Below, piece after piece: positions 1 to 64,000 of a stretch of 64,000 nt of DNA. The position numbers and the translations under genes are program-made. Numbering within the stretch: position 1 is the first letter of the stretch; every line of letters starts with the position of its first letter. The DNA is taken from NCBI GenBank assembly GCA_037146775.1, contig JBAWWL010000002.1:21935-85934 (forward strand). Reading direction: 5' to 3'. The notes under the pieces were generated by a model. That model was not told where the DNA came from. It worked only from the letters and a program-made list of their open reading frames with translations, and ran no database searches. The DNA is from Candidatus Omnitrophota bacterium (GTDB lineage Bacteria > Omnitrophota > Gorgyraeia > Duberdicusellales > 4484-171).

Positions 1-48
1 CCGGTAGCGTAGGCGTGGTATTCGTTCGTATCAATCCGTGCATAAAAC

Positions 49-672
49 ATGATCGCAATCATTGATTATGGAATGGGGAATCTACATAGCGTAGAGAAGG
101 CGGGAGCTTTGTCGAAGCAGCGTCTTGAGATTACTGATTCCAGGGACGTTATTGGAAAAGCAGAAAAGATAATTTTTCCCGGTGTAGGGCATTTCGGTAA
201 AGCGGTAAAAGAGCTCAAAAAAAGAAAGCTTTTTGATATTTTGAAAGAGAAAATAAAAGAAGGTGTTCCTTTTTTAGGTATCTGTTTGGGGATGCAGTTG
301 CTTCTGGAAGAGAGCGAAGAAGCCAGGGGTATTGAGGGTTTGGCGGTGATAGCCGGTAAGGTCAAGAGGTTTGACGATACTGTTTTCCCCGTGCCGCATA
401 TGGGTTGGAACAGCGTTGCTTTGCGGGGCGCGCGCAACAAAACGCAAAACAAAACTATCTTTGCCAAAATAAAAAATGAGACTTTTTTTTATTTCGCACA
501 CTCGTATTATTGTCAGCCTCAAGATGCGGCAACTGTTTTGGCGGTAACTGATTACGGAGTTCCTTTTGCTTCGGCGCTTCATAAAGGTAATGTGTGGGCG
601 GTGCAATTTCATCCGGAAAAGAGTCAGGAATTTGGCTTAAAAGTATTTCATAATTTTCTTACATTATGTTGA
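49..672 (+). CDS. hisH: Imidazole glycerol phosphate synthase glutamine amidotransferase subunit HisH
   Basis: N-terminus MIAIIDYGMGNLHSV, class-I GATase motifs (GICLGMQLL, FHPEKS); overlaps hisA start. Confidence 0.9.
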   Translation: MIAIIDYGMGNLHSVEKAGALSKQRLEITDSRDVIGKAEKIIFPGVGHFGKAVKELKKRKLFDILKEKIKEGVPFLGICLGMQLLLEESEEARGIEGLAVIAGKVKRFDDTVFPVPHMGWNSVALRGARNKTQNKTIFAKIKNETFFYFAHSYYCQPQDAATVLAVTDYGVPFASALHKGNVWAVQFHPEKSQEFGLKVFHNFLTLC

Positions 673-1388
673 TTATTCCCGCTATTGATTTGTATCAAGG
701 TAACGTGGTGCGTCTTTTGAAAGGTAATCCCCGTGATTGCGTTGTGTATAGCGACAATCCTGTTGAGGTGGCCATTGGCTGGAAGAAACAGGGAGCAACG
801 TTATTGCATGTCGTGGATCTTTCTGCCGCCTTGGGCGACGGGGATAATATGTCCTTGATTGAAGCCATTATTACCCAGGCAAAAATAAAAATTGAAGTGG
901 GCGGAGGAATAAGAGATATCGAAAAAGCCAAAAGATTGATCGCGTTGGGAGTAGAGCGGATTATTATTGGCACCAAGGCGACTAAGAAAGGGTTTCTGGA
1001 GGAGCTTATCGCGGCCTTCGGTAGCTCAAAAATCGCAGCCAGCGTAGATATAGTGGATGGCGTGGTCGCTGTTGAAGGGTGGCAGCGGAAAACCTCGCAC
1101 CATTTTATCGAGTTCATTCATGAGCTCATGGCTAAGGGCGTGCGTTGGATGATTTATACGGACATTTCACGCGACGGGACCCTTGAAGGGGTAAATATAG
1201 AGCAGGCAAAGCAATTATCGATATTTAAGGAAATGAATATTATCCTTTCCGGAGGAGTTTCTGATGTCCATGATCTTGCCAGCATACAGGCACAATTGCC
1301 TTTTATGTGGGGAGTAATTTCAGGAAAAGCGCTCTATGAGGGAAAAATAGATTTTATCCGAGCGCAGACATTATTACAGCAAAAATAA
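666..1388 (+). CDS. hisA: ProFAR isomerase HisA
   Basis: MLIIPAIDLYQGNVVRL...; (beta/alpha)8 HisA signature segments (VGGGIRD, LSGGVS). Confidence 0.88.
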   Translation: MLIIPAIDLYQGNVVRLLKGNPRDCVVYSDNPVEVAIGWKKQGATLLHVVDLSAALGDGDNMSLIEAIITQAKIKIEVGGGIRDIEKAKRLIALGVERIIIGTKATKKGFLEELIAAFGSSKIAASVDIVDGVVAVEGWQRKTSHHFIEFIHELMAKGVRWMIYTDISRDGTLEGVNIEQAKQLSIFKEMNIILSGGVSDVHDLASIQAQLPFMWGVISGKALYEGKIDFIRAQTLLQQK

Positions 1389-1416
1389 GGGTTTTCGGGC
1401 ACATTCATAATAAATA

Positions 1417-1444
1417 TTGACAATTTACGGTAATATGGTATAAA
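1417..1444 (+). promoter_or_regulatory. Sigma70-like promoter TTGACA-16-TGgTATAAA upstream of rplM-rpsI
   Basis: TTGACA at 1417-1422, extended -10 TGGTATAAA ending 1444; ~110 nt leader before the rplM GTG start. Confidence 0.6.
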
Positions 1445-1554
1445 AATACGCCTATACCTCGAAATGCTCTTTTGCACCAAAAGGTTTTAGGGTTGCTAGT
1501 TATAAGGGATAGCAAAAATTATTGTTCCATACGTTTTAAAAAAGGTGTTGATCG

Positions 1555-1980
1555 GTGAAAAAAACTAAGTTTTTTAACAAGGTAGAATCAAAGTGGATCC
1601 TTATTGACGCCAAAGACAAAGTTCTTGGCAGACTTGCTGCGCAGGTAGCCAGGATATTACAAGGTAAAACCAAGGCTACTTATAGCCCAAATTTTTTATG
1701 CGGCGATCATGTAGTGATTATCAATGCCAGCCTCATCAGATGTACGGGCAACAAGAGAGAACAAAAACTATATGACCGCTATTCGGGATATCCTGGTGGT
1801 ATCCGGGCGATTAGCTTAAAAAATTTACAGGAAAAAAATCCTTCTCGCGTTATTTATTGTGCGATAAGGGGTATGTTACCGAAAACGATGCTTGCGAAGC
1901 GTATGATTCGCAGGCTCAAGATTTATCCGGGGGATAAACATGAGCAGGAAGCTCAACAACCAGTATTATTAGAGGTATAA
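1555..1980 (+). CDS. rplM: 50S ribosomal protein L13
   Basis: GTG start after AAGGTG RBS; WILIDAKDKVLGRLAAQVARILQGK is a canonical L13 N-terminus. Confidence 0.92.
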   Translation: MKKTKFFNKVESKWILIDAKDKVLGRLAAQVARILQGKTKATYSPNFLCGDHVVIINASLIRCTGNKREQKLYDRYSGYPGGIRAISLKNLQEKNPSRVIYCAIRGMLPKTMLAKRMIRRLKIYPGDKHEQEAQQPVLLEV

Positions 1981-1982
1981 CT

Positions 1983-2384
1983 ATGGAAGATGTGAAACAG
2001 ATACGTATGACCACCGGGCGCAGAAAAGAAGCGAGAGCCAGGGTAAAATTAATTCCCGAAGGCAAAGGGAAATTTGTCGTCAACGGAAGAGAGTTGGATA
2101 AATATTTTGCGACCATAGATCAAATTATGCAAGTTAAAAAACCTTTGGTGACGGCCGGCTTGGAAGGAAAATTTGATGTCGTTGCCAACGTTGTTGGCGG
2201 CGGTATCAATGGCCAGGCAGGTGCGATAAGTTTAGGGATTTCCAGGGCATTGCTTATATGGAATCCGGAATTACGAGTCACCTTACGAAAAGAAGATCTT
2301 CTTACCAGAGACCCCCGCTCGAAAGAAAGAAAGAAATACGGCCGAAAAGGCGCTCGCCGTAGGTTCCAGTGGACGAAACGTTAA
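1983..2384 (+). CDS. rpsI: 30S ribosomal protein S9
   Basis: GRRKEARARVKLIPEGKG...KKYGRKGARRRFQWTKR conserved S9 C-terminus; directly after rplM. Confidence 0.93.
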   Translation: MEDVKQIRMTTGRRKEARARVKLIPEGKGKFVVNGRELDKYFATIDQIMQVKKPLVTAGLEGKFDVVANVVGGGINGQAGAISLGISRALLIWNPELRVTLRKEDLLTRDPRSKERKKYGRKGARRRFQWTKR

Positions 2385-2502
2385 ATTTTGCAGTATCGTT
2401 GTATACGCAATACACTGGAAACACCTCCGCTTGTTTTAGCAGCTTAAAAATCTTGACAAATATACATAGTTGCGTTAACGTATTGTACTTTTAGGAGTTT
2501 TT

Positions 2503-3690
2503 ATGTTTAGTTCTATCGAAGAAATCCTCGAAGATATCCGTCAGGGTAAGCCGGTCATCGTTGTGGATGATGAAAGGCGCGAGAACGAAGGAGACATCGT
2601 TATTGCCGCGCAATCCGCCACGGCACAGGCCATTAATTTCATGATCACCGAAGGAAGGGGTCTGGTGTGCGTTCCATTAACCGGCAAAAGGATTAAAGAG
2701 CTGGAATTAGTACCCATGCACGTTCATAACAGCCAAGATGCTTTTAAGACGGCATGGAGAATCTCTGTAGATGCAGCTTCAGGCGTAACCACAGGAATAT
2801 CCGCTTTTGACCGGGCCAGAACAATTGAAGTTTTAATCAGCCCCCAAAGTACCAACCATGACCTTATTAAGCCCGGCCACATGTTTCCCTTGGAAGCAAA
2901 AGAGGGCGGAGTATTGGTAAGGGCGGGCCATACCGAGGCAGCTGTTGATTTGGCAAGGCTTGCGGGGTTATACCCGGCGGGCGTTATTTGTGAGATTATC
3001 AGAGAAGACGGTTCCATGGCACGGCTTCCGGATTTAATAACTTTTTCTAAAAAACATCAGCTCAAGATTTGCACTATTGCTTCATTGATTGAATATCGCA
3101 GAAAAAAAGAAAAATTGATTGCGTTGGTTGAAACCGTAAAACTGCCTACCGATTACGGCGATTTTACTTTATATCTTTACGAATCATGCATAGACGGCAG
3201 CGAACATATTGCTTTAGTGAGGGGAGAAATCAAGGATGAGCCGGTTATGGTGCGTGTGCATTCAGAATGTCTTACCGGCGATACATTTTTTTCCCGGCGC
3301 TGCGATTGCGGCCATCAATTGCGGCATGCTTTAGAAATTATTGCCAAAACCGGAGGAATCCTTCTTTATATGCGCCAGGAAGGCAGGGGAATAGGTTTAA
3401 AGAACAAAATGAAAGCATACAATCTACAGGAAAAGGGCGCGGATACTGTGGATGCGAATAAACTGTTGGGATTTGCTCCGGATTTGAGAGACTACGGTAT
3501 AGGGGCGCAGATATTGGCAGATTTAGGAGTAAAAAAAATACGGCTTTTGACTAATAATCCCAAAAAAATTATCGGACTGGAAGGGCATGGCTTAGAAATT
3601 GTTGAGAGAGTCACTCTCAAGATAGAATCTTGCTCCGATAACGAAAAGTATTTACAGGCAAAAAAGAACAAACTGGACCATATATTTTAA
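2503..3690 (+). CDS. ribBA: Bifunctional 3,4-dihydroxy-2-butanone-4-phosphate synthase / GTP cyclohydrolase II
   Basis: N-terminal DHBP synthase motifs ([16 protein letters not shown]) and C-terminal GTP cyclohydrolase II motifs (HSECLTGD...CDCG zinc site). Confidence 0.9.
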
Positions 3691-3826
3691 TAAAGTAGAG
3701 AGCGATCCCCTGGTGGGGATGCGGCGTGGGCAGTAATGTATGCTAAGATCCCACGTCGAAGATAGTCTCTCTGCTTTCTGTTGGTAGGTGAGATTTATTG
3801 CTCTACCAGAACCGAGGAGGGTACGC

Positions 3827-4285
3827 ATGAAGGAAATAGTCGGTACATACGCAGGCAAAGGCAAAAGGATCGCTATCGTTATTTCGCGTTTTAATGAGTT
3901 TGTCGGTAAAGAGCTGCTTGCCGGTTGTGTTGATACGCTTAAGAAATCAGCGGTGGAGGAAAAAGACATTACTGTTGTCTGGGCGCCGGGATCTTTTGAA
4001 ATACCTCAGATAATAGGTAAGCTCGACACGAAGAAATTTGATGCCGTAATAGCCTTGGGTGCCCTTATCCGGGGCGACACGCCTCATTTTGATTATATCG
4101 CGGCGGAAGTTTCAAAAGGGGTGGCCCGGCTTTCGCTTGATAAAAATATTCCAATGATTTTCGGCGTTATTACCACCGACACGTTAGAACAGGCGATCGA
4201 GCGCTCGGGTACAAAACAAGGCAACAAAGGTAGAGATGCGGCCTTGGCAGCCTTAGAAATGGCAACTCTTTATCAGCAAATATAA
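3827..4285 (+). CDS. ribH: 6,7-dimethyl-8-ribityllumazine synthase
   Basis: ATG at 3827 after GAGGAGGG RBS; the ORF-track start at 3788 is upstream read-through; GKGKRIAIVISRFNEFV is the lumazine synthase signature. Confidence 0.88.
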   Translation: MKEIVGTYAGKGKRIAIVISRFNEFVGKELLAGCVDTLKKSAVEEKDITVVWAPGSFEIPQIIGKLDTKKFDAVIALGALIRGDTPHFDYIAAEVSKGVARLSLDKNIPMIFGVITTDTLEQAIERSGTKQGNKGRDAALAALEMATLYQQI

Positions 4286-4360
4286 AAAATTAAAAATAAA
4301 AAATTGGGGTTTGCGGATATCCTTATATTAATTTTTTGATATTTAATATTTAATTTTTTA

Positions 4361-4801
4361 ATGAGGTTACGTTCAAAAGCGAGAGAGATAACCCTACATT
4401 TGCTTTATCAGATAGAAATGTCTAAGGGTGACTGTCATCAGGCCTACCAGGATTATCTTTCCAATTATCCTCAGAGACAAGAAGCTGCAGATTTTGCTCT
4501 CCTGTTGTTGGATGGCGTAACAAACAATATAAGCGGTATTGACGCGTTGATTAAAAAATATGTCAAGAACTGGGAGATTGATCGTATGGCGGTGATTGAT
4601 CGTAACATTTTGCGTCTTGCTTGCTTCGAGTTGATATTTTTGGAAGAAATTCCGCCGAAAGTATCCATCAACGAAGCGATAGAATTGGCAAAGCGTTTCG
4701 GCGATATCGATTCCCCGCGATTTGTAAATGGCATTCTCGACAAAATTTATAAAATGGAGAACAAAGACAAAAATGCCGTCCAGCCCCAAGAAGAAGTGTG
4801 A
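4361..4801 (+). CDS. nusB: Transcription antitermination factor NusB
   Basis: ribH-nusB adjacency; RMAVIDRNILRLACFELIF...EAIELAKRFG NusB core. Confidence 0.85.
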   Translation: MRLRSKAREITLHLLYQIEMSKGDCHQAYQDYLSNYPQRQEAADFALLLLDGVTNNISGIDALIKKYVKNWEIDRMAVIDRNILRLACFELIFLEEIPPKVSINEAIELAKRFGDIDSPRFVNGILDKIYKMENKDKNAVQPQEEV

Positions 4802-5624
4802 CCTTCATATCCATTCTACCTTTTCCGACAGCGATACTGATATCGAGCAAATTTTTCAGACAGCCCAATCAAAGAATCTATCCGCTATCGCCATTGCCGA
4901 CCATGATACTATCGATGGTTTGGCTTTGGCGGACGTCGCAAGCCAAAAATATAATATCGAACTTGTCAATGCGATCGAGATAAGCGCGCAAAAAGACGAT
5001 ACCGAAGTCCATGTGTTGGGATATTTCATTGATGCGGGAAGCCCGCAGCTGAAAGTTACTCTTGAGAGTATCCGTCAACTTAGAAAAAAACGTCTCATGG
5101 CAATGGTAGCGAAACTTCACGATCTCGGTTTCGCGGTTGGCGAAGAAGAGTTGTCTGCAAAAATAAAAGATGCCATTCCGACACGGCTGCATTTAGGTTT
5201 GTATTTAGTGGAGAAAAAGATTGTCAAATCTTTGCATGACGCTTTTGAAAAATACCTTTCTCCCGGTAAACCGGCTTATATTGCGCGCTTTAAGTATTCA
5301 ATTCCCGAAGCAATACAGTTAATCAAGTGTTACGGAGGCTTGGCGTTTTTGGCCCACCCGCACTTATTGCCAGCACAATCATGGATAGAGGAATTCGTTT
5401 CTTACGGGCTAGACGGTTTAGAGGTCGTATATCCGCGTTTTTCCGAAGCCAAGATCTCTCTTTATAAGAATATGGCCGAGCACTGGGGACTGTTGAAAAG
5501 CGGTGGTTCCGACGCTCACGGAAGCTATAAGAATTATACTGCGATAGGCTCGGTTACGGCTCCTTACGAGTGGGTGGAAGAAATGAAAAAGCGTCTCGCG
5601 CAACGCCCAAGAGGTACCGTATAG
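4773..5624 (+). CDS. PHP-domain phosphoesterase (TrpH/YciV family)
   Basis: CDLHIHSTFSDSDT...IAIADHDT PHP metal-binding motifs; start chosen at the internal ATG (MPSSPKKKCDLHIHS), overlapping the nusB end. Confidence 0.75.
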   Translation: MPSSPKKKCDLHIHSTFSDSDTDIEQIFQTAQSKNLSAIAIADHDTIDGLALADVASQKYNIELVNAIEISAQKDDTEVHVLGYFIDAGSPQLKVTLESIRQLRKKRLMAMVAKLHDLGFAVGEEELSAKIKDAIPTRLHLGLYLVEKKIVKSLHDAFEKYLSPGKPAYIARFKYSIPEAIQLIKCYGGLAFLAHPHLLPAQSWIEEFVSYGLDGLEVVYPRFSEAKISLYKNMAEHWGLLKSGGSDAHGSYKNYTAIGSVTAPYEWVEEMKKRLAQRPRGTV

Positions 5625-5659
5625 CCATAAAAAATCTGTCTGTGAAACCGATAGAAAAC

Positions 5660-6745
5660 ATGGATAAAGATATATATTTTTTGGAAAAAACGTTTGCATT
5701 GGCTAAGCGTGCGCAAGGATTTACTTCTCCTAATCCGTTGGTGGGTGCAGTTATCGTAAAAAACGGCGTTATTCTCGCCGAAGGTTATCATAAAAAGGCG
5801 GGGTTACCTCATGCGGAAATTGAAGCCTTGCGAAAGGCTTCATGCAATGTGGCGGGGGCGACTCTTTATGTTAATTTGGAGCCTTGTTGTCATTTCGGCC
5901 GAACACCGCCCTGTGTGGATGAAATTATCAGCCGCAAAATAAAAAGAGTAGTCATCGCGGTAAAAGATCCTAACCAAAAAGTAAACGGGAAAGCGATAGC
6001 AAAACTGAAACAAGCGGGTATCGCCGTGTGCGAGGTTACAGAGCTTCAAGAAAAAGCAATCAGGCTTAACGAGGTATTTTTCAAAAATATGTGTTCAAGA
6101 AAGCCATTTGTGGTTGTTAAGATCGCGCAAAGTTTAGATGGGAAAATAGCTACAAGCGAAGGAGTTTCGAAGTGGATTACCGGCCCAGCTGCGCGCGATT
6201 ACGGCAAAAGCTTACGTGACAGATATGATAGCGTTCTTGTTGGAATTAATACGGTAAGGCAGGATAACCCCAAGCTCAATGGTTTGAGAAAGATACCCTT
6301 TAAGGTAGTCATTGACCCCACGCTTGAGATCGACCCGCATTCTTATCTCCTGCGGCATGATCTCTCAAAGCTTATCATTTTTTCTTCAGCAAAAAGCAAG
6401 CATAGAGCGAAGAAGTTACCCCCGGCAGCGAAAGTATTTTTTCTTAAATCCCGCCGCGGCCGGTTCAATTTAGCGGAGATTTTAAACGTATTATATCGGT
6501 TGGGAATTATGTCGGTCTTTGTCGAGGGTGGCTCGCAAACCGTAGGAAGATTTTTTGACGCGAAGCTCGTTGATAAAATTTACTTTTTTATTGCCCCAAA
6601 GATTATCGGTGGGGACAGGAGTATTACTTCGGTAGGAGGGGATGGTTTTCGTCCCGGTAACTGGCCGCGTATAGTCGGCATGGAAATTAAACGTATTTCC
6701 GGCGATATCTGTGTTTCAGGATACCCTTGTTATGAAAGAAATTGA
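5660..6745 (+). CDS. ribD: Bifunctional riboflavin biosynthesis deaminase/reductase RibD
   Basis: Start at internal ATG (MDKDIYFLEK); CMP/dCMP-deaminase zinc motifs HAEIEALRKA...NLEPCCHFGRTPPC; C-terminal reductase domain. Confidence 0.88.
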   Translation: MDKDIYFLEKTFALAKRAQGFTSPNPLVGAVIVKNGVILAEGYHKKAGLPHAEIEALRKASCNVAGATLYVNLEPCCHFGRTPPCVDEIISRKIKRVVIAVKDPNQKVNGKAIAKLKQAGIAVCEVTELQEKAIRLNEVFFKNMCSRKPFVVVKIAQSLDGKIATSEGVSKWITGPAARDYGKSLRDRYDSVLVGINTVRQDNPKLNGLRKIPFKVVIDPTLEIDPHSYLLRHDLSKLIIFSSAKSKHRAKKLPPAAKVFFLKSRRGRFNLAEILNVLYRLGIMSVFVEGGSQTVGRFFDAKLVDKIYFFIAPKIIGGDRSITSVGGDGFRPGNWPRIVGMEIKRISGDICVSGYPCYERN

Positions 6746-7319
6746 TATATGCTCACTCATGCGTATGCGGCGTTCTGTCCGTCTTTTTGGGCAGAAAAAA
6801 ATTCCTTTCGGGATTATCAAAAAAGTCGTTAACGCTGCTCGCCTTGCGCCTTCGGCGGCGAACTTGCAATTCATTGAGTATCTTGTTATCTGCGAGAAAG
6901 AGCAAAGGGAGAAAATATTTCCTTGTCTGCGTTGGGCGGGGTATATCGCTCCAAAAAGGAATCCGTCTCAGGATAAGACGCCGACTGTATACATTATTAT
7001 TCTTATCGCTAAAGATAAAAGCAAAGAACCAAACCTAAGAGATATTGGCGCCGCAGCACAGAGCATGTTGTTGACTTTAACCTATCTTGGTGCGGCTGGC
7101 TGCTGGCTTCAGAATATCGATAAAGAATCTTTGCGGCGCAGTGTACGTATCCCGGACAGATATGATATAGATTCAATAATCGCCGCAGGCTATCCTGCGG
7201 AAACTCCGCATCTTGAGACCGATGCGCGCAATATCAGATACTGGCTTGATGCGAAAAACAGGCTTCATGTTCCCAAAAGGCCGCTGGGAGATATTTTCCA
7301 TTATAATTATATAAAATAA
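6732..7319 (+). CDS. Nitroreductase family protein
   Basis: MRRSVRLF...PSAANLQ nitroreductase N-terminal signature; overlaps ribD 3' end. Confidence 0.75.
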   Translation: MKEIDICSLMRMRRSVRLFGQKKIPFGIIKKVVNAARLAPSAANLQFIEYLVICEKEQREKIFPCLRWAGYIAPKRNPSQDKTPTVYIIILIAKDKSKEPNLRDIGAAAQSMLLTLTYLGAAGCWLQNIDKESLRRSVRIPDRYDIDSIIAAGYPAETPHLETDARNIRYWLDAKNRLHVPKRPLGDIFHYNYIK

Positions 7320-7472
7320 TTTTATGCACAGATTAGTATAGATACGCACTACAGAGGGGCCCAGAAAGGTTTTTCCCTTAGGGTTATTGCCTCGTGGGGC
7401 CTGGTTATTTAAAATATTGTTCCATGCTTAGGTATTCGGATTTCTGGTTTATTAAGTTGTTATCAGTGATAT

Positions 7473-8162
7473 ATGAAAACATTCGATGATCTTGTTAAAA
7501 CAGTGAAGATTCTGCGTTCCCCCAAGGGCTGTCCATGGGACAGGGAACAAACAATAGATAATTACAAAAAGTACCTTTTAGAGGAAACATATGAGTTGAT
7601 CGATGAAATCAACAGGAAAAAAACTGCAGCCGCAGAAGAAGAAATAGGCGATTTGTTTTTGATCTTAGTTATCCTGTCGGAAATGTTTAGGGAAAAAGGG
7701 CATTTTGACCTGCAAAGTATTTTACGCAAAATTAACCAAAAACTTATCACCCGCCATCCACATGTGTTCGGCTCAAAAAAGCTTAACACAAAAGAGGAGG
7801 TGCTTAGTTACTGGATTAAAACGAAGGCTAAAAAGAAGAAAAGGAAAACCATCAAAGACCGCCTGCCACGAGAAGCGCCCGCCTTGCTGTTGGCCGATAT
7901 CTTTTTTAAAGAGTATAGCCATATTTATCAAAATAAAAATCAATCGCAGATACAAAAAGCAAATACTCTCATCCGCAATATCAATAGTGCTATGAAAGAA
8001 ATCGGCCACGCTAAGAAAAAGACAGAAGTATTTTGTGAGGCGATGCTCCAATTATGCCAATTAGCCCACATGTATCATTTAGATACGGAAAATCTCTTAC
8101 GCGCTAAAATATTCAAAAAAGCATCTCGTATTACTTACGGTACCCTAAATACAAAAAAGTAG
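7473..8162 (+). CDS. mazG: Nucleoside triphosphate pyrophosphohydrolase MazG
   Basis: LRSPKGCPWDREQT, EExYELIDEI and RHPHVF MazG motifs. Confidence 0.85.
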   Translation: MKTFDDLVKTVKILRSPKGCPWDREQTIDNYKKYLLEETYELIDEINRKKTAAAEEEIGDLFLILVILSEMFREKGHFDLQSILRKINQKLITRHPHVFGSKKLNTKEEVLSYWIKTKAKKKKRKTIKDRLPREAPALLLADIFFKEYSHIYQNKNQSQIQKANTLIRNINSAMKEIGHAKKKTEVFCEAMLQLCQLAHMYHLDTENLLRAKIFKKASRITYGTLNTKK

Positions 8163-8194
8163 CTATTTCCTGCTTTTTTGACTATAATAATAAT

Positions 8195-8545
8195 ATGGAA
8201 AACAAAAGAAAGTTATTGCGATTGAGGGTGGGCGATTTCTTGGAGATACGTTCTCTTAACGAGGTAGCCAGGATATATAAAGCGAAGGCTCAAGATGTAA
8301 CCCCTATGGGCATATGCTTTTCTTCGGAAATGGAATGGAAGAAAGGGCAGGTGCTCTCGATTGACTATTTTGTCCCCGACGAATTCGACTCTGTAAAGTT
8401 AAAGATTGCCGTAGTCTGGTCAGAATTTATTAGCACGGAAGAAGGTTACTTCTGCGGAGGAGAAATTACTGAAGTGGAAAAAGAAAAACAAGACATATTT
8501 ACCAGCTATTATTTTCAGAAAATACAGAGTCAATCACACGAGTAA
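8195..8545 (+). CDS. PilZ-domain protein (putative c-di-GMP receptor)
   Basis: RKLLRLRV (RxxxR-like) and DVTPMGICFSS (DxSxxG-like) PilZ motifs. Confidence 0.55.
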   Translation: MENKRKLLRLRVGDFLEIRSLNEVARIYKAKAQDVTPMGICFSSEMEWKKGQVLSIDYFVPDEFDSVKLKIAVVWSEFISTEEGYFCGGEITEVEKEKQDIFTSYYFQKIQSQSHE

Positions 8546-8547
8546 CC

Positions 8548-9600
8548 ATGCCTGATGTTTTCTTCAAAAAGATAACCAACGACGAACTCCTCAAAAATCC
8601 ACACACTCTCTTAGGCGGTATAGAGAAACTTAAAGTTCTTGATACCCTCCAAAAGGGAGCGTTTGTCGCGTTAAAACTGCACTTGGGAGAGAAGGGAAAT
8701 AAGTCTTATATCAATCCTATCGCTCTTGGCCCCTTGGTGAAATTACTCAAAAAAACACAGGTCAGGCCGTTTTTGTTCGAGACTAATACTCTTTATAGAG
8801 GGGAACGGATGAATGCCATAGATCATATTATCTTGGCGCATAATCATGGTTTTGCAAAGCTTGATGTGCCGATTATTATCGGTGACGGCATAAGAGGCGG
8901 CGATTATATAGAGGTAAAAATAGATAAAAAGCACTTTGACGCATGTTTTATGGCCCAGGGGCTGAAAGACATTGATTGTCTGATTGTGCTTTCTCATTTA
9001 ACCGGACATATGCTTACTGGTTTTGGCGCAGCCATAAAGAATCTGGGCATGGGCTGTGCGTCGCGCAGAGGCAAACTCGCGCAGCATTGCGATGTAAGCC
9101 CGGAAATTATTGTTTCGCGCTGCATACGTTGCGGACGGTGTATGGAGAATTGTCCGGCCGCTGCTATTGAGCGTAACCAGGAGAATTATCGTATCGTTAA
9201 GGAGAAGTGTATCGGTTGCGCGCAATGCGTCAGCGTTTGTCCAAAAGGAGCGGTAAATATCATGTGGTCGGAAAGTTATGAAGCGATTGGCGAAAAGTTA
9301 GTTGAATACGCCTATGCCGCCACGCGAGAGAGAAAATGTGTCTATATTAACTTTTGTGTGTTTATTACTCAGGAATGCGATTGCATGAATAAAGAAGAAA
9401 AAGGTTTCGTAAAAGATATCGGATTGCTGTTTAGCCACGATCCGGTTGCCGTTGACAAGGCCAGCATAGATTTACTGCTTCAGCAGGAAAACCGTGATGC
9501 GTTAAGGGAAATTCACCCCAAAATAGATTATCTTCATCATCTGCGTTATGCGCATGAGATCGGTTTAGGTTCTTTAGAATACACGCTGATCGAAATTTAA
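8548..9600 (+). CDS. DUF362-family protein with two 4Fe-4S ferredoxin motifs
   Basis: CIRCGRCMENCP and CIGCAQCVSVCP ferredoxin motifs inside a DUF362-like fold; tightly follows the PilZ gene. Confidence 0.65.
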   Translation: MPDVFFKKITNDELLKNPHTLLGGIEKLKVLDTLQKGAFVALKLHLGEKGNKSYINPIALGPLVKLLKKTQVRPFLFETNTLYRGERMNAIDHIILAHNHGFAKLDVPIIIGDGIRGGDYIEVKIDKKHFDACFMAQGLKDIDCLIVLSHLTGHMLTGFGAAIKNLGMGCASRRGKLAQHCDVSPEIIVSRCIRCGRCMENCPAAAIERNQENYRIVKEKCIGCAQCVSVCPKGAVNIMWSESYEAIGEKLVEYAYAATRERKCVYINFCVFITQECDCMNKEEKGFVKDIGLLFSHDPVAVDKASIDLLLQQENRDALREIHPKIDYLHHLRYAHEIGLGSLEYTLIEI

Positions 9601-9707
9601 CATGAGATAGGTCGCAGTTTAAACTAAGGCGTGCCGCTTGTAGTTAAGGAGACAGCTTTTGTCCCGACGCTTGAGTCCGGTCAAATAACCAATCCAGTCA
9701 AGTAGCG

Positions 9708-12700
9708 ATGGAACACAATAATTCTAATCGTGCTCAATTTCCCGAGGTAGTGGTGGTGGAGGCTTCTGCCGGATCCGGCAAAACGTATGCCCTCGCCAAG
9801 CGCTACCTAGAGCTTCTCATCAACCCTTCTTTGCAGGCTAACCGTATCCTTCTACGTAATATTCTCGCCATCACCTTTACCAACAAGGCTACCGCAGAGA
9901 TGAAAGAAAGAATCTTGGAGTTTTTGAAACGTATCGCCTTAGATGCTTTTGAGGACAAGGAGCAGGAAAAAGAAATTATATGCGCTCTCGGGGTAGATAA
10001 GAAATTGGCCCGTACGCTCGCCAACGATATTATGGAAGAGCTTACCAACAATTACACTTTTTTCCAGGTGCAGACTATTGATAGTTTCATTAATGCTCTT
10101 CTTTTGGGCTGCGCGTTCAATATCGATCGCTCAGCGCGTTTTAAGATTAAGCAGGATTACACTCAATATCTGGCGTATTGCCTGGATGCTGTTATTGACC
10201 TGGCGGCGAGCGATACGCGTATTTTGAAACTTCTTGAAGAGTTCCTCGATCACTACCTCTTCGTGGAAAACAAAAATTCATGGTTTCCTAAAAAAGATAT
10301 TCTATCTTCCATCCAGTCTCTTTTTAAATTACGCAATAAATATGGAGGATCTTTATGCCATTATCAATATAAAAGCCAGGATATTATCAAACAGAAGACT
10401 ATTGTCTTTGATGCCATTCGTCAGCTGTCGCCGGATATCCCGGAAGATTTAAACGGTACCGTAAAAAAATCTATCGTCAGATTTATTGAAAAGGATAAAC
10501 ATGTTTTTGAACTTAAGAGCATCCCCGATAGTTTTAGGTACGCCGATGTCCCGATGAAAAAAGGCAAAATTTCTCCGCCCGCATTCCAACGGCAATGGGA
10601 AGCTATTCATCGGGCAATATGCGTTTTGGTAGAGCTTGATGCAAAGGCTGCCTATGGCCCCTACATCGGGCTTTTTGAAAAAATAGTACAGTGTTTTAAC
10701 GCAATCTGCAAATACGATGATATTTTATTTCTCGGCGAATTAAACTCAAAAGCCAGATTATTATTTTCGGAACAGGGTTTAACTATTGCGGAATTATATT
10801 ACCGCATGGCTACCCGTTTCAGCCACTACCTTATTGATGAATTTCAGGACACAAGTAAATTGCAATGGAAAAACTTGGAAGAAATGGTGAGGGAGGCTAT
10901 TTCAACCGGTGGCTCTTTATTCTATGTAGGCGATAAAAAACAGGCGATATACCGTTTTCGAGGGGGAGAAGCCGAGCTATTCGATGAAGTAAAGGAAGAA
11001 TTCCGTGATTATGTAAAGTTTCATAGCTTGAAGAAAAACTGGCGCAGCCATAAAGCTATTGTTGCCTTTAACAATGAAATATTTTCCAGAGAGAACCTCG
11101 AGCGGGCCGTAACGGCTATGGATATAGACGATGATGCCGGCTCGCGCGAAGAGTTGCTCAAACGTATGCAGAATGTATTTGCCGATGCTCATCAGGAGTG
11201 TAGTCCGGATAAACCATTCGGTTATGTGGCTATAGCGCGTATTGAGGAGAGTAACAAGGAAGAGCGTAACCAAATAGTGAAAGAGAAGATACTTGCGTTA
11301 CTTAAGAAATTACGCGAGCGCTTTTCTTACAAAGATATTGCTGTCCTCTGCCGCGATAACGACGAGGTGGAACTTGTTACTTCCTGGCTTCTGGAGGTGG
11401 GGGTACCGGTTGAATCTGAAAAAACGCTAAGCATAGAAGAAAATGCTTTAATACAGGAACTTGTCTCTTTTTTGAGGTTTCTCTATTCTCCCATAGATGA
11501 CCTTAGTTTTGCTTCCTTTATATTGGGCGATATTTTTGCGACCGCTACGGGAATCAACCGGCAGGATATGATCGATTTTGTGTTTCGGTTGCGCAGGCAA
11601 AGAGTGCATAATACCGATGCAAGTTTGTATAGAAAGTTACGCGAGGCCTATCCGCAAGTTTGGGAAACTTATATCGATGAATTCTTCAGGGGCGTTGGTT
11701 TTGTCTCGCCCTATGAGTTGGTAGTTAGTATTTATCAGCGCTATCGCGTTATGGCGCGATTTCAAGATCATCAGGCATTTTTTATGAAATTTTTAGAACT
11801 GTTAAAGCAGCAAGAAGATGAATGCGCTGGTTTAGGGGAAATGCTCGCTTACTTCGACAATGCGTCGAAAGAGGATTTATATATTAGTGTGGATGAAACC
11901 GATTCTGTGCATGTGCTTACGATCCATAAGTCGAAAGGCTTAGAATTTGGCGTGGTGGTGACGCCATTTTTGAGAATTGATATTGATGCTGAAACGGGAG
12001 AAATTCCCGGCTCGTATGTCACCCAGGAAGACAGTGGTTACGGTTTGGTGCGTATCACCAAAGAGCATAGAAAGTATTCAGAAAATTTGCGGCATATCTA
12101 TAAAGAAGCGTACATAAAAGCCTGCCTTGATGCTTTTAACAGTTTATATGTTGCGCTTACGCGGTCAAAATTCGAGCTGTATATTTTTATTCCCAAAAAA
12201 AGTAAAAATGCGCCCAATAAGGCACGTTGCTTGATACCGGAGGCGATTGTAGAATGTGGAGAAATGATTACCTATGATATCAAAAAAGGGAAAAGCCGTC
12301 CTACACCCATTATGCCGCCTTCCGATTATCGCGATTGGCTCCTGGGGATGCGGGATGAATTTGGCGATGTTCGTTCGTTAAAATATCGTGGCAAGATCCT
12401 CGAAGGCAATATCCTGCATTACGCGCTTTCCTGTATTGGAGATTTGTCTAAGCAGGACAGGCCGGCTGCGATACAAAAAGCTCTCGAAGATACAAAAACA
12501 CAATATCCGTTCATAAAAGATCCTGCTTTGCTTTCCCAGAAAATAACCCATCTTTTGGATAAGGAAGAAATGAGGCCCTTTTTTTACCTACCTTGTGTAA
12601 AGCTTTACAGAGAAAAAGAGATTGTTACCGCAAGCGGCGATACTAAGCGCATAGACCGTTTCATCGTAAAAGAAGATAAGGTGTGGATTGTTGATTATAA

Positions 12701-12842
12701 AAGTTCCCGCGACGGCTATCTAGAGCATCAAAAACAGTTGAAAGAATATATGGAGATTGTCAAAGCTATGTATCCTGCCAAAAGCGTCGAAGGATTTCTG
12801 GTGTATTTGGACGACACGAGTATTGAAGCGATATATGGATAG
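9708..12842 (+). CDS. AddA/RecB-like UvrD-family helicase with C-terminal PD-(D/E)XK nuclease
   Basis: Walker A ASAGSGKTYAL near N-terminus; C-terminal RecB-type nuclease motif (IDRFIV...VDYKSS); 1044 aa. Confidence 0.8.
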   Translation: MEHNNSNRAQFPEVVVVEASAGSGKTYALAKRYLELLINPSLQANRILLRNILAITFTNKATAEMKERILEFLKRIALDAFEDKEQEKEIICALGVDKKLARTLANDIMEELTNNYTFFQVQTIDSFINALLLGCAFNIDRSARFKIKQDYTQYLAYCLDAVIDLAASDTRILKLLEEFLDHYLFVENKNSWFPKKDILSSIQSLFKLRNKYGGSLCHYQYKSQDIIKQKTIVFDAIRQLSPDIPEDLNGTVKKSIVRFIEKDKHVFELKSIPDSFRYADVPMKKGKISPPAFQRQWEAIHRAICVLVELDAKAAYGPYIGLFEKIVQCFNAICKYDDILFLGELNSKARLLFSEQGLTIAELYYRMATRFSHYLIDEFQDTSKLQWKNLEEMVREAISTGGSLFYVGDKKQAIYRFRGGEAELFDEVKEEFRDYVKFHSLKKNWRSHKAIVAFNNEIFSRENLERAVTAMDIDDDAGSREELLKRMQNVFADAHQECSPDKPFGYVAIARIEESNKEERNQIVKEKILALLKKLRERFSYKDIAVLCRDNDEVELVTSWLLEVGVPVESEKTLSIEENALIQELVSFLRFLYSPIDDLSFASFILGDIFATATGINRQDMIDFVFRLRRQRVHNTDASLYRKLREAYPQVWETYIDEFFRGVGFVSPYELVVSIYQRYRVMARFQDHQAFFMKFLELLKQQEDECAGLGEMLAYFDNASKEDLYISVDETDSVHVLTIHKSKGLEFGVVVTPFLRIDIDAETGEIPGSYVTQEDSGYGLVRITKEHRKYSENLRHIYKEAYIKACLDAFNSLYVALTRSKFELYIFIPKKSKNAPNKARCLIPEAIVECGEMITYDIKKGKSRPTPIMPPSDYRDWLLGMRDEFGDVRSLKYRGKILEGNILHYALSCIGDLSKQDRPAAIQKALEDTKTQYPFIKDPALLSQKITHLLDKEEMRPFFYLPCVKLYREKEIVTASGDTKRIDRFIVKEDKVWIVDYKSSRDGYLEHQKQLKEYMEIVKAMYPAKSVEGFLVYLDDTSIEAIYG

Positions 12843-15654
12843 AATAATTACTTATCAGTTGGACGAACATTTCATTGAGAACTTGGCCCAGTTTCTTGTG
12901 AATAACTTTGCTCATCCAGAGAATGATTTCAGCCGAGTGGCCTGCGTGTTTGGGGGGAAGCGCCCGAACTTATTTTTGCGACGCCAGCTTGCCCGTATCA
13001 TCAAAAAGCCATTTTATCCGCCGCCGGTATTCTCAGCGGATGAATTCGTTACCTATATTATTTCGGGTAACCAGCCTATTCCCGCAAAAGACGAATTGGA
13101 CGCCTGTTATCTTATTTATCTTCTTGCGAAGAAAATTTCTCCGGATATTTTAAGAGGCAGAGAGACGTTCAGCGAATTTCTGCCTTGGGCGAGCGAAATT
13201 GTTTCATTTATTGAGCAGCTCGATTTGGAAGCCATCACGAGCGAATCTTTGCGGGTTATCCAAAGCAGCGCACATATAGGCTACGACGTTCCGGAAAACG
13301 TTAATAAACTACTGCAGCATATCATAAAGATAAGAGAAGCCTATCATTGTGCTTTGAAAGAGAAGGGCCAGCTTTCTCGAGGGCTTTTGTATGCGCGCGC
13401 CTGCGAAATAGTCCGCACAAAGTCTTTTGAAGAATTTAACGCGATTATTTTCTGTAATTTCTTTTATATGCACACTACCGAACAGTGCATTATAAAATCA
13501 ATATATGAAAGCGGTAAGGGGGTATGTATATTTCAAGGCAGCGAAGACTCCTGGTCGGTATTAAAAAATAACGCAAAACATTTGGGCGTGCCTATCAAAC
13601 CGCAAAAGGAAGTTGCATCAAAACCAGAACTTAGTATACGCGCCGGTTTTGATTTACATTCTCAGATTTGTTTTGTGCGTGAGACATTAAAGGAAATAAA
13701 AGATCATGGTAATACTGTTATCGTTGTGCCTCGGCCGGAAACCGTGGTGCCATTGCTTTTTGAGATATCGCCGTTTGCCAAAGACTTTAATGTTTCGATG
13801 GGGTACCCTCTGAAGCGAAGTTCGCTTTACGCGCTCTTCAAGGCTATTTTTCAAGCGCAAGAAACGAAAAAAGGCGATACCTATTATACGAGAGACTATT
13901 TAGAAGTATTACATCATCCATTGGTAAAAAATATACGTTTTTTCCAAGATCAAACCATTACCAGGGTTTTAGTCCATAAAGTCGAAGAGGTATTGACAGG
14001 AAAAATCAAAACCGCCTTAGGCGGAAGCCTTTTTATTTCGCTTGCCAGCATTGAAACAATAAATGATATTTGTTATCTTACCCGTGACACACTGCGTAAC
14101 ATGAATATTACGGTCAGTATCGACGAGTTGGCTGTAATAGTAAAAGAATTTCATAAATTATTTTTTTATTCTTGGGACACAATAGCAAATTTCGCAGATT
14201 TTTCCAGGATGCTTGGCAGTATTATCGATGTGCTTCTAGACAAAAGCATGATTGCTTCTTTTCCTTTTAACGTGAAAATTCTTGAAAAGTTTTTGAGCGT
14301 CAAAGAATCGTTTGAAACACTTTCGTTCGGTAATGAGCCGTTTGCTGCTTGTGATATGCGTGAGATATTCTTACGTAAACTCGATGGGGAGAAGATTTCT
14401 TTCGTTGGTTCGCCACTTAAGGGATTGCAAATTCTTGGTTTATTTGAAACACGCTCTTTACATTTCGAGAATGTCATCGTCATGGACGCAAATGAATCAA
14501 TACTGCCAAAACTAAAAATTTATGAGCCCCTCATCCCGCGCGAGGTAATGCTGAACTTAGGCTTGAATCGGCTGGAGAAAGAGGAAGAAATACAGCGGTA
14601 TCAATTTATGAGTCTGCTCGCCGGCGCAAAAAAAGCTTATGTTATTTATGAGGAGAATCAGATAAAGGAAAAAAGCAGGTTTATCGAAGAGCTGCTTTGG
14701 AGGAAACAAAAACAGCTTCAGACGCTTGATGTAGTAGAGGTGCCGAAAGCTGTTTTTAGTCTAGAGCTAAATCGGCAGGAGAAGGTAATTACGAAAAGCA
14801 GCGAGATGCTTGAGGCTTTGCGAAAAGACACGTATTCTGCCAGTCGGCTCAATGTGTATCTCGAATGTCCGTTACAGTTTTACTATAAATACGTACTCGG
14901 CCTTTCTGAGACGGAGGATCTGCTCGATGAGCCGGAAGCCAGAGATGTGGGAGATTTTATCCATGAACTTTTAGAGGTAGCCTTTAGGAAATTTGTCAAT
15001 AAAAAGCCTGTTATCGATAAAGAGTTTAAGGCTTTTTTTTGGAACACGTTTGAAGAAAAGTTTTCTTCAAATATAGAAAAACGTATGAAATCCGACGCTA
15101 TCCTTTTAAAAGGAATTATTAAAGACCGTCTTGGGAAGTTTTTGGAAGAGGAGGCGCGAAGCGACGCAAAAATGATCGTATGCCTTGAAGAAGAATTCAG
15201 GGGTGAACTAGAGTTTTGTTCGGGGGCGTGCAAATTCCTCATGAAAGTCGACAGGATTGATGAGTCAGCGCAAGGCACTCTTAATATCATTGATTATAAA
15301 ACCGGTAAGATTGACCGCGTTCCTAAGCGTCTTGAACAACTTGAGGTTATGGGGTTGAACAGAGAGTCGATCAAAGAAAATATTAAATCATTCCAGTTGC
15401 CGCTATATTACTGTTTTGTCCAGAAAAAATTTCCCGAGAAAGATATTAACGCGTATCTGTACAGTATCCGTAACCTCCAGCGGCACGCTTTTATCGCTCA
15501 GGAAGATTATGGTGACAGAGAGCATCTTATGGAGATTTGCCTGGGGGCGCTTGAGTACATCTATGAGGAGATTATCGACCCGCATATGCCTTTTAACGCG
15601 GATAAAGAAGAAAATCGTTGCCAGGGATGTGCGTTTTCAAGAATGTGCAAATAA
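12838..15654 (+). CDS. AddB-like nuclease subunit (PD-(D/E)XK nuclease with Fe-S cysteines)
   Basis: ATG at 12838 overlaps the addA stop (ATGGATAG); C-terminal nuclease motif (VDRIDES...IIDYKTGK) and terminal CQGCAFSRMC cysteines like the AddB Fe-S staple; degenerate N-terminal Walker A. Confidence 0.72.
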   Translation, partial: DRIITYQLDEHFIENLAQFLVNNFAHPENDFSRVACVFGGKRPNLFLRRQLARIIKKPFYPPPVFSADEFVTYIISGNQPIPAKDELDACYLIYLLAKKISPDILRGRETFSEFLPWASEIVSFIEQLDLEAITSESLRVIQSSAHIGYDVPENVNKLLQHIIKIREAYHCALKEKGQLSRGLLYARACEIVRTKSFEEFNAIIFCNFFYMHTTEQCIIKSIYESGKGVCIFQGSEDSWSVLKNNAKHLGVPIKPQKEVASKPELSIRAGFDLHSQICFVRETLKEIKDHGNTVIVVPRPETVVPLLFEISPFAKDFNVSMGYPLKRSSLYALFKAIFQAQETKKGDTYYTRDYLEVLHHPLVKNIRFFQDQTITRVLVHKVEEVLTGKIKTALGGSLFISLASIETINDICYLTRDTLRNMNITVSIDELAVIVKEFHKLFFYSWDTIANFADFSRMLGSIIDVLLDKSMIASFPFNVKILEKFLSVKESFETLSFGNEPFAACDMREIFLRKLDGEKISFVGSPLKGLQILGLFETRSLHFENVIVMDANESILPKLKIYEPLIPREVMLNLGLNRLEKEEEIQRYQFMSLLAGAKKAYVIYEENQIKEKSRFIEELLWRKQKQLQTLDVVEVPKAVFSLELNRQEKVITKSSEMLEALRKDTYSASRLNVYLECPLQFYYKYVLGLSETEDLLDEPEARDVGDFIHELLEVAFRKFVNKKPVIDKEFKAFFWNTFEEKFSSNIEKRMKSDAILLKGIIKDRLGKFLEEEARSDAKMIVCLEEEFRGELEFCSGACKFLMKVDRIDESAQGTLNIIDYKTGKIDRVPKRLEQLEVMGLNRESIKENIKSFQLPLYYCFVQKKFPEKDINAYLYSIRNLQRHAFIAQEDYGDREHLMEICLGALEYIYEEIIDPHMPFNADKEENRCQGCAFSRMCK

Positions 15655-15975
15655 CCCAGGAAGGAAATGCGTCATAGGAATGGAAGGGCCGATAATATAT
15701 TCAATAGGCTGCTAATCAAGGCCGGCCAGGAACTATCCGAAACAGTTATGGGCAAATTGGTAAGTTGCTCATTGTAACCGGTATGGGGGTGTTAAAAATA
15801 GGCTAAGTTGTCACCTGAAGGCCTGTTTTGATCGCAAAACTTTTCATTCCTAATTTCTTGCTTATAGTGTAAAATAAAATATAACGTGGTTTATGCGCGG
15901 TTTTGTACACGGATTGACTCGTGTTTCCGTGCTCGATTGTAATCAATAATATATTCCGACAAAAAGGAGAATGGT

Positions 15976-16371
15976 ATGGCCAGAAAAGAATTTATCGAAA
16001 AACGTAAGTATATCCGGCTCCATGTAGCCATGAAAGTTGTTGTTCTTTCTGCTGCAAAAAAAGGAGGGGTGCAACCGCAGATGCAAGCGCTTACCAAGGA
16101 TTTGAGCTTTGAGGGGATTTGTTTTGTGGCTGATAGAGCCATCGCCTGCGGTAAAAGTATTCAGTTGTGTATACGTACTACTTCTAAAAATAAGCCGCTT
16201 GTGTTGCGGGGTAAGGTTATGTGGTCGCGATGTTTGAAAAAAGTTTCCGGTAAAGAAAAGTTTGAAATCGGAGTGAAGCTTTTTACTTTCACCGCAGGAG
16301 ATGAGAATAAATTCATCGGATACATCTGTGAAAGGATGACACAATATTTCAGCCCATATCTTCATCTTTAA
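15976..16371 (+). CDS. PilZ-domain protein
   Basis: KRKYIRLHV and DLSFEGICFV PilZ motifs; preceded by a 320-nt non-coding leader. Confidence 0.55.
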   Translation: MARKEFIEKRKYIRLHVAMKVVVLSAAKKGGVQPQMQALTKDLSFEGICFVADRAIACGKSIQLCIRTTSKNKPLVLRGKVMWSRCLKKVSGKEKFEIGVKLFTFTAGDENKFIGYICERMTQYFSPYLHL

Positions 16372-16454
16372 GCTATCCCGGTGTCAAAAACCGTAGCTAA
16401 CGGCGCTCGCATAACAGGATAATTTTCCGTCTGTACATAGAAGCTAAACGTACT

Positions 16455-17261
16455 ATGAAAAAGACAAATACAATCGTCTTGCTTACTGACTTTGGCAAAG
16501 AAAATAATTTTGTTGGGGTGATGAAAGGGGTAATACTGGGGATTAATCCTTGTGTGCAGATGGTTGATCTTACTCATGGTGTTGGCGCTCATGCGCTTGA
16601 GGCGGCGGCATTTATCCTGTGGCAAAGTTTTTCTTATTTTCCCCACCAGACGGTATTTCTCGCGGTAGTTGACCCTGGCGTGGGCTCATTGAGAGCGCCG
16701 CTCGCCGTACAAACCAGGCATTACTTTTTTGTCGGTCCGGATAACGGGATCCTCAGTATGGCCGCTCAAGCTGATGGTATAAAAAAAATAGCGGTATTAC
16801 AGAACGGACGCTACTTTTTAAAGCATATTTCTTCTACTTTTCATGGCCGGGATATATTTGCGCCGGTAGCCGCTTACCTTTCGAGGGGGGTTCCTTTTTC
16901 TAAGATAGGAAAGCGCGTAAACAGTATCAAGGAAATACCTTTTCCTTTACCCGTTATTAAGGAGGATACCTTAGAAGGCAGCATCGTTTATGCTGATACA
17001 TTTGGTAACCTCATAACAAATATAAAAGAAGATGTCTTTAAGAAATTTTTACATGGCCGGACATTTGTTGCATATCTCAAAAATAAGACCATCAAAAAGA
17101 TATATTCATGCTATGCACATGCCCAGATGCGAGAGCCTTTTTTTATCGTGGGCAGTTCTTTATTCCTGGAAATTTCGCTTAAAGTTGCCAGCGCGAAAGA
17201 TTATTTTTCTCTTGGTTATATCGAACAACAAACAATAATAGTTAAAAGTAGAGCAGCTTAG
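16455..17261 (+). CDS. S-adenosyl-L-methionine hydroxide adenosyltransferase (DUF62, SAM hydrolase)
   Basis: LLTDFG...VVDPGVGS...DTFGN fluorinase/chlorinase-family motifs. Confidence 0.75.
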   Translation: MKKTNTIVLLTDFGKENNFVGVMKGVILGINPCVQMVDLTHGVGAHALEAAAFILWQSFSYFPHQTVFLAVVDPGVGSLRAPLAVQTRHYFFVGPDNGILSMAAQADGIKKIAVLQNGRYFLKHISSTFHGRDIFAPVAAYLSRGVPFSKIGKRVNSIKEIPFPLPVIKEDTLEGSIVYADTFGNLITNIKEDVFKKFLHGRTFVAYLKNKTIKKIYSCYAHAQMREPFFIVGSSLFLEISLKVASAKDYFSLGYIEQQTIIVKSRAA

Positions 17262-17265
17262 GTAT

Positions 17266-17991
17266 ATGTTTACTGTTACGGAAAAAATAGAATTAAAAGG
17301 CACCATTAAGGGTATCTATAAAACAATGGGCAGGGCCATAGCTGACTATGGCATGGTTTGCTCCGGCGACCGGGTTCTTGTGGGCGTATCCGGGGGGGTA
17401 GATAGTCTGTCGCTTTTGCAATTATTTAAAATGCGTCAAGAGCGTATTCCTATAGATTTTGAAATAGTTGCCTGTCTGGTAAATACAAATTTCATAAAAG
17501 TCAACCAAGAGGCGCTGGCTGATTACTGCCGTGCGCTGGAAATTGATTTCGTAGTCAAAGAATTGTCGCTTGATGCGGACGAAGTAAATTGTTTCTGGTG
17601 TTCATGGAACAGAAGAAAGATTCTTTTTGAAGTAGCCAGGGACCTTCGATGCAATAAAGTTGCCCTTGGCCATAACCTTGACGATATTGTTGAAACGACG
17701 CTGCTGAATTTATTTTTTTTAGGAGAAATCAGTTCGATGAAACCGAAAGTAGAGCTGTTTGAGGGCAAAGTAACTATTATCCGGCCTCTTTGTTATCTGG
17801 AGAAAACAAAAATTAAAGACTTTGCTTCGCGATTCTCCTTTCCGGTTACCCAGTATGAATGTGCATATGGAAAAGATTCAAGGCGTGCGGCAATGAGAGA
17901 GCTGATTGGACGCTTAGAGTCGGAATATCCTTTTGTGAAAAAAAATATTTTTGGCGCTTTAGGCAGGGTAAAAAAAGACTACCTTCTTTAG
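17266..17991 (+). CDS. PP-loop ATPase, TtcA-like tRNA thiolation protein
   Basis: SGGVDS PP-loop, CxxC motifs (CFWCSW); size and architecture of TtcA/Ncs6. Confidence 0.7.
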   Translation: MFTVTEKIELKGTIKGIYKTMGRAIADYGMVCSGDRVLVGVSGGVDSLSLLQLFKMRQERIPIDFEIVACLVNTNFIKVNQEALADYCRALEIDFVVKELSLDADEVNCFWCSWNRRKILFEVARDLRCNKVALGHNLDDIVETTLLNLFFLGEISSMKPKVELFEGKVTIIRPLCYLEKTKIKDFASRFSFPVTQYECAYGKDSRRAAMRELIGRLESEYPFVKKNIFGALGRVKKDYLL

Positions 17992-17995
17992 ATAT

Positions 17996-18634
17996 ATGCA
18001 AAAAACAGGCAACAAGCCCATGAACATTTTAATTACTGCCGGCCCGACCTGGGTCAAGATTGATGAGGTAAGAATATTAACCAGTATTTTTACCGGAAAA
18101 ACAGGAATGTATATAGCCAGGGCGTTCCATCAAAAAGGGCACCGCGTTACTCTTTTAGGTAATCTTCGCCGGGAGATGGATAGAGGAGTACGGGTTATCC
18201 CTTTTACTTATTTCGAAGACTTTAAGAAAAAAATATGCCGGGAGTTGATGCAGGGCCGTTACGATGTGATTATACACAGTGCCGCGGTGAGCGACTATAT
18301 CTTGCGTAAGCCATTTTCGGGGAAGATTCCTTCGGGTAAAATAGGTTTGGAGGTATCCCTAAAGCCAGCCGAAAAAATCATCAGATTGATTAGAAGATTG
18401 ACAAAAAAAGCCATTATTATCCAATTTAAACTCGAGATAAAACGAAAAGGGCTTTTAGATAAAGCGTACAAGAGCCTTGTGGAAAATAAAAGCGATTTTG
18501 TGGTCGCCAACGCCTTGGAAGATCTCAGGCGGGGTTATCAGGCTTTTATCTTAGATAAAAACAGGAAAATGATCCGCGTTTCTTCAAAGAAAATGCTTAC
18601 AAAAGCGCTAGTTTCGTTAATCAGCGAAAGGTAA
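17996..18634 (+). CDS. coaB: Phosphopantothenate--cysteine ligase (stand-alone CoaB)
   Basis: MNILITAGPTWVKID...GKTGMYIARAFHQKGHRV matches the DFP C-terminal (CoaB) domain; true start may be the internal ATG at 18020. Confidence 0.75.
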   Translation: MQKTGNKPMNILITAGPTWVKIDEVRILTSIFTGKTGMYIARAFHQKGHRVTLLGNLRREMDRGVRVIPFTYFEDFKKKICRELMQGRYDVIIHSAAVSDYILRKPFSGKIPSGKIGLEVSLKPAEKIIRLIRRLTKKAIIIQFKLEIKRKGLLDKAYKSLVENKSDFVVANALEDLRRGYQAFILDKNRKMIRVSSKKMLTKALVSLISER

Positions 18635-18654
18635 TGCTTGCGGTGCGAATACAA

Positions 18655-18683
18655 TTGACATTCATCGTGGAATGGCATAATAT
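18655..18683 (+). promoter_or_regulatory. Sigma70-like promoter TTGACA-17-TAATAT upstream of coaC
   Basis: Consensus -35 hexamer at 18655-18660, 17-nt spacer, TAATAT at 18678-18683. Confidence 0.55.
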
Positions 18684-18753
18684 GATACACAAAATACGTT
18701 CAGTGTGTATGCGAAAAGCAAGCTAGGCATGTGCTTGCTATAACAGGTATTAT

Positions 18754-19296
18754 ATGAAGAAAAACATTCTTTTAGGCGTATGCGGGGGCATTGCTTCCTA
18801 TAAAACGTGCGAGTTGGTTCGCCTGCTGGTGAAAAGCGGATTTTCTGTTAAGGTAATTATGACCGATGCGGCAATTAAATTTGTCTCGCCCCTAGTTTTT
18901 CAAAATCTTTCCGGTAATCCGGTTTACGTGGACATGTTTTCTTTGCTGAAAGACGAAAATATCCAGCATATTAATCTCGCGAAATGGGCACATTTGGTTG
19001 TCCTTGCGCCTTTGTCGGCTAATACACTTTCGAAAATAGCCAATGGTATTTGCGATAATTTACTTACTACCGTTATCTGTGCTTTGCCGCATAGTACGGA
19101 GGTAATTTTAGCTCCGGCCATGAATGAGCAGATGTGGAAAAATCCGATCATTGAGCAGCATGTAAAGAAATTACAGCGGTTAAAAAAATATAAGCTATTA
19201 CAGCCGCAGAAAGGAGAGCTTGCCTGTGGTGACTATGGCGAAGGCAGGATGCCGGAGCCTGAGGCAATATATAAGGTAATTAAGTCTTTGGCTTAA
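18754..19296 (+). CDS. coaC: Phosphopantothenoylcysteine decarboxylase (stand-alone CoaC flavoprotein)
   Basis: LGVCGGIASYKTCELVRLL flavoprotein N-terminus; PAMNEQMW motif. Confidence 0.8.
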   Translation: MKKNILLGVCGGIASYKTCELVRLLVKSGFSVKVIMTDAAIKFVSPLVFQNLSGNPVYVDMFSLLKDENIQHINLAKWAHLVVLAPLSANTLSKIANGICDNLLTTVICALPHSTEVILAPAMNEQMWKNPIIEQHVKKLQRLKKYKLLQPQKGELACGDYGEGRMPEPEAIYKVIKSLA

Positions 19297-19318
19297 ATTA
19301 CCTCTACCCAACTATCGT

Positions 19319-20251
19319 ATGCCTACCCCTATATTTTTCATAACACTTTTCACCTTTTTAGTGCTTATCGTCATTTTAGTGCTTCGTTTGACTAAGCAGC
19401 GGGAAGATACGCTTCTGCATCAGAAAATAGATTCGTTGCGTGAAGAGTTCACTAAGCATATGATCGCTGCGCAAGGCAATCTCCTGGAGAATAGCAGAGC
19501 GGTTTCGCAGGAACTGCATAAATTGTACGAAAAAGTCGGCAGCTTAGACAGAGAAAGCAGCGAAATTCTGATACTTACTAAATCATTCCACGATATTTTA
19601 AAGCCTACTAAAACCAGAGGTATTGTGGGCGAGGCAATACTGGATAATTTGATCAAAGATGTATTACCGCAAGACGTAATAGCATCGCAATACGCATTTA
19701 AAAACGGAAAAAAAATCGATTTTGCCATTAAAATGGCTTCAGGCATTATTCCTATAGATGCAAAGTTTTCCTTAGACACTTTCAGGAATTACCTTGACGC
19801 TACAGAAGGAGAGAAGGAGAGGCAAAAAAAAGTTTTTGTTGATAGCGTTAAGAAAAGAATAGATGAAACCGCAGCGTATATATTTACCGAAGAAGGAACG
19901 ACCGATTTTTCTTTGATGTATGTTCCTTCGGAGGCGGTTTATTACTTTATTATTGTGGAGACCGCACTTCTCGATTACGCGCAGAAAAAGAGAGTTTTTG
20001 TCGTTGGCCCCAACACTATCTATGTGTATCTGAAGACGATATGTATAGGATTCCAGGCGTTAAAGATCGAAGCCAAGGCCAAGGAGATTTATAATAGCGT
20101 GAGGCAACTGGATGAAGAAATACGAACGGTACTGCAGGAATATGTTGTTTTGGGTACGCACCTCAGGAATGCGTCTGTTAAGTATGATGAGGTAAGAAAA
20201 AAGATAGAAAGCGTTTCTGTGCGGGTTGGCTCTATAGGTAAGCAAGACTAA
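19319..20251 (+). CDS. rmuC: DNA recombination protein RmuC
   Basis: N-terminal TM helix, coiled-coil, C-terminal RmuC nuclease-like region (FTEEGTTDFSLMYVPSEAVYYF). Confidence 0.7.
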   Translation: MPTPIFFITLFTFLVLIVILVLRLTKQREDTLLHQKIDSLREEFTKHMIAAQGNLLENSRAVSQELHKLYEKVGSLDRESSEILILTKSFHDILKPTKTRGIVGEAILDNLIKDVLPQDVIASQYAFKNGKKIDFAIKMASGIIPIDAKFSLDTFRNYLDATEGEKERQKKVFVDSVKKRIDETAAYIFTEEGTTDFSLMYVPSEAVYYFIIVETALLDYAQKKRVFVVGPNTIYVYLKTICIGFQALKIEAKAKEIYNSVRQLDEEIRTVLQEYVVLGTHLRNASVKYDEVRKKIESVSVRVGSIGKQD

Positions 20252-20252
20252 T

Positions 20253-20573
20253 ATGAAAAAGAATTTTGTAGCACCCTTCCTTTCGTTTGTGCTTAACGGG
20301 GTGGGGCAAATTTACAACGGCGAAATTAAGAAGGGGATATTATTTTTCTTTATTTCTCTATTTTTTAGCGTCATGTTGGTGGCAGGAATTATCTTTTTGT
20401 GCAAGGCGGCTCTGTCGAGCTACGCCGGCAAAGCACAGTTTTCGCATATGGCCTGGGGTGTTATGCTCGTTACCGTGGCCGGGCTCCTGCTGTGTTTAAA
20501 CGGCCTCTGGAGTATCGTTGACGCGTACAAGGTGGCCAAAAGAAATGACTATAAAAGTAAAAGTCTTTCCTAA
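20253..20573 (+). CDS. Small two-TM membrane protein (unknown function)
   Basis: NGVGQIYNGEIKKG then two hydrophobic helices and a WSIVDAYK motif; family not identified. Confidence 0.4.
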   Translation: MKKNFVAPFLSFVLNGVGQIYNGEIKKGILFFFISLFFSVMLVAGIIFLCKAALSSYAGKAQFSHMAWGVMLVTVAGLLLCLNGLWSIVDAYKVAKRNDYKSKSLS

Positions 20574-20769
20574 AGCAAAAAAAGAACGCATCGAACAGGC
20601 AGGGGATATTTTAAAGGTTTATTTGAATGAACCGGCCCTGGCAGGCCGGGCCAATAAAAGGCTCATAGAGCTTCTGGCGGATCATTTTCATACCAAAAAA
20701 TATCATATTCATATACGTAAAGGCGAAAAAAACAGAGAAAAAGTAATAGATATCAGTGAAGTTAATTGA
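20545..20769 (+). CDS. DUF167 (YggU-family) protein
   Basis: MTIKVKVFPKAKKERIE...LKVYLNEPALAGRANKRLIELLADHF typical of DUF167; start at the internal ATG. Confidence 0.65.
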   Translation: MTIKVKVFPKAKKERIEQAGDILKVYLNEPALAGRANKRLIELLADHFHTKKYHIHIRKGEKNREKVIDISEVN

Positions 20770-21418
20770 AACCCGGCACTGTCATCTCCTCGATGGTTAT
20801 TTCGGCCCTGAAGTCGTTGCAGGGTTCACCAAGACGGGTCTTGCGGGGGTTCTCCCTGACGATTTGCGCACAGCACTTTCGTATTTACAAAACGACTTCC
20901 AGGTTGGTTATCTCAAACAAATCCACTCGTCACTTACGCATCGTATACATCAAGCGGGCATTTATGAGGGTGATGGGCTTTTTACGCATGAGCGCAATCT
21001 GGCAGTAGCGGTAAGGACCGCGGATTGTCTCCCTCTTATTTTTTATAGCCAGCTATTAGGCGTAATTGGAGTAGTGCATATGGGTTGGCGCGGAGCCGCA
21101 GAAGGGATCCTGTCGTCTTTGCCCTACGATGCCTCTTCTTTTAAAGTGATAGCCGGACCGGGATTGCGGCTTTGCTGTTATGAGGTAGGAGAGAGTTTCT
21201 TAAAACACACGCTTCTTGAGCCTTTCGTCGAACGGAGGAGTAATCGTTTTTATTTTGACCCGATAGCGTTCGCCAGGAGTAGCTTAATGGCGCGCGGTTT
21301 GCTGGAAAACAATTTTCACGATATGTCTACGTGCAGTATTTGCTCGGCCCAGGACCTGTTCTCCTACCGTAAAAACAAAACGTTCAATCGGCATCTTTCT
21401 TTTATCGTAAAACTCTAG
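20756..21418 (+). CDS. pgeF: Peptidoglycan editing factor PgeF / YfiH (DUF152 laccase-domain protein)
   Basis: ADCLPLIF...VVHMGWRGAAEGI conserved Cys/His motifs. Confidence 0.75.
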   Translation: MKLIETRHCHLLDGYFGPEVVAGFTKTGLAGVLPDDLRTALSYLQNDFQVGYLKQIHSSLTHRIHQAGIYEGDGLFTHERNLAVAVRTADCLPLIFYSQLLGVIGVVHMGWRGAAEGILSSLPYDASSFKVIAGPGLRLCCYEVGESFLKHTLLEPFVERRSNRFYFDPIAFARSSLMARGLLENNFHDMSTCSICSAQDLFSYRKNKTFNRHLSFIVKL

Positions 21419-21498
21419 CTTTTTGAGCAAAAAAAATATTCGCATCGCAAGATTTATGTGGTAAAATTATACTTCTTATAACACCGCTGGTTTTAAAT

Positions 21499-22602
21499 AT
21501 GGAATTAAAAACGACCCCTCTTTATCAGAAGCATATAGACAGCAAAGCTCGAATCGTTGATTTTACCGGCTGGGCTTTGCCGGTAGAATATGCGAGTGTT
21601 TTGAAGGAAACAAGAGCCGTACGTACCAGCTGCGGCCTTTTTGATGTTTCCCATATGGGAGAAATAAGGATAAAAGGCAAAGGAGCCCTTGCGTTCCTGC
21701 AATATCTCACCTCTAACGATATTTCCCGTACCACTCCAGGCCAACTTCAATACAATCTTTTCTTAAACGAAAACGCAGGCATTATTGACGATTTAATGGT
21801 ATATAACTGCGCAGATAGCTTTTTATGCGTTGTGAATGCTTCTAACTGCGCAAAAGTATATCAGTGGCTAGTGAAAAATAAAAGTAATGACGTGCAGATT
21901 GTCGATGAAAGCGAGACTACCGCCTTACTTTCGTTGCAAGGCCCTTTTGCGTCTTGCATCATCGAGAAGGTATTTGCGAAGTCAGCCGCCAATATCGGCT
22001 ATATGCATTTTATCGAATATTCATTTTTGGGAAAAAAAATAATTATTTCCCGCAGCGGTTATACCGGCGAGGATGGTTTTGAGATATATTGCAATAACCA
22101 GGACGCCGTTAGCCTTTGGGACAGTATGGTGGCCGAGGGAAGACAATACGGGCTTATGTTGTGCGGCTTGGGTGCGCGCGATATTTTACGGATAGAAGCA
22201 GGATATCCTTTATATGGGCACGAAATCAACGAGGATACGAACCCTTTGGAAGCATCGCTGGAATGGGCCGTAAAGCTAAAAAAAGAATTCATCAGTAAAG
22301 AAAAACTTTGTCGGATGGCTGAGGCCGGCCTCAGGGCCGGCCTGCGGCGAAAACGAATTGGTTTTGTGCTGCTTGATCGCGCTCTTCCTCGCCAAGGATA
22401 CCCTATATACCGTAATAGTACCGCTATCGGTGAGGTGACAAGCGGCGCCTATTCCCCTAATTTAAATGTTTTTATCGGCATGGGGTATGTAGAAAAAGAT
22501 TATAGTTCTCTCGGCACGCCTATAGCGATAAAAATACGGGATACGGTGTATAACGCGAAAGTTTCGTCTTTTACTTTTATTAAGTCGCATACGAAAAAAT
22601 AG
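21499..22602 (+). CDS. gcvT: Glycine cleavage system T protein (aminomethyltransferase)
   Basis: TPLYQKHIDSKARIVDFTGWALPVEY...LFDVSHMGEIRIKG canonical GcvT N-terminus. Confidence 0.9.
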   Translation: MELKTTPLYQKHIDSKARIVDFTGWALPVEYASVLKETRAVRTSCGLFDVSHMGEIRIKGKGALAFLQYLTSNDISRTTPGQLQYNLFLNENAGIIDDLMVYNCADSFLCVVNASNCAKVYQWLVKNKSNDVQIVDESETTALLSLQGPFASCIIEKVFAKSAANIGYMHFIEYSFLGKKIIISRSGYTGEDGFEIYCNNQDAVSLWDSMVAEGRQYGLMLCGLGARDILRIEAGYPLYGHEINEDTNPLEASLEWAVKLKKEFISKEKLCRMAEAGLRAGLRRKRIGFVLLDRALPRQGYPIYRNSTAIGEVTSGAYSPNLNVFIGMGYVEKDYSSLGTPIAIKIRDTVYNAKVSSFTFIKSHTKK

Positions 22603-22617
22603 CCAAAAGGAGGTAGC

Positions 22618-22998
22618 ATGAGCGTTTTAAAATTTACCAAGACGCATGAATGGGCAAAGATAGACGCGCAGACGGCAGTCGTGGGTATTACCGATTACGC
22701 TCAGAAATCGCTGGGCGATATTGTGTTTGTGGAGTTGCCGAAAGCCGGCAGCGTGATTTTGCAGGGTAAGCGATTCGGTACTATTGAATCAACCAAAGCA
22801 GCAAGCGAATTGTATGCTCCGTTGGGCGGTGAAGTGATTGAAATTAACAAAGAGCTGGTAAATAATCCGCAGTGGATCAACGAAAGTGCTTTTGAAAAAG
22901 GATGGATGTTTAAAGTAAAGCTGGCCGACGTTTCCCAGATAAACAGCCTTCTTGATGAAAATGCTTACGAAGAACTTGTCGCCAAAGAAGCGCATTAA
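22618..22998 (+). CDS. gcvH: Glycine cleavage system H protein
   Basis: KFTKTHEWAK...ESTKAASELYAP with the lipoyl-lysine motif (ESTKA). Confidence 0.9.
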   Translation: MSVLKFTKTHEWAKIDAQTAVVGITDYAQKSLGDIVFVELPKAGSVILQGKRFGTIESTKAASELYAPLGGEVIEINKELVNNPQWINESAFEKGWMFKVKLADVSQINSLLDENAYEELVAKEAH

Positions 22999-23065
22999 TT
23001 AAACGGTGCCCCGTTTTATAGAAGTGTGTGCAGTGACGAGTAAGAGCCAAACAGTAAGGTAACAC

Positions 23066-24412
23066 ATGCCCTACATTCTCAATACCGAGAAAGATATACA
23101 AGAAATGCTGGCAGCCATCGGTGTACATTCGATGGAGGATTTATATGCGCACCTGCCGCGGGAAATACTCATATCACAGCCGTTGCAGTTAGGAAGCGGA
23201 TTGAGCGAGCAAGAGGTTGATGAGTACACAAAGAAACTCGCTGAAAAAAATACGCCTATAGCCGGATTCAACTCTTTTTTGGGCGCCGGCTGTTACGAGC
23301 ATTATATTCCCGCAGCCTTGAACTATATTATTTCGCGGGCAGAATTTAATACCGCTTATACACCCTATCAGGCCGAGAGTTCCCAGGGCATATTGCAGGC
23401 CATCTACGAATATCAGAGTTATATCTGCCTTTTAACCGGCATGGATGCCTCTAATGCGTCGCTTTTTGATGGCGCTTCCAGCGTGGCCGAAAGCGTGCTG
23501 ATGGCGTTACGTATTAGCCAGAGAAAAAAAGTACTCATTGCTTCGACTGTCCATCCTGAATATAAAAAAACACTCCAGACCTATTTAAGCGGCCTCGATT
23601 TTATAACCACAGAGGTTGGTTGTGGTGAAGACGGCTTTGTTGATATGCAAGCATTGTGTGAGCTCTCAAGCGATGAAGTAGCTTGCATTGTATTACAAAG
23701 CCCTAATTTTTTCGGTCTTATCGAAAATAACGAACAGCTTTGTGCGGCGGCTCGCTCGAAAGGTGTCCTTTCCGTCCTGGTTACCAATCCTTCTGGCTTG
23801 AGCATTTTAAAAGAACCGCTTTCCCAGGGATTTGATATTGTTTGTGGTGACGGCCAAACGCTTGGCCAAGAAATGCATTTAGGCGGGCCGTCGTTCGGAT
23901 TTTTAGCCACCAAGAATTCGTTTTTGCGCCAAATGCCGGGCAGGATTGTTGGAAAGACGGTTGACACCAATGGCAGGCCCGCGTATTGTCTTACCTTGCA
24001 AGCCCGCGAACAACACATTAGAAGGGAAAAAGCAACCAGCAATATCTGCTCTAACCAGTCACTGAACGCTATTGCGGCGGCGGTTTATTTGTCGTTGATG
24101 GGCGAAGAGGGTATGCGTCAAGCAGGGCTTTACGCTTTAAATCTGACGCACTATCTATATGAGCAGATGAAAGAGATAAAAGAGATACGTTTTCCTTTTT
24201 CGTCCCGTTTTTATAATGAATTTGTGTGGCAGATACCGAACGCACAAAAAGTTATCGATAAACTGTATAAGAAAAATATCATCGCCGGATTTTATGTGGG
24301 GAATTTTTATCCTCAACTCAAAGATTGTGTGCTTAGCTGTTGTACGGAAAAGAAAACAAAAGAAGACATCGATAGCTTTGTGGCGGCCTTGCGAGAAACG
24401 GCGCTTGCGTGA
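23066..24412 (+). CDS. gcvPA: Glycine dehydrogenase (decarboxylating) subunit 1
   Basis: 448-aa N-terminal P-protein half; order T-H-PA-PB. Confidence 0.88.
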   Translation: MPYILNTEKDIQEMLAAIGVHSMEDLYAHLPREILISQPLQLGSGLSEQEVDEYTKKLAEKNTPIAGFNSFLGAGCYEHYIPAALNYIISRAEFNTAYTPYQAESSQGILQAIYEYQSYICLLTGMDASNASLFDGASSVAESVLMALRISQRKKVLIASTVHPEYKKTLQTYLSGLDFITTEVGCGEDGFVDMQALCELSSDEVACIVLQSPNFFGLIENNEQLCAAARSKGVLSVLVTNPSGLSILKEPLSQGFDIVCGDGQTLGQEMHLGGPSFGFLATKNSFLRQMPGRIVGKTVDTNGRPAYCLTLQAREQHIRREKATSNICSNQSLNAIAAAVYLSLMGEEGMRQAGLYALNLTHYLYEQMKEIKEIRFPFSSRFYNEFVWQIPNAQKVIDKLYKKNIIAGFYVGNFYPQLKDCVLSCCTEKKTKEDIDSFVAALRETALA

Positions 24413-24463
24413 GCGTAAGGCGCTCTTGGCAGGCCGGTCTCAAGGCGCAATATATAAAAAAAC

Positions 24464-25918
24464 ATGATGGAACGAAAAGTTATTTTTGAAAAAAGCAGTA
24501 GCGGCCGGAAGGCAAGTTATATTAAAAAGCCCGAGATTACATTACGCCAAGCCGAAGAAATATTACCAAAAGACTTGTTAAGAAAGGAAGTACCGCTTCC
24601 TTCTCTGGGAGAGCTTGAGGTAGTGAGGCACTATACTAATTTAGCCCGGCTTAATTTTTCCGTTGACACCAATTTCTATCCTCTTGGTTCTTGTACGATG
24701 AAATATAATCCAAAGATAAACGAGAAGATAGCCGGTTTAAGCGGTTTTACCAATATTCATCCCTACCAGAAGGAAGATTCTATCCAGGGGGCTCTCCAGC
24801 TTTTGCACCATCTCGAACAGATGTTGTGCGAAATTACCGGTATGAAGCGTTTTACTTTTCAGGCCTCAAGCGGCGCGCAGGGTGAATTAACCGGGATGCT
24901 CATGATCCGGAAATATCACCGCATAAAGCGCAATAAAAAAACCAAAGTGATCATTCCCGATTCATCCCACGGCACCAACCCCGCTACCAGCTCTATGTGC
25001 GGTTATGAAACGGTTGTCATCAAGAGTACTCCCCAGGGGTTGGTTGATATAGAGAAGTTATATAACGCAACCGACGATTCGGTGGCTGCTATTATGCTTA
25101 CTAACCCAAATACGCTTGGGCTCTTTGAAGAAAATATTTTAAAGATTGCCCAGATTATTCACGAGAAGGGAGGGTTGCTTTATTACGACGGCGCAAATTT
25201 TAATCCGCTTTTGGGTATTGCCAAACCCAGCCTGATGGGCTTCGACGTGATACATCTTAATTTGCATAAGACATTTTCTACTCCGCATGGCTGTGGCGGC
25301 CCCGGCGCAGGAGCGGTGGGCGTCAACGAAAAACTTTTAGATTTTTTACCTGTTCCTTTGGTTGATACGAAAAGAAACAAATTCTATTTTAATTACCGCG
25401 TCAAGCATTCGATCGGCCGGGTGCGAGGATTTTACGGCAATTTCAACGTGCTGGTGCGTGCATATGCGTATCTTTTACGTTTAGGTTCCCCCGGCGTCGT
25501 ACGTGTTGCTCAAAACGCAATTCTTAACGCCCGTTACTTAAGCTCAAAGCTGAAAAGCTATTATCAGCTGGCTTCCTTGAAGCCTTCGATGCATGAAGTC
25601 GTTTTTTCGTGCACAAAACAAAAAGAAAAAGGAATCTCGGCTTTAGACATCGCCAAAAGGATTATTGATTTCAATATGCATCCGCCGACGATGTATTTTC
25701 CTTTAATTGTCAGTGAGGCGCTTATGGTTGAGCCGACGGAAACCGAAAGCAAACAAACTATCGATTACTTTATCGAAACGATGATCGCTATCGATAAAGA
25801 AATTAAGGAAAATCCAGACATAATAAAGAATGCGCCCCATAACACCCCCGTAACCAGGGTTGATGAGGTGCGGGCAGCGCGGCAACTCGATATACGATGG
25901 AAAAAAAATGGAGATTGA
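24464..25918 (+). CDS. gcvPB: Glycine dehydrogenase (decarboxylating) subunit 2
   Basis: 484-aa C-terminal P-protein half with the PLP-lysine region (HLNLHKTFSTPHGCGGPGAG). Confidence 0.88.
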   Translation: MMERKVIFEKSSSGRKASYIKKPEITLRQAEEILPKDLLRKEVPLPSLGELEVVRHYTNLARLNFSVDTNFYPLGSCTMKYNPKINEKIAGLSGFTNIHPYQKEDSIQGALQLLHHLEQMLCEITGMKRFTFQASSGAQGELTGMLMIRKYHRIKRNKKTKVIIPDSSHGTNPATSSMCGYETVVIKSTPQGLVDIEKLYNATDDSVAAIMLTNPNTLGLFEENILKIAQIIHEKGGLLYYDGANFNPLLGIAKPSLMGFDVIHLNLHKTFSTPHGCGGPGAGAVGVNEKLLDFLPVPLVDTKRNKFYFNYRVKHSIGRVRGFYGNFNVLVRAYAYLLRLGSPGVVRVAQNAILNARYLSSKLKSYYQLASLKPSMHEVVFSCTKQKEKGISALDIAKRIIDFNMHPPTMYFPLIVSEALMVEPTETESKQTIDYFIETMIAIDKEIKENPDIIKNAPHNTPVTRVDEVRAARQLDIRWKKNGD

Positions 25919-26700
25919 TTGTCGATGGCGCATGTGACGGTTATTACAATATGGCCGTTGACGAATCGTTGCTTACCTGCTACCAATGCGCGCAGATCCC
26001 TACCTTACGCCTGTACGGATGGAACGCCCCTTTTGTTTCTTTAGGCTATAATCAGCACGTTGAACAGGTTCTGCGTTCGTATACACTTCCTTTTGTCCGC
26101 CGCATTACCGGTGGCTCAGGGATTCTGCATCACGATGAGCTTACTTATAGTATTGTGTGCGCTACAAGCGACATAGTCCTTCCTAAAAAAGTTAAAGAAT
26201 CATATGCGGCGCTTTGTTCGTTTCTGAAAACATTTTATGCCCGTCTGGGTCTTGATACCGTATTTGCCAAGGATATTATTTCTCAAGGGCTGGGCCGCCA
26301 TGAACACTTTTGTTTTTCCGCTTGCGAGCCATTTGACTTAATGGTGAAAGGGAAAAAAATAGGCGGCAACGCCCAACGTAGAAGTAAAGAGACGATTTTT
26401 CAACATGGCAGTATTCCCTTCTCGATCGATTTTAAATTAGTGCAGGAAATATTTATGCAGGTAGAAGATGTAAGTACCAAAACCACCTGTTTGAACGAGA
26501 TACGTAAAGAGGGGAATGATTTTCTCGCTCTGCGCGATATGTTGGCAGAAAGCTTTCGCAGCACTTTTGCAGTAGAGCTCTTCGAGGATATTTTATCGAA
26601 AGAGGAAAAAGCGACAGCGCAGTATTTGCTTGAAAATAAATATCGTAATAAAGAGTGGAATTACAGGCGAGCATATAATGAGAAAGCCGAAGTGGTTTGA
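25897..26700 (+). CDS. lplA: Lipoate-protein ligase / octanoyltransferase (LplA/LipM family)
   Basis: WRLIVDG...YNMAVDESLL...TLRLYGW BPL/LPL catalytic-domain motifs; overlaps the gcvPB end. Confidence 0.75.
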   Translation: MEKKWRLIVDGACDGYYNMAVDESLLTCYQCAQIPTLRLYGWNAPFVSLGYNQHVEQVLRSYTLPFVRRITGGSGILHHDELTYSIVCATSDIVLPKKVKESYAALCSFLKTFYARLGLDTVFAKDIISQGLGRHEHFCFSACEPFDLMVKGKKIGGNAQRRSKETIFQHGSIPFSIDFKLVQEIFMQVEDVSTKTTCLNEIRKEGNDFLALRDMLAESFRSTFAVELFEDILSKEEKATAQYLLENKYRNKEWNYRRAYNEKAEVV

Positions 26701-27529
26701 TAAAAAAATAGAATTATCGCTTTGTCACGCCACCAAGACAGCGCTGCGTGGCTTTAATTTGCATACGGTGTGCGAATCATCGCTTTGCCCAAACATTTCT
26801 GAATGTTTCAATGCTGGTAATGCGACATTCATGATTTTAGGTGACCGGTGTACGCGAAGTTGCGCGTTTTGTTCGGTAAGTAAAGAAAAGCCGTTGCCGA
26901 TAGACCGTTGTGAGCCGCAACGGATAGCCAAAGCGGTAGAGCAATTACAGCTTAGATATGTGGTGCTTACTTCGCCCACCAGAGATGATTTGGACGACGG
27001 CGGGTCGTCGATGTTTTGTGAGACAGCCAAAGAAATTAAGAATAGCAATCCTTCCCGTAAAGTAGAAATGTTGATTCCTGATTTTTTAGGCAGAAAAGAA
27101 GCGATAGCTAAAGTTGCTTCCTGTGGAGCAGAGGTTATTGCCCATAACGTTGAAACGGTCCCCTCCTTATATATAGAGGTAAGGGCGCAAGCTGACTTCG
27201 AGCGGTCATTACGGGTGCTAGCGTTATTAAAGGCAAGTAACGTTAATATCCTCACTAAATCAAGCCTAATGCTGGGCTTAGGCGAAAAAGAGGCCGAAAT
27301 TATTGAGGTATTCAAGAATTTACGCGCCGTACACTGCGATTTCTTGACATTAGGCCAGTATCTGGCACCTTCCTTGCGGCACTATCCGGTGAAAGAATAC
27401 ATTAATCCACAACAATTCTCGTATTTAGAAGAGAAAGCCTACTCATTAGGTTTTAAAAAGGTGCAAAGTTCACCCTATACCCGCTCTTCCTATTTAGCGC
27501 ATACTTTCTTGTCTTCCGGGAAAGTATAA
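26678..27529 (+). CDS. lipA: Lipoyl synthase
   Basis: CPNISECF auxiliary cluster motif and CTRSCAFC radical-SAM motif; start at the internal ATG (MRKPKWF). Confidence 0.88.
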   Translation: MRKPKWFDKKIELSLCHATKTALRGFNLHTVCESSLCPNISECFNAGNATFMILGDRCTRSCAFCSVSKEKPLPIDRCEPQRIAKAVEQLQLRYVVLTSPTRDDLDDGGSSMFCETAKEIKNSNPSRKVEMLIPDFLGRKEAIAKVASCGAEVIAHNVETVPSLYIEVRAQADFERSLRVLALLKASNVNILTKSSLMLGLGEKEAEIIEVFKNLRAVHCDFLTLGQYLAPSLRHYPVKEYINPQQFSYLEEKAYSLGFKKVQSSPYTRSSYLAHTFLSSGKV

Positions 27530-27828
27530 AATGCGTTGTAATAACAAGAACAGTTCTTTTCTTCCTCCCAAGCCAGCGCAAGGAAGTTCAAAATAGGGTA
27601 GAGTCTTCATTTTACCCTAGATATTTGTGAATTTTCTTGTTGTTTTACCTTAAATACATATATTCCATGATTGATTTAATGGTGATTAGCACTTAAGCTA
27701 TTTTTACTATCGCTTTTTTCCTGAAAAATGATCAATAGAATCATACGTTTTAATGACCACAACATATAGTAGTATATGCAAAACCATACAATATATAGAA
27801 TATTATGAAGAATTATGATAAATTATAC

Positions 27829-27857
27829 TTGACATAAAAATAGAATTATAATTTAAT
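27829..27857 (+). promoter_or_regulatory. Sigma70-like promoter TTGACA-17-TTTAAT in the AT-rich region upstream of the pilus operon
   Basis: Consensus -35 at 27829-27834; -10-like hexamer 17 nt downstream; 330-bp AT-rich intergenic region. Confidence 0.45.
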
Positions 27858-27861
27858 AGTA

Positions 27862-28065
27862 TTGTTATCAGATTATACTAAAATGAAAAGAAAAAGAATT
27901 CCTCGCTTAATGACGATTGAAGAGTTGGCCGAATATTTAGGTTTGCAGAAGCAGACTATCTATAACTGGCTGCATCATAAAAAAATTTCCGGATTGAAAA
28001 TCGGTAAAGTCTGGCGTTTTGATAGAAAATATATTGACGAGTGGCTTAAAAACGCGGTGAAATAA
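27862..28065 (+). CDS. Small helix-turn-helix DNA-binding protein (excisionase/MerR-type HTH_17)
   Basis: MTIEELAEYLGLQKQTIYNWL...KIGKVWRFDRKYIDEWL is a classic excisionase-family HTH; first gene of the pilus locus. Confidence 0.7.
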   Translation: MLSDYTKMKRKRIPRLMTIEELAEYLGLQKQTIYNWLHHKKISGLKIGKVWRFDRKYIDEWLKNAVK

Positions 28066-28068
28066 AGT

Positions 28069-29544
28069 ATGGCTAATAAGAAAATCGGTTTATACATTGG
28101 TTTAAATTCGGTCGGTGCGGCGGTAGTGGAAGGTAGGTCTATAACCGCTGTGGCGAAATTTGATTTAGCTTCATTGGAAGAAGAAGCGAGAGTGGAGAAT
28201 CTGAACGAGGATATCCGTTGGGAAGCGCTCATCAATAAAGTGTTGAGAGAGATCGGAGCCGAAGATAAAAATATTTACGTTTCTCTCGCCGACAAGGATT
28301 TTATTTTCCGTTCTCTCGAGATGCCCTCGATGAGCAAAAAGAATATCAGTTCGTCGCTCATCTATGAGATAGAGAAATATATTCCGTTTAAGATTGATGA
28401 GCTGATCTGGGCATTCGACTATACCAGTTATCCCAAAGAAAAGAAAATGAACGTTTCTTTTTTAGGTATACGCGAGTCGACCCTTTATAGAACGCAGGCG
28501 ATGCTGTCTCATCTGGGGCTCAATCCGATTATGATCGAACCTTCCGCTCTTTCGTTGGCAAAAATTCTGAAAGCAAGCAAGAAATACGCCAAAAATAAGC
28601 ATTTTGCTATTTTAGACATGACGGAAAACGAAAGTTATCTCACGCTTTTCTCTTTAGACCTGCCGGTTTTTAACCAGTATATCGTTGTTCCGAAAAAGGG
28701 AGGCGGGATTGACCTGGATAAGTTTCTTGAGTCGGTACGTTTCGCCTTCCAGTATTTTAAACGAGAATTCAGATCTTACGAGCTGGAACGATTTCTTATC
28801 TTAAGTAACTTTAAAGAGGACAGCTTAATTACCGCGCTCAGGGATGAATTGCAGACCGAGATAGAACTGACTTCGCCGTATGAGTTAACGCTGAAACCGA
28901 ACATTGAAGTAGAAAGCCTGAAAGCGTACGGTGTAGCCACCATAGATACTTCTTCATATAGATTTAAGCCCGTTTTAAAAAAGACCGAAGAACTTGTCGA
29001 GAAGAAAGCTGTTGTCAGCGACACCGGCATACGTCTGGGGCCGCTATTCGCTCTTATCGGGGTGGGTTTACTGGCTGCGCTTGGTATTTCGATAGTTATG
29101 GGTAATGAAATTTCCGGGCTCGATTATAAATTAAAGAAGGAAAATGAAACGATTCGTCGTCCTCCGGCGATTAAACAGCTTTCTTGGGAACAGATCGCAG
29201 ATTTAACTAAAAGTATTGAGAAAAGAACAGGCATATTGCAGGGGTTAAGCAAACATCCGAAGGCAATCAAGTTTTTAGAAAAAATAGCAAAGCAGAGGCC
29301 TAAGGGGCTGTGGTTTGAGCAGATGGATTTGAATTATCAGCGCGATAAATATGTCCTTGTCCTTAGCGGCTATATTTTTCTTGGCGATGCGTATAGCGAG
29401 CGGACAAGCATTGACAAGTTTATCAGCAGTTTGAAGGCCGAAGAATCTCTCCGGGCATGTTTTTCGAATATAGAAATGACGTTTTCGGACAAAAGAAAAC
29501 AGGGCGAATTTACTTTAACATTTTTTACCATAAAATTTGAATAA
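28069..29544 (+). CDS. pilMN: Type IV pilus assembly protein PilM fused to PilN
   Basis: Actin-like PilM N-terminus (KIGLYIGLNSVGAAVV), internal TM segment (LFALIGVGLLAALGISIVMG), then a ~170-aa PilN-like periplasmic part; 491 aa. Confidence 0.7.
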   Translation: MANKKIGLYIGLNSVGAAVVEGRSITAVAKFDLASLEEEARVENLNEDIRWEALINKVLREIGAEDKNIYVSLADKDFIFRSLEMPSMSKKNISSSLIYEIEKYIPFKIDELIWAFDYTSYPKEKKMNVSFLGIRESTLYRTQAMLSHLGLNPIMIEPSALSLAKILKASKKYAKNKHFAILDMTENESYLTLFSLDLPVFNQYIVVPKKGGGIDLDKFLESVRFAFQYFKREFRSYELERFLILSNFKEDSLITALRDELQTEIELTSPYELTLKPNIEVESLKAYGVATIDTSSYRFKPVLKKTEELVEKKAVVSDTGIRLGPLFALIGVGLLAALGISIVMGNEISGLDYKLKKENETIRRPPAIKQLSWEQIADLTKSIEKRTGILQGLSKHPKAIKFLEKIAKQRPKGLWFEQMDLNYQRDKYVLVLSGYIFLGDAYSERTSIDKFISSLKAEESLRACFSNIEMTFSDKRKQGEFTLTFFTIKFE

Positions 29545-30033
29545 ATGATGATAAACATTGGAAATTATAAAACCATACTTATCGCGATAATTATCGTTGC
29601 GATTTCTTTTTTTGCACTAAAAGGCATGATACATAATTATTCTGTTAAGATAGCCGAGCTCAATGAAAAGTTGGTGGAGCTCGATAAAGGAAAAGAATTG
29701 ATAGAGCGTTGGGAGACGATAAGCAGGCAGTATGAAATGGCGGCGAAGAATTTCTTTACGAAAGACCCCGCTATTTTTAAACAATTAGTGGAACGCCAGG
29801 CGCAACAAGTGGGAATAAATCTTGGAACACTTACTCCTACTAAAAAAGAAGAAAGTTTTTACTGGACGGCCGCAGTCAACCTTAAGTGTTATGCGAATTC
29901 ATACGATAATATCGTTGCGTTCGTCCGCGGGCTTGAGGAGAAAGGTGTTTTAGTGGATATACTGAAGATAAGAAGAGGCTCGGAGAATAGAAGAGAAGCC
30001 GAAATTTATTTAAAAACTTACGTGCTTAAATAA
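29545..30033 (+). CDS. pilO: Type IV pilus assembly protein PilO
   Basis: N-terminal TM helix plus coiled-coil, 162 aa, positioned between pilMN and pilP. Confidence 0.6.
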   Translation: MMINIGNYKTILIAIIIVAISFFALKGMIHNYSVKIAELNEKLVELDKGKELIERWETISRQYEMAAKNFFTKDPAIFKQLVERQAQQVGINLGTLTPTKKEESFYWTAAVNLKCYANSYDNIVAFVRGLEEKGVLVDILKIRRGSENRREAEIYLKTYVLK

Positions 30034-30040
30034 ACCTAAT

Positions 30041-30403
30041 ATGAAGAATCTTTTCTTAGTATTGGTATTGTTGGGATTGAGTATATCGCCGGTTTTTTCT
30101 GCCAAAGAAAAAACAGTAGTCGAAGATCCTTTTGAGCCATCATTACCGAAACAGGAAAAACCTGGGGATCTGAAGCCGGTCAAAGGTGCGGCTACCGCTC
30201 CCAACATAGCGATACAGGGCGTATTATGGAATTCGGACGTGCCGCAGGTTATTATTGACGGAGACGTCTATAAAGCCGGAGATAAACTTAAAACGGTAGA
30301 TGCAAAAATATATAAAATTGATAAGAACCGGGTCTTTATATTTTATGAGGGCAGATTGTATGACATGGGAGTAGCTAAAAAAACGAAAAGGGGGGCGCAA
30401 TGA
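30041..30403 (+). CDS. pilP: Type IV pilus assembly lipoprotein PilP
   Basis: Signal peptide, EDPFEP (PilP DPF motif), 120 aa, overlaps the pilQ start. Confidence 0.6.
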   Translation: MKNLFLVLVLLGLSISPVFSAKEKTVVEDPFEPSLPKQEKPGDLKPVKGAATAPNIAIQGVLWNSDVPQVIIDGDVYKAGDKLKTVDAKIYKIDKNRVFIFYEGRLYDMGVAKKTKRGAQ

Positions 30404-31944
30404 AAAGATTTCTTTTAATAACTTTTTTGCTTATAATGCCATTAAGTTTAAGCTTTTCCCAGGATAGTATTTACGGCGATTACCTTCTCTCCAGCGCGCA
30501 AAAAATTGTTTCTTTGGATCTGGAAGGCGCGAAGCTTGTAGATACTTTAAAACTGCTCAGTCAGCAAACCGGCATGAATTTTGTTTCCACGGAGGCCGTG
30601 AAAGAACGGACGCTGACCATGTATTTGGATAAAGTGCCTCTTAAGGAAGCGCTGGATATTATTTTCAAGGCGAATAATCTTACCTATGAGTATTATCCGG
30701 AAGGCAACATGTTTGTGGTCAAAGAAATGGGCAAGCCGACCATTGAGCTGAAAAGTAAAGTATACCGCCTCCAGTATGTGAGAATAAAGCCCACAAGAAT
30801 GCAGAAAGAAATAACTCAGGTATTTGAGAATCAAAACCAGGGTAGTGGTGGATCCGGCGGCCAGCAGGGTAGCTCCGGCGGCTCAAGCTCATCAGGCGGC
30901 GGCGAAGACTTAAAAGAGCAAGGTATTAAAAATGCCGTCAAGAAGCTGTTAACTGAATACGGAAAAATAGGCGAAGATCCGATCACGAACTCTTTAATCG
31001 TCGTTGACGTTCCTTCGCAGTTTCCGATTATCGACGAGGTGATAGCCAGCTTGGATATGCCTTCCCCTAGGGTGATGATCGAGGTGGAAATGCTCGATGT
31101 CTCCAAAGGGCTTATTGACCAAATGGGTTTTAAGTGGGGAAACGGCGATAATCAGGGGCTTTTTGTCAGCTATACCGGGCCTAAAAGGACTAGCGGGTTT
31201 CCTTTTGCGGAAAGTATGATAAAGGGTAAACTGGCGGATACTAATTATAATATGGATGGGTACAGTAAATCAATGAGTATGGGCACGCTTGATTTGAGTA
31301 ACTTCGGAGCGGTCATGCAATTCTTTATCAAGGATTCTTCGACCAAGGTAATTGCCCGGCCTAAGATTCTTACGCTTTCCAATGAAACTGCGGAAGTTAA
31401 TATTACCACAGATGAGGCTATTGGTGTCACGAGTACAACCGCTGGGCAGACGGGAGCGGTATCTCAGAACATAGAAAGAGCAGAGACAGGAACGAAGCTA
31501 CGGGTTACCCCCCAGATTAATGAGGGTACTGGTGAAGTTACCTTGTTCGTAGAAGTATTTACCACGGAGGCGATTGACAGTGAATTAAGTTTAAGTGGTG
31601 CGGGTATTTCGGGTAAAGTTAGAAATCCGGAAGAAAGAGGAACCCGGACCGTATTGCGCGTTAAAGATGGAGAGACTTTTCTTATTGGCGGGCTGATCAA
31701 GAAGAAAAATGCCAATGCAATGAGCAAGGTACCGTTTTTGGGAGATATTCCTTTGATGGGAAAACTGTTCCGATACAAAGATAATACAAGCAGTGATAGA
31801 GAATTGTTGGTATTTTTAACCCCGCGCATTATGAATGACAAGCCGTCATCGTTTGCCTCGGGCGGGCAGCTCTTACCTCGCGAACAGGATTTTTCTAAGC
31901 GGGAAACCGTTAACGTCGCTTTAGATCAGTTTTCGAGATATTAA
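30400..31944 (+). CDS. pilQ: Type IV pilus / type II secretion secretin (PilQ/GspD family)
   Basis: Signal peptide, N-domains, Gly/Ser-rich linker, C-terminal secretin motif (VPFLGDIPLMGKLFRYKD...LVFLTPRI). Confidence 0.85.
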   Translation: MKRFLLITFLLIMPLSLSFSQDSIYGDYLLSSAQKIVSLDLEGAKLVDTLKLLSQQTGMNFVSTEAVKERTLTMYLDKVPLKEALDIIFKANNLTYEYYPEGNMFVVKEMGKPTIELKSKVYRLQYVRIKPTRMQKEITQVFENQNQGSGGSGGQQGSSGGSSSSGGGEDLKEQGIKNAVKKLLTEYGKIGEDPITNSLIVVDVPSQFPIIDEVIASLDMPSPRVMIEVEMLDVSKGLIDQMGFKWGNGDNQGLFVSYTGPKRTSGFPFAESMIKGKLADTNYNMDGYSKSMSMGTLDLSNFGAVMQFFIKDSSTKVIARPKILTLSNETAEVNITTDEAIGVTSTTAGQTGAVSQNIERAETGTKLRVTPQINEGTGEVTLFVEVFTTEAIDSELSLSGAGISGKVRNPEERGTRTVLRVKDGETFLIGGLIKKKNANAMSKVPFLGDIPLMGKLFRYKDNTSSDRELLVFLTPRIMNDKPSSFASGGQLLPREQDFSKRETVNVALDQFSRY

Positions 31945-32149
31945 TCGTATTATCGATTTCATTGAACCGTTCCGATTGTTTTTTGACGCAAGGTTATCAT
32001 ATGTTTGTTGCGTAGGCGGCGTAACCATAAAACGTAACCCCGGCATGATCTCCCTATATAGTTGGCAATCAGGTTTGTAGTGTGTCGGGAGAGCTATGGT
32101 TGCAGGAATAAGTTAGAGGTGTTGACGATTAAAGAATAAGCAACATATT

Positions 32150-33856
32150 ATGCCTCGATATAAAAGATTAGGCGATATTTTAATCTCCGAAGGCGTTATT
32201 ACCAAAGAGCAGGTTGAAGAGGCTATTGTATTGCAGCAGAAAGAAGGTGGTAAGCTGGGAGAGTCTTTGCTCAAGCTCGGTTACGTGAGCGAAGAACAGA
32301 TAGTAATTGCCTTAAGTAAACAGCTATCCATTCCATATATTTCTTTAGCTTCAGGAAAACTAAAACCAGCTCCCGACCAGAATCTGGAAGATCTGGTTCC
32401 GTATGACTTCGCTATCAAGAATTTATTGTTGCCGCTTTCACGCAGCCTTAATTCTTTGACCGCCGTAATGTTTGATCCTCTAGATTTAATTCTCATCGAT
32501 AATATCAAGAAAATCACCGGCTGCGAAGTAAACATTGTTATTTCGACACGAACAGATATTTTGAAAGCTATTGAGATGTTTTACGGAAAAGACACGGTAT
32601 TGCGCGGTATGATGCAGTCTGCCGGCGAAGGTGAAACGGGGATCAAAGAGCTTTTTTCCGAAGAGACTGATTTAAGCCTCGATAAAGTTATCGCCCAGGC
32701 CGAGGAAGCGCCGGTTGTAAAATTAGTCGATCTCATTATCCGGCAGGCGATAGAAGACGGTGCCTCCGATATACACATAGAACCCCGGTATGATAAGTTA
32801 AGCTTGCGTTACCGTATCGACGGAACGCTTTACGAAATGCCTTCACCGTCCACATCTCTTTATTTGCCTATTATATCGAGAATAAAAATACTTTCTAAAA
32901 TGGATATTGCCGAGAAGCGCCTTCCCCAGGACGGCGGATTCATGGTTAAATCGACAGAAAGGCTTATTGACCTGCGTGTTTCTACTCTTCCTACCATTTA
33001 TGGAGAAAAAGTTGTTTTGCGTATTCTTGATAAATCCCGCATACCGCTTGATTTAACAAAACTTGGGTTTTTTCCCTCGGAATTAGAGAGAATACGTAAA
33101 GGTATCGCCTCCTCCTACGGCCTTATCTTACTTACCGGGCCTACCGGCAGCGGTAAGTCAACCACGCTCTATGCCGCTTTGACTGAGCTCAACTCTCCTA
33201 CTTTGAATATACTCACCGTTGAGGACCCGGTGGAATACCGTCTCGACGGTATTAATCAGGTTCAGGTGAAAGGAGAAATTGGCCTTACCTTCGCAAACGC
33301 CCTGCGTTGCTTTTTACGGCAGGACCCGGATATCATTTTGGTAGGCGAGGTAAGAGATTTGGAAACAGCGGAAATATGTATACGTTCGGCGTTAACCGGG
33401 CATTTGGTGCTTTCGACACTGCATACAAATGATGCGTGTTCGACGATTACGCGGTTGGTGGATTTAGGAATTCCTAACTATCTCGTCGCAAGTTCCACCC
33501 GATTGATCGTTACGCAGCGATTAGTGAGAAAACTGTGTCCTCATTGCAAAGAATCATATGAGGCTAAAAAAGAAGAGATTCCGTCCGCAGTCGTCATCTC
33601 TTCACCAATCCTTTATAAGGCGAAAGGATGCGAAAAGTGCAATTTTATCGGTTATAAAGGCAGAACGCTTATCAGCGAAGTGCTGCTTATTGACGAAGAG
33701 GTTAGAGAAGCTATCTATAAAGGCGGTAATGCCGTGAAAATCATGGAGATTGCCAGAAGGAAAGGGTCTTTCAATCTTTTAGAGAGCGGAATAAAAAGAA
33801 TTGAAGAAGGAATTACTTCACTAGAGGAAGTTCTTTCTGCGGCAACGGTATATTAG
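32150..33856 (+). CDS. pilB: Type IV pilus assembly ATPase PilB / GspE family
   Basis: N-terminal GSPII_E domain (RLGDILISEGVITKEQVEEAI), Walker A GPTGSGKSTT, tetracysteine motif CPHC...CEKC. Confidence 0.88.
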   Translation: MPRYKRLGDILISEGVITKEQVEEAIVLQQKEGGKLGESLLKLGYVSEEQIVIALSKQLSIPYISLASGKLKPAPDQNLEDLVPYDFAIKNLLLPLSRSLNSLTAVMFDPLDLILIDNIKKITGCEVNIVISTRTDILKAIEMFYGKDTVLRGMMQSAGEGETGIKELFSEETDLSLDKVIAQAEEAPVVKLVDLIIRQAIEDGASDIHIEPRYDKLSLRYRIDGTLYEMPSPSTSLYLPIISRIKILSKMDIAEKRLPQDGGFMVKSTERLIDLRVSTLPTIYGEKVVLRILDKSRIPLDLTKLGFFPSELERIRKGIASSYGLILLTGPTGSGKSTTLYAALTELNSPTLNILTVEDPVEYRLDGINQVQVKGEIGLTFANALRCFLRQDPDIILVGEVRDLETAEICIRSALTGHLVLSTLHTNDACSTITRLVDLGIPNYLVASSTRLIVTQRLVRKLCPHCKESYEAKKEEIPSAVVISSPILYKAKGCEKCNFIGYKGRTLISEVLLIDEEVREAIYKGGNAVKIMEIARRKGSFNLLESGIKRIEEGITSLEEVLSAATVY

Positions 33857-33932
33857 AAACAAGCAGCGGAATTTTGTTCGGGGGCGTTGGATTATTGCGT
33901 TGATTATAATACGAAAGTGCGTATAAAACGAT

Positions 33933-35171
33933 ATGCCGAAATATAATTATATCGCGAAAACAAAAGATGCCAAGACCATACGGGATGTGGAGACAGCGAT
34001 GTCGAAGGAAGAGATTATTTCCCGTTTGCGCGTCCGTGGCCTTTTCATTGTTTCCATTACTGAAGTTCGCGAGCAGCAAGAAGCATCCTTCCTGACGTTT
34101 TTTTCCAGCCGGAGGAAAGGGAAACGAAATTCCGTAAAACTATATGATTTAGCGTTTCTTGCTCGTAATCTTGCCACCACGCTTTCCAGCGGCGTAACCC
34201 TTCTGCATAGCCTCGAAGTTATTTCGGCTGAGACAGAAAGTGCACGTTTGAGCAAAGTGCTGAAAGAATGCGCCGACCATATCAAATCAGGCTTATCGTT
34301 TCGGGAAGCTATCGCAAAATACCCGGCATTTTTCTCGCCCTTGTGGAGAGCGGTTATTGAGGTTGGAGAATCTTCGGGTAATCTTCCCTTTGTGCTGGAT
34401 AAATTAGCCGACCATTTGGACATGAGAATGGACTTTGAACGAAGAATAAAAAGTGCACTTATTTACCCCGTTATCTTGATGATGGCTGCGTTGATTGCTG
34501 TCTTTATCTTCTTCAAATTCATTTTACCTAACTTTGCAACGATATTTAAAGATTTTGATATCAAGCTGCCCGCGCCAACGCAATTTCTTTTCGCGGTAAG
34601 CGAGTTCGTTAATAACAATTTTCTGTTAGTTGTGGGAGTTGCGGCGCTTTGTATCGTTGGTATGTATCTTTTTATTACGCGGCCGGAAACAAAAGAGGTC
34701 CGCGACCGTATCAGTTTTAAATTACCGCTTGTAGGGGAGATGTTTTTCCTTTTCTCGTTAGACCGTTTCACCTCTACTATGCATATTCTCCTGGAGAGCG
34801 GCCTTCCTTTGGTATACGCGCTGGAAATTTCCGCCAGAGGCATTGGAAACTCACAACTTGAAAAAAATGTGTTGTTTGTAAAGGATAGGGTTAAGGATGG
34901 AGCTGCGTTATCGCGGGAATTCAATAAACTCAATCTCTTTCCGGCCTTAATTTCTGAAATGGCAAAAATTGGTGAAGAAACAGGTAGTATGCCGGAGATT
35001 TTTAAAAAAATTTCCGCTCATTATAGTAAAGAATTATCCACGCGCATCGAGCGCCTAGTGGTTGCTTTTGAACCGATAATGATTCTGGTGATCGGAGTTG
35101 TCATTGGTGGTATTGTTATTTCTTTGTTTCTCCCGCTCTTTAAGATCTCTACTTTGGGAACAGGGGGGTGA
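33933..35171 (+). CDS. pilC: Type IV pilus inner-membrane platform protein PilC / GspF family
   Basis: Two GspF repeats, multiple TM helices, 412 aa. Confidence 0.85.
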   Translation: MPKYNYIAKTKDAKTIRDVETAMSKEEIISRLRVRGLFIVSITEVREQQEASFLTFFSSRRKGKRNSVKLYDLAFLARNLATTLSSGVTLLHSLEVISAETESARLSKVLKECADHIKSGLSFREAIAKYPAFFSPLWRAVIEVGESSGNLPFVLDKLADHLDMRMDFERRIKSALIYPVILMMAALIAVFIFFKFILPNFATIFKDFDIKLPAPTQFLFAVSEFVNNNFLLVVGVAALCIVGMYLFITRPETKEVRDRISFKLPLVGEMFFLFSLDRFTSTMHILLESGLPLVYALEISARGIGNSQLEKNVLFVKDRVKDGAALSREFNKLNLFPALISEMAKIGEETGSMPEIFKKISAHYSKELSTRIERLVVAFEPIMILVIGVVIGGIVISLFLPLFKISTLGTGG

Positions 35172-35180
35172 TGAAAAAAT

Positions 35181-35210
35181 TTGACAGAGTGCCTAAAAAT
35201 ATGGTATAAA
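35181..35210 (+). promoter_or_regulatory. Sigma70-like promoter TTGACA-18-TGgTATAAA upstream of the major pilin gene
   Basis: Consensus -35, extended -10 TGGTATAAA, then AGGAGG RBS before the pilin ATG. Confidence 0.55.
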
Positions 35211-35263
35211 TATGTAAGTTGGGTGTTTTTATGGTTCGTAACCGAAAAAGGAGGTGCAGTGTT

Positions 35264-35710
35264 ATGAGAAAGGGTTTTACACTTATGGAATTGATCGTGG
35301 TGGTTATCATTATAGGCATACTTGCCATGATCGGTTTACCGCAGTTTTTCAAAGTTGCCGAAAGAGGAAGAGCAGCAGAAGCCTTTACTGCTCTAGGTGC
35401 TTTAAGGAATGCGCAGTTACGTTATGCTGCTGAAAATTCCGAAGGCAAAACCTTGTCAGGTACTGATTTTACGCAATTAGACGTACAGTTGCCGGCAACC
35501 GGAAAATTTTTCACATATGAATTGTTTGAGACAATTCCGGCTACCCCAGGCAATGCAGGCGAAGTTATTGTGCAGTCAACCCGCAGTTCCGACACTGGTT
35601 TTGGTGCCTATGTGCTTTCTATCGCGGTTGATGGAACTATAGGGTGTTCCGGCGATAACAACGGTATGTGTGATATATTAACGCGTTCGGTGAAAACCAC
35701 AACACCATAA
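35264..35710 (+). CDS. pilA: Type IV major pilin (prepilin-type N-terminal cleavage/methylation domain)
   Basis: MRKG|FTLMELIVVVIIIGILA class III signal with G-1/E+5; C-terminal Cys pair (CSGDNNGMC); own promoter and strong RBS. Confidence 0.8.
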   Translation: MRKGFTLMELIVVVIIIGILAMIGLPQFFKVAERGRAAEAFTALGALRNAQLRYAAENSEGKTLSGTDFTQLDVQLPATGKFFTYELFETIPATPGNAGEVIVQSTRSSDTGFGAYVLSIAVDGTIGCSGDNNGMCDILTRSVKTTTP

Positions 35711-35730
35711 CCGAAAATTCTGATATTTAC

Positions 35731-35777
35731 TTGATCAGCCCGCTGTGCGTTTTGTAAAAAAGCTTGGCGGGCTGATC
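35731..35777 (+). terminator. Large inverted repeat immediately downstream of the pilin gene (possible attenuator/terminator)
   Basis: 12-bp perfect arms TGATCAGCCCGC / GCGGGCTGATCA around a 23-nt loop, followed by GGTTTTA. Confidence 0.4.
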
Positions 35778-35834
35778 AAGGTTTTACACTCCTCCCAAGT
35801 AAAAACGGGCCTTATTAACTGCTAAAAAACCATT

Positions 35835-36257
35835 ATGATGAAATATAAACAACAAAATGCAATGACTTTAATGGAAATCCTGATAGTGCTTATAATTGCC
35901 AGCATTCTTTCGACGGTAGGCGTTATAAGCTACCGGCGTAGTTTGGTGAATGCGTGGGAACGAGATGCTCGAGCGATGTTGAAATTAATAAAGAATGCGG
36001 AAGCGGTTTACATGTCCGAAATGAATACGTATATTGGCTGTAATGATAATGATGAATGCAGCGCTGATTTACGTTTACATTTACCTGCGGCCGGAGGGAT
36101 ATGGTCTTATTCGGTTAACTTGCGTGGTACCGAAAGTTTTTGTGCGCAGGCAATCCCTGCGGATGCATATGCTGACCTGCACACTATGTCTATTGTTGGC
36201 CACCGCTCTGACCCGGGCCAGGATATGGAAGAGCCAGTACATGCTGGTTGCAACTAA
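35835..36257 (+). CDS. Minor pilin / pseudopilin (prepilin-type N-terminal domain)
   Basis: QNA|MTLMEILIVLIIASIL class III signal with Ala at -1 and E+5. Confidence 0.65.
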   Translation: MMKYKQQNAMTLMEILIVLIIASILSTVGVISYRRSLVNAWERDARAMLKLIKNAEAVYMSEMNTYIGCNDNDECSADLRLHLPAAGGIWSYSVNLRGTESFCAQAIPADAYADLHTMSIVGHRSDPGQDMEEPVHAGCN

Positions 36258-36263
36258 AAATTT

Positions 36264-36638
36264 ATGCGGATGAAAACCAAGGCGTTTAGCTTGATGGAGG
36301 TTTTAGTCGGCTCCATTATTCTGGTGGCTGCTTTTGGTGGGATATCCGCTACTTTTATCAGCGCAAAACGTTATGTCGGCCGTGCGAATAGGCGGCTTGT
36401 CGCAACTAATTTAGTAAGAGACGTATTGAGTAATTTACATATTTCTGTTCGCGCAGATACGTGGGATACCGGTGATTTACGGATACACGAAGGTCCTGTT
36501 CCTTCCGTGAGCAATGTTCAGCTCGATAATTTTAATTACAATAACAACACATATGATGTTACGACGGCAGATTGTAGCGGTTCAACCTGTGATTACCGCC
36601 AAGTAAATGTTCAGATCAATTACCAGACCAATCCTTAA
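36264..36638 (+). CDS. Minor pilin / pseudopilin
   Basis: TKA|FSLMEVLVGSIIL class III-like signal with E+5. Confidence 0.6.
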   Translation: MRMKTKAFSLMEVLVGSIILVAAFGGISATFISAKRYVGRANRRLVATNLVRDVLSNLHISVRADTWDTGDLRIHEGPVPSVSNVQLDNFNYNNNTYDVTTADCSGSTCDYRQVNVQINYQTNP

Positions 36639-36649
36639 ATTTAAGTAGC

Positions 36650-37252
36650 ATGATGCGTAAAAAATCCCTTTCTTTAACGGAGTTGGCACTTGCAATAGCG
36701 CTTTTAGGGACTGTTATCCTCGGTGCTACTGCTTTTGATGTTGGCAGCCGGCATTTTTTGCAGTCCACCGAGAGAAAAGCCCAAGTAGTTAATGAGGCAA
36801 CTCTTATTCTTGATCATATTACAAAAAACGCGGTGCTTGGTATAGGTGATTTTGAACGCGCTGCTATGTGGCAGGGGCCCGTCGGTGGAGTAACTGGACT
36901 TTTAATTAAACAAGATGCCAATGGCAACGGACTTTATGATGGAAGCGATGATCCCGATCCTCCCACCAACGGCGATAGGGTGGTGGCATACAATCAAGAA
37001 GGCAGCAATATATATTTTTATCCGAATTATGGCGCTCAGCCGGGTTCTCGCGAAATTTTAAGCCGCAGAGGAGTTGCGGGAGGTTTCCAAGTCCTTAATG
37101 CAACTCAAAATCGTATCGGTATCCAAACTGATAACAGAGTTGGCCTTAGAATAGCTTTACGTTCTAATCCCGCCGGAGGCACCGAACCTTTTACTAATCC
37201 TCAGGTAACCATCCAAACTACTATTGAAGCCCCGGGATGGTCTTTGCAGTAA
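36650..37252 (+). CDS. Minor pilin / pseudopilin-like protein
   Basis: KKS|LSLTELALAIALLG class III-like signal with E+5; 200 aa. Confidence 0.5.
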   Translation: MMRKKSLSLTELALAIALLGTVILGATAFDVGSRHFLQSTERKAQVVNEATLILDHITKNAVLGIGDFERAAMWQGPVGGVTGLLIKQDANGNGLYDGSDDPDPPTNGDRVVAYNQEGSNIYFYPNYGAQPGSREILSRRGVAGGFQVLNATQNRIGIQTDNRVGLRIALRSNPAGGTEPFTNPQVTIQTTIEAPGWSLQ

Positions 37253-37532
37253 TCAATCTAATTTAAATTTTTATCTGTTTTTTGTGCAAGTTCTTCGAGG
37301 TGTCCCGTTCGAAGAATTCATGTCTGCATTTCTTGAGGGCGCAGAGGTGCATTGTAGCTGTAATCCTGTCTATCCAGGAAGTCTTGCTATAACCGTGGCA
37401 ATAGCGGTTATTCCGATACAGCTTTCTGTGGTGCAATCCCGGTAAAGATTATTTCCAGAGAAAAGATAGTTTATGTTTTGTTAATTGTATGAAACTGTTT
37501 TTCTGGTATAATTTCTACAAAGGATAAAAAAT

Positions 37533-38216
37533 ATGTATCGAATACTTATAAGCGCCGGCATTATACTCCAAGTTTGTTTATTGGCTGTGGCTGCTCCTTG
37601 TTATGGCACAAAAATGCCGCAGAAAAAAGAATTTTTTGGTGGACTTCAGAATCACATTGTTTTTAAACGATATCTTAAGGATAATTACGGAAAACTGCGC
37701 AGCCTGCAAAATTTTTATTTGCTTTCTTACGGTGTGTGTGACTGGCTTTCTATCGACTTGAAAGGCGGCGCTGGTTATATCAAGCAGCATCCGATAGGAA
37801 GCTCTGAGATCGATTATTCAACTGGGTTTGCCGGCGGATACGGTTTTCGCCTGCGGCTTTATGAGCAGCGCAAAGTGAAAATGGTTTTTGGTTTCCAACA
37901 CATCAGCGTCCATCCCAAGCGTACGTATGTGTCGGGAGTAAAGAATAAAGCGGTGCTGGATGATTGGCAGGTTTCTCTTTTGGCTTCATATGATTTTAAA
38001 TGTGTTACTCCCTATATTGGAACGCGTTGGTCGCGGGTTGATTATATCCACTGGGTTGATGATAACAGGAAACGCGAGATGTCGGATTTGACGAAATCAA
38101 CCGGTCTTATCTTTGGAGCGGATATTCCTTTGTATAAAGATCGATTTTGGGTGAACATAGAAGGACAATTTCTTGATAGCGACGCTTTTGCCTGTAGTTT
38201 AAACTACAAATTTTAA
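37533..38216 (+). CDS. Outer-membrane beta-barrel-like protein (unknown function)
   Basis: Signal peptide, alternating aromatic/hydrophobic pattern, C-terminal ...YKF; upstream TTGTAT-16-TGgTATAAT promoter (37473-37503). Confidence 0.45.
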   Translation: MYRILISAGIILQVCLLAVAAPCYGTKMPQKKEFFGGLQNHIVFKRYLKDNYGKLRSLQNFYLLSYGVCDWLSIDLKGGAGYIKQHPIGSSEIDYSTGFAGGYGFRLRLYEQRKVKMVFGFQHISVHPKRTYVSGVKNKAVLDDWQVSLLASYDFKCVTPYIGTRWSRVDYIHWVDDNRKREMSDLTKSTGLIFGADIPLYKDRFWVNIEGQFLDSDAFACSLNYKF

Positions 38217-38246
38217 CTTACCTTATCCTACACTAATTACCCACTA

Positions 38247-39716
38247 GTGATTGTAAAAAACAAAATAGAAGAATTTCAAAGTTACCTAGAAGATACCTCT
38301 AATCTAAAAGGTACAGCTTCTATTCTGTATTTGCCCCAGGAGCAAGGAGAAATAGCCCCTCTCCTCCAACAGTGCGCGGAGAAACATATTCCTTTTACGG
38401 TTTCCGCGGGAAGAACCGGCACAGCCGGCGGTTGCGTGCCGACTGACGGTGCGGTTATTTCTTTGGAAAATTTAAAAAAAATTATCGATATTAACGTCAA
38501 AGATTGCACGGTGCACGTACAGTCCGGCGTTAGTTTTGAAGAGTTGGAAAAAGAAACAAGAAAATACGGCCTTACCTTACGCGCGTCTCCTACTGAAGGG
38601 TTGGCGCATATTGCGGGGGCAGTTTCTACCGCCGCCAGCGGCGTGCGTGGCTTTGGTTACGGTTCGATTCGCGGGTATGTGCAGGAAATTGAGCTGGTTT
38701 TAACGAGCGGATCAGTGTTATGTATTAAACGCGCGGATATATACGCTCGGGACGGGTATTTTGACTTTTTATATAAAGGAAAACATTTTACTTTTAAGCT
38801 CCCGGGTTATTCAATGCCTCGCGTTAAATCTCAGGCAGGCTATTTTGTAAATGATGCCATGGATTTGATTGATTTATTTATCGGTAGCGAAGGAACGCTA
38901 GGCATTATTACCTCCTGCCGTTTACGTCTCCAGAAGCTACCCGAGCGTATTTTTGACGGGCTGATATTTTTTGATAAGGAAGAAGAGGCATTTCAGTTTG
39001 TCAATCTTGTGAAGAAATTAAAGGATGAAAAGTTGCTTGTGCCGGCTTCACTTGAGTTCTTTGACCGACATGCTCTGTCCTTTTTGCGGCCGGACTATTC
39101 TTTCATTCCGCAATCCGAAGCGGCAATTTATTTTGAACAAGAAGTAGAGAGGGGAGAGGATTTTGATTCTTTACTCGATCGCTGGGCGGTTCTGATAGGA
39201 AAAAGCGGTGCATTGTCCGAAGCGAGTATTTTGGCGGATACCCCCTTAGAGCGCGCAAGGGTTTTTTCTTTTCGTCACCGCCTTCCACAGGCTATCAATG
39301 AATTTCTGCGTGCGCATAAACAGGTCAAGACCGCAACCGATATAGCTGTTCCCTGGGAGCATTTTTCCGAAATGTACTCTTTTTATAAAGAGAAAGGATT
39401 GGAGTCCGGCCTTGATTATGTGAATTTCGGCCACATCGGCGAGTCTCATTTACATTTTAACTTTCTTCCTAAGGACGATATTCAAGGTGTGAAAGCGCGG
39501 ACATATCTTCAGCTTTTTTGTAAAAAAGCTGTTTCGCTGGGAGGAACGGTTTCGGCAGAACACGGTATCGGTAAAATAAAAAAACCATATCTAAATATCA
39601 TGTATACCGACCACCAACTTATCGAAATGGCACGTGTTAAGAAATATTTTGATCCGTCTTGGCTGCTTGGTCTGGACACGATTTTTTCTAAAGATATTTT
39701 AGGAAAACAGCCCTAA
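38247..39716 (+). CDS. FAD-binding oxidoreductase (GlcD/FAD-linked oxidase family)
   Basis: GTG start; PCMH-type FAD-binding N-terminal domain (PFTVSAGRTGTAGG), C-terminal FAD-oxidase domain. Confidence 0.7.
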   Translation: MIVKNKIEEFQSYLEDTSNLKGTASILYLPQEQGEIAPLLQQCAEKHIPFTVSAGRTGTAGGCVPTDGAVISLENLKKIIDINVKDCTVHVQSGVSFEELEKETRKYGLTLRASPTEGLAHIAGAVSTAASGVRGFGYGSIRGYVQEIELVLTSGSVLCIKRADIYARDGYFDFLYKGKHFTFKLPGYSMPRVKSQAGYFVNDAMDLIDLFIGSEGTLGIITSCRLRLQKLPERIFDGLIFFDKEEEAFQFVNLVKKLKDEKLLVPASLEFFDRHALSFLRPDYSFIPQSEAAIYFEQEVERGEDFDSLLDRWAVLIGKSGALSEASILADTPLERARVFSFRHRLPQAINEFLRAHKQVKTATDIAVPWEHFSEMYSFYKEKGLESGLDYVNFGHIGESHLHFNFLPKDDIQGVKARTYLQLFCKKAVSLGGTVSAEHGIGKIKKPYLNIMYTDHQLIEMARVKKYFDPSWLLGLDTIFSKDILGKQP

Positions 39717-40702
39717 GGTTTAGTTTGTGGGCTTGTAGCTATAGGAATACGGCAAAGTTTTTGTATGGCAGAGAATATTTCTAATTTTGTTTTTGCGTGA
39801 CAAGCCTGCTCCCGTAACGGTTTTGTTCCAGGGATACCCTTGGTATACCAATTAAAGAACTTGCGGAATAAAATCAATCCTGTTCGCTCGCCGTAAAAGT
39901 CTAAACATAATTGAAGGTGGATGTGCATTGTTTTTGTTCTTTCGTCCATGCCCGGCCCGTGATGCAGTGTGGTATGTCTAAAGTATGCTTTCATTTCTTC
40001 AAATATCCAAGGATTACCCAGGGCACCGCGGGCGATAACTACTGCGTCGCAACCTGTTTCTTCAAACATTTTTTTCACCGCTTCGCCTGAAAAGATATTT
40101 CCGCTCGCGATAACAGGAATGTGAAGCGCCTTCTTTACTTCTCCGATAGTTTTGTAGTCAATATCTCCGCTATATCCTTGTATTCTTGTCCGACCATGGA
40201 TAAAGAGTCCTTGGATGCCGGCATCTTGAGCATATTGAGCCACTTCTTTGGCATTCACGGATTGTTTATCCCATCCGGAGCGTATTTTAACGGTAATGGG
40301 AATGCTGGTGTTTTTTACCATTATTGCAAGTAATTCCTGCAGTTTTTTAGGCTGTTTAAGCAGACATGCTCCTTTTCCTTTAGAGACGACTTTTTTTGTA
40401 GGACAGGCAGCATTAAGATCAATGAGGTTAAACTCGTATTTTTGTAATATTTCCAATGCTTTAATGATGAATTCCGGGTCATTACCCAGAAGCTGAATGC
40501 CTAGCGGTTTGTCGGTTTCGTTTGTTGAAAGCTTGCGTTGTAGTTTTTTGCTCTTGTAATATAGGGAGTGTACGTCAATCATTTCCGTGAAAGCTAATTC
40601 GCAGCCAAACGAACGGTTTATGGTCCGGAAAGGCAAATCGCTTATTCCAGATAAGGGTGCGAGGATAAATGGTGAATTGAGGCTGAGGCTGCCTATCTGT
40701 AA
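39713..40702 (-). CDS. dus: tRNA-dihydrouridine synthase
   Basis: MLQIGSLSLNSPFILAPLSGISDLPFR Dus N-terminus; the ORF-track N-terminal 40 aa are upstream read-through. Confidence 0.8.
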   Translation of the reverse strand, partial: LQIGSLSLNSPFILAPLSGISDLPFRTINRSFGCELAFTEMIDVHSLYYKSKKLQRKLSTNETDKPLGIQLLGNDPEFIIKALEILQKYEFNLIDLNAACPTKKVVSKGKGACLLKQPKKLQELLAIMVKNTSIPITVKIRSGWDKQSVNAKEVAQYAQDAGIQGLFIHGRTRIQGYSGDIDYKTIGEVKKALHIPVIASGNIFSGEAVKKMFEETGCDAVVIARGALGNPWIFEEMKAYFRHTTLHHGPGMDERTKTMHIHLQLCLDFYGERTGLILFRKFFNWYTKGIPGTKPLREQACHAKTKLEIFSAIQKLCRIPIATSPQTKP

Positions 40703-40857
40703 CATATAACTATAACCATATAAAGTTTTTGTTACTTTCCAGACGAGAAAGCAGTGGGTTTGTGAATGTATAAAAATCACAAAAGACACACGAACGAATT
40801 CATATGATACCGGTAGAAACATTCTATTGCAAGATTTAATTTTTATCAGTATAATCT

Positions 40858-41400
40858 ATGTCTATGAAAGAAGAATTGCGTTTGTTATTGGAAAAAGAAG
40901 CTCTTTTTAAGGGCGAAGTGCGGCTTTCCTCCGGTAAAATAAGTAATTTTTACATAGATGTAAGAAGGGTAAGTTTAAGCTCTCAGGGTATTTATTTGAT
41001 TTCACACTTATTCTGGCAGCTTATAAAAGACGATCACATAGCCGCCATGGGCGGGCCGACCTTGGGGGCTGATCCTCTTGTCGCCGGTGTGTGTATGCTT
41101 GCGCACGAAAATAAGCGTTCACTCGGAGGGTTTCTTATTCGTAAAACTCCCAAAGAGCATGGAAGACAGCAATTGTTGGAAGGGAAAGAGCTTGCACCCG
41201 GCGCACGGGTAGTGGTAGTGGATGATGTGGCGACAAGCGGCGCTTCTTTAGTGAAAGCTGTCGAAATATTACAAAACGAACGGATACAGGTGGTAAAAAC
41301 GCTTGTGGTAGTCGATAGAGAAGAAGGAGCCGCGCAAAATCTAGCCAAACTTAACTGTCCGCTTGTTTCACTTTTTACTAAGAGCGATTTCTCCAAATAA
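40858..41400 (+). CDS. pyrE: Orotate phosphoribosyltransferase
   Basis: FKGEVRLSSGKISNFYID and VVVVDDVATSGAS PRPP-binding motif. Confidence 0.85.
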   Translation: MSMKEELRLLLEKEALFKGEVRLSSGKISNFYIDVRRVSLSSQGIYLISHLFWQLIKDDHIAAMGGPTLGADPLVAGVCMLAHENKRSLGGFLIRKTPKEHGRQQLLEGKELAPGARVVVVDDVATSGASLVKAVEILQNERIQVVKTLVVVDREEGAAQNLAKLNCPLVSLFTKSDFSK

Positions 41401-41405
41401 TTTGA

Positions 41406-42278
41406 ATGATTACACAGATGATACGCAGATTCGACCGATGGCAGAAGTCAGAGGTCAGAAGCCAGAGGTTAGAAGCCAGGGCTAATATTTCTGTCCTCTG
41501 TCATCTGTCGTCTGTTCTTTGTCCTCTGTTTTTTAGTCTATTTTTAGGCGGGTGTGTCACCACCGAATACAACGTCGGGACGCACAAAGAAGATATCATG
41601 TTCTATTCTACCGAAAAAGAGGTGGCAATGGGGCAGAATATCCACAAAGAAGTTGTAAAACAATTCAAGCTATCGGGGAACCCCAGTGACATCGAACGGA
41701 TAAATACCATCGGTAATAAAATAGCCGGAGTTTGTGACCGTAAAGAAATACATTATTATTTCTATGTTGTTGGCGCTAATGATAAAGGCGAGGGAGATGA
41801 AAAAAATGCCTTTAGCGTTCCCGGAGGCTACATTTATGTTTTTAAAGCTTTGCTTGATGATTTAACCGATGACGAGCTCGCCTTTGTTCTTGCTCACGAA
41901 ATCGGCCATGTGGTATCGAGGCATGTCGTCAAGAAACTGCAGGCAGCAATGGGTTATGATCTTATTTTGATTGCTTCGGCGGGCGCGGCCCGCGATCCAG
42001 CCTTTACTCAAGGGCTTTCATATGCGCTTGCCCAAATTATGGCAGCATATTCAAGGGAGGACGAGTATAATGCCGATGAGTTGGCGATAAAATATACTCA
42101 AACCTGTCAATACGATTCTAAGTCAGGCATAGAGGTGTTGGAAAAGCTTTACAAGGAAAACAAAAAAGTTATTCGGCCGCTTTCTTACTTTAGAACTCAC
42201 CCTTACACCGCTCAACGAATTGCCCACATGAGAGAAACCCTGCATCTTCCCTTGACCGCCGCCGACTATATCAACTAA
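41406..42278 (+). CDS. M48-family zinc metallopeptidase, probable lipoprotein (start codon uncertain)
   Basis: HEIGHVVSRH HExxH motif; LFLGGC lipobox; the N-terminal ~45 codons are encoded by the two heptamer repeat arrays. Confidence 0.65.
   Translation: MITQMIRRFDRWQKSEVRSQRLEARANISVLCHLSSVLCPLFFSLFLGGCVTTEYNVGTHKEDIMFYSTEKEVAMGQNIHKEVVKQFKLSGNPSDIERINTIGNKIAGVCDRKEIHYYFYVVGANDKGEGDEKNAFSVPGGYIYVFKALLDDLTDDELAFVLAHEIGHVVSRHVVKKLQAAMGYDLILIASAGAARDPAFTQGLSYALAQIMAAYSREDEYNADELAIKYTQTCQYDSKSGIEVLEKLYKENKKVIRPLSYFRTHPYTAQRIAHMRETLHLPLTAADYIN
41442..41531. repeat. Two mirrored heptanucleotide tandem arrays: (CAGARGY)x6 - AATATT - (TCTGTYN)x6
   Basis: Purine-rich array 41442-41483, central palindrome AATATT 41484-41489, pyrimidine-rich array 41490-41531; counted directly. 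Confidence 0.8.
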
Positions 42279-42355
42279 TGGCGGATTAAATAATTCAGAT
42301 AGTAACGAATTAAAGGATTAATGTATTGATGCTAATTTTTGTAATATAGCCGCGT

Positions 42356-43309
42356 CTAAGGCATGAAAGATTTTAGTATCATCAAGAAGGATAAGTTAAA
42401 GGTGTTGTGTATAATGTGTAGTGTGATGGGGGCGGAAATATGCTGTGTTTTTTCGTATACATAACAGAGTACGATACTGAGAAAAAGTAACGGAAGTATG
42501 TCTTGCGGTGTTCTGTGCAACATGGAAAAAATAACCGATGAAAGGATAGCGGAAAGCCAAAAACCATATCGTTTTCTGGCGCATTTATAGATAATAGCTC
42601 GAAAAAATAATTCTTCAGCCACCGGCCCAAACAGAATTACCTGTAAAACAATAAGAGCAATAATTTTAGTATTTTTAAAAGCAAGGAAAAGTCCGATAAC
42701 AGGATTTTGGACTATTTTCATGCCGCTTTTCTCGGTAAGAAAGGTATTGAATAGAAGTAGCCCCGTGATAAGCGGCAATATGGTTATATAGACTTTAACC
42801 AGATAGTCGAAATCATTTTTGGCTATGGAGAAGTCTAAGAATTTCCCGGGGAGAAAGCAGCGTATTATGCCTATGATGCCTAATTCTAGGGCCAGGTTAA
42901 GCGTGAGAGCCAATTCAAGCCTGTTTATATTCAGTTGGAAGATAGCCGCACTTATCTCTATTACGTAAGTGCAAAAAACAAATAAAGTGACCAAGAAAAT
43001 AAGCTTTCCGGTTGTTTCTTGATCAAGCGGAAACGATTTCTGTATTGTTTCGAATTGTAGGGATGCTTTTTTCCGAAACAGCTTGATGGAGTATAATATT
43101 AAATGAACAGTTCCCGTCAGTAGCAGAAATATAAACAGAGTAACGAAAAAAACGAATGTTTGAGTATGCGGGTTATTAGTCAGTCTTTGTTTATCAAAGG
43201 TAGGCTCGTAAGCGTTTTTCGTGGAAAATTTCGAAGGAATAGAGTTTTGTAACAGCACTATAGCGATGATGCAGACGAGAGTTAATAGAATATATTTATT
43301 TTTTTTCAC
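42356..43309 (-). CDS. CPBP-family intramembrane metalloprotease (CAAX protease/Abi family)
   Basis: EELFFRAIIY...FSMLH motifs in a multi-TM protein. Confidence 0.7.
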   Translation of the reverse strand: MKKNKYILLTLVCIIAIVLLQNSIPSKFSTKNAYEPTFDKQRLTNNPHTQTFVFFVTLFIFLLLTGTVHLILYSIKLFRKKASLQFETIQKSFPLDQETTGKLIFLVTLFVFCTYVIEISAAIFQLNINRLELALTLNLALELGIIGIIRCFLPGKFLDFSIAKNDFDYLVKVYITILPLITGLLLFNTFLTEKSGMKIVQNPVIGLFLAFKNTKIIALIVLQVILFGPVAEELFFRAIIYKCARKRYGFWLSAILSSVIFSMLHRTPQDILPLLFLSIVLCYVYEKTQHISAPITLHIIHNTFNLSFLMILKSFMP

Positions 43310-43441
43310 TATTTTTTATTGTTTCTGTTCAGCAACTAATGGAATATTCCATTAGTTATGTTTCTGTAGTGATATCCTGCTCGTAGTCTTCCTGTCTCGT
43401 AATTTTTAGGGCGCCGTATGTTTTTGATAAAGTAAAGAAAA

Positions 43442-43529
43442 CGGAGGAGAGAGGATTTGAACCTCTGAGGGACACAAGGCCCCCACTGGTTTTCGAGACC
43501 AGCGCATTCAACCACTCTGCCACTCCTCC
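43442..43529 (-). tRNA. tRNA-Ser (anticodon CGA)
   Basis: Manual fold: acceptor GGAGGAG/CTCCTCC, 3-bp D stem, anticodon loop CUCGAAA, long variable arm, T-loop TTCAAAT; 88 nt. Confidence 0.85.
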
Positions 43530-43632
43530 AGGTGAAATTTTACGCAAAACGTAAAAGCCCAACGGTTTTTCCGCCAAAATTTGTTCTACAAATTTTGGCG
43601 AGACCTCGCCTAAATAATTATTAATACGGCGG

Positions 43633-43670
43633 GCGAGACCAGCGCATTCAACCACTCTGCCACTCCTCCA
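43633..43670. repeat. 38-bp exact direct copy of the 5' half of tRNA-Ser (acceptor through anticodon stem)
   Basis: CGAGACCAGCGCATTCAACCACTCTGCCACTCCTCCA identical to 43493-43530. Confidence 0.85.
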
Positions 43671-44140
43671 AGAGCCAGCGTACTTACGCATGGCCGAACA
43701 ATATCGTTGAGTTAATGTAGCTAAGGAAGTTTTACCACCTACCAACTGTTCAGGTCCCTGGCTCTTCATAGGGACTCTGTCTCTTTTGATGAAAAGCTGC
43801 AAGAATACCTAAGATGTAATTCACGCTTTGCTGTCACCCTGGAGTTATCTCAGGGAGGACAGATTATCTTACCAAGAATTCTCAAACAAGCAAAAATACG
43901 CAAGGGTGGGGGTTTCCGCCCTGGGCGCCTGCCCGCCGTGTATAACTTCACAATAACGGTAATAGGTTAAGGCTACGGTTACGATGCCCGTTTCGTTCTT
44001 CGGTTACGTCATTCGTCTTTATTTTTATATATACTTAAGCCGTTACCGCTAGACGTCACCGATACGGGCACCCTTACCCTTGCCGTTATCGAAATACTGA
44101 AGAACTACACTGCCCGGCGAGGCAGGGATTTGCCTTAATT

Positions 44141-44387
44141 AAAAGTGCGCGGGGGGGGACTTGAAACAAATCTCGCCGGAGGCGAGCTTCTTAGTATTTG
44201 TTCCAAGACCACTCTCGCATAAAATAAACTATAGTTGGCGCGCAAAACTTTTAGAACAAGCAAAAGTGCGCGGGGGGGGACTTGAAACAAATCTCGCCGG
44301 AGGCGAGCTTCTTAGTATTTGTTCCAAGACCACTCTCGCATAAAATAAACTATAGTTGGCGCGCAAAACTTTTAGAACAAGCAAAAG
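44141..44387. repeat. Two 121-bp tandem units plus a partial third copy, each beginning with the last 25 nt of tRNA-Leu (T-loop through discriminator + CTTTT)
   Basis: AAAAGTGCGCGGGGGGGGACTTGAA at 44141, 44262 and 44383 (the last is the tRNA itself); the intervening 96 bp are identical and contain the hairpin CTCGCCGGAGGCGAG. Confidence 0.9.
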
Positions 44388-44469
44388 TGCGCGGGGGGGG
44401 ACTTGAACCCCCATGGAATTACCCATACGCTTCTGAGACGTATGCGTCTGCCAATTTCGCCACCCGCGC
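44388..44469 (-). tRNA. tRNA-Leu (anticodon CAG)
   Basis: Manual fold: acceptor GCGCGGG/CCCGCGC, 3-bp D stem, anticodon loop CUCAGAA, 13-nt variable arm, T-arm GGGGG-TTCAAGT-CCCCC; 82 nt. Confidence 0.8.
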
Positions 44470-44759
44470 ATTTTTCAAAGGATATGGCACAGTCCTCAAG
44501 AGTTGCCCCCATGCGCTTTTGAGGCGCATGCGTATGTCAACCCCGTCAACTTCCGCACAAAGTTATTACGTGTTTATTAATCCGCATTAACTAAGTATTG
44601 CCACGAAGTATTCCAATTATATCAAATAATTTGCTTGTCAGGAAAGATTTTTCTGCGCAAGTACCCTAAAGGTCAATAAACTATAGAAATTTAATAGGGC
44701 TGGCGGAGCAGCTATTTTATATCTTTCTCAACGAGATATCCTATGTTATAATTTTTTAC

Positions 44760-45707
44760 ATGATGGTTGTTGCGCTTGCGATTATTAAATCGACGAGTAT
44801 TGCTTTACTCGGATATTATTTGTATAAGAAAGATTATATTAATACAAAAGTCCTTGATTTCTTAATCTTTTTTGTAATAAATTTTGCCGTACCTTGCCTG
44901 GCATTCGCCCATCTTGTAGAAAACCTTAAAGTCAATACCCAGCCTTCCTTGGGGGTGTTTCTTTTGCTCAGCATTATTATATTTGTTATCAGTTTTCTTG
45001 TTGGGTTGCTTTTTTCATTTAGGAAGAGCCACGAATTTAAAAGAGAATTTATCAGTCTGGTAAGTTTTCAAAATAGCGGTTATCTGCCGATGAATATCGC
45101 ATTATTTCTTTTTCCCCCGGTATTGCGGGAAACATTTCTGGTGTATATTTTCCTCTATATTTTGGGATTCGATATCATTATGTGGTCGATAGGCAGTTTT
45201 TTTATTTTCAAGAAGAAAGAGGATGAATTTAAGATAAAATCAATTCTTACCCCGCCGATTATAAGCATAGCGCTGGCTCTTGTTTTAGTATATACCGGCG
45301 GCGCACGATTCCTGCCTGACATATTTATCGGGCCGGTTAAAATGGTAGGCGAAACGAGTTTTGTGCTTTCTATGATTATCGTAGGCTGCTGGCTTGCCCG
45401 CGTCGAGCTCAACGGATTATATAAAAAACTACTGATTATTTTGGAAGCAAGTTTTGCCAAGCTCGTTATATTGCCGTCTCTATTTTTGTTTATAGTTGTG
45501 AAGCTGGATGTAACCCCTCTTTTGGGATTGTTTATTATTTTACAGGCGGCAATGCCTTCGGCAGTAAGCTTGCCTATAGTAGTGAATTTACGTAATGCTG
45601 ACAGTGAATTCGTTTCACAGGGAGTGCTGGTTACGCATCTTATCAGCATTATAACCGTTCCTTTGTGGTTGGGATTATATGTAAGGCTGACGCATTTTTC
45701 TTTTTGA
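44760..45707 (+). CDS. AEC-family (auxin efflux carrier-like) membrane transporter
   Basis: ~10 TM helices, 315 aa, typical AEC/malate permease N-terminus. Confidence 0.65.
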   Translation: MMVVALAIIKSTSIALLGYYLYKKDYINTKVLDFLIFFVINFAVPCLAFAHLVENLKVNTQPSLGVFLLLSIIIFVISFLVGLLFSFRKSHEFKREFISLVSFQNSGYLPMNIALFLFPPVLRETFLVYIFLYILGFDIIMWSIGSFFIFKKKEDEFKIKSILTPPIISIALALVLVYTGGARFLPDIFIGPVKMVGETSFVLSMIIVGCWLARVELNGLYKKLLIILEASFAKLVILPSLFLFIVVKLDVTPLLGLFIILQAAMPSAVSLPIVVNLRNADSEFVSQGVLVTHLISIITVPLWLGLYVRLTHFSF

Positions 45708-45738
45708 AATAATTTGAGAGCGCGGGCATCGTTATATT

Positions 45739-46200
45739 ATGAAAATAATCGCCACTAACAGAAAAGCCATTCGTGATTACACTTTGCTGGAAACCTATGA
45801 AGCGGGGATAGAGCTGAAGGGAACCGAAGTCAAATCTCTTCGTGTCCGAGGTTGTTCTGTCGAGGAAGCTTTTGGCAGGGTAGAGGGTAGCGAAATCTTT
45901 CTGTATAACATGCATATCCCTGAATATGAGAAAAGCTCTTATTTCAGGGCGGAGCCGAAACGAACCAGAAAATTGCTGTTACATAAGAAAGAAATCAAGC
46001 GGTTGATCGGGCTCATCAGCCAAAAAGGTTTTACCATCATTCCCTTAAAAATGTATTTCAACGATAAGGGATTTGCCAAGGTAGAGATCGCTCTGGCTAA
46101 GGGTAGAGTTTTGTATGATAAGCGCCGCAAAATCAAAGAAGCGTTAACGGAAAGAGAGACGCGCAGAATTTTGAAGGGATTTAATAACCGCGGCAGGTAA
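45739..46200 (+). CDS. smpB: SsrA-binding protein SmpB
   Basis: NRKAIRDYTLLETYEAGIELKGTEVKSLR canonical SmpB N-terminus and basic C-terminal tail. Confidence 0.9.
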   Translation: MKIIATNRKAIRDYTLLETYEAGIELKGTEVKSLRVRGCSVEEAFGRVEGSEIFLYNMHIPEYEKSSYFRAEPKRTRKLLLHKKEIKRLIGLISQKGFTIIPLKMYFNDKGFAKVEIALAKGRVLYDKRRKIKEALTERETRRILKGFNNRGR

Positions 46201-46329
46201 TATTGTTTGTAAGTGGCGTAGCGACCGGTGCGCTCAAAATTGCATAGTGTTTTATTGGCCCGGTGATATAATTGTTTGCGAAAGACATCTTATTGTGATG
46301 GTATGCGTGATGTGAGCGGAGAATAAGTT

Positions 46330-47103
46330 ATGAATGACATACTGCGCGTAGGAATAGATGCCGCGCAAGAAGCGGGCAAATTGTTGTTAAAGAATTTCGG
46401 TAAAGTAACTCATATCGAACAAAAAGGCGATCGCGATTTTGCCACCAATCTCGATAAAGAGGCAGAACGCCTGATCGTAGAGAGGATTAAAACGAAATTC
46501 CCCGCTCACGGTATTTTTGCCGAAGAGGGGGGAAGCAGCGGCTTAAACAGAGAGTATCTGTGGATAATCGATCCTCTTGACGGGACACATAATTTTATTC
46601 ATAACATAGATATTTTTGGCGTCTCCATAGGCGTGGTGCGTAAAGGAGCATTTGTTGCGGGTGTTATTTATATGCCCAAAGACAATGAATTGTATGTGGC
46701 TGAAAAAGGGGGCGGGAGTTATAAGAATGGCAAGAGAATTTCTGTTTCGTCTACAGAAAACCTCAAAGAATGTTCGATCTCGTTTGATTCCAGTATCCGT
46801 TATTCGCCCAAAATAATGCTCAAAGTTTTGGGCAGATTAGCCAAAAACGTATTTAATATACGCATGTTTGGTTCTTCCGCCCGGGTGTTGTCATACCTTG
46901 CCGAAGGAAAACTTGATTTTGCGGTAGAGTTTTACGATCGCCCTTGGGATTTTGCTGCCGGTGCATGTATTATCGAAGAAGCAGGTGGAAGAATCACGAC
47001 GTTAAAGGGGAGAAAACTTACCTATAAAACAATCGGTTATATTGCTTCTAACAGTGTCTCTCATAACAAAGCGCAGGCAATAGTTCGAAATTATATTGGT
47101 TGA
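46330..47103 (+). CDS. suhB: Inositol monophosphatase family protein (SuhB-like)
   Basis: WIIDPLDGTHNF and metal-binding motifs of the IMPase fold. Confidence 0.8.
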   Translation: MNDILRVGIDAAQEAGKLLLKNFGKVTHIEQKGDRDFATNLDKEAERLIVERIKTKFPAHGIFAEEGGSSGLNREYLWIIDPLDGTHNFIHNIDIFGVSIGVVRKGAFVAGVIYMPKDNELYVAEKGGGSYKNGKRISVSSTENLKECSISFDSSIRYSPKIMLKVLGRLAKNVFNIRMFGSSARVLSYLAEGKLDFAVEFYDRPWDFAAGACIIEEAGGRITTLKGRKLTYKTIGYIASNSVSHNKAQAIVRNYIG

Positions 47104-47135
47104 TTTTTCCAAAATATTGAGGACAATATATACAT

Positions 47136-47888
47136 ATGAGAAAATATACTAATATAGTTTTATTGTTGGCAGGTGCTGTTTTGTTTGTGGGTATTGCCAG
47201 TAATTTCTGTTTTGCACAAACAGAAAATGCCGACACCGGTATGACGGCGCAGCCTTCGGTAGGCGCTCCTATACAAAAATGGCTGCAAAAAAAAGGTTTA
47301 AGCCCCAACGTTTTTTTTCGCGATGATTATAGCTTTTTGGACGGAGACTTTGAATTGGCCGGAGAAATAACAACAGATATTATGTCCGGAGATTTTTCCA
47401 TTGATGATCCCGAGATTCTCAAACAGGCGAAAGAGAATATCGAGAACGGTAATACGTTATTTTTTCCATGGGATAGCAAAGGAATAGCGAAGGTGGTTAC
47501 CGTAGAAGGAAATGCTATGGCAGAAGTAAAAACAGGCACGGACGGCATCGCTGCTATCAGCCAAGATATCGGCTTCAAGAACGTAAAGGCAGAGTTCACC
47601 TTCGATGTGTACCCGGTAGAGGTAAACGATGCGGATATCTTGGATGTCTTTTTGGCTGATTTTGGAATGAAAACAGACGGGGTGCCTTCTCGCGTGGCGG
47701 TTGCGAAATATAAATTATCTGAGTTGTCGTCGCCGGAGCATATTGTCATAGACTTTTCGAAAAATAAAGAAGTAAAAGATTTCTTGGAAAAAGATATAGA
47801 ACAGCGGTTTAATATCATTTGTCAAATTACCGCCAGGCGGGATGAGCCGGCTACGGTACGTTTTGATAATTTTAAGATGTCGTATTGA
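47136..47888 (+). CDS. Secreted hypothetical protein
   Basis: Signal peptide (LLLAGAVLFVGIASNFCFAQT); no recognisable domain. Confidence 0.5.
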   Translation: MRKYTNIVLLLAGAVLFVGIASNFCFAQTENADTGMTAQPSVGAPIQKWLQKKGLSPNVFFRDDYSFLDGDFELAGEITTDIMSGDFSIDDPEILKQAKENIENGNTLFFPWDSKGIAKVVTVEGNAMAEVKTGTDGIAAISQDIGFKNVKAEFTFDVYPVEVNDADILDVFLADFGMKTDGVPSRVAVAKYKLSELSSPEHIVIDFSKNKEVKDFLEKDIEQRFNIICQITARRDEPATVRFDNFKMSY

Positions 47889-47998
47889 TAGATGCCCGCA
47901 TAATGGTTGTTTTGTCTCGGGTTGACGAAAGCGTGTTAAATGCGGTATAATATAAGAGTGGTTTCGGTAATAGGCTAGATAATCAAAAAGGAGGTCGT

Positions 47999-48391
47999 AT
48001 GAGAACATACCTTTTAATTCTATTCAGTATTTTGGCAGTGTCATTTTGTGGAGTCGTTTTTGCCCAAGGAGCCGACGAAAATATTACCATAACCACTTTT
48101 TATCCATCACCGAAAGGTATTTTCAAAACTATGGAAATATTGAATGGGAACAGCCGTATCCAGATGAATAATGCTGACGGTTTTCCTAATATTGATTTTA
48201 ATAATAATGCTACTGAGACACCATATGACTACCGTATTTATCTGATAGATGACAACTATTTTGGTATCAGAGGCGGCGCCTCCCGGACAGGAAGCGCGCC
48301 AACCTATGACATTAATTCCGGTGTTCGTTTCACCGATAGAGCCGGCAACCCCAACAGAATTGAAGTAGGCGAAATCTGGATTTGCTACTAG
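47999..48391 (+). CDS. Small secreted hypothetical protein
   Basis: Signal peptide; strong upstream promoter TTGACG-18-TATAAT (47914-47943) and AAAGGAGG RBS. Confidence 0.5.
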   Translation: MRTYLLILFSILAVSFCGVVFAQGADENITITTFYPSPKGIFKTMEILNGNSRIQMNNADGFPNIDFNNNATETPYDYRIYLIDDNYFGIRGGASRTGSAPTYDINSGVRFTDRAGNPNRIEVGEIWICY

Positions 48392-48499
48392 CGGAGGTTT
48401 GACATCACGCACAAGGCTTTCAAGACAACCAATGAAGCAGCGATAGTAACGGTTGATACTGACCTATATTCCCTTCCCACCATATACGCCGCCAGTTAT

Positions 48500-48811
48500 G
48501 TGTTCTTGGATAAGGCATATATCTATTTGGACAAAGATGCTCACAGCCGAGTAGCAGTGTGGATATACCCCAAAGATAAAAGCTGCGATATCGGGCAACT
48601 TGGCATGGAGTTTTCCAACGAGTTGCTTAACTACGCCCACTATTTTACCAGCTTAAAAGCGAATGCCGGAATTATGAAGGCTTTACTGCAGCGTGCACTT
48701 TTTTCAGCCGCCCCCTCTTTAGTGAATGAGATGGGAAAACAGGAAGTCGAAAGCGTTATCGACGAGCTTGAGCAGGAAGAAAAGAAACGCATACCCAAAA
48801 AAAGTAAGTAA
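48500..48811 (+). CDS. Hypothetical protein (first gene of the radical-SAM operon; GTG start)
   Basis: 103-aa ORF whose TAA stop overlaps the next start (TAATG). Confidence 0.4.
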   Translation: MFLDKAYIYLDKDAHSRVAVWIYPKDKSCDIGQLGMEFSNELLNYAHYFTSLKANAGIMKALLQRALFSAAPSLVNEMGKQEVESVIDELEQEEKKRIPKKSK

Positions 48812-49032
48812 TGCACCATTTTTTGTGTACACAGGGCAGCAAACAACTGGTAAGATTGCATAAAACGCTTTATCGAAAAGAAATTTTACAGCGCGCAAAA
48901 GAATTAGAGCCCGGTACGGTTGGCGCTGTGCAGTCAGACGGACAGTATTACCTGGTAGAGTTATCCGTGGACACCGAAGAAGACTATTTTTCATTTTTAA
49001 ATTATTTGATTTACCTGGGCAGGCACCATTAA
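48811..49032 (+). CDS. Small hypothetical protein, possible PqqD-like recognition element (speculative)
   Basis: 73 aa; translationally coupled to the 48500 ORF; 15 nt before the radical-SAM gene. Confidence 0.4.
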   Translation: MHHFLCTQGSKQLVRLHKTLYRKEILQRAKELEPGTVGAVQSDGQYYLVELSVDTEEDYFSFLNYLIYLGRHH

Positions 49033-49047
49033 CGGAAGCAGAACCAG

Positions 49048-50481
49048 ATGGAAAAAACAATATCATCAAATCTGAGAGCAAAGATACGGAAAGATAAAAA
49101 TTTTACCATAATTCCTTTTAACCGGCGGCCCATTAAAGAAAGTTATTTGGTTTCTAACGTACTTGGCGGATGGGATTTCCTTAACGAGGAAGAATTCCGG
49201 GCATTTAATTCCTTCAACCTCGATAGAGACAGTTCTCTTTTTACGCGCCTTCATGAAAGGGGTTTGGTGGCTGACGAACGCAACATAGAAAGCCTCATAG
49301 AAGGTTATCGGACGCTCAACGCACATCTTTTTAGCGACACATCTTTGCATATTGCGGTAGTCACTACGCGCTGCAACCTGCAATGCACTTATTGCCAATC
49401 GAAATCGCCGCAGCGCAAAGATATGGATATCGAAGTCGCTGCGCGTGTTTTGAAATATCTCTTTGAGGTGCGCACTACTGCCGTAACCCTGGAATTACAG
49501 GGAGGCGAACCGCTGCTCAATTGGGAAACGGTTAAGTTTCTGGTAGAGCATGCCCGCAAATTTAATAAAAGCAAAAATTTACAGCTGGCACTGGTAAGCA
49601 ACTGTGTCCTTTTGGATGAAGTAAAAATGAAATTCTTAGCTGATTTTAATGTATCCTTGTGCTGTTCGCTGGACGGCCCCCGTCAGCTTCATGACGCATA
49701 TCGCCGGTTTCCTAACGGGGAAGGCAGCTATACACAGGCCGTTAAAAATATAAAGTTCTTCGAGGAAAAGTTTGGCAGAAAAGTTGGGCTTTTGCCAACC
49801 ATTACCAAACATTCTTTCGGCTATTTTAAGGAAATAGTTGATGAACACCTGCGTTGGAAGCAACCCGACATAGCTTTACGGCCGGTAAATCAAATAGGCG
49901 GCGCTTGCACCTATTGGCCGGCTTTGGGGTATTCTGCCGAAGAGTTTATCGTATTTTACAAAAATTCTATGGATTACATCCTGGAGTTGAACAAAAAAGG
50001 TATTTTTATACGCGAGAGGATGGCTGCTTTTATGCTTAAGAAAATTCTTTCTCGCGAAGACCCCGGCTTTGTCGAGCTGATGAATCCCTGTGGAGCGGGC
50101 AGGGGGCAAATAGTTTATATGCCGGATGGTAGTTGTTATCCTTGCGATGAAGCCAGGATGGTGGAGGATGAATTGTTTTGTTTGGGTAATATCCTCAAAG
50201 AAGACTACGATATACTGATGCGCAAGGATAATCTTCTCCATCTTTTGGAATCTTCAGTCATGAACCTGTGGGATTATAATTCTGCATTTTTTCCCTGGAC
50301 AGGAACGTGTCCGGTGGTAAACTATTATACACAGAAGAATTTTGTTCCTAAAATCGCCTGTTCACCGTTACATAAGGTTTATAATTTTCAGTTTCAGTAC
50401 ATTTTTGAAAAGATGCTGGAGGATAAAGATAACATGAATATATTTAAAAGATGGGTTAAAAAGGAGGTAGACCATGCCTAA
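49048..50481 (+). CDS. Radical SAM / SPASM-domain protein (peptide-modifying maturase-like)
   Basis: CNLQCTYC (CxxxCxxC) at ~residue 113 after a ~100-aa N-terminal extension; C-terminal SPASM cysteines (CGAGRGQIVYMPDGSCYPCDE...CLGN...CPVV). Confidence 0.8.
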   Translation: MEKTISSNLRAKIRKDKNFTIIPFNRRPIKESYLVSNVLGGWDFLNEEEFRAFNSFNLDRDSSLFTRLHERGLVADERNIESLIEGYRTLNAHLFSDTSLHIAVVTTRCNLQCTYCQSKSPQRKDMDIEVAARVLKYLFEVRTTAVTLELQGGEPLLNWETVKFLVEHARKFNKSKNLQLALVSNCVLLDEVKMKFLADFNVSLCCSLDGPRQLHDAYRRFPNGEGSYTQAVKNIKFFEEKFGRKVGLLPTITKHSFGYFKEIVDEHLRWKQPDIALRPVNQIGGACTYWPALGYSAEEFIVFYKNSMDYILELNKKGIFIRERMAAFMLKKILSREDPGFVELMNPCGAGRGQIVYMPDGSCYPCDEARMVEDELFCLGNILKEDYDILMRKDNLLHLLESSVMNLWDYNSAFFPWTGTCPVVNYYTQKNFVPKIACSPLHKVYNFQFQYIFEKMLEDKDNMNIFKRWVKKEVDHA

Positions 50482-50899
50482 GGAAGATAATAAGAAATTT
50501 CAACTGGTCAAGAAAACCATCAAAGATTTTATTCGCGATGAGGATGGGTTTGTTACGAAAGACAATATTTTAAAAATTGGCTTAGGTACTGTTTCTTCCG
50601 TAGGCTTGTTAAGCGCGGTATCAGCCGCATATGCCGCCCACATTTCTCTTACTCCCTGTACCTTGGTGGTAAAAACAACTTTTACCTATCATCTGAATGA
50701 GCTGGGTTATCAGGCTGGCGCTGACGGTTTGCCTGTCGACGTCGATACAGGCGTCACGCGCACTTGTTACCGGGTAAAACATTTCAATAATCCTCACGAG
50801 CATTTTAATCATGTGAATCGGAAGGTGTCTGGCTCGGGCACGGGTTGTTTAAGCGGCAAAGGCTGCGCTTCTTTTGGCTACGCCGAATGCGGATCATAA
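50474..50899 (+). CDS. Hypothetical protein with hydrophobic segment and Cys/Gly-rich C-terminal tail (candidate modified peptide)
   Basis: Overlaps the radical-SAM gene stop by 8 nt; C-terminus ...VSGSGTGCLSGKGCASFGYAECGS; 5 Cys. Confidence 0.45.
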   Translation: MPKEDNKKFQLVKKTIKDFIRDEDGFVTKDNILKIGLGTVSSVGLLSAVSAAYAAHISLTPCTLVVKTTFTYHLNELGYQAGADGLPVDVDTGVTRTCYRVKHFNNPHEHFNHVNRKVSGSGTGCLSGKGCASFGYAECGS

Positions 50900-50909
50900 C
50901 CTTATTCGC

Positions 50910-51683
50910 ATGATTAAAGTAAAAAGTTATATCATAGGGGCGTTTTTGGTTATAGTGTCTCTTTCTGCGTTTGCAGAAGATAAACCCACCATGACGCCTC
51001 TTTATGGCAGTGATATTTCTGATAAAGAGCTGGAACAGAAAATACAATTCAGTAAAGATGTGCTTAAGGGTAGTGGCTATCTAGAAACGTTTCAGCTCTA
51101 TCGCGCCATACGCGACGAAAACGTCTCTTTGTGTCCCAACGATGAATGTAAGCGCCTGGCTTCCAATATTATTCTCCTGCGTTACGGCGGCGAGAATAGA
51201 TGTAAAGATATAAAAAACAACACGTTACAGGAACTATGCGTGGCCGTCAATGCTTCCCGCTGCGAAGAACTTAAGGATTGGCGTAAAGGTTTCTGTGAAG
51301 CTACGCTTAAAAATAATCCCGATGCTCTGGTACAGTCTTCCAATAACCCGGAATTAAGTAAAATAGTCGATTTACCGTTTCTGTTTAACAAAGACACTGT
51401 TTCGGTCGGGCTGGGAATCTATTACGGGTATAAGCACTATAGCTCCCTTGCGTGCGAGCGGTATTTGAAAGACACAAAACTTCCTTTACGCTGGAAGCTG
51501 TCTTGCAAGCTGATTTTTTCTCAGGATTTTGAAAAAGATAAGGATGAGCTGCTTACCGATTTATCCCTTTTTGTTCTCTCTCGTATCGAGACAAAACCTG
51601 CTTTATGCAATCGAGTCAAGAACAATTTTGTTAAAGATGCTTGCCTTAATGCTAACGTGAAGGATTTGAGTGAAGTGTGGTAG
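50910..51683 (+). CDS. Secreted cysteine-rich hypothetical protein
   Basis: Signal peptide from the internal ATG (MIKVKSYIIGAFLVIVSLSAFA); ~12 Cys in the mature part. Confidence 0.5.
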   Translation: MIKVKSYIIGAFLVIVSLSAFAEDKPTMTPLYGSDISDKELEQKIQFSKDVLKGSGYLETFQLYRAIRDENVSLCPNDECKRLASNIILLRYGGENRCKDIKNNTLQELCVAVNASRCEELKDWRKGFCEATLKNNPDALVQSSNNPELSKIVDLPFLFNKDTVSVGLGIYYGYKHYSSLACERYLKDTKLPLRWKLSCKLIFSQDFEKDKDELLTDLSLFVLSRIETKPALCNRVKNNFVKDACLNANVKDLSEVW

Positions 51684-51722
51684 GGTTGTGCCTATCTCGA
51701 GCTTACCGTTAACCTGCCGTTT

Positions 51723-52586
51723 TTAGTATCCACCGATTATCTTCAGTATCCACCAAAGAATATTCGTATTGCTCAAATATGCTCCGATAAACATAAAAGG
51801 CGAGAAGGGGATACGCATGGGATGCTCTTCTTTTATGCTTATCACAATTCTGAGTATATAAAAGATTGCCGTGTAGATTAATGTGTTGCTGAGATATTGT
51901 AAGATGATGGGGGCAGAGAAGAATTGAGGCACGAACAAATAATGTAATAATAGCCCGGCCACAAACACTATTCCTATAACAATTTTGTTACGTTTGAGGG
52001 TGTTGATAAACCTGTAAGCTAAGGAGTAGGCGATGCCGAGAACGATAAAATTTAAAAAGACATTATCTTTCAGGGGAAAGAGCTTTACTAAAGGCTGCAC
52101 TACCCAGGATATTCCCAGTATGATCAGAAAAAGATTTATGAAATAAAAGAACGTATATACCGAGACGACTTGCTTGATAATTTTATTTTTGTTGGCTATA
52201 ATACTGTGCAATGACAGCGGTAGCAGAACGATAAAGCTGAGTAAAAACGAGTTGATAAATAAGCTGAAACAGGAAAACGGCAGTATCGGTTTATATATAT
52301 TGACAGGCAAAAGCAGGGAGTAGGTAAAGAATAGTTTTGCATCTCCGGCTTGCCACAGCCTGGCGCCGTACAGTATAAAACCTATACCTAATCCTATCAG
52401 GGGGTTGGCAACTAATGCAAGCGACAGGCGCAGTGTGCCCGTAAAGATTCCTATAAGATAGAGTAGTATGGCTAAAAGCGAGATAATACCCAAATGAATA
52501 TTTTTAATTTTCTTCTCGCGTATATCCGTAATAACGCTCAAAATCCCGGTAATGAGAATAAGTATATAGAAATAACCATTCATCAA
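51723..52586 (-). CDS. A24-family prepilin peptidase (TadV/CpaA-like, no methyltransferase domain)
   Basis: Catalytic Asp motifs ITDIREKKIKN and WQAGDAKLF in a multi-TM protein of 287 aa. Confidence 0.65.
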   Translation of the reverse strand: MMNGYFYILILITGILSVITDIREKKIKNIHLGIISLLAILLYLIGIFTGTLRLSLALVANPLIGLGIGFILYGARLWQAGDAKLFFTYSLLLPVNIYKPILPFSCFSLFINSFLLSFIVLLPLSLHSIIANKNKIIKQVVSVYTFFYFINLFLIILGISWVVQPLVKLFPLKDNVFLNFIVLGIAYSLAYRFINTLKRNKIVIGIVFVAGLLLHYLFVPQFFSAPIILQYLSNTLIYTAIFYILRIVISIKEEHPMRIPFSPFMFIGAYLSNTNILWWILKIIGGY

Positions 52587-52665
52587 GTTGCATTATAGCA
52601 TAGATATATATACCAGAGGAGTGGTTTTGTTTTTATAACTAAGAATAGTTAAAGCGCATAATGTC

Positions 52666-53673
52666 ATGCAGCATAACCAAGATTTTAAAGTAACAAAATG
52701 CCTTAAGAGTGAAATCTCTGATGTTGCCGCTTTTTTGAAATTAATGGAAACTTCTGGAGCGAGTTTTTTACCCCAAAATGAGCAGTATCTTTTAAATAAA
52801 TATCGTAGCTATGAAAAAAATGACCGCCATTTAAGCTTATTTCTGCTTAAAAATAGTCAAGGCATTATAAAAGGCGTGAGCGGATACGTGCCTTTTAAGG
52901 GCCTTTTCCGAGGCAAGCCTTTAAATGGTTTTGTCGGGACCGATGCGATTATTTCACCCGAGGAGCGTAAAAAAATTCCTACCTTGGCAATGGTGCTGGC
53001 ACATAGTTATGAGCAGCTTGTTCGCCGGGACCGGCTCCTGCCTTTGGTCTGTCCAGCGGACAAAACTGTTTCCGAGTATTTTAAAAAAGTACGATGGGGA
53101 GAATTTTCTCACGCCTACAAGTTTTTTCATCCTCTCGCGGCGCAATTTTCACCTGTTCTCAAGAAAGGTGGTATAGAAATCAGGAAAATAGATATATTCG
53201 AAAAGGATATCGATGTATTTTTTAAACGGATAGCGCCGCAGCATGATTTTTTGCTGCATGCTGACAGAAATTTTTTGAATTGGAAATATTTTAAAAACCC
53301 ATATGGCCGCTACGTGGTATTGGCGGCTTATCAGGATAAAGACGTGGTGGGCTATTTTGTGGCGGAAAAGATTGAGAACGATATTTGCGTTGTGGATATT
53401 ACGGTAAATTTAGAATATCCACGGGTTATTCTGTTGCTTTTATTCGGTTCTCTCGATTATTTCGAAAAAAATATGGTTACGAGGATTGTGTGTTGTCTTA
53501 GTCATGGCCGCTATATGGAGATATTAAGAAAAGTAGGTTTCTTGAACTGCTGGGACACGGAATTTCTTTTTTTTAAGGTAGGGCTTCTTTTCAGCAGTAT
53601 TTCTCAGGACGATTTTTATTCCACAAACAAAAAGTGTTATCATCTGAATGGTTTTGCGCAACATCTATATTGA
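52666..53673 (+). CDS. Hypothetical protein, possibly GNAT-fold/FemAB-like acyltransferase (Acetyltransf_6-like)
   Basis: 335 aa; weak resemblance only; heads a cluster with KS-like, ACP and KS genes. Confidence 0.3.
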   Translation: MQHNQDFKVTKCLKSEISDVAAFLKLMETSGASFLPQNEQYLLNKYRSYEKNDRHLSLFLLKNSQGIIKGVSGYVPFKGLFRGKPLNGFVGTDAIISPEERKKIPTLAMVLAHSYEQLVRRDRLLPLVCPADKTVSEYFKKVRWGEFSHAYKFFHPLAAQFSPVLKKGGIEIRKIDIFEKDIDVFFKRIAPQHDFLLHADRNFLNWKYFKNPYGRYVVLAAYQDKDVVGYFVAEKIENDICVVDITVNLEYPRVILLLLFGSLDYFEKNMVTRIVCCLSHGRYMEILRKVGFLNCWDTEFLFFKVGLLFSSISQDDFYSTNKKCYHLNGFAQHLY

Positions 53674-53682
53674 GGCCGGGCA

Positions 53683-54555
53683 ATGGGTGAAGTTATTAGC
53701 GGTATACACATAAATAGAGATCCGGACACGCTGGAACTTGAAGGGGTCCGCCGTTCGGTAGCGGCTGCCTTAAAAGAAAGCGGTACCGTAATTACCAAGG
53801 ATAATTGTTACCGTGTGGGGATTTTCCTCGGTACCACATTCAGCAATTTCAAAATAAGGAATATAAACGCTGAAACATATTTTGCTAAAGGCGTGCGTGC
53901 GGTAAATCCCGCTGATTTCCCAAAGGGTTTGATTTCTTATCTGGCGGGTAACATTTCCATTGCTTTCAATATTCGCGGCGCAAACAGTACTATTTCAAGC
54001 GGCAGAGCGTCCGGTATAGATGCGTTACTGGAGGCTATGTATTTTTTGCGCCGAGATAAAAACAATAGTGCGGTAGTTGTGGAATTCAAAGAAACGCTTG
54101 ATAAAAAATCAGTATACCCCATACTGGCCAATGTTTCTTTGGTGATACGTAACTGTTCTTCCGCGAGCCAAAAAAAAGATAATGTCGAGGTGTGTGGGCT
54201 GGGGTATGCTTTTGAGAGAGCAGGTGCCACTTGCGGCCTCATACATGCGGTAGAGGAAGCGCTCGCGTTCAGCCCTGTTGACCGCAAAGATCTTAGCGGT
54301 ATTTTTTTTAGCGGTATGTCTATGCGCCAAAAGCAAACAGTACAGCGGCAACTAAACGAGCGTTTCGGATATTCCGGCAAGCATATTGAGGCTGTTTCTC
54401 TTGCCGACGCAACCGGATTGTTCGGTATTGGCGATATGATAATAAGAAAACGTTCCGTATTGTGCAGAAAGAAAATGTCTGTTACAATGTTTCTTAATTT
54501 AGGCGAAAATACTAACAGTAGCTGTGTGATGCTTAAAATAAACGGTCGAAGCTGA
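53683..54555 (+). CDS. Beta-ketoacyl synthase-like protein lacking the active-site cysteine (CLF-like)
   Basis: Thiolase-fold segments (GIFLGTTFSNF; NIRGANSTISSGRASGIDALLEA); position of the KS Cys occupied by Ser/Gly; 290 aa. Confidence 0.5.
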   Translation: MGEVISGIHINRDPDTLELEGVRRSVAAALKESGTVITKDNCYRVGIFLGTTFSNFKIRNINAETYFAKGVRAVNPADFPKGLISYLAGNISIAFNIRGANSTISSGRASGIDALLEAMYFLRRDKNNSAVVVEFKETLDKKSVYPILANVSLVIRNCSSASQKKDNVEVCGLGYAFERAGATCGLIHAVEEALAFSPVDRKDLSGIFFSGMSMRQKQTVQRQLNERFGYSGKHIEAVSLADATGLFGIGDMIIRKRSVLCRKKMSVTMFLNLGENTNSSCVMLKINGRS

Positions 54556-54582
54556 CACAAGAGGGCGGAGGAGAGGCATATT

Positions 54583-54894
54583 ATGAAAAAGAAAACCATC
54601 AAAGGAAAGAGCAAGAAGCAGCAGAAAGCTAAAACAGTATTGAGCGAAGAACAAATACGCCAGCAGTTGTTGGAAATTATAAGCAATTTAGGCAAGATTT
54701 CCAAGGAAATAATTGAGAAATCAAATAAAGAAAATTTTTCTCAGTTGGGATTAGATTCCTTTGCTCTGGTAGAAATAGTTTTTTCCATCGAAAACACATT
54801 TGATATCGATATCCCGCAAGACAGTCTTACCAGCCTTCGCACTTTCGATGATGTGCTGCATTTGGTAACTGATTTAGTGAAAAAACGTGGCTGA
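54583..54894 (+). CDS. Acyl carrier protein
   Basis: LGLDSFALVEIV phosphopantetheine-attachment Ser motif; strong GGAGGAGAGG RBS. Confidence 0.7.
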   Translation: MKKKTIKGKSKKQQKAKTVLSEEQIRQQLLEIISNLGKISKEIIEKSNKENFSQLGLDSFALVEIVFSIENTFDIDIPQDSLTSLRTFDDVLHLVTDLVKKRG

Positions 54895-56056
54895 GCGCGT
54901 AGTTATTACCGGTTTAGGTGTTGTATCTTCGCTTGGGTTCGGCCTTGATGAATTCTGGTCAGGACTAACCAGCGGTACCTCGGGTATCAGCGAAGTTACC
55001 TCTTTTAAAGCCACACACTTAGAACGGCACCGCGGAGGTGAAATAAAAGATTTTGATCCTTCGCGGCTTTTTCCTCTCGCAGCCATCCATAAACTTCCCC
55101 GTACACATCAATTTGCTCTTGTCGCGGCATATCAGGCTTTGCAAGACTCCGGAGTGAGTAAAACAAAAAATGTAGGCATGGTATTTGGCAGTATAGTCGC
55201 TGGGTCGGAATTTATTGACGGTTGCTGCAAGGATATTAATCAATACCCGGTATACATGGCGGCATCTAATATATGCACTTTATTAGGTTTAAGCGCATCG
55301 GCTTTTACGTTGTCGGGTGCTTGTGCTGCCGGAAATTACGCCATAAGTTTGGCATATGAGCGTATTAAAGAGGGCAGAGAGGCTGTTATCCTGGCCGGAT
55401 CGGCAGATTATTTTTCACCCGGAACTTTTATAGGGCTTTATCGGGTATTTTCTCTTGCTCCGCTATGCTGTCAGCCGTTTGATAAAAACCGTAGGGGCCT
55501 CATACCTGCTGAAGGCGCGGGTATGTTGGTTTTGGAAAGCCTTTCATCTGCGAAAAAAAGAAAGGCGCACATCTATGCTGAGGTTCTCGGATATGGCCTG
55601 AGTGCCGACGCTCATCACGCGCTTATACCTTCCGGCGACGGGGTTTTCCATTGCATGAAAAACGCGCTCGACCAGACAAAATTAGCGTTAAGCGATATTG
55701 ATTATATTAACGCGCATGGCACCGGTACCGTGCCTAACGATCGTACCGAATGCGCTGCGATAAAGAAATTGTTCGGGCAAAAGCGTTCCCGTAAAATACC
55801 CGTCAGCTCGATCAAGTCTGTGTTGGGTCATACGATGGCTGCGGCTTCCGCTATCGAGGCTATTGCCTGCTGCTTAACGCTCAAAACCGGCGTTATTGCA
55901 CCGACCATAAACTATGAAACGCCAGACCCGGAATGCGATATTGACTGTGTGCCGAATAAAGCACGTCGACAAAAGGTAAGGGTGGTGTTGAATAATGCGT
56001 TTGGTTTTGGGGGGATGAATTGTTCGGTGGCATTAGCTCGTAACGCCTCTTTGTGA
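54887..56056 (+). CDS. Beta-ketoacyl-ACP synthase (FabF/KAS II-like)
   Basis: Active-site Cys (SGACAAG), His motifs (NAHGTGT, GHTMAAAS); overlaps the ACP stop. Confidence 0.8.
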   Translation: MAERVVITGLGVVSSLGFGLDEFWSGLTSGTSGISEVTSFKATHLERHRGGEIKDFDPSRLFPLAAIHKLPRTHQFALVAAYQALQDSGVSKTKNVGMVFGSIVAGSEFIDGCCKDINQYPVYMAASNICTLLGLSASAFTLSGACAAGNYAISLAYERIKEGREAVILAGSADYFSPGTFIGLYRVFSLAPLCCQPFDKNRRGLIPAEGAGMLVLESLSSAKKRKAHIYAEVLGYGLSADAHHALIPSGDGVFHCMKNALDQTKLALSDIDYINAHGTGTVPNDRTECAAIKKLFGQKRSRKIPVSSIKSVLGHTMAAASAIEAIACCLTLKTGVIAPTINYETPDPECDIDCVPNKARRQKVRVVLNNAFGFGGMNCSVALARNASL

Positions 56057-56114
56057 GGAAAAGCGATAGAATTAATATTGACAGAAAAAAAATATATGTT
56101 ATGATTAAATAATC

Positions 56115-56609
56115 ATGTGGCTTAGCGCTATATTTATCAGTATCGCAATTTTATCCCGGCTTATTCCTCATGTGCCTAATTTTTCTCCTCTGGTAGGCGT
56201 GGCGCTTTTTGCCGGTGTCTACTGGAACAAGAAAAACGGTTTTCTCCTGCCCTTGGCAATGTACATTATCTCCGATCTTATTATTGGCCTGCACAATACT
56301 GTACTTTTTACCTGGTCGTCGATAGTAATTATTTATGCCTTGGGGGTATATCTACGCAAACATAAGAGCGTTACAACAACCGTTGCCTATACCTTCATCT
56401 CTGCGGTTATTTTCTTTATTATCAGCAATTTTGGCGTATGGCTCATGGGTTGGTATCCACGCACCATGGCCGGATTAGTTCAGTGCTTTTATCTCGCTCT
56501 TCCCTTCTTCAGAATGTCTCTCTTGGCCGATTTCGTGTACGTAGCTGTACTATTTGGTGCCTACGAGTTTTTCCTTGCCAAACACGTTCTCGCAAGAGAA
56601 TCTCTCTAA
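56115..56609 (+). CDS. Small polytopic membrane protein (unknown function)
   Basis: 164 aa, 5 predicted TM helices. Confidence 0.4.
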   Translation: MWLSAIFISIAILSRLIPHVPNFSPLVGVALFAGVYWNKKNGFLLPLAMYIISDLIIGLHNTVLFTWSSIVIIYALGVYLRKHKSVTTTVAYTFISAVIFFIISNFGVWLMGWYPRTMAGLVQCFYLALPFFRMSLLADFVYVAVLFGAYEFFLAKHVLARESL

Positions 56610-56845
56610 AACCTCCCTTTACAGTCCCTAAAAACTATGTATAATAAACTCAATTACATAGATATACTATGTTCTCTGATATGTTGTCGGTGCTGACAAA
56701 ACCAACAATGCGCAAGATTTGTTGTGTTTTTTGTAGGATGCACAGGGGTTAGGAGTTTGAGTTTAATCATTACAGATGTTTCTGGGTGAGTGTGGAAAAA
56801 TATCTTTACGTCTGTGTGTACAAGAGAGCGATAGTTTGTAGTATT

Positions 56846-56921
56846 CGGGAGCTAGCCTAACCCGGTTCAAGGCGCTTGGTTTGGGACCAAGAGATTGGCG
56901 GTTCAAATCCGCCGCTCCCGA
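56846..56921 (+). tRNA. tRNA-Pro (anticodon TGG)
   Basis: Manual fold: acceptor CGGGAGC/GCTCCCG, U8A9, anticodon loop UUUGGGA, T-loop TTCAAAT; 76 nt. Confidence 0.8.
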
Positions 56922-57042
56922 CTTATAATAGAAAAATTTTGCGAGGCGTTTTCTTAGCCGGAGAGATGCTCAAGATAATATTGTTTATCAAAGAACAAAG
57001 CATGTCCCGTGGAAAAAACAAGCATAAATGAGGAGGTGGGGT

Positions 57043-57507
57043 ATGTTTCTTAGGAGTATGTTATTAGTTTGGTTTTCTACATTTTTTATATCAAGCGCGA
57101 TATTTGCCGAAGGTTTGGCCTCTAAGGAAGCGATAAATTATTATAACGAGGGTGTAAAAGCTCAGCAAAACGGCGATTTCGATGCCGCGGTAAAAGGATA
57201 TCAGATGGCTGCCTTATTAAGTGCTCGTTATCATAAATTTATCATAAACAATAAAGGAGCCATGTACGCGCAGATGGGCGATATACAAAAAGCTGAAGCA
57301 GCTTTCAGGGAAGCATTAACTCTTGATCCAGATTATCAGCCGGCAAAAATGAATTTAGGTCTTATTTATGATGCAAAAGGCGACCGGCTGAAAGCTTTAG
57401 AATGGTGGTATGAGGCTTTTGAAGTTGAAAAGCGAAAACCAAAAACATTTCTTATCGAGGCTCCGCAGCAAGTAGAGGTAGAGGAGTCTGTTTCGCCTAG
57501 CTATTAG
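57043..57507 (+). CDS. Secreted tetratricopeptide-repeat protein
   Basis: ATG at 57043 after AGGAGG; signal peptide; TPR motifs (AINYYNEGVKAQQNGDFDAAVKGYQ...). Confidence 0.65.
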   Translation: MFLRSMLLVWFSTFFISSAIFAEGLASKEAINYYNEGVKAQQNGDFDAAVKGYQMAALLSARYHKFIINNKGAMYAQMGDIQKAEAAFREALTLDPDYQPAKMNLGLIYDAKGDRLKALEWWYEAFEVEKRKPKTFLIEAPQQVEVEESVSPSY

Positions 57508-57782
57508 TCACTCGTTAGTATTAGCCTGCGCCCATAGTTTTCCGATAGCGTTTAATGTATCGGGAAGCGATTGAATATGCAATAGATTAGAAGTAATTTG
57601 ATATTTTGCGCCCGTAGCTTAATGAGCACATCATTTTTTCAAGCACGAAGTACGCAGTAAAAATGATAATGCGAATTAACCCCGCAGCGCTTCTTGTAAA
57701 TTTTCTGTGAAAATTTATGAGATATTTTAGGCGCAAGGGGTATGTGGTGTGATGATTGTGTTTCCCGTTCTTTAGAAAATTT

Positions 57783-57856
57783 GCGCCCGTAGCTCAATTG
57801 GATAGAGCAACTGCCTTCTAAGCAGTAGGTTGCGTGTTCAATTCACGCCGGGCGCG
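57783..57856 (+). tRNA. tRNA-Arg (anticodon TCT)
   Basis: Manual fold: acceptor GCGCCCG/CGGGCGC, D-arm GCTC-AATTGGATA-GAGC, anticodon loop CUUCUAA, T-loop TTCAATT; 74 nt. Confidence 0.85.
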
Positions 57857-57938
57857 TATAATTATTAGTGTTCGCTTGATATACTATTTTACGCCATAAA
57901 ATTCTTGATGTAGCACACAAAGAGGAGAGCAATATTCT

Positions 57939-59300
57939 ATGAGCCAAACGGACGGGAAAATCCTTCGTGATAAGAAATGGAGAGGCATCCTTGTTATTCT
58001 AGCTGTACTGGTGGTGTTGGTTGTGATGCTCCATGTCGGCCTCTTTATTTTTCTTAACCGCAATGGCAAAAACATTCTTATCCAGGCGGTAAAGAATAAT
58101 TTTGGTGTCGTATCGGAAGTAGAAAGCGTTTCTTTTCGTTTCCCCTTCACGGTAGTCGTGAATAATTTTAAATGCGGAGATTTATCGTTCGTTAAGGCGG
58201 ATGTTTCTTTAGGGGTATTCAACCCTTTTACTCATTATATCAATTTGCATAAGGTTTATGTGGATCGTCTTCGTTTAGGAATTAAGGTAGAAAAAGACAA
58301 GATACGTATTGAGCCGCTTTTAACCGAAAAACTTCATCCGGAGCAAACAGAAGAAAAGAATACGCAAGCATTGCCAATTGATAAGGCTGAGAAAATAAAA
58401 AAGCAAAACGTTTCTTTTCGTATCGGAAGATTCTACCTCAAAAATGCTTCGGTGGAAGTCACCGATGCCACCAAAGATGTGCCGATACATTTTATATTGC
58501 GCGATGTTAACCTCCAGGTTAAACGTTTTGTCTATCCAGAATTGGAGAAGTTTTATGCAACTTTTAATGCATCTTTAACGAAAGAAGGGCTTCTTCTCGA
58601 TAATTTAGTGGCTGTGCACGGATGGATAGATTACGCGCATCGGAATATGGATGTAAAGTTTGAGGTGAATAAGCTTGCTTATTCGGTTATTGCCCGGTAT
58701 CTTCCGCCCTTTTGGTATCCCGAAAACTTAGGCATTAAAGAGGGGTTTTTTTCTCTTGATGCAAGCTTTAAATCCGTAAAGAACGATTTGGTTGTCGATG
58801 GTGTTTTGTCCTTAGACCAGGTTGATTTTAATGAAATTCCGGAGAAAAAAACAAATTCCGATTTTTTACGTACCATTATCGCGCTTCTGAAAGGAAATAG
58901 CGAAAAAGCAACGCTTCCTATCCGGCTAAAAGCGAAAATGGATTCCTTTAAGCTTGATTTTTCCAGTTTGCAATCGGAATTTCAGAACAAAGTTAAGCTG
59001 GATGTGGGTACTATTATTTTTAAGGTGTTAGATAAAACAGCAAATAAAACAAAAGAAAAACCAGCCGAAGGTACTGGCACTATCGAAAAGATTACCGAAG
59101 AGGTAACAGTTCCAGTCAAAGATGCTGCTCCGGCAGCGAATTCCTCCAGCGAGGCCGTAAAACAGGCAGAGAATAAGATCGATAATGTTACTAAGCCCAC
59201 TGAAGAAAAGCAGGCGACAAGTGCTACTGAAGCCAAAACTAATAACCCGGTAGAGGAGAAGGCACGAGACCAAGGCAGTGCTGTTGTTCAGCCGCAATAA
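57939..59300 (+). CDS. Membrane-anchored hypothetical protein (AsmA-like/DUF748-like), low-complexity C-terminus
   Basis: N-terminal TM helix, 453 aa, Glu/Lys/Thr-rich C-terminal tail. Confidence 0.4.
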   Translation: MSQTDGKILRDKKWRGILVILAVLVVLVVMLHVGLFIFLNRNGKNILIQAVKNNFGVVSEVESVSFRFPFTVVVNNFKCGDLSFVKADVSLGVFNPFTHYINLHKVYVDRLRLGIKVEKDKIRIEPLLTEKLHPEQTEEKNTQALPIDKAEKIKKQNVSFRIGRFYLKNASVEVTDATKDVPIHFILRDVNLQVKRFVYPELEKFYATFNASLTKEGLLLDNLVAVHGWIDYAHRNMDVKFEVNKLAYSVIARYLPPFWYPENLGIKEGFFSLDASFKSVKNDLVVDGVLSLDQVDFNEIPEKKTNSDFLRTIIALLKGNSEKATLPIRLKAKMDSFKLDFSSLQSEFQNKVKLDVGTIIFKVLDKTANKTKEKPAEGTGTIEKITEEVTVPVKDAAPAANSSSEAVKQAENKIDNVTKPTEEKQATSATEAKTNNPVEEKARDQGSAVVQPQ

Positions 59301-59345
59301 TAGTTTCATGATGTTGCGTTTTGAGGATATAACCGGATTCAATAC

Positions 59346-59585
59346 ATGTGGCATGTTTATATCGTCAAAGGTAGTGAAGGCTGTTTATATACCGGAATAG
59401 CTAACAACTTAGAAAACAGAATTAAGCAGTACAATCGTGGCTGTGGTTGTAAGTTTACAAAACCTAGAATTCCTGTTACATTAGTATATTGCAAGTGGCG
59501 GTCTTCAAGGGGGCGCGCTTTAACCCGTGAAGCCGCGATTAAGCGTCTCACTAGAAACGAAAAGCTAGAGCTTATTGGCAAATAA
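59346..59585 (+). CDS. GIY-YIG nuclease family protein (UPF0213-like)
   Basis: YIVKGSEGCLYTGIANNLENRIKQYNRG...ALTREAAIKRL matches the GIY-YIG core. Confidence 0.75.
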   Translation: MWHVYIVKGSEGCLYTGIANNLENRIKQYNRGCGCKFTKPRIPVTLVYCKWRSSRGRALTREAAIKRLTRNEKLELIGK

Positions 59586-59690
59586 TCCTGAGCGTAAGCG
59601 AAGGATTTAATATGTAGATAGGCATCTCGGATACATATCCTCGATGCCTAAAAAAATTAAGAAATATTTCTATATACTGACATTTTTTTC

Positions 59691-59768
59691 GGTGGGCGTA
59701 GCTCAGTTGGCTAGAGCCCTTGACTGTGGCTCAAGGTGTCGCGGGTTCAAATCCCGTCGCCTACCCCA
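59691..59768 (+). tRNA. tRNA-His (anticodon GTG) with encoded G-1 and CCA
   Basis: Manual fold: G-1 at 59691, acceptor GTGGGCG/CGCCTAC, anticodon loop CUGUGGC, T-loop TTCAAAT, discriminator C, CCA encoded. Confidence 0.8.
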
Positions 59769-59861
59769 GTAATTTCTCCGCCTGAAAAATCTTTAAGGTA
59801 ATTATTTTGAGCGGATTATTGATTTTATAAGTTCTTCACTAATTACGAGAAGGATAAAATT

Positions 59862-60182
59862 TTGAAGAACATAAAATTGAACAGCCTATTATTAAGTTAC
59901 ATTATATTTTATACATCTATCGTATATAAGGCATTCATAATTTTAACAACAACAACTTTTCGTATAAGTCCGGCCATATGTTCTCCTGTTTTTTGGTTTT
60001 TCTTAGTTTCTCAGATTTTGATTGGAGCTATTATCGCAGCTATTCTTGCCATCATTTTCTATTTAATTTATCGGTTAATAAAAAAGGAAAATTTAACAAA
60101 AAATAAAGTCTTGATAATCTTACTTGTAGCTATTTCGGTGTATTTATTTATAACAAAAAAAACATTTCTGTGGATTAGTTAG
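59862..60182 (+). CDS. Small hypothetical membrane protein in an AT-rich region downstream of tRNA-His
   Basis: 106 aa, two hydrophobic helices, very AT-rich codons. Confidence 0.3.
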   Translation: MKNIKLNSLLLSYIIFYTSIVYKAFIILTTTTFRISPAICSPVFWFFLVSQILIGAIIAAILAIIFYLIYRLIKKENLTKNKVLIILLVAISVYLFITKKTFLWIS

Positions 60183-60459
60183 AAATAGCAACGGACCATA
60201 AGGTTATTCAGTCAATAGCTCCAATAATCAGCGAGCCTGCCTGCTGAAGCTTTAGCGTAGGCAGGGAATTACCTCTCTAAAACCCAAATATCTTGCCATA
60301 ACACCATATTGCCTATATAATTTTTCTATATAAATAGGGAGAGGTTTCCCCTCGGCTCATATTAGAGGGACCCCAATTACTCTTTCTACGGATGGCAAGC
60401 TCTACCATATTTGGGGCTACCAATTAAGCTACAAACTCTTGATAGATAAAGGAGGTGGC

Positions 60460-60945
60460 ATGTATAACCCTATACATAGTGAGCGCATCGATTTTAGAAG
60501 TGTCCCAATAATCAAGGAGGAGGCGACGACTTCGAGCGGAACCTTTTCCGATAAGGTCACCCGCGTAACGCATTTTAACATGGCTGATGTTCGCCAGCAT
60601 ACGGCCGTGATTAATCCGCTCTACCGTTTCTTCCATCCGCGTGTATTTGGCTATTCACTTCTCTTAGGAGTTTTAATCTCTATATTCGCCATCCCTCTAG
60701 TGCTTGTTTTTTGTACGTTGGTATTTGGGGAAACCTTCGCTAGTAAGCATGAGGATCTTTTATCTCGGATGGGATTTTTATTGGCACTTTCCCTTTCCTA
60801 CTTGATAGCAATAAGCATAAACCGAGATATCTTTCTTGAGAGATATGCCACGAAAGAACGCGGCACTCCAGGCAAGAAATTACGCTGCGTAAAGGAAAAA
60901 GATTGGCTATCTTTTGTGAGTAATGTAACCAGATTTCCGTTATAA
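60460..60945 (+). CDS. Hypothetical membrane protein
   Basis: ATG at 60460 after AAAGGAGG RBS; two central TM helices. Confidence 0.4.
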   Translation: MYNPIHSERIDFRSVPIIKEEATTSSGTFSDKVTRVTHFNMADVRQHTAVINPLYRFFHPRVFGYSLLLGVLISIFAIPLVLVFCTLVFGETFASKHEDLLSRMGFLLALSLSYLIAISINRDIFLERYATKERGTPGKKLRCVKEKDWLSFVSNVTRFPL

Positions 60946-61089
60946 TTTATAATAATTCACCAAGGGTCGTAGCCAGTCTGTTAAAGTAAAGAGGTCTCAC
61001 TTATTGAACAGGGGAAGGGCCCTATTTTTATAAAAAGGTTATAAAAAGAGACTCCTTATATTATGTGCTGGTAAAGAAAGGGAAGTAAA

Positions 61090-61776
61090 ATGAGTATATT
61101 CAACAGATTTCTATTAGGTCTTGTCCTGGTGCTAACGTTAACTAGCCAGACATTATATGCCCAGCAAGGTGACGCTGACACAAAGAAACTCGCCGAGATC
61201 CGAGCTAAGGCCGAGAAAGGCGATGCCAAAGCCCAGTGGGAATTGGGTAAAGCATTCTCTAACGGCGAGTTTGGGCTGGAGAAGGATTGGCAGGAAGCGG
61301 TGAAGTGGATTCGTAAGGCCGCCGAACAGAATGACGCCGTTGCTCAAGATAGTCTGGGTTTTTGCTACAGATATGGCCAAGGCGTGGCGCAGGATACGGT
61401 GGAAGCGGTAAAGTGGTTTCGTAAGGCCGCCGAACAGAATGACGCTATGTCTCAATTCAACCTAGGTTGCTGTTATTACTATGGCACTGGTGTGGCGAAG
61501 GATGATGTGGAGGCGGTAAAGTGGTTTCGTAAGGCCGCCGAACAGAATTCTGCCCTAGCTCAAAGTAATCTGGGTGAATGCTACTTCAGGGGCATAGGTG
61601 TGGCGAAGGATATGAAGGAGGCCTACAGGTGGTTCTTGTTGGCCGCGGCACAAGGTGATGAAGATGCAAAGGGCCGCGTGAGGCATCTTGAAAAGAAACT
61701 GAAAAAGGATCAAATTGCAGAAGTAAAGAAACAAGTGGCTGAATGGACCGAACAGCACAAGAAAGCCACTAACTAA
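61090..61776 (+). CDS. Secreted Sel1-repeat (TPR-like) protein
   Basis: Signal peptide; four ~36-aa Sel1 repeats (EAVKWFRKAAEQNDA...LG.CY..G.GVA.D); 108-bp nucleotide repeats nearly identical. Confidence 0.75.
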   Translation: MSIFNRFLLGLVLVLTLTSQTLYAQQGDADTKKLAEIRAKAEKGDAKAQWELGKAFSNGEFGLEKDWQEAVKWIRKAAEQNDAVAQDSLGFCYRYGQGVAQDTVEAVKWFRKAAEQNDAMSQFNLGCCYYYGTGVAKDDVEAVKWFRKAAEQNSALAQSNLGECYFRGIGVAKDMKEAYRWFLLAAAQGDEDAKGRVRHLEKKLKKDQIAEVKKQVAEWTEQHKKATN

Positions 61777-61841
61777 AAGGAGTTGCCATGAAATTATCTT
61801 TACCAAGTTCTGAACCGCACCGCCTAACAAAATTCAGAGAA

Positions 61842-62954
61842 ATGATTGCTATGGGTTCCTTTTGCGTTTTATTAATATTGGGGATGTCTGGTTGTGCGAC
61901 ATTGTCGATTGACCCTATTACGGGGTTTACTCCGAATGAACAAGAAGGGGTCGTTTTTGGCCAGATGCAGCTTATGACCGATGGTAACCTTATTCGCTAC
62001 TATGGCGATATAGGTCTTTTAGGTATAAATTCTCCTCAGAGTATACTTACTTACATCTGCGCTTACTCTGATCCGAAATCGGTCAAATACGGACTGCCCC
62101 TAGGGGAACGAGCTTTCAAAACTCTGATAGCCGACGAAGGTTATTTTTCAGCCAAATTACCGGTGGGCAGATATTACATTAAAATGTTTGTATATTGTGT
62201 ACCTATAACGTGGCATTTTCCTCAAGGTTGGAGCACCTATGTGCCAGGTCCTGGTTTCAAGCAGCACGATCCAAAAGTTATCATTTTTGATGTTTTACCA
62301 AACAAGGCTACCTATATCGGAACATACATCCACCGATCAGACAGCGACAATGATCCGAAAAATACTACGGGGAGGATCCTTAAGTTGAGGGTCGTCGATG
62401 AATACGACAAATGCAAGGCCGTTTTTTTGGCTAAGTATCCGCAGGTGGGACAATCAGCTGTTTCAAGAATTGCCACGTTCATACCTTATGAGAACCAGAA
62501 GCAGAAGGCCAAGGACGTGAATTCTGCGGACCAAACGAAGAGGGCTCAGGCTAGTAAGGCCGCAATGGACGAGTTCAGCTCGGTGGCCAGCGCGGCCTCA
62601 ATCACGGCCGCCAATATCACCGCCGATCTTCGCGAAGCCGGGAATAAAACAACGAATAACGCGCCGGTATCGCCGGAGGCAAAAATGCGCGAAGTTCTGC
62701 GCGGTTACAAGATTGGCGTGACCACCTACAAGAAGTGTATGAGTGACGTAACGGCGGGGTCATGGGAAATGAATTTTGGTGGTATGGGAATGGAAGTGTT
62801 ATCGGGGAGAGTTACTCTGAGCATGGCCGTTGGCATCGGTGGACGCGACGTATGCGAGTTGGTATTCGAGGGCGATAATCCGCAACAAACTGGAACAGGA
62901 AAGACGCCCAACTTCGACAAATTCTTTTTGAAAGAGATTACATTCAAGCCATAA
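61842..62954 (+). CDS. Hypothetical lipoprotein
   Basis: Lipobox LGMSGC after the internal ATG (MIAMGSF...); the ORF-track start at 61788 is probably read-through. Confidence 0.5.
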   Translation: MIAMGSFCVLLILGMSGCATLSIDPITGFTPNEQEGVVFGQMQLMTDGNLIRYYGDIGLLGINSPQSILTYICAYSDPKSVKYGLPLGERAFKTLIADEGYFSAKLPVGRYYIKMFVYCVPITWHFPQGWSTYVPGPGFKQHDPKVIIFDVLPNKATYIGTYIHRSDSDNDPKNTTGRILKLRVVDEYDKCKAVFLAKYPQVGQSAVSRIATFIPYENQKQKAKDVNSADQTKRAQASKAAMDEFSSVASAASITAANITADLREAGNKTTNNAPVSPEAKMREVLRGYKIGVTTYKKCMSDVTAGSWEMNFGGMGMEVLSGRVTLSMAVGIGGRDVCELVFEGDNPQQTGTGKTPNFDKFFLKEITFKP

Positions 62955-63049
62955 GGGTTCTATAGATCGCGTCATAGGGATTTTTTGTATCGCAGCGGGG
63001 TTGTTCTTTTCTTGTTGTCGAGATATATTGCGCAATAAAAGGAGATGAA

Positions 63050-64000
63050 ATGTCGAGTCTTCTATGTAAACTCGGATTGCACGCGTGGGGAAAGTGTTCA
63101 GACCAACCAGGAAGGCACGACACTAAGCAGTGTGGCAGTGGTTGTTCTTGTAGCTGTATTCGAGAAGGCTGTGGGGCAACTCGCCATAAGTGGGGGCAGG
63201 GGTTTAGGCGCTGCGAATGCCTTCGCTTTCCTTGCCAGGCACGTAACCATATGTGGAATGGTTGTCAGTGTATCAACCCCGGGTGTGGCGGAAAACGCGA
63301 CGCGCAGCACGTCTGGGATGGATGCAAGTGTGTAACCTGTGGTAAAGAACGAGACGAAGGCCACAAATGGGATGGGTGCAAATGCTCAACTTGCGGTAAG
63401 GAGCGGGATGAAAGTCACCAATGGAAAGATTGCAAGTGCTCGATATGCAGGAAGACCCGCGAGCAAGAACACAACTGGGATGGATGTAGATGCGCAGTGT
63501 GTTTCAAGATACGTAATCAAGAGCATTCGTGGACTAATGGAAGATGCTCAAGGTGCGGGAAGTTCAACTTCTCGTCGCTTGAAGAGGCCCTTCCTTTTAT
63601 GAAGCAATACGAGAGCATGGAAATCTTCAAGAGGCCAGGGCTGATCTCTGCCATTACTGACCTCCACGCCTCCTGCGATGAAAATGCGAAGCGGCTGGTT
63701 ATCCAGGGGCTGCTTGACATCTTGCGCGTTCTTCCGTCACCGCCACTTGACGACGCCACCTTTTCGACCATCTGTGCTGCAATTGCAGCATTCGGATGCA
63801 TCGGCGATGATTCCTCAGAGGTTCTAGATTGTCTCGATTCGTTTGTCACACGAGATCCTAACTATCGTGCTATCGAGATTCTTGGTGAGCTCGCGGAAAA
63901 GTCAGATGCCGCATTGTCGCGACTCCTAGCTTGGCATCGCCGCGTTGATAAGGCACAGGTGGCTGGATACTCACTGATAAATATTAGACGTGAATCGATG
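63050..64000 (+). CDS. Cysteine-rich tandem-repeat protein (seven ~18-aa H-x-W-x-G-C-x-C-x2-C units) with helical C-terminal region; runs off the window end
   Basis: Frame-2 ORF from ATG 63050 (RBS AAAGGAG 5 nt upstream), open to position 64000 with no stop; absent from the ORF track because it has no stop in the window. Confidence 0.65.
   Translation, partial: MSSLLCKLGLHAWGKCSDQPGRHDTKQCGSGCSCSCIREGCGATRHKWGQGFRRCECLRFPCQARNHMWNGCQCINPGCGGKRDAQHVWDGCKCVTCGKERDEGHKWDGCKCSTCGKERDESHQWKDCKCSICRKTREQEHNWDGCRCAVCFKIRNQEHSWTNGRCSRCGKFNFSSLEEALPFMKQYESMEIFKRPGLISAITDLHASCDENAKRLVIQGLLDILRVLPSPPLDDATFSTICAAIAAFGCIGDDSSEVLDCLDSFVTRDPNYRAIEILGELAEKSDAALSRLLAWHRRVDKAQVAGYSLINIRRESM

What the first reader, a model, noticed from the sequence alone, without database searches (positions are those of the whole stretch)
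48500..51683. Radical SAM/SPASM operon with coupled small ORFs and a Cys/Gly-tailed downstream protein: candidate peptide-modification (RiPP-like) system
Seen in sequence: five co-directional, translationally coupled genes. The 103-aa and 73-aa ORFs overlap as TAATG. The 477-aa protein carries CNLQCTYC (CxxxCxxC) only at ~residue 113, after a ~100-aa N-terminal extension, and has a C-terminal SPASM-type cysteine constellation. The next ORF overlaps its stop by 8 nt and ends ...VSGSGTGCLSGKGCASFGYAECGS. A 12-Cys secreted protein follows.

Established knowledge: radical-SAM/SPASM enzymes with an N-terminal extension (a recognition element, as in AlbA-type sactisynthases and ranthipeptide maturases) usually install thioether or other crosslinks on Cys- or Gly-rich precursor peptides encoded beside them.

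Inference: either the 141-aa protein or one of the upstream small ORFs is the substrate. The 73-aa ORF could be a PqqD-like recognition element. Nothing here resembles a characterised precursor family, so this could be an undescribed modified peptide or protein.
Basis: partly seen in the sequence, partly recalled or inferred. Interest (0 to 1): 0.75.

Follow-up and report, generated by a model that had tools for sequence, protein, structure and literature searches.

The report
HxsC-less His-Xaa-Ser maturation operon, Omnitrophota type
The operon is a divergent member of the known His-Xaa-Ser (Hxs) radical-SAM protein-maturation system from a Candidatus Omnitrophota genome; its substrate carries a prepilin-like leader and always sits near a prepilin-type peptidase, a link not found in the papers searched.

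Summary
The ORFs are real and tightly coupled, with small corrections. The first ORF really starts upstream and is about 135 aa. The last protein has 10 Cys, not 12, and starts at ATG 50910.

The 477-aa enzyme passes NCBIfam's curated HxsB model, and NCBI already names it HxsB in this MAG. Its AlphaFold model has an N-terminal RRE-like domain and best matches the sactisynthase CteB. The two upstream ORFs are an HxsD homologue and a small companion protein, not precursors.

The 141-aa protein is an atypical, long HxsA3-like substrate. Its conserved parts are a leader (F-x-x-D-E-x-G-F-V-x-K-[D/E]), a hydrophobic segment and His-x-Asn/Ser motifs. The Cys/Gly tail occurs only in a few close relatives.

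No HxsC is present, although some related loci keep an HxsC-like gene. Across about 90 related loci the core is HxsD–HxsB–HxsA3-like. A Peptidase_A24 homologue lies within 7 kb in 26 of 27 loci with enough flank. One clade puts the cassette in an operon with two PilB-like ATPases and a PilC-like platform protein.

Verdict: a new variant of a known kind. The chemistry and the biological role remain untested.

The parts
47999..48391 (+). 130-aa secreted protein ('S130', ITITTFYPSPKG motif). Possible first gene of the operon. Function unknown.
   Evidence: Its stop codon lies 12 nt before the inferred HxsD start. The best promoter-like match in the region, 11 of 12 positions, is at 47922-47951, but the scan overall shows no enrichment. 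Homologues precede HxsD in about 20 related loci. NCBI annotates it as hypothetical protein WCI77_01685.
48404..48811 (+). HxsD homologue, 135 aa if it starts at ATC 48404.
   Evidence: The frame is open from 48392, and GGAGG lies 6 nt upstream of the ATC. Homology to relatives' HxsD extends upstream of the GTG. NCBIfam TIGR03976 HxsD scores 32.3 bits (cut-off 50) over profile positions 1-86 of 90. Relatives carry precomputed Pfam PF27806 HxsD hits. The family HMM scores 227.7 bits.
48811..49032 (+). 73-aa companion protein, tentatively HxsD-related.
   Evidence: Its start overlaps the HxsD stop as TAATG. NCBIfam HxsD_rel NF038315 gives E 0.011, 15.9 bits, against a cut-off of 41. hhalign against the HxsD N-terminus gives only 32.5% probability. 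It is present in 29 of 50 related loci. No PqqD match was found. The AlphaFold single-sequence model has pLDDT 56 and is not usable.
49048..50481 (+). HxsB: a radical-SAM maturase with an N-terminal RRE-like domain (about residues 24-90), CxxxCxxC at 109-116 and a SPASM-like C-terminal half.
   Evidence: NCBIfam TIGR03978 gives 378.3 bits against a cut-off of 370, E 5e-113. NCBI names the identical protein HxsB. The AlphaFold model has pLDDT 85.4 with strands 24-29, 32-37, 42-45 and helices 47-54, 63-70, 80-90. The top Foldseek hit is CteB 5wgg over 465 columns, E 5e-21, followed by anSME.
50474..50899 (+). HxsA3-like substrate protein, 141 aa. It has a K-rich leader with FIRDEDG|FVTKDN (residues 19-31), a hydrophobic segment to AYA|AH (about residue 55), His motifs HIS56, HLN73, HFN103, HEH108, HFN110 and HVN113, and a lineage-specific Cys/Gly tail (residues 118-141).
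   Evidence: It overlaps the HxsB stop by 8 nt. NCBIfam HxsA3 NF038309 scores 26.8 bits on residues 9-58, against a cut-off of 65. All 33 tested relatives match HxsA3. Motif statistics cover 191 members. A homologue lies downstream of HxsB in 56 of 59 loci.
50910..51683 (+). 257-aa secreted protein with 10 Cys. A conserved follower of the substrate gene. Function unknown.
   Evidence: The signal-peptide-like N-terminus and conserved Cys columns are seen, and the Cys count. It is present in 26 of 43 loci with at least 2 kb of downstream sequence. It is remotely homologous to the Cys-rich 257-aa protein that follows the substrate gene in the PilB/PilC clade (hhalign 90.8%, E 1.2e-6). It has no Pfam or NCBIfam match.
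51723..52583 (-). Peptidase_A24 (prepilin-peptidase family) membrane protein, 286 aa from ATG 52583. It lacks a PilD-type N-terminal domain. Candidate leader peptidase for the HxsA3-like protein.
   Evidence: Pfam PF01478 scores 19.5 bits (cut-off 26.5) on residues 8-118. In total 29 of 31 family members hit PF01478, best E 4.5e-11, and 3 hit Arc_PepC. D20 and G80-D81-x-K-L-F are invariant in 31 sequences. A family member is present in 26 of 27 HxsB loci with at least 5 kb of downstream sequence, across 21 HxsB clusters at 70% identity.

Best explanation
The region encodes an Omnitrophota-type, HxsC-less variant of the His-Xaa-Ser (Hxs) radical-SAM protein-maturation system.

Shown by sequence, predicted-fold and co-occurrence evidence:
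- The gene set is HxsD, a 73-aa companion, HxsB, an HxsA3-like substrate and a Cys-rich secreted protein, all co-directional and tightly coupled.
- An A24 aspartic peptidase gene lies convergent, just downstream.
- The AlphaFold model of HxsB has the RRE / radical-SAM / SPASM-like architecture.
- The conserved parts of the substrate are the N-terminal leader, a hydrophobic segment and the His-x-Ser/Asn motifs.

Inferred mechanism:
1. In the cytoplasm, HxsB binds the conserved leader of the 141-aa protein through its RRE-like domain, with HxsD and perhaps the 73-aa protein as adaptor or chaperone. In E. coli, HxsD binds an Hxs rSAM enzyme.
2. HxsB installs a radical-mediated covalent modification in the His-motif region (H103-N115). 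This is by analogy with the +8 Da change mapped to the last HxS repeat of E. coli HxsA.
3. The protein is then inserted into or exported across the inner membrane by its hydrophobic segment.
4. The leader is removed, most plausibly by the neighbouring A24 peptidase at DEDG25|F26, a class-III-signal-like site. Signal peptidase I at AYA55|A56 is the alternative, or an additional cut.
5. The product is a modified, His-rich extracytoplasmic protein.

Its role in this phylum is unknown. It may be defence, as in E. coli, or a surface or pilus-related function.
For: Family assignment:
- HxsB passes the curated cut-off, and NCBI's own name for the identical protein agrees.
- HxsD scores 32.3 bits over the full profile, and relatives reach 49.5 bits and carry Pfam PF27806.
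- The substrate N-terminus matches HxsA3, and short relatives match it end to end and show plain HxS/HxN/HxT repeats ending in HxSY.

Architecture: the AlphaFold model is RRE-like at the N-terminus and aligns to CteB over its full length.

Core conservation: HxsD is present in 49 of 50 loci and the HxsA3-like gene in 56 of 59.

Leader: 191 of the 193 collected family sequences contain a [FLM]-x-x-[DE]-E-x-G leader motif. Within those 191, D and E are both 100% conserved. G is fixed by the search pattern itself. The other positions are F/Y at +1 in 88%, K at +4 in 96% and E/D at +5 in 89%.

A24 link:
- An A24 homologue is present in 26 of 27 loci, and in 13 of 13 with both flanks of at least 7 kb.
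- At least five different upstream contexts were seen, and the link spans 21 HxsB clusters at 70% identity.
- Both catalytic Asp are invariant, and 29 of 31 members hit Pfam A24.
- hhalign puts the family's DExG on the DESG cleavage motif of a Flp pilin, at 39.8% probability over 20 columns.

PilB/PilC clade: MshEN, PilB-like x2, MshEN, PilC-like, HxsD, HxsB, HxsA3-like form one tight operon. No canonical N-methyl pilin lies within the flanks.

Functional analogy: PMC13128918.
Against: - No HxsC is present in the operon, and no HxsC-like gene was found in the 64-kb window. In E. coli both HxsB and HxsC are required.
- The window's substrate has a single H-x-S (HIS56-58) and otherwise H-x-N or H-x-H, with no tandem repeats. 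It scores far below the HxsA3 cut-off, at 26.8 against 65 bits.
- Pfam gives no Flp_Fap or N_methyl hit for any of 33 family members.
- Lys at +4 and +9 is unlike true pilins.
- A good signal-peptidase-I-type A-x-A site precedes the first His in most members.
- Gracilibacteria loci have HxsD-HxsB-HxsA3-like with the same leader but no A24 gene within about 6 kb.
- The A24 gene could simply be the cell's housekeeping prepilin peptidase. A type IVa pilus cluster without a PilD gene beside it lies 12 kb upstream.
- No chemistry was tested.
Confidence: 0.6

Rival explanations
1. This is a sactipeptide- or ranthipeptide-like RiPP system in which the enzyme crosslinks the Cys/Gly-rich C-terminal tail (GCLSGKGCASFGYAECGS) of the 141-aa protein through thioether bonds.
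For: After HxsB, the best NCBIfam matches are thioether-forming maturases of Cys-containing peptides: PapB 117.8 bits, CcpM 114.6 and SCIFF 105.4. The best structural match is the sactisynthase CteB. The tail has 3 Cys and is conserved among the closest relatives. Most family members keep one Cys in the core.
Against: Those matches are far below their cut-offs of 340-500 bits, whereas HxsB passes its own. The tail is found in only 10 of 191 family members, and 149 of 184 end in HxSY instead. The canonical HxsA of Aeromonas has no Cys at all. Some family members also lack Cys. A tail-directed extra reaction in this lineage alone is not excluded.
Confidence: 0.12
2. The maturation system is the same, but the A24 peptidase is unrelated to it. 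Under this reading the A24 gene is the cell's housekeeping prepilin peptidase. The conserved N-terminus of the substrate is then an RRE-binding leader fused to an extended Sec signal peptide, and signal peptidase I cuts at AYA|A.
For: A-x-A-like sites precede the first His in most members. Canonical HxsA uses an ordinary Sec-type signal. Gracilibacteria loci lack a nearby A24 gene yet keep the DExG leader. The window has a type IVa pilus cluster without an adjacent PilD, and only one A24 gene in 64 kb. There is no Pfam pilin-motif hit.
Against: The A24 gene is within 7 kb of HxsB in 26 of 27 loci, despite at least five different flanking contexts and 21 sequence clusters. With roughly one to three A24 genes per genome of about 2 Mb (my assumption), well under one co-occurrence would be expected by chance. 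In one clade the Hxs genes are in the same operon as PilB/PilC homologues, and the HxsA3-like protein is the only pilin-like candidate there. G at -1, F/Y at +1 and E/D at +5 fit a class III signal.
Confidence: 0.3
3. A functional reading. As in E. coli HXS, the mature His-rich protein sits in the periplasm and blocks entry of phage DNA, so the locus is an antiphage defence system.
For: The locus shares HxsB, HxsD and an HxsA-class substrate with the experimentally tested system.
Against: The substrate has no peptidoglycan-binding domain and no basic HxS repeats. HxsC is absent. The locus sits among housekeeping genes (smpB, inositol monophosphatase) and is conserved in relatives, rather than lying on mobile elements as in Proteobacteria, where 298 of 371 plasmid hits are on conjugative plasmids. 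In some clades it is coupled to PilB/PilC, glycosyltransferase and further rSAM genes. PADLOC 2023 has no Hxs models, so that check was uninformative.
Confidence: 0.2
4. The enzyme is an anaerobic sulfatase-maturating enzyme and the small ORFs are incidental.
For: anSME structures are strong fold matches, with TM-score about 0.8 normalised to the target. This is expected for any SPASM enzyme.
Against: TIGR03942 scores 86.6 bits against a cut-off of 349. anSME lacks the RRE-like N-terminal domain and aligns over 386 columns, against 465 for CteB. The flanking small genes are conserved with the enzyme.
Confidence: 0.01

Closest known systems
Canonical HXS system, hxsD-hxsB-hxsC-hxsA (Haft & Basu families TIGR03976-03979; E. 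coli system characterised in PMC13128918)
   Same: It shares an HxsB-family RRE/rSAM/SPASM-like enzyme that passes the curated model. It has an HxsD homologue immediately upstream. The substrate gene lies downstream and carries His-x-(Ser/Asn) motifs and an N-terminal export or processing region. The substrate is presumably matured in the cytoplasm and then exported.
   Different: There is no HxsC. An extra 73-aa protein is present. The substrate is 141 aa with a K-rich DExG leader rather than a plain Sec signal (compare). It has no peptidoglycan-binding domain, mostly H-x-N instead of tandem basic HxS repeats, and a Cys/Gly tail. A Cys-rich secreted protein and an A24 peptidase are conserved neighbours. 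The locus is chromosomal and phylum-wide in Omnitrophota, rather than mobile in Pseudomonadota.
NCBIfam HxsA3 (NF038309), HxsD_rel (NF038315) and HxsC4 (NF038332) variant Hxs families
   Same: All 33 tested Omnitrophota substrates match HxsA3, some over its whole length. The 73-aa protein weakly matches HxsD_rel. The second rSAM found in some related loci is closest to HxsC4.
   Different: Every printed match is below the curated cut-off: 49.4 bits or less against 65 for HxsA3, about 165 against 500 for HxsC4, and 16-21 against 41 for HxsD_rel. NCBI therefore labels these substrates 'hypothetical protein'. I found no published description of these variant families, or of an A24 or PilB/PilC link, in the papers searched.
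RRE-containing rSAM/SPASM RiPP maturases (CteB, SuiB, PapB, CcpM, SCIFF maturase)
   Same: The predicted domain architecture and fold are shared, as is the arrangement of a leader-bearing substrate encoded next to the enzyme.
   Different: Sequence scores are far below those families' cut-offs. The conserved substrate features are His motifs, not Cys or Lys-Trp motifs. The substrate also has a membrane-targeting hydrophobic segment.
Type IV prepilin / Flp prepilin processing by A24 peptidases (PilD, TadV/CpaA, archaeal FlaK/PibD)
   Same: The neighbouring gene is an A24 peptidase with both catalytic Asp. The substrate has a positively charged leader ending in Gly, F/Y at +1, an acidic residue at +5 and then a hydrophobic helix. 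The DExG motif aligns with the Flp DESG motif. In one clade, PilB- and PilC-like genes share the operon.
   Different: No N_methyl or Flp_Fap HMM match was found. Lys at +4 and +9 is atypical. The peptidase lacks the PilD N-terminal domain and has a long C-terminal membrane extension. In the window itself no pilus ATPase or platform gene is in the operon.

Membership tests
His-Xaa-Ser (Hxs/HXS) system | HxsB radical-SAM maturase (NCBIfam TIGR03978, cut-off 370 bits) | tested here: met
   The score is 378.3 bits, E 5.2e-113, covering residues 22-470. NCBI names the identical protein HxsB.
His-Xaa-Ser (Hxs/HXS) system | A second radical-SAM enzyme, HxsC, adjacent to HxsB | tested here: not met
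   The HxsA3-like gene overlaps the HxsB stop. The only other CxxxCxxC ORF in the 64-kb window is at 26576-27526; I did not assign it to a family. HxsC-like genes lie upstream of HxsB in L015, L017/18, L025, L029, L030, L052 and L070, scoring about 93 bits to HxsC and about 165 to HxsC4, both below cut-off. They abut HxsB in most of these loci but lie upstream of HxsD in L029. L012 keeps a 61-aa remnant.
His-Xaa-Ser (Hxs/HXS) system | Small HxsD protein (TIGR03976, LLNDYxLRE motif) upstream of HxsB | tested here: inconclusive
   The 135-aa form scores 32.3 bits against a cut-off of 50, over profile positions 1-86 of 90. The motif reads ELLNYAHYF. A relative scores 49.5 bits, and relatives carry Pfam PF27806 HxsD. 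Homology is clear, but the curated cut-off is not reached.
His-Xaa-Ser (Hxs/HXS) system | Substrate with tandem His-Xaa-Ser repeats (HxsA, A2, A3 or A4 models) | tested here: not met
   The window protein has one H-x-S (HIS56-58) plus HLN, HFN, HEH, HFN and HVN, none in tandem. HxsA3 scores 26.8 bits against a cut-off of 65, on the leader only. Relatives do have tandem HxS/HxN/HxT repeats. The His columns H73, H103 and H113 of the window protein align with theirs.
His-Xaa-Ser (Hxs/HXS) system | E. coli-type HxsA features: Sec signal peptide plus a peptidoglycan-binding domain | tested here: not met
   The 141-aa protein has no Pfam domain. Its leader differs from the canonical HxsA N-terminus.
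His-Xaa-Ser (Hxs/HXS) system | rSAM-dependent covalent modification of the last HxS repeat, N-terminal processing, and antiphage activity | not testable with these tools
   This needs expression and mass spectrometry or phage assays. It is known only for E. coli (PMC13128918).
RRE-dependent rSAM/SPASM RiPP maturases | CxxxCxxC radical-SAM cluster motif | tested here: met
   C109, C113 and C116 are invariant in 26 sequences. Pfam Radical_SAM scores 57.8 bits.
RRE-dependent rSAM/SPASM RiPP maturases | SPASM or twitch auxiliary-cluster domain | tested here: inconclusive
   Pfam SPASM scores 19.8 bits against 21.5. Seven Cys lie in the C-terminal half, but only C348 is invariant; the others are 69-88% conserved. 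The fold superposes on CteB and anSME.
RRE-dependent rSAM/SPASM RiPP maturases | N-terminal RiPP recognition element (winged helix: three strands, then three helices) | tested here: met
   The AlphaFold model has strands 24-29, 32-37, 42-45 and helices 47-54, 63-70, 80-90, with pLDDT 91-96 over residues 21-80 (89 for 81-90). The alignment to the RRE-bearing CteB spans the full length. This is a prediction only, and there is no PqqD HMM hit.
Anaerobic sulfatase-maturating enzymes | NCBIfam TIGR03942 (cut-off 349 bits) | tested here: not met
   The score is 86.6 bits.
Class III (prepilin-type) signal peptide with A24 peptidase | A24 aspartic peptidase with two catalytic Asp | tested here: met
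   D20 and D81 (in GDxKLF) are invariant in 31 sequences, and 29 of 31 hit Pfam PF01478. The window protein itself scores 19.5 bits against 26.5.
Class III (prepilin-type) signal peptide with A24 peptidase | Substrate with Gly at -1, a hydrophobic residue at +1, Glu at +5 and a hydrophobic helix, recognised by N_methyl or Flp_Fap models | tested here: inconclusive
   Motif frequencies fit: F/Y at +1 in 88% and E/D at +5 in 89% (G at -1 was required by the search pattern). hhalign to a Flp pilin gives 39.8% probability with the cleavage motifs in register. No Pfam hit was found in 33 members. The Flp sequence was recalled from memory and then checked as Flp_Fap at 78 bits.
Class III (prepilin-type) signal peptide with A24 peptidase | Assembly ATPase and platform protein encoded with the substrate | tested here: not met
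   This is not the case in the window operon. The nearest PilB/PilC homologues, at 32150-35171, belong to a separate type IVa pilus cluster. The feature is met in the clade of L031, L033, L034, L039, L076, L091 and L095.
PqqD-like stand-alone RRE (proposed for the 73-aa ORF) | PqqD or RRE sequence or fold match | tested here: inconclusive
   There is no PqqD hit at E up to 1, only weak HxsD_rel and weak hhalign to HxsD. The single-sequence AlphaFold model has pLDDT 56.5 and is not interpretable.

The most novel reading that the evidence does not exclude
HxsA3-type His-rich proteins of Omnitrophota, including this 141-aa protein, may be radical-SAM-modified, pilin-like substrates. Under this reading the conserved DExG|F-V-S-K-E leader is a class-III-type signal cut by a dedicated archaeal-style A24 peptidase. 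The modified protein is then assembled or secreted by type-IV-filament machinery, encoded in the same operon as two PilB-like ATPases and a PilC-like platform in one clade. That would be a new class of post-translationally crosslinked filament subunit or exported effector. It could also suggest an explanation for the 'non-canonical' processing and export reported for E. coli HxsA.
Probability: 0.3. Interest if true: 0.8.

Novelty: new variant of a known kind. Interest (0 to 1): 0.55.

Why it matters
The Hxs family was characterised experimentally only in 2026, and only in its four-gene proteobacterial form. The chemistry of the modification, and the route by which HxsA is processed and exported, are still open.

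This locus shows that a large, largely uncultured phylum carries a vertically conserved variant, with at least 331 substrate homologues. The variant usually lacks HxsC, has small leader-bearing substrates, and is genetically tied to a prepilin-type peptidase. In one clade it is also tied to type-IV-filament ATPase and platform genes. This gives three things:
- a simpler one-enzyme system for working out HxsB chemistry;
- a concrete, testable candidate for the leader peptidase;
- a hint that Hxs products may serve surface or filament roles in nanobacteria that live as predators or symbionts, not only phage defence.

It also shows that current curated models leave these substrates annotated as 'hypothetical protein'.

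Tried and rejected
- **PqqD/RRE identity of the 73-aa ORF.** There is no HMM hit, and the single-sequence AlphaFold model was too poor to use (pLDDT 56.5). The question is left open.
- **Pfam Flp_Fap or N_methyl on 33 substrate homologues.** No hits.
- **PDB sequence search with the substrate profile and the A24 profile.** Nothing meaningful.
- **PADLOC.** It contains no Hxs models, and even canonical Aeromonas HxsB and HxsC gave only generic viperin hits or none, so the check was uninformative.
- **Genome-contig scan with the single HxsB protein.** It returned only five distant Gracilibacteria loci at 32% identity. These were useful as an outgroup once translated with code 25.
- **Promoter and terminator scan.** No enrichment over shuffles; only one 11-of-12 promoter-like site, upstream of the 130-aa gene.
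- **Rfam.** Only tRNAs in the window.
- **Anaerobic sulfatase maturase.** Considered and rejected.
- **The upstream small ORFs as precursors.** Rejected: they are HxsD-type proteins, with no leader/core pattern and no His or Cys motifs.
- **The GTG at 48500 as the true start of the first ORF.** Rejected, because homology continues upstream.
- **The TTG at 50874 as the start of the last ORF.** Rejected, because relatives and NCBI start at the ATG.

Full report
**1. What is in the sequence**

The region 47999-52583 carries six co-directional + strand genes and one convergent - strand gene.
- The 477-aa ORF follows after 15 nt.
- The 141-aa ORF overlaps its stop by 8 nt.
- A Cys-rich ORF follows the 141-aa ORF.

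Two details need correcting. First, the frame of the first ORF is open from 48392. Its similarity to relatives continues upstream of the GTG at 48500 (VTVDTDLYSLPTIYAASYVFLDKAY). An ATC at 48404 lies 6 nt after GGAGG and gives a 135-aa protein, the size of its relatives. The NCBIfam HxsD score rises from 15.4 to 32.3 bits and then spans the whole profile. Second, the last protein has 10 Cys, and it starts at ATG 50910 as in relatives and in NCBI's annotation.

**2. Source organism**

The 141-aa and 477-aa proteins are 100% identical to proteins of a Candidatus Omnitrophota MAG. NCBI already calls the enzyme 'His-Xaa-Ser system radical SAM maturase HxsB'. It calls the 130-, 73-, 141- and 257-aa proteins 'hypothetical'.

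**3. The enzyme**

NCBIfam TIGR03978 (HxsB) scores 378.3 bits against a curated cut-off of 370. The next families score far below their cut-offs: PapB 117.8, CcpM 114.6, SCIFF maturase 105.4 and anaerobic sulfatase maturase 86.6.

An AlphaFold model built from 26 homologues has mean pLDDT 85.4. It shows a confident N-terminal domain of three strands followed by three helices (residues 24-90), the topology of a RiPP recognition element. A radical-SAM barrel and a C-terminal auxiliary-cluster region follow.

Foldseek ranks the RRE-bearing sactisynthase CteB first, at 465 aligned columns. anSME follows at 386 columns and lacks the N-terminal domain. The family is HxsB.

**4. The small upstream proteins**

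The first is an HxsD homologue. Relatives reach 49.5 bits on TIGR03976 and carry Pfam PF27806. In the window protein the family motif LLNDYxLRE reads ELLNYAHYF.

The 73-aa protein matches only HxsD_rel weakly (E 0.011). hhalign to the HxsD N-terminus gives 32.5% probability. It is present in 29 of 50 related loci.

Neither protein has the features of a precursor. No PqqD signal was found, and a single-sequence model was unusable.

**5. The substrate**

Word-based search with the 141-aa protein alone found only six relatives. Genomic context then revealed many more. In 56 of 59 related loci with enough sequence, a small gene of the same family follows HxsB directly. A profile search found 331 proteins. 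All the named ones are Omnitrophota 'hypothetical proteins', including one from Ca. Velamenicoccus archaeovorus.

A typical member is 75-100 aa and has these parts in order:
- a Lys-rich N-terminus;
- the motif [FL][IMV]K-D-E-x-G-[FY]-[VI]-[ST]-K-[ED], where D-E-x-G was found in 191 of the 193 collected sequences;
- a hydrophobic stretch ending in an A-x-A-like site;
- H-x-S, H-x-N or H-x-T repeats, usually with one Cys;
- a C-terminal H-x-S-Y, present in 149 of 184.

All 33 tested members match NCBIfam HxsA3, and a few also match HxsA, HxsA2 or HxsA4. The best E-value is 1.3e-13 and the scores printed are at most 49.4 bits, so all appear to fall below the 65-bit cut-off.

The window protein is a long, atypical member. 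It keeps the leader and the aligned His positions H73, H103 and H113. It has Asn where others have Ser (HLN, HFN, HFN, HVN). In place of HxSY it has a Cys/Gly tail. That tail occurs in only 10 of 191 members, so it cannot be the conserved target of the enzyme.

**6. What is missing and what is extra**

The canonical order is hxsD-hxsB-hxsC-hxsA (PMC13128918; Aeromonas plasmid). Here no HxsC lies between HxsB and the substrate, and none was found in the window.

Some Omnitrophota loci do carry a 312-337-aa rSAM upstream of HxsB. Its closest models are HxsC4 and HxsC, below their cut-offs. One locus retains a 61-aa remnant. HxsC therefore seems to have been lost repeatedly in this phylum.

Two extra partners are conserved.
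- **A secreted Cys-rich protein of about 260 aa follows the substrate.** It is present in 26 of 43 loci. It is remotely homologous to the protein at the same position in another clade (hhalign 90.8%).
- **A membrane protein of about 290 aa belongs to Peptidase_A24.** In total 29 of 31 members hit Pfam PF01478, and three also carry the archaeal A24 C-terminal domain. D20 and the GDxKLF Asp81 are invariant.

The A24 gene is within 0.5-7 kb of HxsB in 26 of 27 loci with at least 5 kb of downstream flank. It is present in 13 of 13 loci with both flanks of at least 7 kb. The link spans 21 HxsB clusters at 70% identity and at least five different wider contexts.

**7. The pilin-like lead**

The leader has Gly at -1, Phe/Tyr at +1 (88%), an acidic residue at +5 (89%) and a following hydrophobic helix. 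This is the pattern cut by A24 peptidases.

hhalign places DExG on the DESG cleavage motif of a Flp pilin. The alignment is short and weak, at 20 columns and 39.8% probability. The Flp sequence was recalled from memory and then verified as Flp_Fap. No Pfam pilin model hits the family.

Independent support comes from one clade (L031, L033, L034, L039, L076, L091, L095 and others). There a single tight operon reads:

MshEN, PilB-like, PilB-like, MshEN, PilC/GspF-like, coiled-coil protein, HxsD, HxsB, HxsA3-like, Cys-rich protein, GT28-like glycosyltransferase.

The A24 gene and another rSAM/SPASM gene lie convergent to it. No canonical N-methyl pilin lies within the flanks held for this clade.

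Three observations count against the link.
- Gracilibacteria loci have HxsD-HxsB-HxsA3-like and the same leader, but no A24 gene within about 6 kb.
- Most members also have a plausible signal-peptidase-I site.
- The window has an ordinary type IVa pilus cluster at 28-36 kb with no PilD gene beside it, so the A24 gene could be that system's peptidase.

**8. Most likely mechanism**

Section 6 establishes the conserved gene set. The domain architecture comes from an AlphaFold prediction (section 3). The steps below are inferred.

1. HxsB docks on the conserved leader through its RRE-like domain, with HxsD as adaptor. In E. coli, HxsD binds an Hxs rSAM enzyme.
2. HxsB modifies the His-motif region. 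This is by analogy with the +8 Da modification of the last HxS repeat in E. coli HxsA.
3. The hydrophobic segment takes the protein to or across the membrane.
4. The leader is removed, either by the A24 peptidase at G25|F26 or by signal peptidase I at A55|A56.

The biological role is unknown. The locus sits among housekeeping genes and is conserved in relatives. The proteobacterial system, by contrast, lies largely on conjugative plasmids. This argues against simply transferring the antiphage label.

**9. Comparison, novelty and score**

The system belongs to the Hxs family on the strength of HxsB (test met) and HxsD homology. It fails two family features: HxsC is absent, and the window's substrate has no tandem HxS repeats. 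It therefore 'works like' an Hxs system but is not a canonical member.

NCBIfam already holds HxsA3, HxsD_rel and HxsC4 models, so variants are known to curators. In the papers searched I found no description of this Omnitrophota form or of any A24 or PilB/PilC coupling.

I rate it a new variant of a known kind, with interest 0.55. The main identity is already annotated, but the prepilin-peptidase and type-IV-filament link is unexpected and directly testable.

Noticed in passing
window 44141-44382, next to tRNA-Leu(cag) at 44387-44469 (-); also 43494-43530 and 43634-43670: A perfect 121-nt tandem duplication (44141-44261 and 44262-44382) abuts the tRNA-Leu gene. A 37-nt exact copy of the 5' part of tRNA-Ser(cga) lies 140 nt away from that gene. 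These could be attachment-site remnants of an integrated element or an assembly artefact.
   Followed up: partly
window 28069-36257: A type IVa pilus / T2SS-like cluster. It has a PilM-like gene (28069-29544), a secretin (30400-31944), a PilB-like ATPase (32150-33856), a PilC-like platform gene (33933-35171) and two N-methyl pilins (35219-35710, 35835-36257). No prepilin peptidase gene lies beside it. The only A24 gene in the 64-kb window is the one next to the Hxs operon.
   Followed up: partly
window 52666-56056: A conserved four-gene module lies just beyond the A24 gene: a 335-aa protein with no family match, a truncated KAS-like 290-aa protein, an acyl carrier protein and a full KAS. It stays next to the Hxs genes in L006, L010, L011, L022, L023, L079 and L082, even where the order is permuted (L011). 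This suggests an acyl-transfer function possibly linked to the system.
   Followed up: partly
window 47136-47888 and 47999-48391: Two secreted proteins of unknown function, 250 aa and 130 aa, precede HxsD. The 130-aa protein carries an ITITTFYPSPKG motif and a C-terminal EIWIC motif. The 130-aa family precedes HxsD in about 20 related loci, and neither protein has a family match.
   Followed up: partly
L012 8486-9814, L020 10571-11968, L033 11603-12682, L036 9733-11169, L039 11543-12595 (all - strand): In several related clades the A24 gene is followed on its own strand by an additional rSAM/SPASM gene. That gene gives only generic PqqE-, NirJ- or tungsten-cofactor-maturase-like matches. It may be a second maturase that replaces HxsC. 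It is absent from the window.
   Followed up: partly
L095 4147-4416 and 10001-10288; L052 and L072: Some genomes carry two HxsA3-like genes near one HxsB. In L095 each is followed by its own Cys-rich protein of about 265 aa, and one copy lies next to the PilB/PilC genes.
   Followed up: partly
L001-L005 (Candidatus Gracilibacteria, genetic code 25): Distant HxsD-HxsB-HxsA3-like cassettes exist in Gracilibacteria, with HxsB at 32% identity. They keep the DExG leader (FLSDESGKITKEDVLKMG). Read with the standard code, HxsB is split by in-frame UGA codons.
   Followed up: partly

Follow-up and report, generated by a model that had tools for sequence, protein, structure and literature searches.

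A Candidatus Omnitrophota protein with an array of Cys3His units, a member of a large and so far undescribed multi-phylum family of probable zinc-binding mini-repeats

The gene and its genomic setting

The window analysed here is a stretch of 64,000 nucleotides of DNA from an uncultured Candidatus Omnitrophota bacterium. Close to its end, the translation of frame 2 from the ATG at position 63050 is free of stop codons for 317 codons and runs off the window. In 2,000 shuffles of this DNA by mononucleotide, no open stretch exceeded 206 codons (mean 86). The first-pass annotation had proposed this reading frame together with an AAAGGAG ribosome-binding site 5 nt upstream, and both proposals hold. 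It had also dismissed two entries in the ORF list (63045-63335 and 63339-63602) as artefacts. These entries do lie in another frame, inside the Cys3His gene, and were entered because ORFs that leave the window go unlisted. The downstream sequence that it sought was obtained. The complete gene occupies positions 10001-11056 of CAZTHQ010000035.1 (L001, an NCBI metagenome-assembled contig), where the stop codon lies 34 codons past the window end and gives a protein of 351 aa. The identical protein is encoded on Logan contig SRR12676968 (L002), and the record 'hypothetical protein WCI77_01790, Candidatus Omnitrophota bacterium' (P0001, 351 aa) is 100% identical to the window protein. The frame is neither interrupted nor shifted in these independent assemblies, and it is thus not a sequencing artefact. 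The identical frame and the many homologues described below also rule out a pseudogene or a chance ORF. The 351-aa ORF is a genuine gene of this uncultured bacterium. A scan of positions 62800-63150 found neither a sigma-70-like promoter nor an intrinsic terminator. The features of the locus are as follows.

59692-59768: tRNA-His; a GC-richer block begins about 0.7 kb after it
63038-63044, + strand: Shine-Dalgarno-like AAAGGAG, read from the sequence, 5 nt before the ATG at 63050
63050-64000, + strand: coding sequence, codons 1-317 of 351, an open frame with the remaining 105 nt (stop included) beyond the window
63050-63097, + strand: N-terminal cap MSSLLCKLGLHAWGKC, with a single Cys 5 residues ahead of the first His (C-x4-H-x-W; C6...H11)
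63098-63232, + strand: decayed Cys-rich units, aa 17-61, with CGSGCSCSC and most of the 21-aa His46 unit among them; irregular spacing, pLDDT below 50 over aa 12-61
63248-63307, + strand: His67 unit, 20 aa, with a C-x4-C knuckle; pLDDT 72 (aa 61-70) and 92 (aa 71-80), predicted strand pattern as in the later units
63308-63523, + strand: four canonical 18-aa units (aa 87-104, 105-122, 123-140 and 141-158), H-x-W-x2-C-x-C-x2-C-x3-R, pLDDT 91-97
63524-63568, + strand: C-terminal cap unit HSWTNGRCSRCGKFN, first Cys absent (H-x6-C-x2-C-G), predicted bead fold as in the other units
63578-64000, + strand: C-terminal all-alpha repeat (solenoid-like) domain, aa 177-317 of 177-351, with 10 predicted helices at pLDDT of about 63-81

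The gene lies in a region of raised GC content, as the first-pass annotation had suspected. The GC fraction is 0.475 over 60.5-64 kb and 0.516 in the ORF itself, compared with 0.422 +/- 0.016 in 2-kb bins over 1-60 kb. The GC-richer block extends at least 10 kb past the window. On it lie genes for one Sel1-repeat protein, one lipoprotein-like protein, two ankyrin proteins and one TPR protein, in addition to others of unknown kind. Among the neighbours of the gene are the Sel1 protein, which looks secreted, and the lipoprotein-like protein. Gene content rich in Sel1, ankyrin and TPR repeats has often been linked to interaction with other cells. The Cys3His unit was found in no other protein of the block, and the 64-kb window holds one copy only of the array. 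The search for the direct repeat of a genomic island was negative, with no 14-mer of the tRNA-His recurring in the 11 kb downstream. When 1,588 ORFs from the approximately 105-120 loci listed were compared by all-against-all BLAST, no neighbour family recurred except further array genes and an unannotated helical-repeat protein present in 7 loci, and no pathway is indicated by a conserved neighbour.

The repeat unit and its family

The repeat unit has a consensus of about 18 residues, H1-x-W3-x-G5-C6-x-C8-x2-C11-G12-x2-R15-x3. Conservation was determined in 246 units of 18 aa: His and the three Cys are present in 100%, W in 97%, G5 in 93%, G12 in 77% and R15 in 97%. Such a pattern suits a metal site combined with a very small core. 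In 81 proteins of the family, successive His are most often 18 aa apart (241 cases), less often 20 aa (98) or 24 aa (34). The core C-x2-C-G-x6-H-x-W is constant in these proteins, and the variable segments are those from His to Cys6 (4, 5 or 8 residues) and from Cys6 to Cys8 (1-3 residues). The distance from C11 to the next His is almost always x7. There are 2-14 units per protein in the first 81 relatives and more than 20 in giant proteins. A few variants depart from the consensus. For instance, one unit of P0003 has Cys in place of the His, an internal unit has lost its ligands while both flanking units are intact in P0092, P0104 and P0204, and the fourth ligand has shifted from position 6 to position 15 in a unit variant within the giant protein P0159.

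The arrays are also distinguished by their ends and by their position. In 147 of 151 N-terminal arrays, a single Cys precedes the first His by 3-5 positions (by 4-5 in 143). At the other end, Cys6 is absent in 145 of 240 array-terminal units versus 13 of 1,124 internal units. The family is defined here by two or more tandem units of the form H-x-[WFY]-x(2-6)-C-x(1-3)-C-x2-C-G-x2-R with a period of 18, 20 or 24 aa, by a single Cys that precedes the first His by 4-5 residues, and by a terminal unit without Cys6. The window protein has all three features. The array begins at residue 6-11 in 57 of the 81 proteins and is N-terminal in 94 of 118 genes among the genome-scan matches listed. This start near Met1 leaves no room for a signal peptide in most members.

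The window protein consists of three parts: aa 1-61 form an N-terminal cap followed by decayed units, aa 62-173 contain six well-formed His/Cys units, and a C-terminal alpha-helical repeat domain completes the protein. A regular expression run on the translation places H-x-W starts at aa 11, 46, 67, 87, 105, 123, 141 and 159, and residues 1-175 contain 27 Cys and 9 His. Both array caps are present (C6...H11 at the start and HSWTNGRCSRCG at aa 159), and 90% or more of alignment A1 retains the N-cap residue Cys6. The repeats had been described from the DNA as seven units of fixed spacing with three Cys each. This description is exact for four of the seven, the canonical units of aa 87-158, which agree with the family consensus (H, W, G, three Cys, G, R). 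The units at His46 and His67 are longer (21 and 20 aa) and their Cys stand further apart, the last unit (aa 159) has two Cys only, and the unit at aa 11 is degenerate. The further claim that the units are encoded by 54-bp nucleotide repeats stands only in weak form, with 2.1 copies at 75% in Tandem Repeats Finder and 29-38 of 54 bases shared among the four perfect units. The periodicity is weak at the level of DNA: these are old repeats that were retained through selection on the protein. A recent tandem duplication of DNA is ruled out, since the units are just 54-70% identical in DNA. The helical region noted after the repeats is predicted as 10 helices over aa 177-346.

A word-index search returned 81 relatives, and the window protein matches family members at E 2e-49 or better. 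The source names of these relatives were all 'hypothetical protein' or 'Ankyrin/HEAT repeats'. A profile built from 74 members was searched against 1.84 billion representatives of clusters at 50% identity and matched 3,576 proteins at E<=1e-3, of which 1,904 reached E<=1e-10 and 434 reached E<=1e-30. In addition, a degenerate DNA pattern encoding H-x-W-x-G-C-K-C-x2-C-G-x2-R was found at 120 loci or more in species-representative genomes, with about 0.3 matches expected by chance from the degeneracy of the pattern and the size of the collection. The lineages among the matches listed include Christensenellales, Oscillospiraceae, Bacteroidales, Verrucomicrobiota, Planctomycetota, Dehalococcoidales, Anaerolineae, Acidobacteriaceae, Desulfobacterota, Nitrospiraceae, Armatimonadota, Syntrophorhabdales and a CPR lineage, and nearly all matched records among those listed carry the label metagenome-assembled or uncultured. 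The same pattern matched once in 2.9 million viral contigs, and the motif is thus not phage-associated. In total, the family amounts to thousands of sequence clusters in Bacillota, Bacteroidota, Verrucomicrobiota, Planctomycetota, Chloroflexota, Acidobacteriota, Desulfobacterota, Omnitrophota and others.

This large family, which spans many bacterial phyla, has no description in domain databases or among solved structures. The window protein has no Pfam match at E<=1, and at E<=10 the isolated array, the canonical relatives and the repeats of the giant relatives gave noise alone. NCBIfam returned nothing but noise for the repeat region of the protein and its relatives. Sequence searches of the PDB found nothing at E<=10 with either the single protein or a 35-column double-unit profile, and full-text literature searches found no description of the repeat. 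The first-pass annotation had recognised no described family in the repeats, and no clear match to a known domain family emerged from the Pfam, NCBIfam and PDB sequence searches. Its suggestion of a possible new metal-binding repeat protein is supported computationally, as one member of a large family without a domain model or structure, and metal binding by the conserved Cys and His is probable. These empty searches of libraries, PDB and literature place the unit outside every described family tested, zinc-knuckle/ribbon-like as it is.

Predicted structure and putative metal sites

The structure was predicted with AlphaFold2 using the family alignment, and the models contain no metal. For the full protein, the pLDDT was 91-97 over aa 71-150, 82-85 over aa 151-170, below 50 over aa 12-61 and about 70 in the ten-helix C-terminal domain. 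For the array alone (aa 62-176), the mean pLDDT was 92.3 and the pTM 0.70. Strands occur at unit positions 3-4 and 7-8, with a bridge at 14, in all units of the array model including the last. The unit is thus predicted to be a three-stranded bead with Cys6 in a hairpin turn and a C8-x2-C11-G knuckle, and the mutual geometry of the beads is defined in the model, which predicts a confident rod. Alignments derived from repeats may inflate the confidence of AlphaFold2. The earlier likening of the unit to a miniature zinc-knuckle or rubredoxin-like bead fits this model, which has a hairpin, a C-x2-C-G knuckle and a third strand per unit around a presumed metal.

Covariation within the unit points in the same direction as the model. 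Units that lack the aromatic residue at position 3 tend to lack their own Arg15 as well (odds ratio 12.1, Fisher p 8e-17). With the Arg15 one unit earlier, the aromatic residue shows no association (odds ratio 1.1, p 0.8). Relatedness among units is ignored in both p values. Such intra-unit covariation of Trp3 and Arg15 would be expected of a self-contained H1-R15 bead and supports it, with a clear contrast to the control.

There is a structural likeness to RanBP2/NZF ribbons and rubredoxin-like C-x2-C-G knuckles. These share with the Cys3His unit a minimal beta-hairpin and knuckle on one metal, with a conserved Trp packing on the site. They differ in having four Cys in two C-x2-C knuckles over about 25-30 aa, whereas the Cys3His unit has one knuckle plus Cys6 and His1 within 11 residues. 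The array shows neither the RanBP2/NZF pattern W-x-C-x2-C-x3-N-x6-C-x2-C nor significant similarity of fold to the solved members. A Foldseek search with the array model gave a best E of 0.74, and these insignificant matches were mostly zinc-finger modules (GATOR2, TFIIH, RanBP2/NZF and LIM, with 1n0z, 5af6 and 4xxb among the RanBP2/NZF or rubredoxin-like types).

Which ligands share a metal can be considered in several registers. A self-contained site formed by His1, Cys6, Cys8 and Cys11 would be favoured by the bead fold, by the intra-unit covariation and by the interrupted arrays of P0092, P0104 and P0204. A site bridging two units (Cys8 and Cys11 with His1 and Cys6 of the next) would be favoured by the resemblance to CCHC knuckles and by the near-constant x7 loop. 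When the caps are counted, with the extra N-cap Cys and the one Cys missing from the last unit, the number of ligands is exactly 4n for n units. As judged from this count, the caps would suit neither of the two registers, and only a chained register or an antiparallel dimer would balance 4n. In the chained arrangement, each zinc would be common to neighbours, bound by Cys11 of unit k-1 and by His1, Cys6 and Cys8 of unit k. In the dimer, two rods would lie antiparallel, and the N-cap Cys of one chain would complete the three-ligand C-cap site of the other. A rod with chained, non-independent zinc sites of either arrangement would be a fold and metal-site architecture not yet seen; we put it forward tentatively and regard it as rather unlikely. 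If this were true, rods stitched by metal and tunable in length would be in widespread use among bacteria as building blocks, both in cytoplasmic adaptors and in giant surface proteins.

The ten predicted, stacked helices of the C-terminal domain (AlphaFold2, pLDDT of about 70) may form a HEAT/ARM/TPR-like alpha-solenoid; the domain matches no Pfam repeat family. Foldseek gave weak matches (E 0.2-1), the best of which were designed helical repeats, MIF4G, TPR and ARM proteins. Among 5.8 billion proteins, the only homologue of the domain is in P0012, where it lies behind a different zinc ribbon with no array. In relatives, true HEAT, TPR or ankyrin domains are found where the window protein has this domain. 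The C-terminal partners of the family vary widely and include ankyrin, HEAT, TPR, WD40, FGE-sulfatase, DUF1566 (PF07603), Fib_succ_major, lectin-like modules and many unknown domains. The differences between these partners, together with the occurrence of the domain without an array in P0012, show the array to be a portable module.

Related units also fill giant surface proteins that have signal peptides, BspA-type leucine-rich repeats, Flg_new repeats, fn3 or SH3 domains. For instance, P0182 carries about 25 units together with an SH3 domain and has a membrane helix at its C-terminus, and P0196 combines BspA-type leucine-rich repeats with Flg_new repeats and an fn3 domain. In these extracellular proteins, it is possible that the units form disulfides or have another role. 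In the members anchored to the membrane, an Arg/Lys-rich stretch lies between the transmembrane helices and the array, an order that suggests a cytoplasmic position for the array.

Proposed role, alternatives and significance

The best explanation, to which we assign a probability of about 0.6, is that the window protein is a probably cytoplasmic protein in which an array of undescribed zinc-stabilised mini-beads would serve as a structural scaffold or spacer on an adaptor. In each bead, three Cys and one His would coordinate a single metal ion tetrahedrally, most likely Zn2+, and the packing pair of Trp3 and Arg15 would also help to hold the bead together. Linkers of 3 residues would join successive beads into a fairly rigid rod. 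In the window protein, the first units have decayed, six are well formed and the rod carries the C-terminal solenoid-like domain, in place of which relatives have ankyrin, HEAT, TPR, WD40 or lectin-like modules. Given this domain swapping, the array is best read as a portable scaffold or spacer, possibly oligomerising, for a protein-binding adaptor, and not as an enzyme or a classic nucleic-acid binder. The gene and its family, the periodic pattern of conservation, the lack of matches in curated libraries, the confident prediction of beads and rod and the covariation inside the unit are direct results of the analysis. We infer the metal and its identity, the ligand set per site, the cellular location and the scaffold role from sequence and predicted structure.

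The resemblance to CCHC zinc knuckles has to be weighed against this explanation. The pattern of retroviral knuckles is C-x2-C-G-K-E-G-H-x4-C, and the second Nanos finger has the spacing C-x2-C-x7-H-x4-C. Like the Cys3His unit, the retroviral knuckle is short (about 14-18 aa), occurs in tandem, has a conserved aromatic residue and places three Cys and one His on each metal. In one register, the Cys3His unit reads C-x2-C-G-K-...-G-H-x4-C, where, as in the retroviral knuckle, one Gly follows the second Cys and another precedes the His. The array could be a nucleic-acid-binding array of register C8-x2-C11-G-K-x5-G-H1'-x4-C6', an extended version of the retroviral or Nanos CCHC in which zinc bridges consecutive hairpins, exposed Trp and Lys/Arg touch single-stranded RNA or DNA and the C-terminal repeat domain recruits partners. 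Besides the likeness of the patterns, the near-constant x7 from C11 to the next His, the conserved aromatic and K/R residues and a rare relative unit in P0029 (CVKCGTISHQWHEC) with the exact retroviral x4 spacing speak for it. The only zinc-finger family among the Pfam noise was zf-nanos (PF05741), at E 3.7 on the isolated array; its score of 8.3 bits is nowhere near the cut-off of 27. Similarly, zf-CCHC (PF00098) matched neither the protein at E<=1 nor the isolated array and canonical relatives at E<=10, and its spacing C-x2-C-x4-H-x4-C is not that of the window protein (C-x2-C-x7-H-x4-C). The Cys3His unit further differs from the retroviral knuckle in its middle loop (x7 instead of x4), the Trp at His+2, the invariant Arg15 and its mildly basic character. 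An extra invariant Cys stands one residue before the next knuckle, so that units abut without linkers in that register, and the arrays reach the lengths of 2-14 units and beyond given above. The second Nanos CCHC has identical ligand spacing in one register, but its surrounding residues are dissimilar, and Nanos has two non-identical fingers instead of a periodic array. The low net charge of the array, +0.85 +/- 0.57 per 18 aa compared with about +3.6 for HIV-1 NC, argues weakly against a basic nucleic-acid binder. That Trp covaries with Arg15 inside one unit points to two buried residues with a structural role more than to base stacking, the unit also occurs in extracellular surface proteins, and the register would leave 3+2 orphan ligands at the array ends. 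We consider nucleic-acid binding by the array unlikely.

Two further explanations concern what the many Cys may be used for. With 27 Cys and 9 His in the first 175 residues of the protein, motifs of the forms C-x-C and C-x2-C and a potential site roughly every 18 aa, the array could act as a metal store, buffer or redox module: a metallothionein-like sink for Zn, Cd or Cu, or a chain of 3Cys-1His iron or iron-sulfur sites that the C-terminal domain merely localises. Most hosts are apparently anaerobes, judged by their names (we take Christensenellales, Oscillospiraceae, Bacteroidales, Dehalococcoidales, Syntrophorhabdales and Omnitrophota to be such), and 3Cys-1His is also the ligand set of mitoNEET-type 2Fe-2S clusters, although the spacing here is unlike the CDGSH motif. 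Metallothioneins share the high Cys density, the motifs and the high potential metal load. However, they have almost no aromatics or regular secondary structure and bind metal in clusters, whereas the Cys3His units have an invariant Trp and His, strongly conserved non-ligand residues (W, G, R and D/E), a strict period and a regular beta fold predicted at pLDDT above 90. Furthermore, no metal transporter, regulator or Fe-S assembly gene recurs beside family genes in the loci listed, and the C-terminal partners bind protein or glycan and are not metal-related. We regard a metal store or redox module as improbable. The array could also form extracellular stalk modules stabilised by disulfides or metal, with the N-terminal-array proteins exported without a classical signal peptide. 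This would agree with the related units in surface-type or signal-peptide-bearing proteins such as P0182 and P0196, with the usually extracellular domains that end some N-terminal-array proteins (Fib_succ_major, DUF1566 and FGE-sulfatase) and with the Sel1 and lipoprotein-like neighbours of the window gene. Yet the array lies within about 10 residues of Met1 in most members and has no hydrophobic leader, and the loci listed contain no linked secretion genes. The odd number of Cys per unit (3) and the invariant His suit metal ligation better than disulfide pairing, and the Arg/Lys-rich stretch ahead of the array in membrane-anchored members suggests the cytoplasm. We give this explanation a low probability.

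With the scaffold of metal-held mini-beads as the preferred explanation, the window protein is a member of a large, so far undescribed multi-phylum family of probable zinc-binding mini-repeats. Few protein building blocks are as useful or as well studied as small Cys/His modules stabilised by metal. Metal-stabilised Cys/His mini-domains are already known as a kind; the fold of the Cys3His unit is predicted confidently. A definition of the family would annotate part of thousands of dark-matter proteins, giant surface proteins included. It would also provide a new and minimal metal-binding fold, with 18 residues per metal and an unusual cap logic, and a length-tunable rigid rod would be of interest in protein design.

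Genomic setting of the window gene

The gene encoding the Cys3His repeat protein lies downstream of three tRNA genes on the + strand that are clustered within 3 kb, with two protein-coding genes located among them. Its surroundings are as follows (window positions, and then those of L001, an NCBI metagenome-assembled contig that carries the identical gene and continues beyond the window).

56846-56922, +, tRNA-Pro-TGG
57782-57857, +, tRNA-Arg-TCT
57939-59300, gene for a DUF748 protein, among the tRNA genes
59346-59585, gene for a GIY-YIG protein of 79 aa, among the tRNA genes
59692-59768, +, tRNA-His-GTG
59692-64000, on into L001 to about 21000, tRNA-His followed by a GC-richer block (GC 0.44-0.51 vs 0.42)
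61090-61776, gene for a Sel1-repeat protein
61788-62954, gene for a protein of 388 aa, no family match, upstream neighbor of the window gene
L001 13566-14342, gene for a protein with repeats similar to the unannotated helical repeat described below, 2.5 kb past the window gene

The Sel1-repeat protein, encoded immediately before the 388-aa gene, has a signal-peptide-like N-terminus. The N-terminus of the 388-aa protein resembles a lipoprotein signal (…VLLILGMSGC…), and its gene contains two possible internal starts.

The GC-richer block is situated downstream of tRNA-His, with about 0.7 kb between the tRNA and the start of the block, and is crowded with genes for repeat proteins (Sel1, two ankyrin, TPR and helical-repeat proteins). 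Insertion of a genomic island at tRNA-His may account for the block, but a direct repeat of this tRNA was not found in the 11 kb of available downstream sequence.

Domains combined with the array

For the C-terminal domain of the window protein, a single relative could be detected, P0012 (271 aa; identity 66-69%). P0012 carries a short N-terminal C-x2-C...C-x2-C zinc ribbon in place of the Cys3His array, and a further zinc ribbon and a transmembrane helix have been added at its C-terminus. The two proteins clearly illustrate how domains have been shuffled around an orphan domain.

In a sub-family (P0054, P0063, P0070, P0073, P0074 and P0107), the array follows N-terminal transmembrane helices. 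Two of the first five proteins bear the name Candidatus Cryosericum. The locus tags of P0070 and P0074 are adjacent (VN417_01385 and VN417_01380), and the two are therefore tandem paralogues.

An unannotated helical repeat with the recurring motif '…(I/L)TD(Q/P)xxLAx(I/V)A…' also repeatedly accompanies the array. It is fused C-terminal to the array in P0014, P0036, P0072 and P0075, and is encoded by a separate neighboring gene in seven loci (L085 and six others). Pfam returned nothing for this repeat beyond a sub-threshold HEAT_2 match.

Array restarts and variant units

In P0147, an array restarts after an interruption at about aa 80-95 (…RIRCHFGFHDWDGC…), and there, within the protein, a motif resembling the N-cap appears again (C-x-F-G-x-H-x-W). 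The cap motif is thus independent of the true N-terminus.

The family profile matches include giant or surface proteins (P0182, P0159, P0196, P0164, P0084 and P0089), which are 1,000-5,500 aa long and contain the unit in variant form, in 8-25 copies. Two such variants are HTYDNACDSSCNVCGASRSTS, with a period of 21, and HNYIDGTCTICNHTCTSH, in which the fourth putative ligand is at position 15. Because these units adjoin BspA-type leucine-rich repeats, Flg_new repeats, fn3 and SH3 domains, the Cys3His unit is taken to be in use outside the cell as well.
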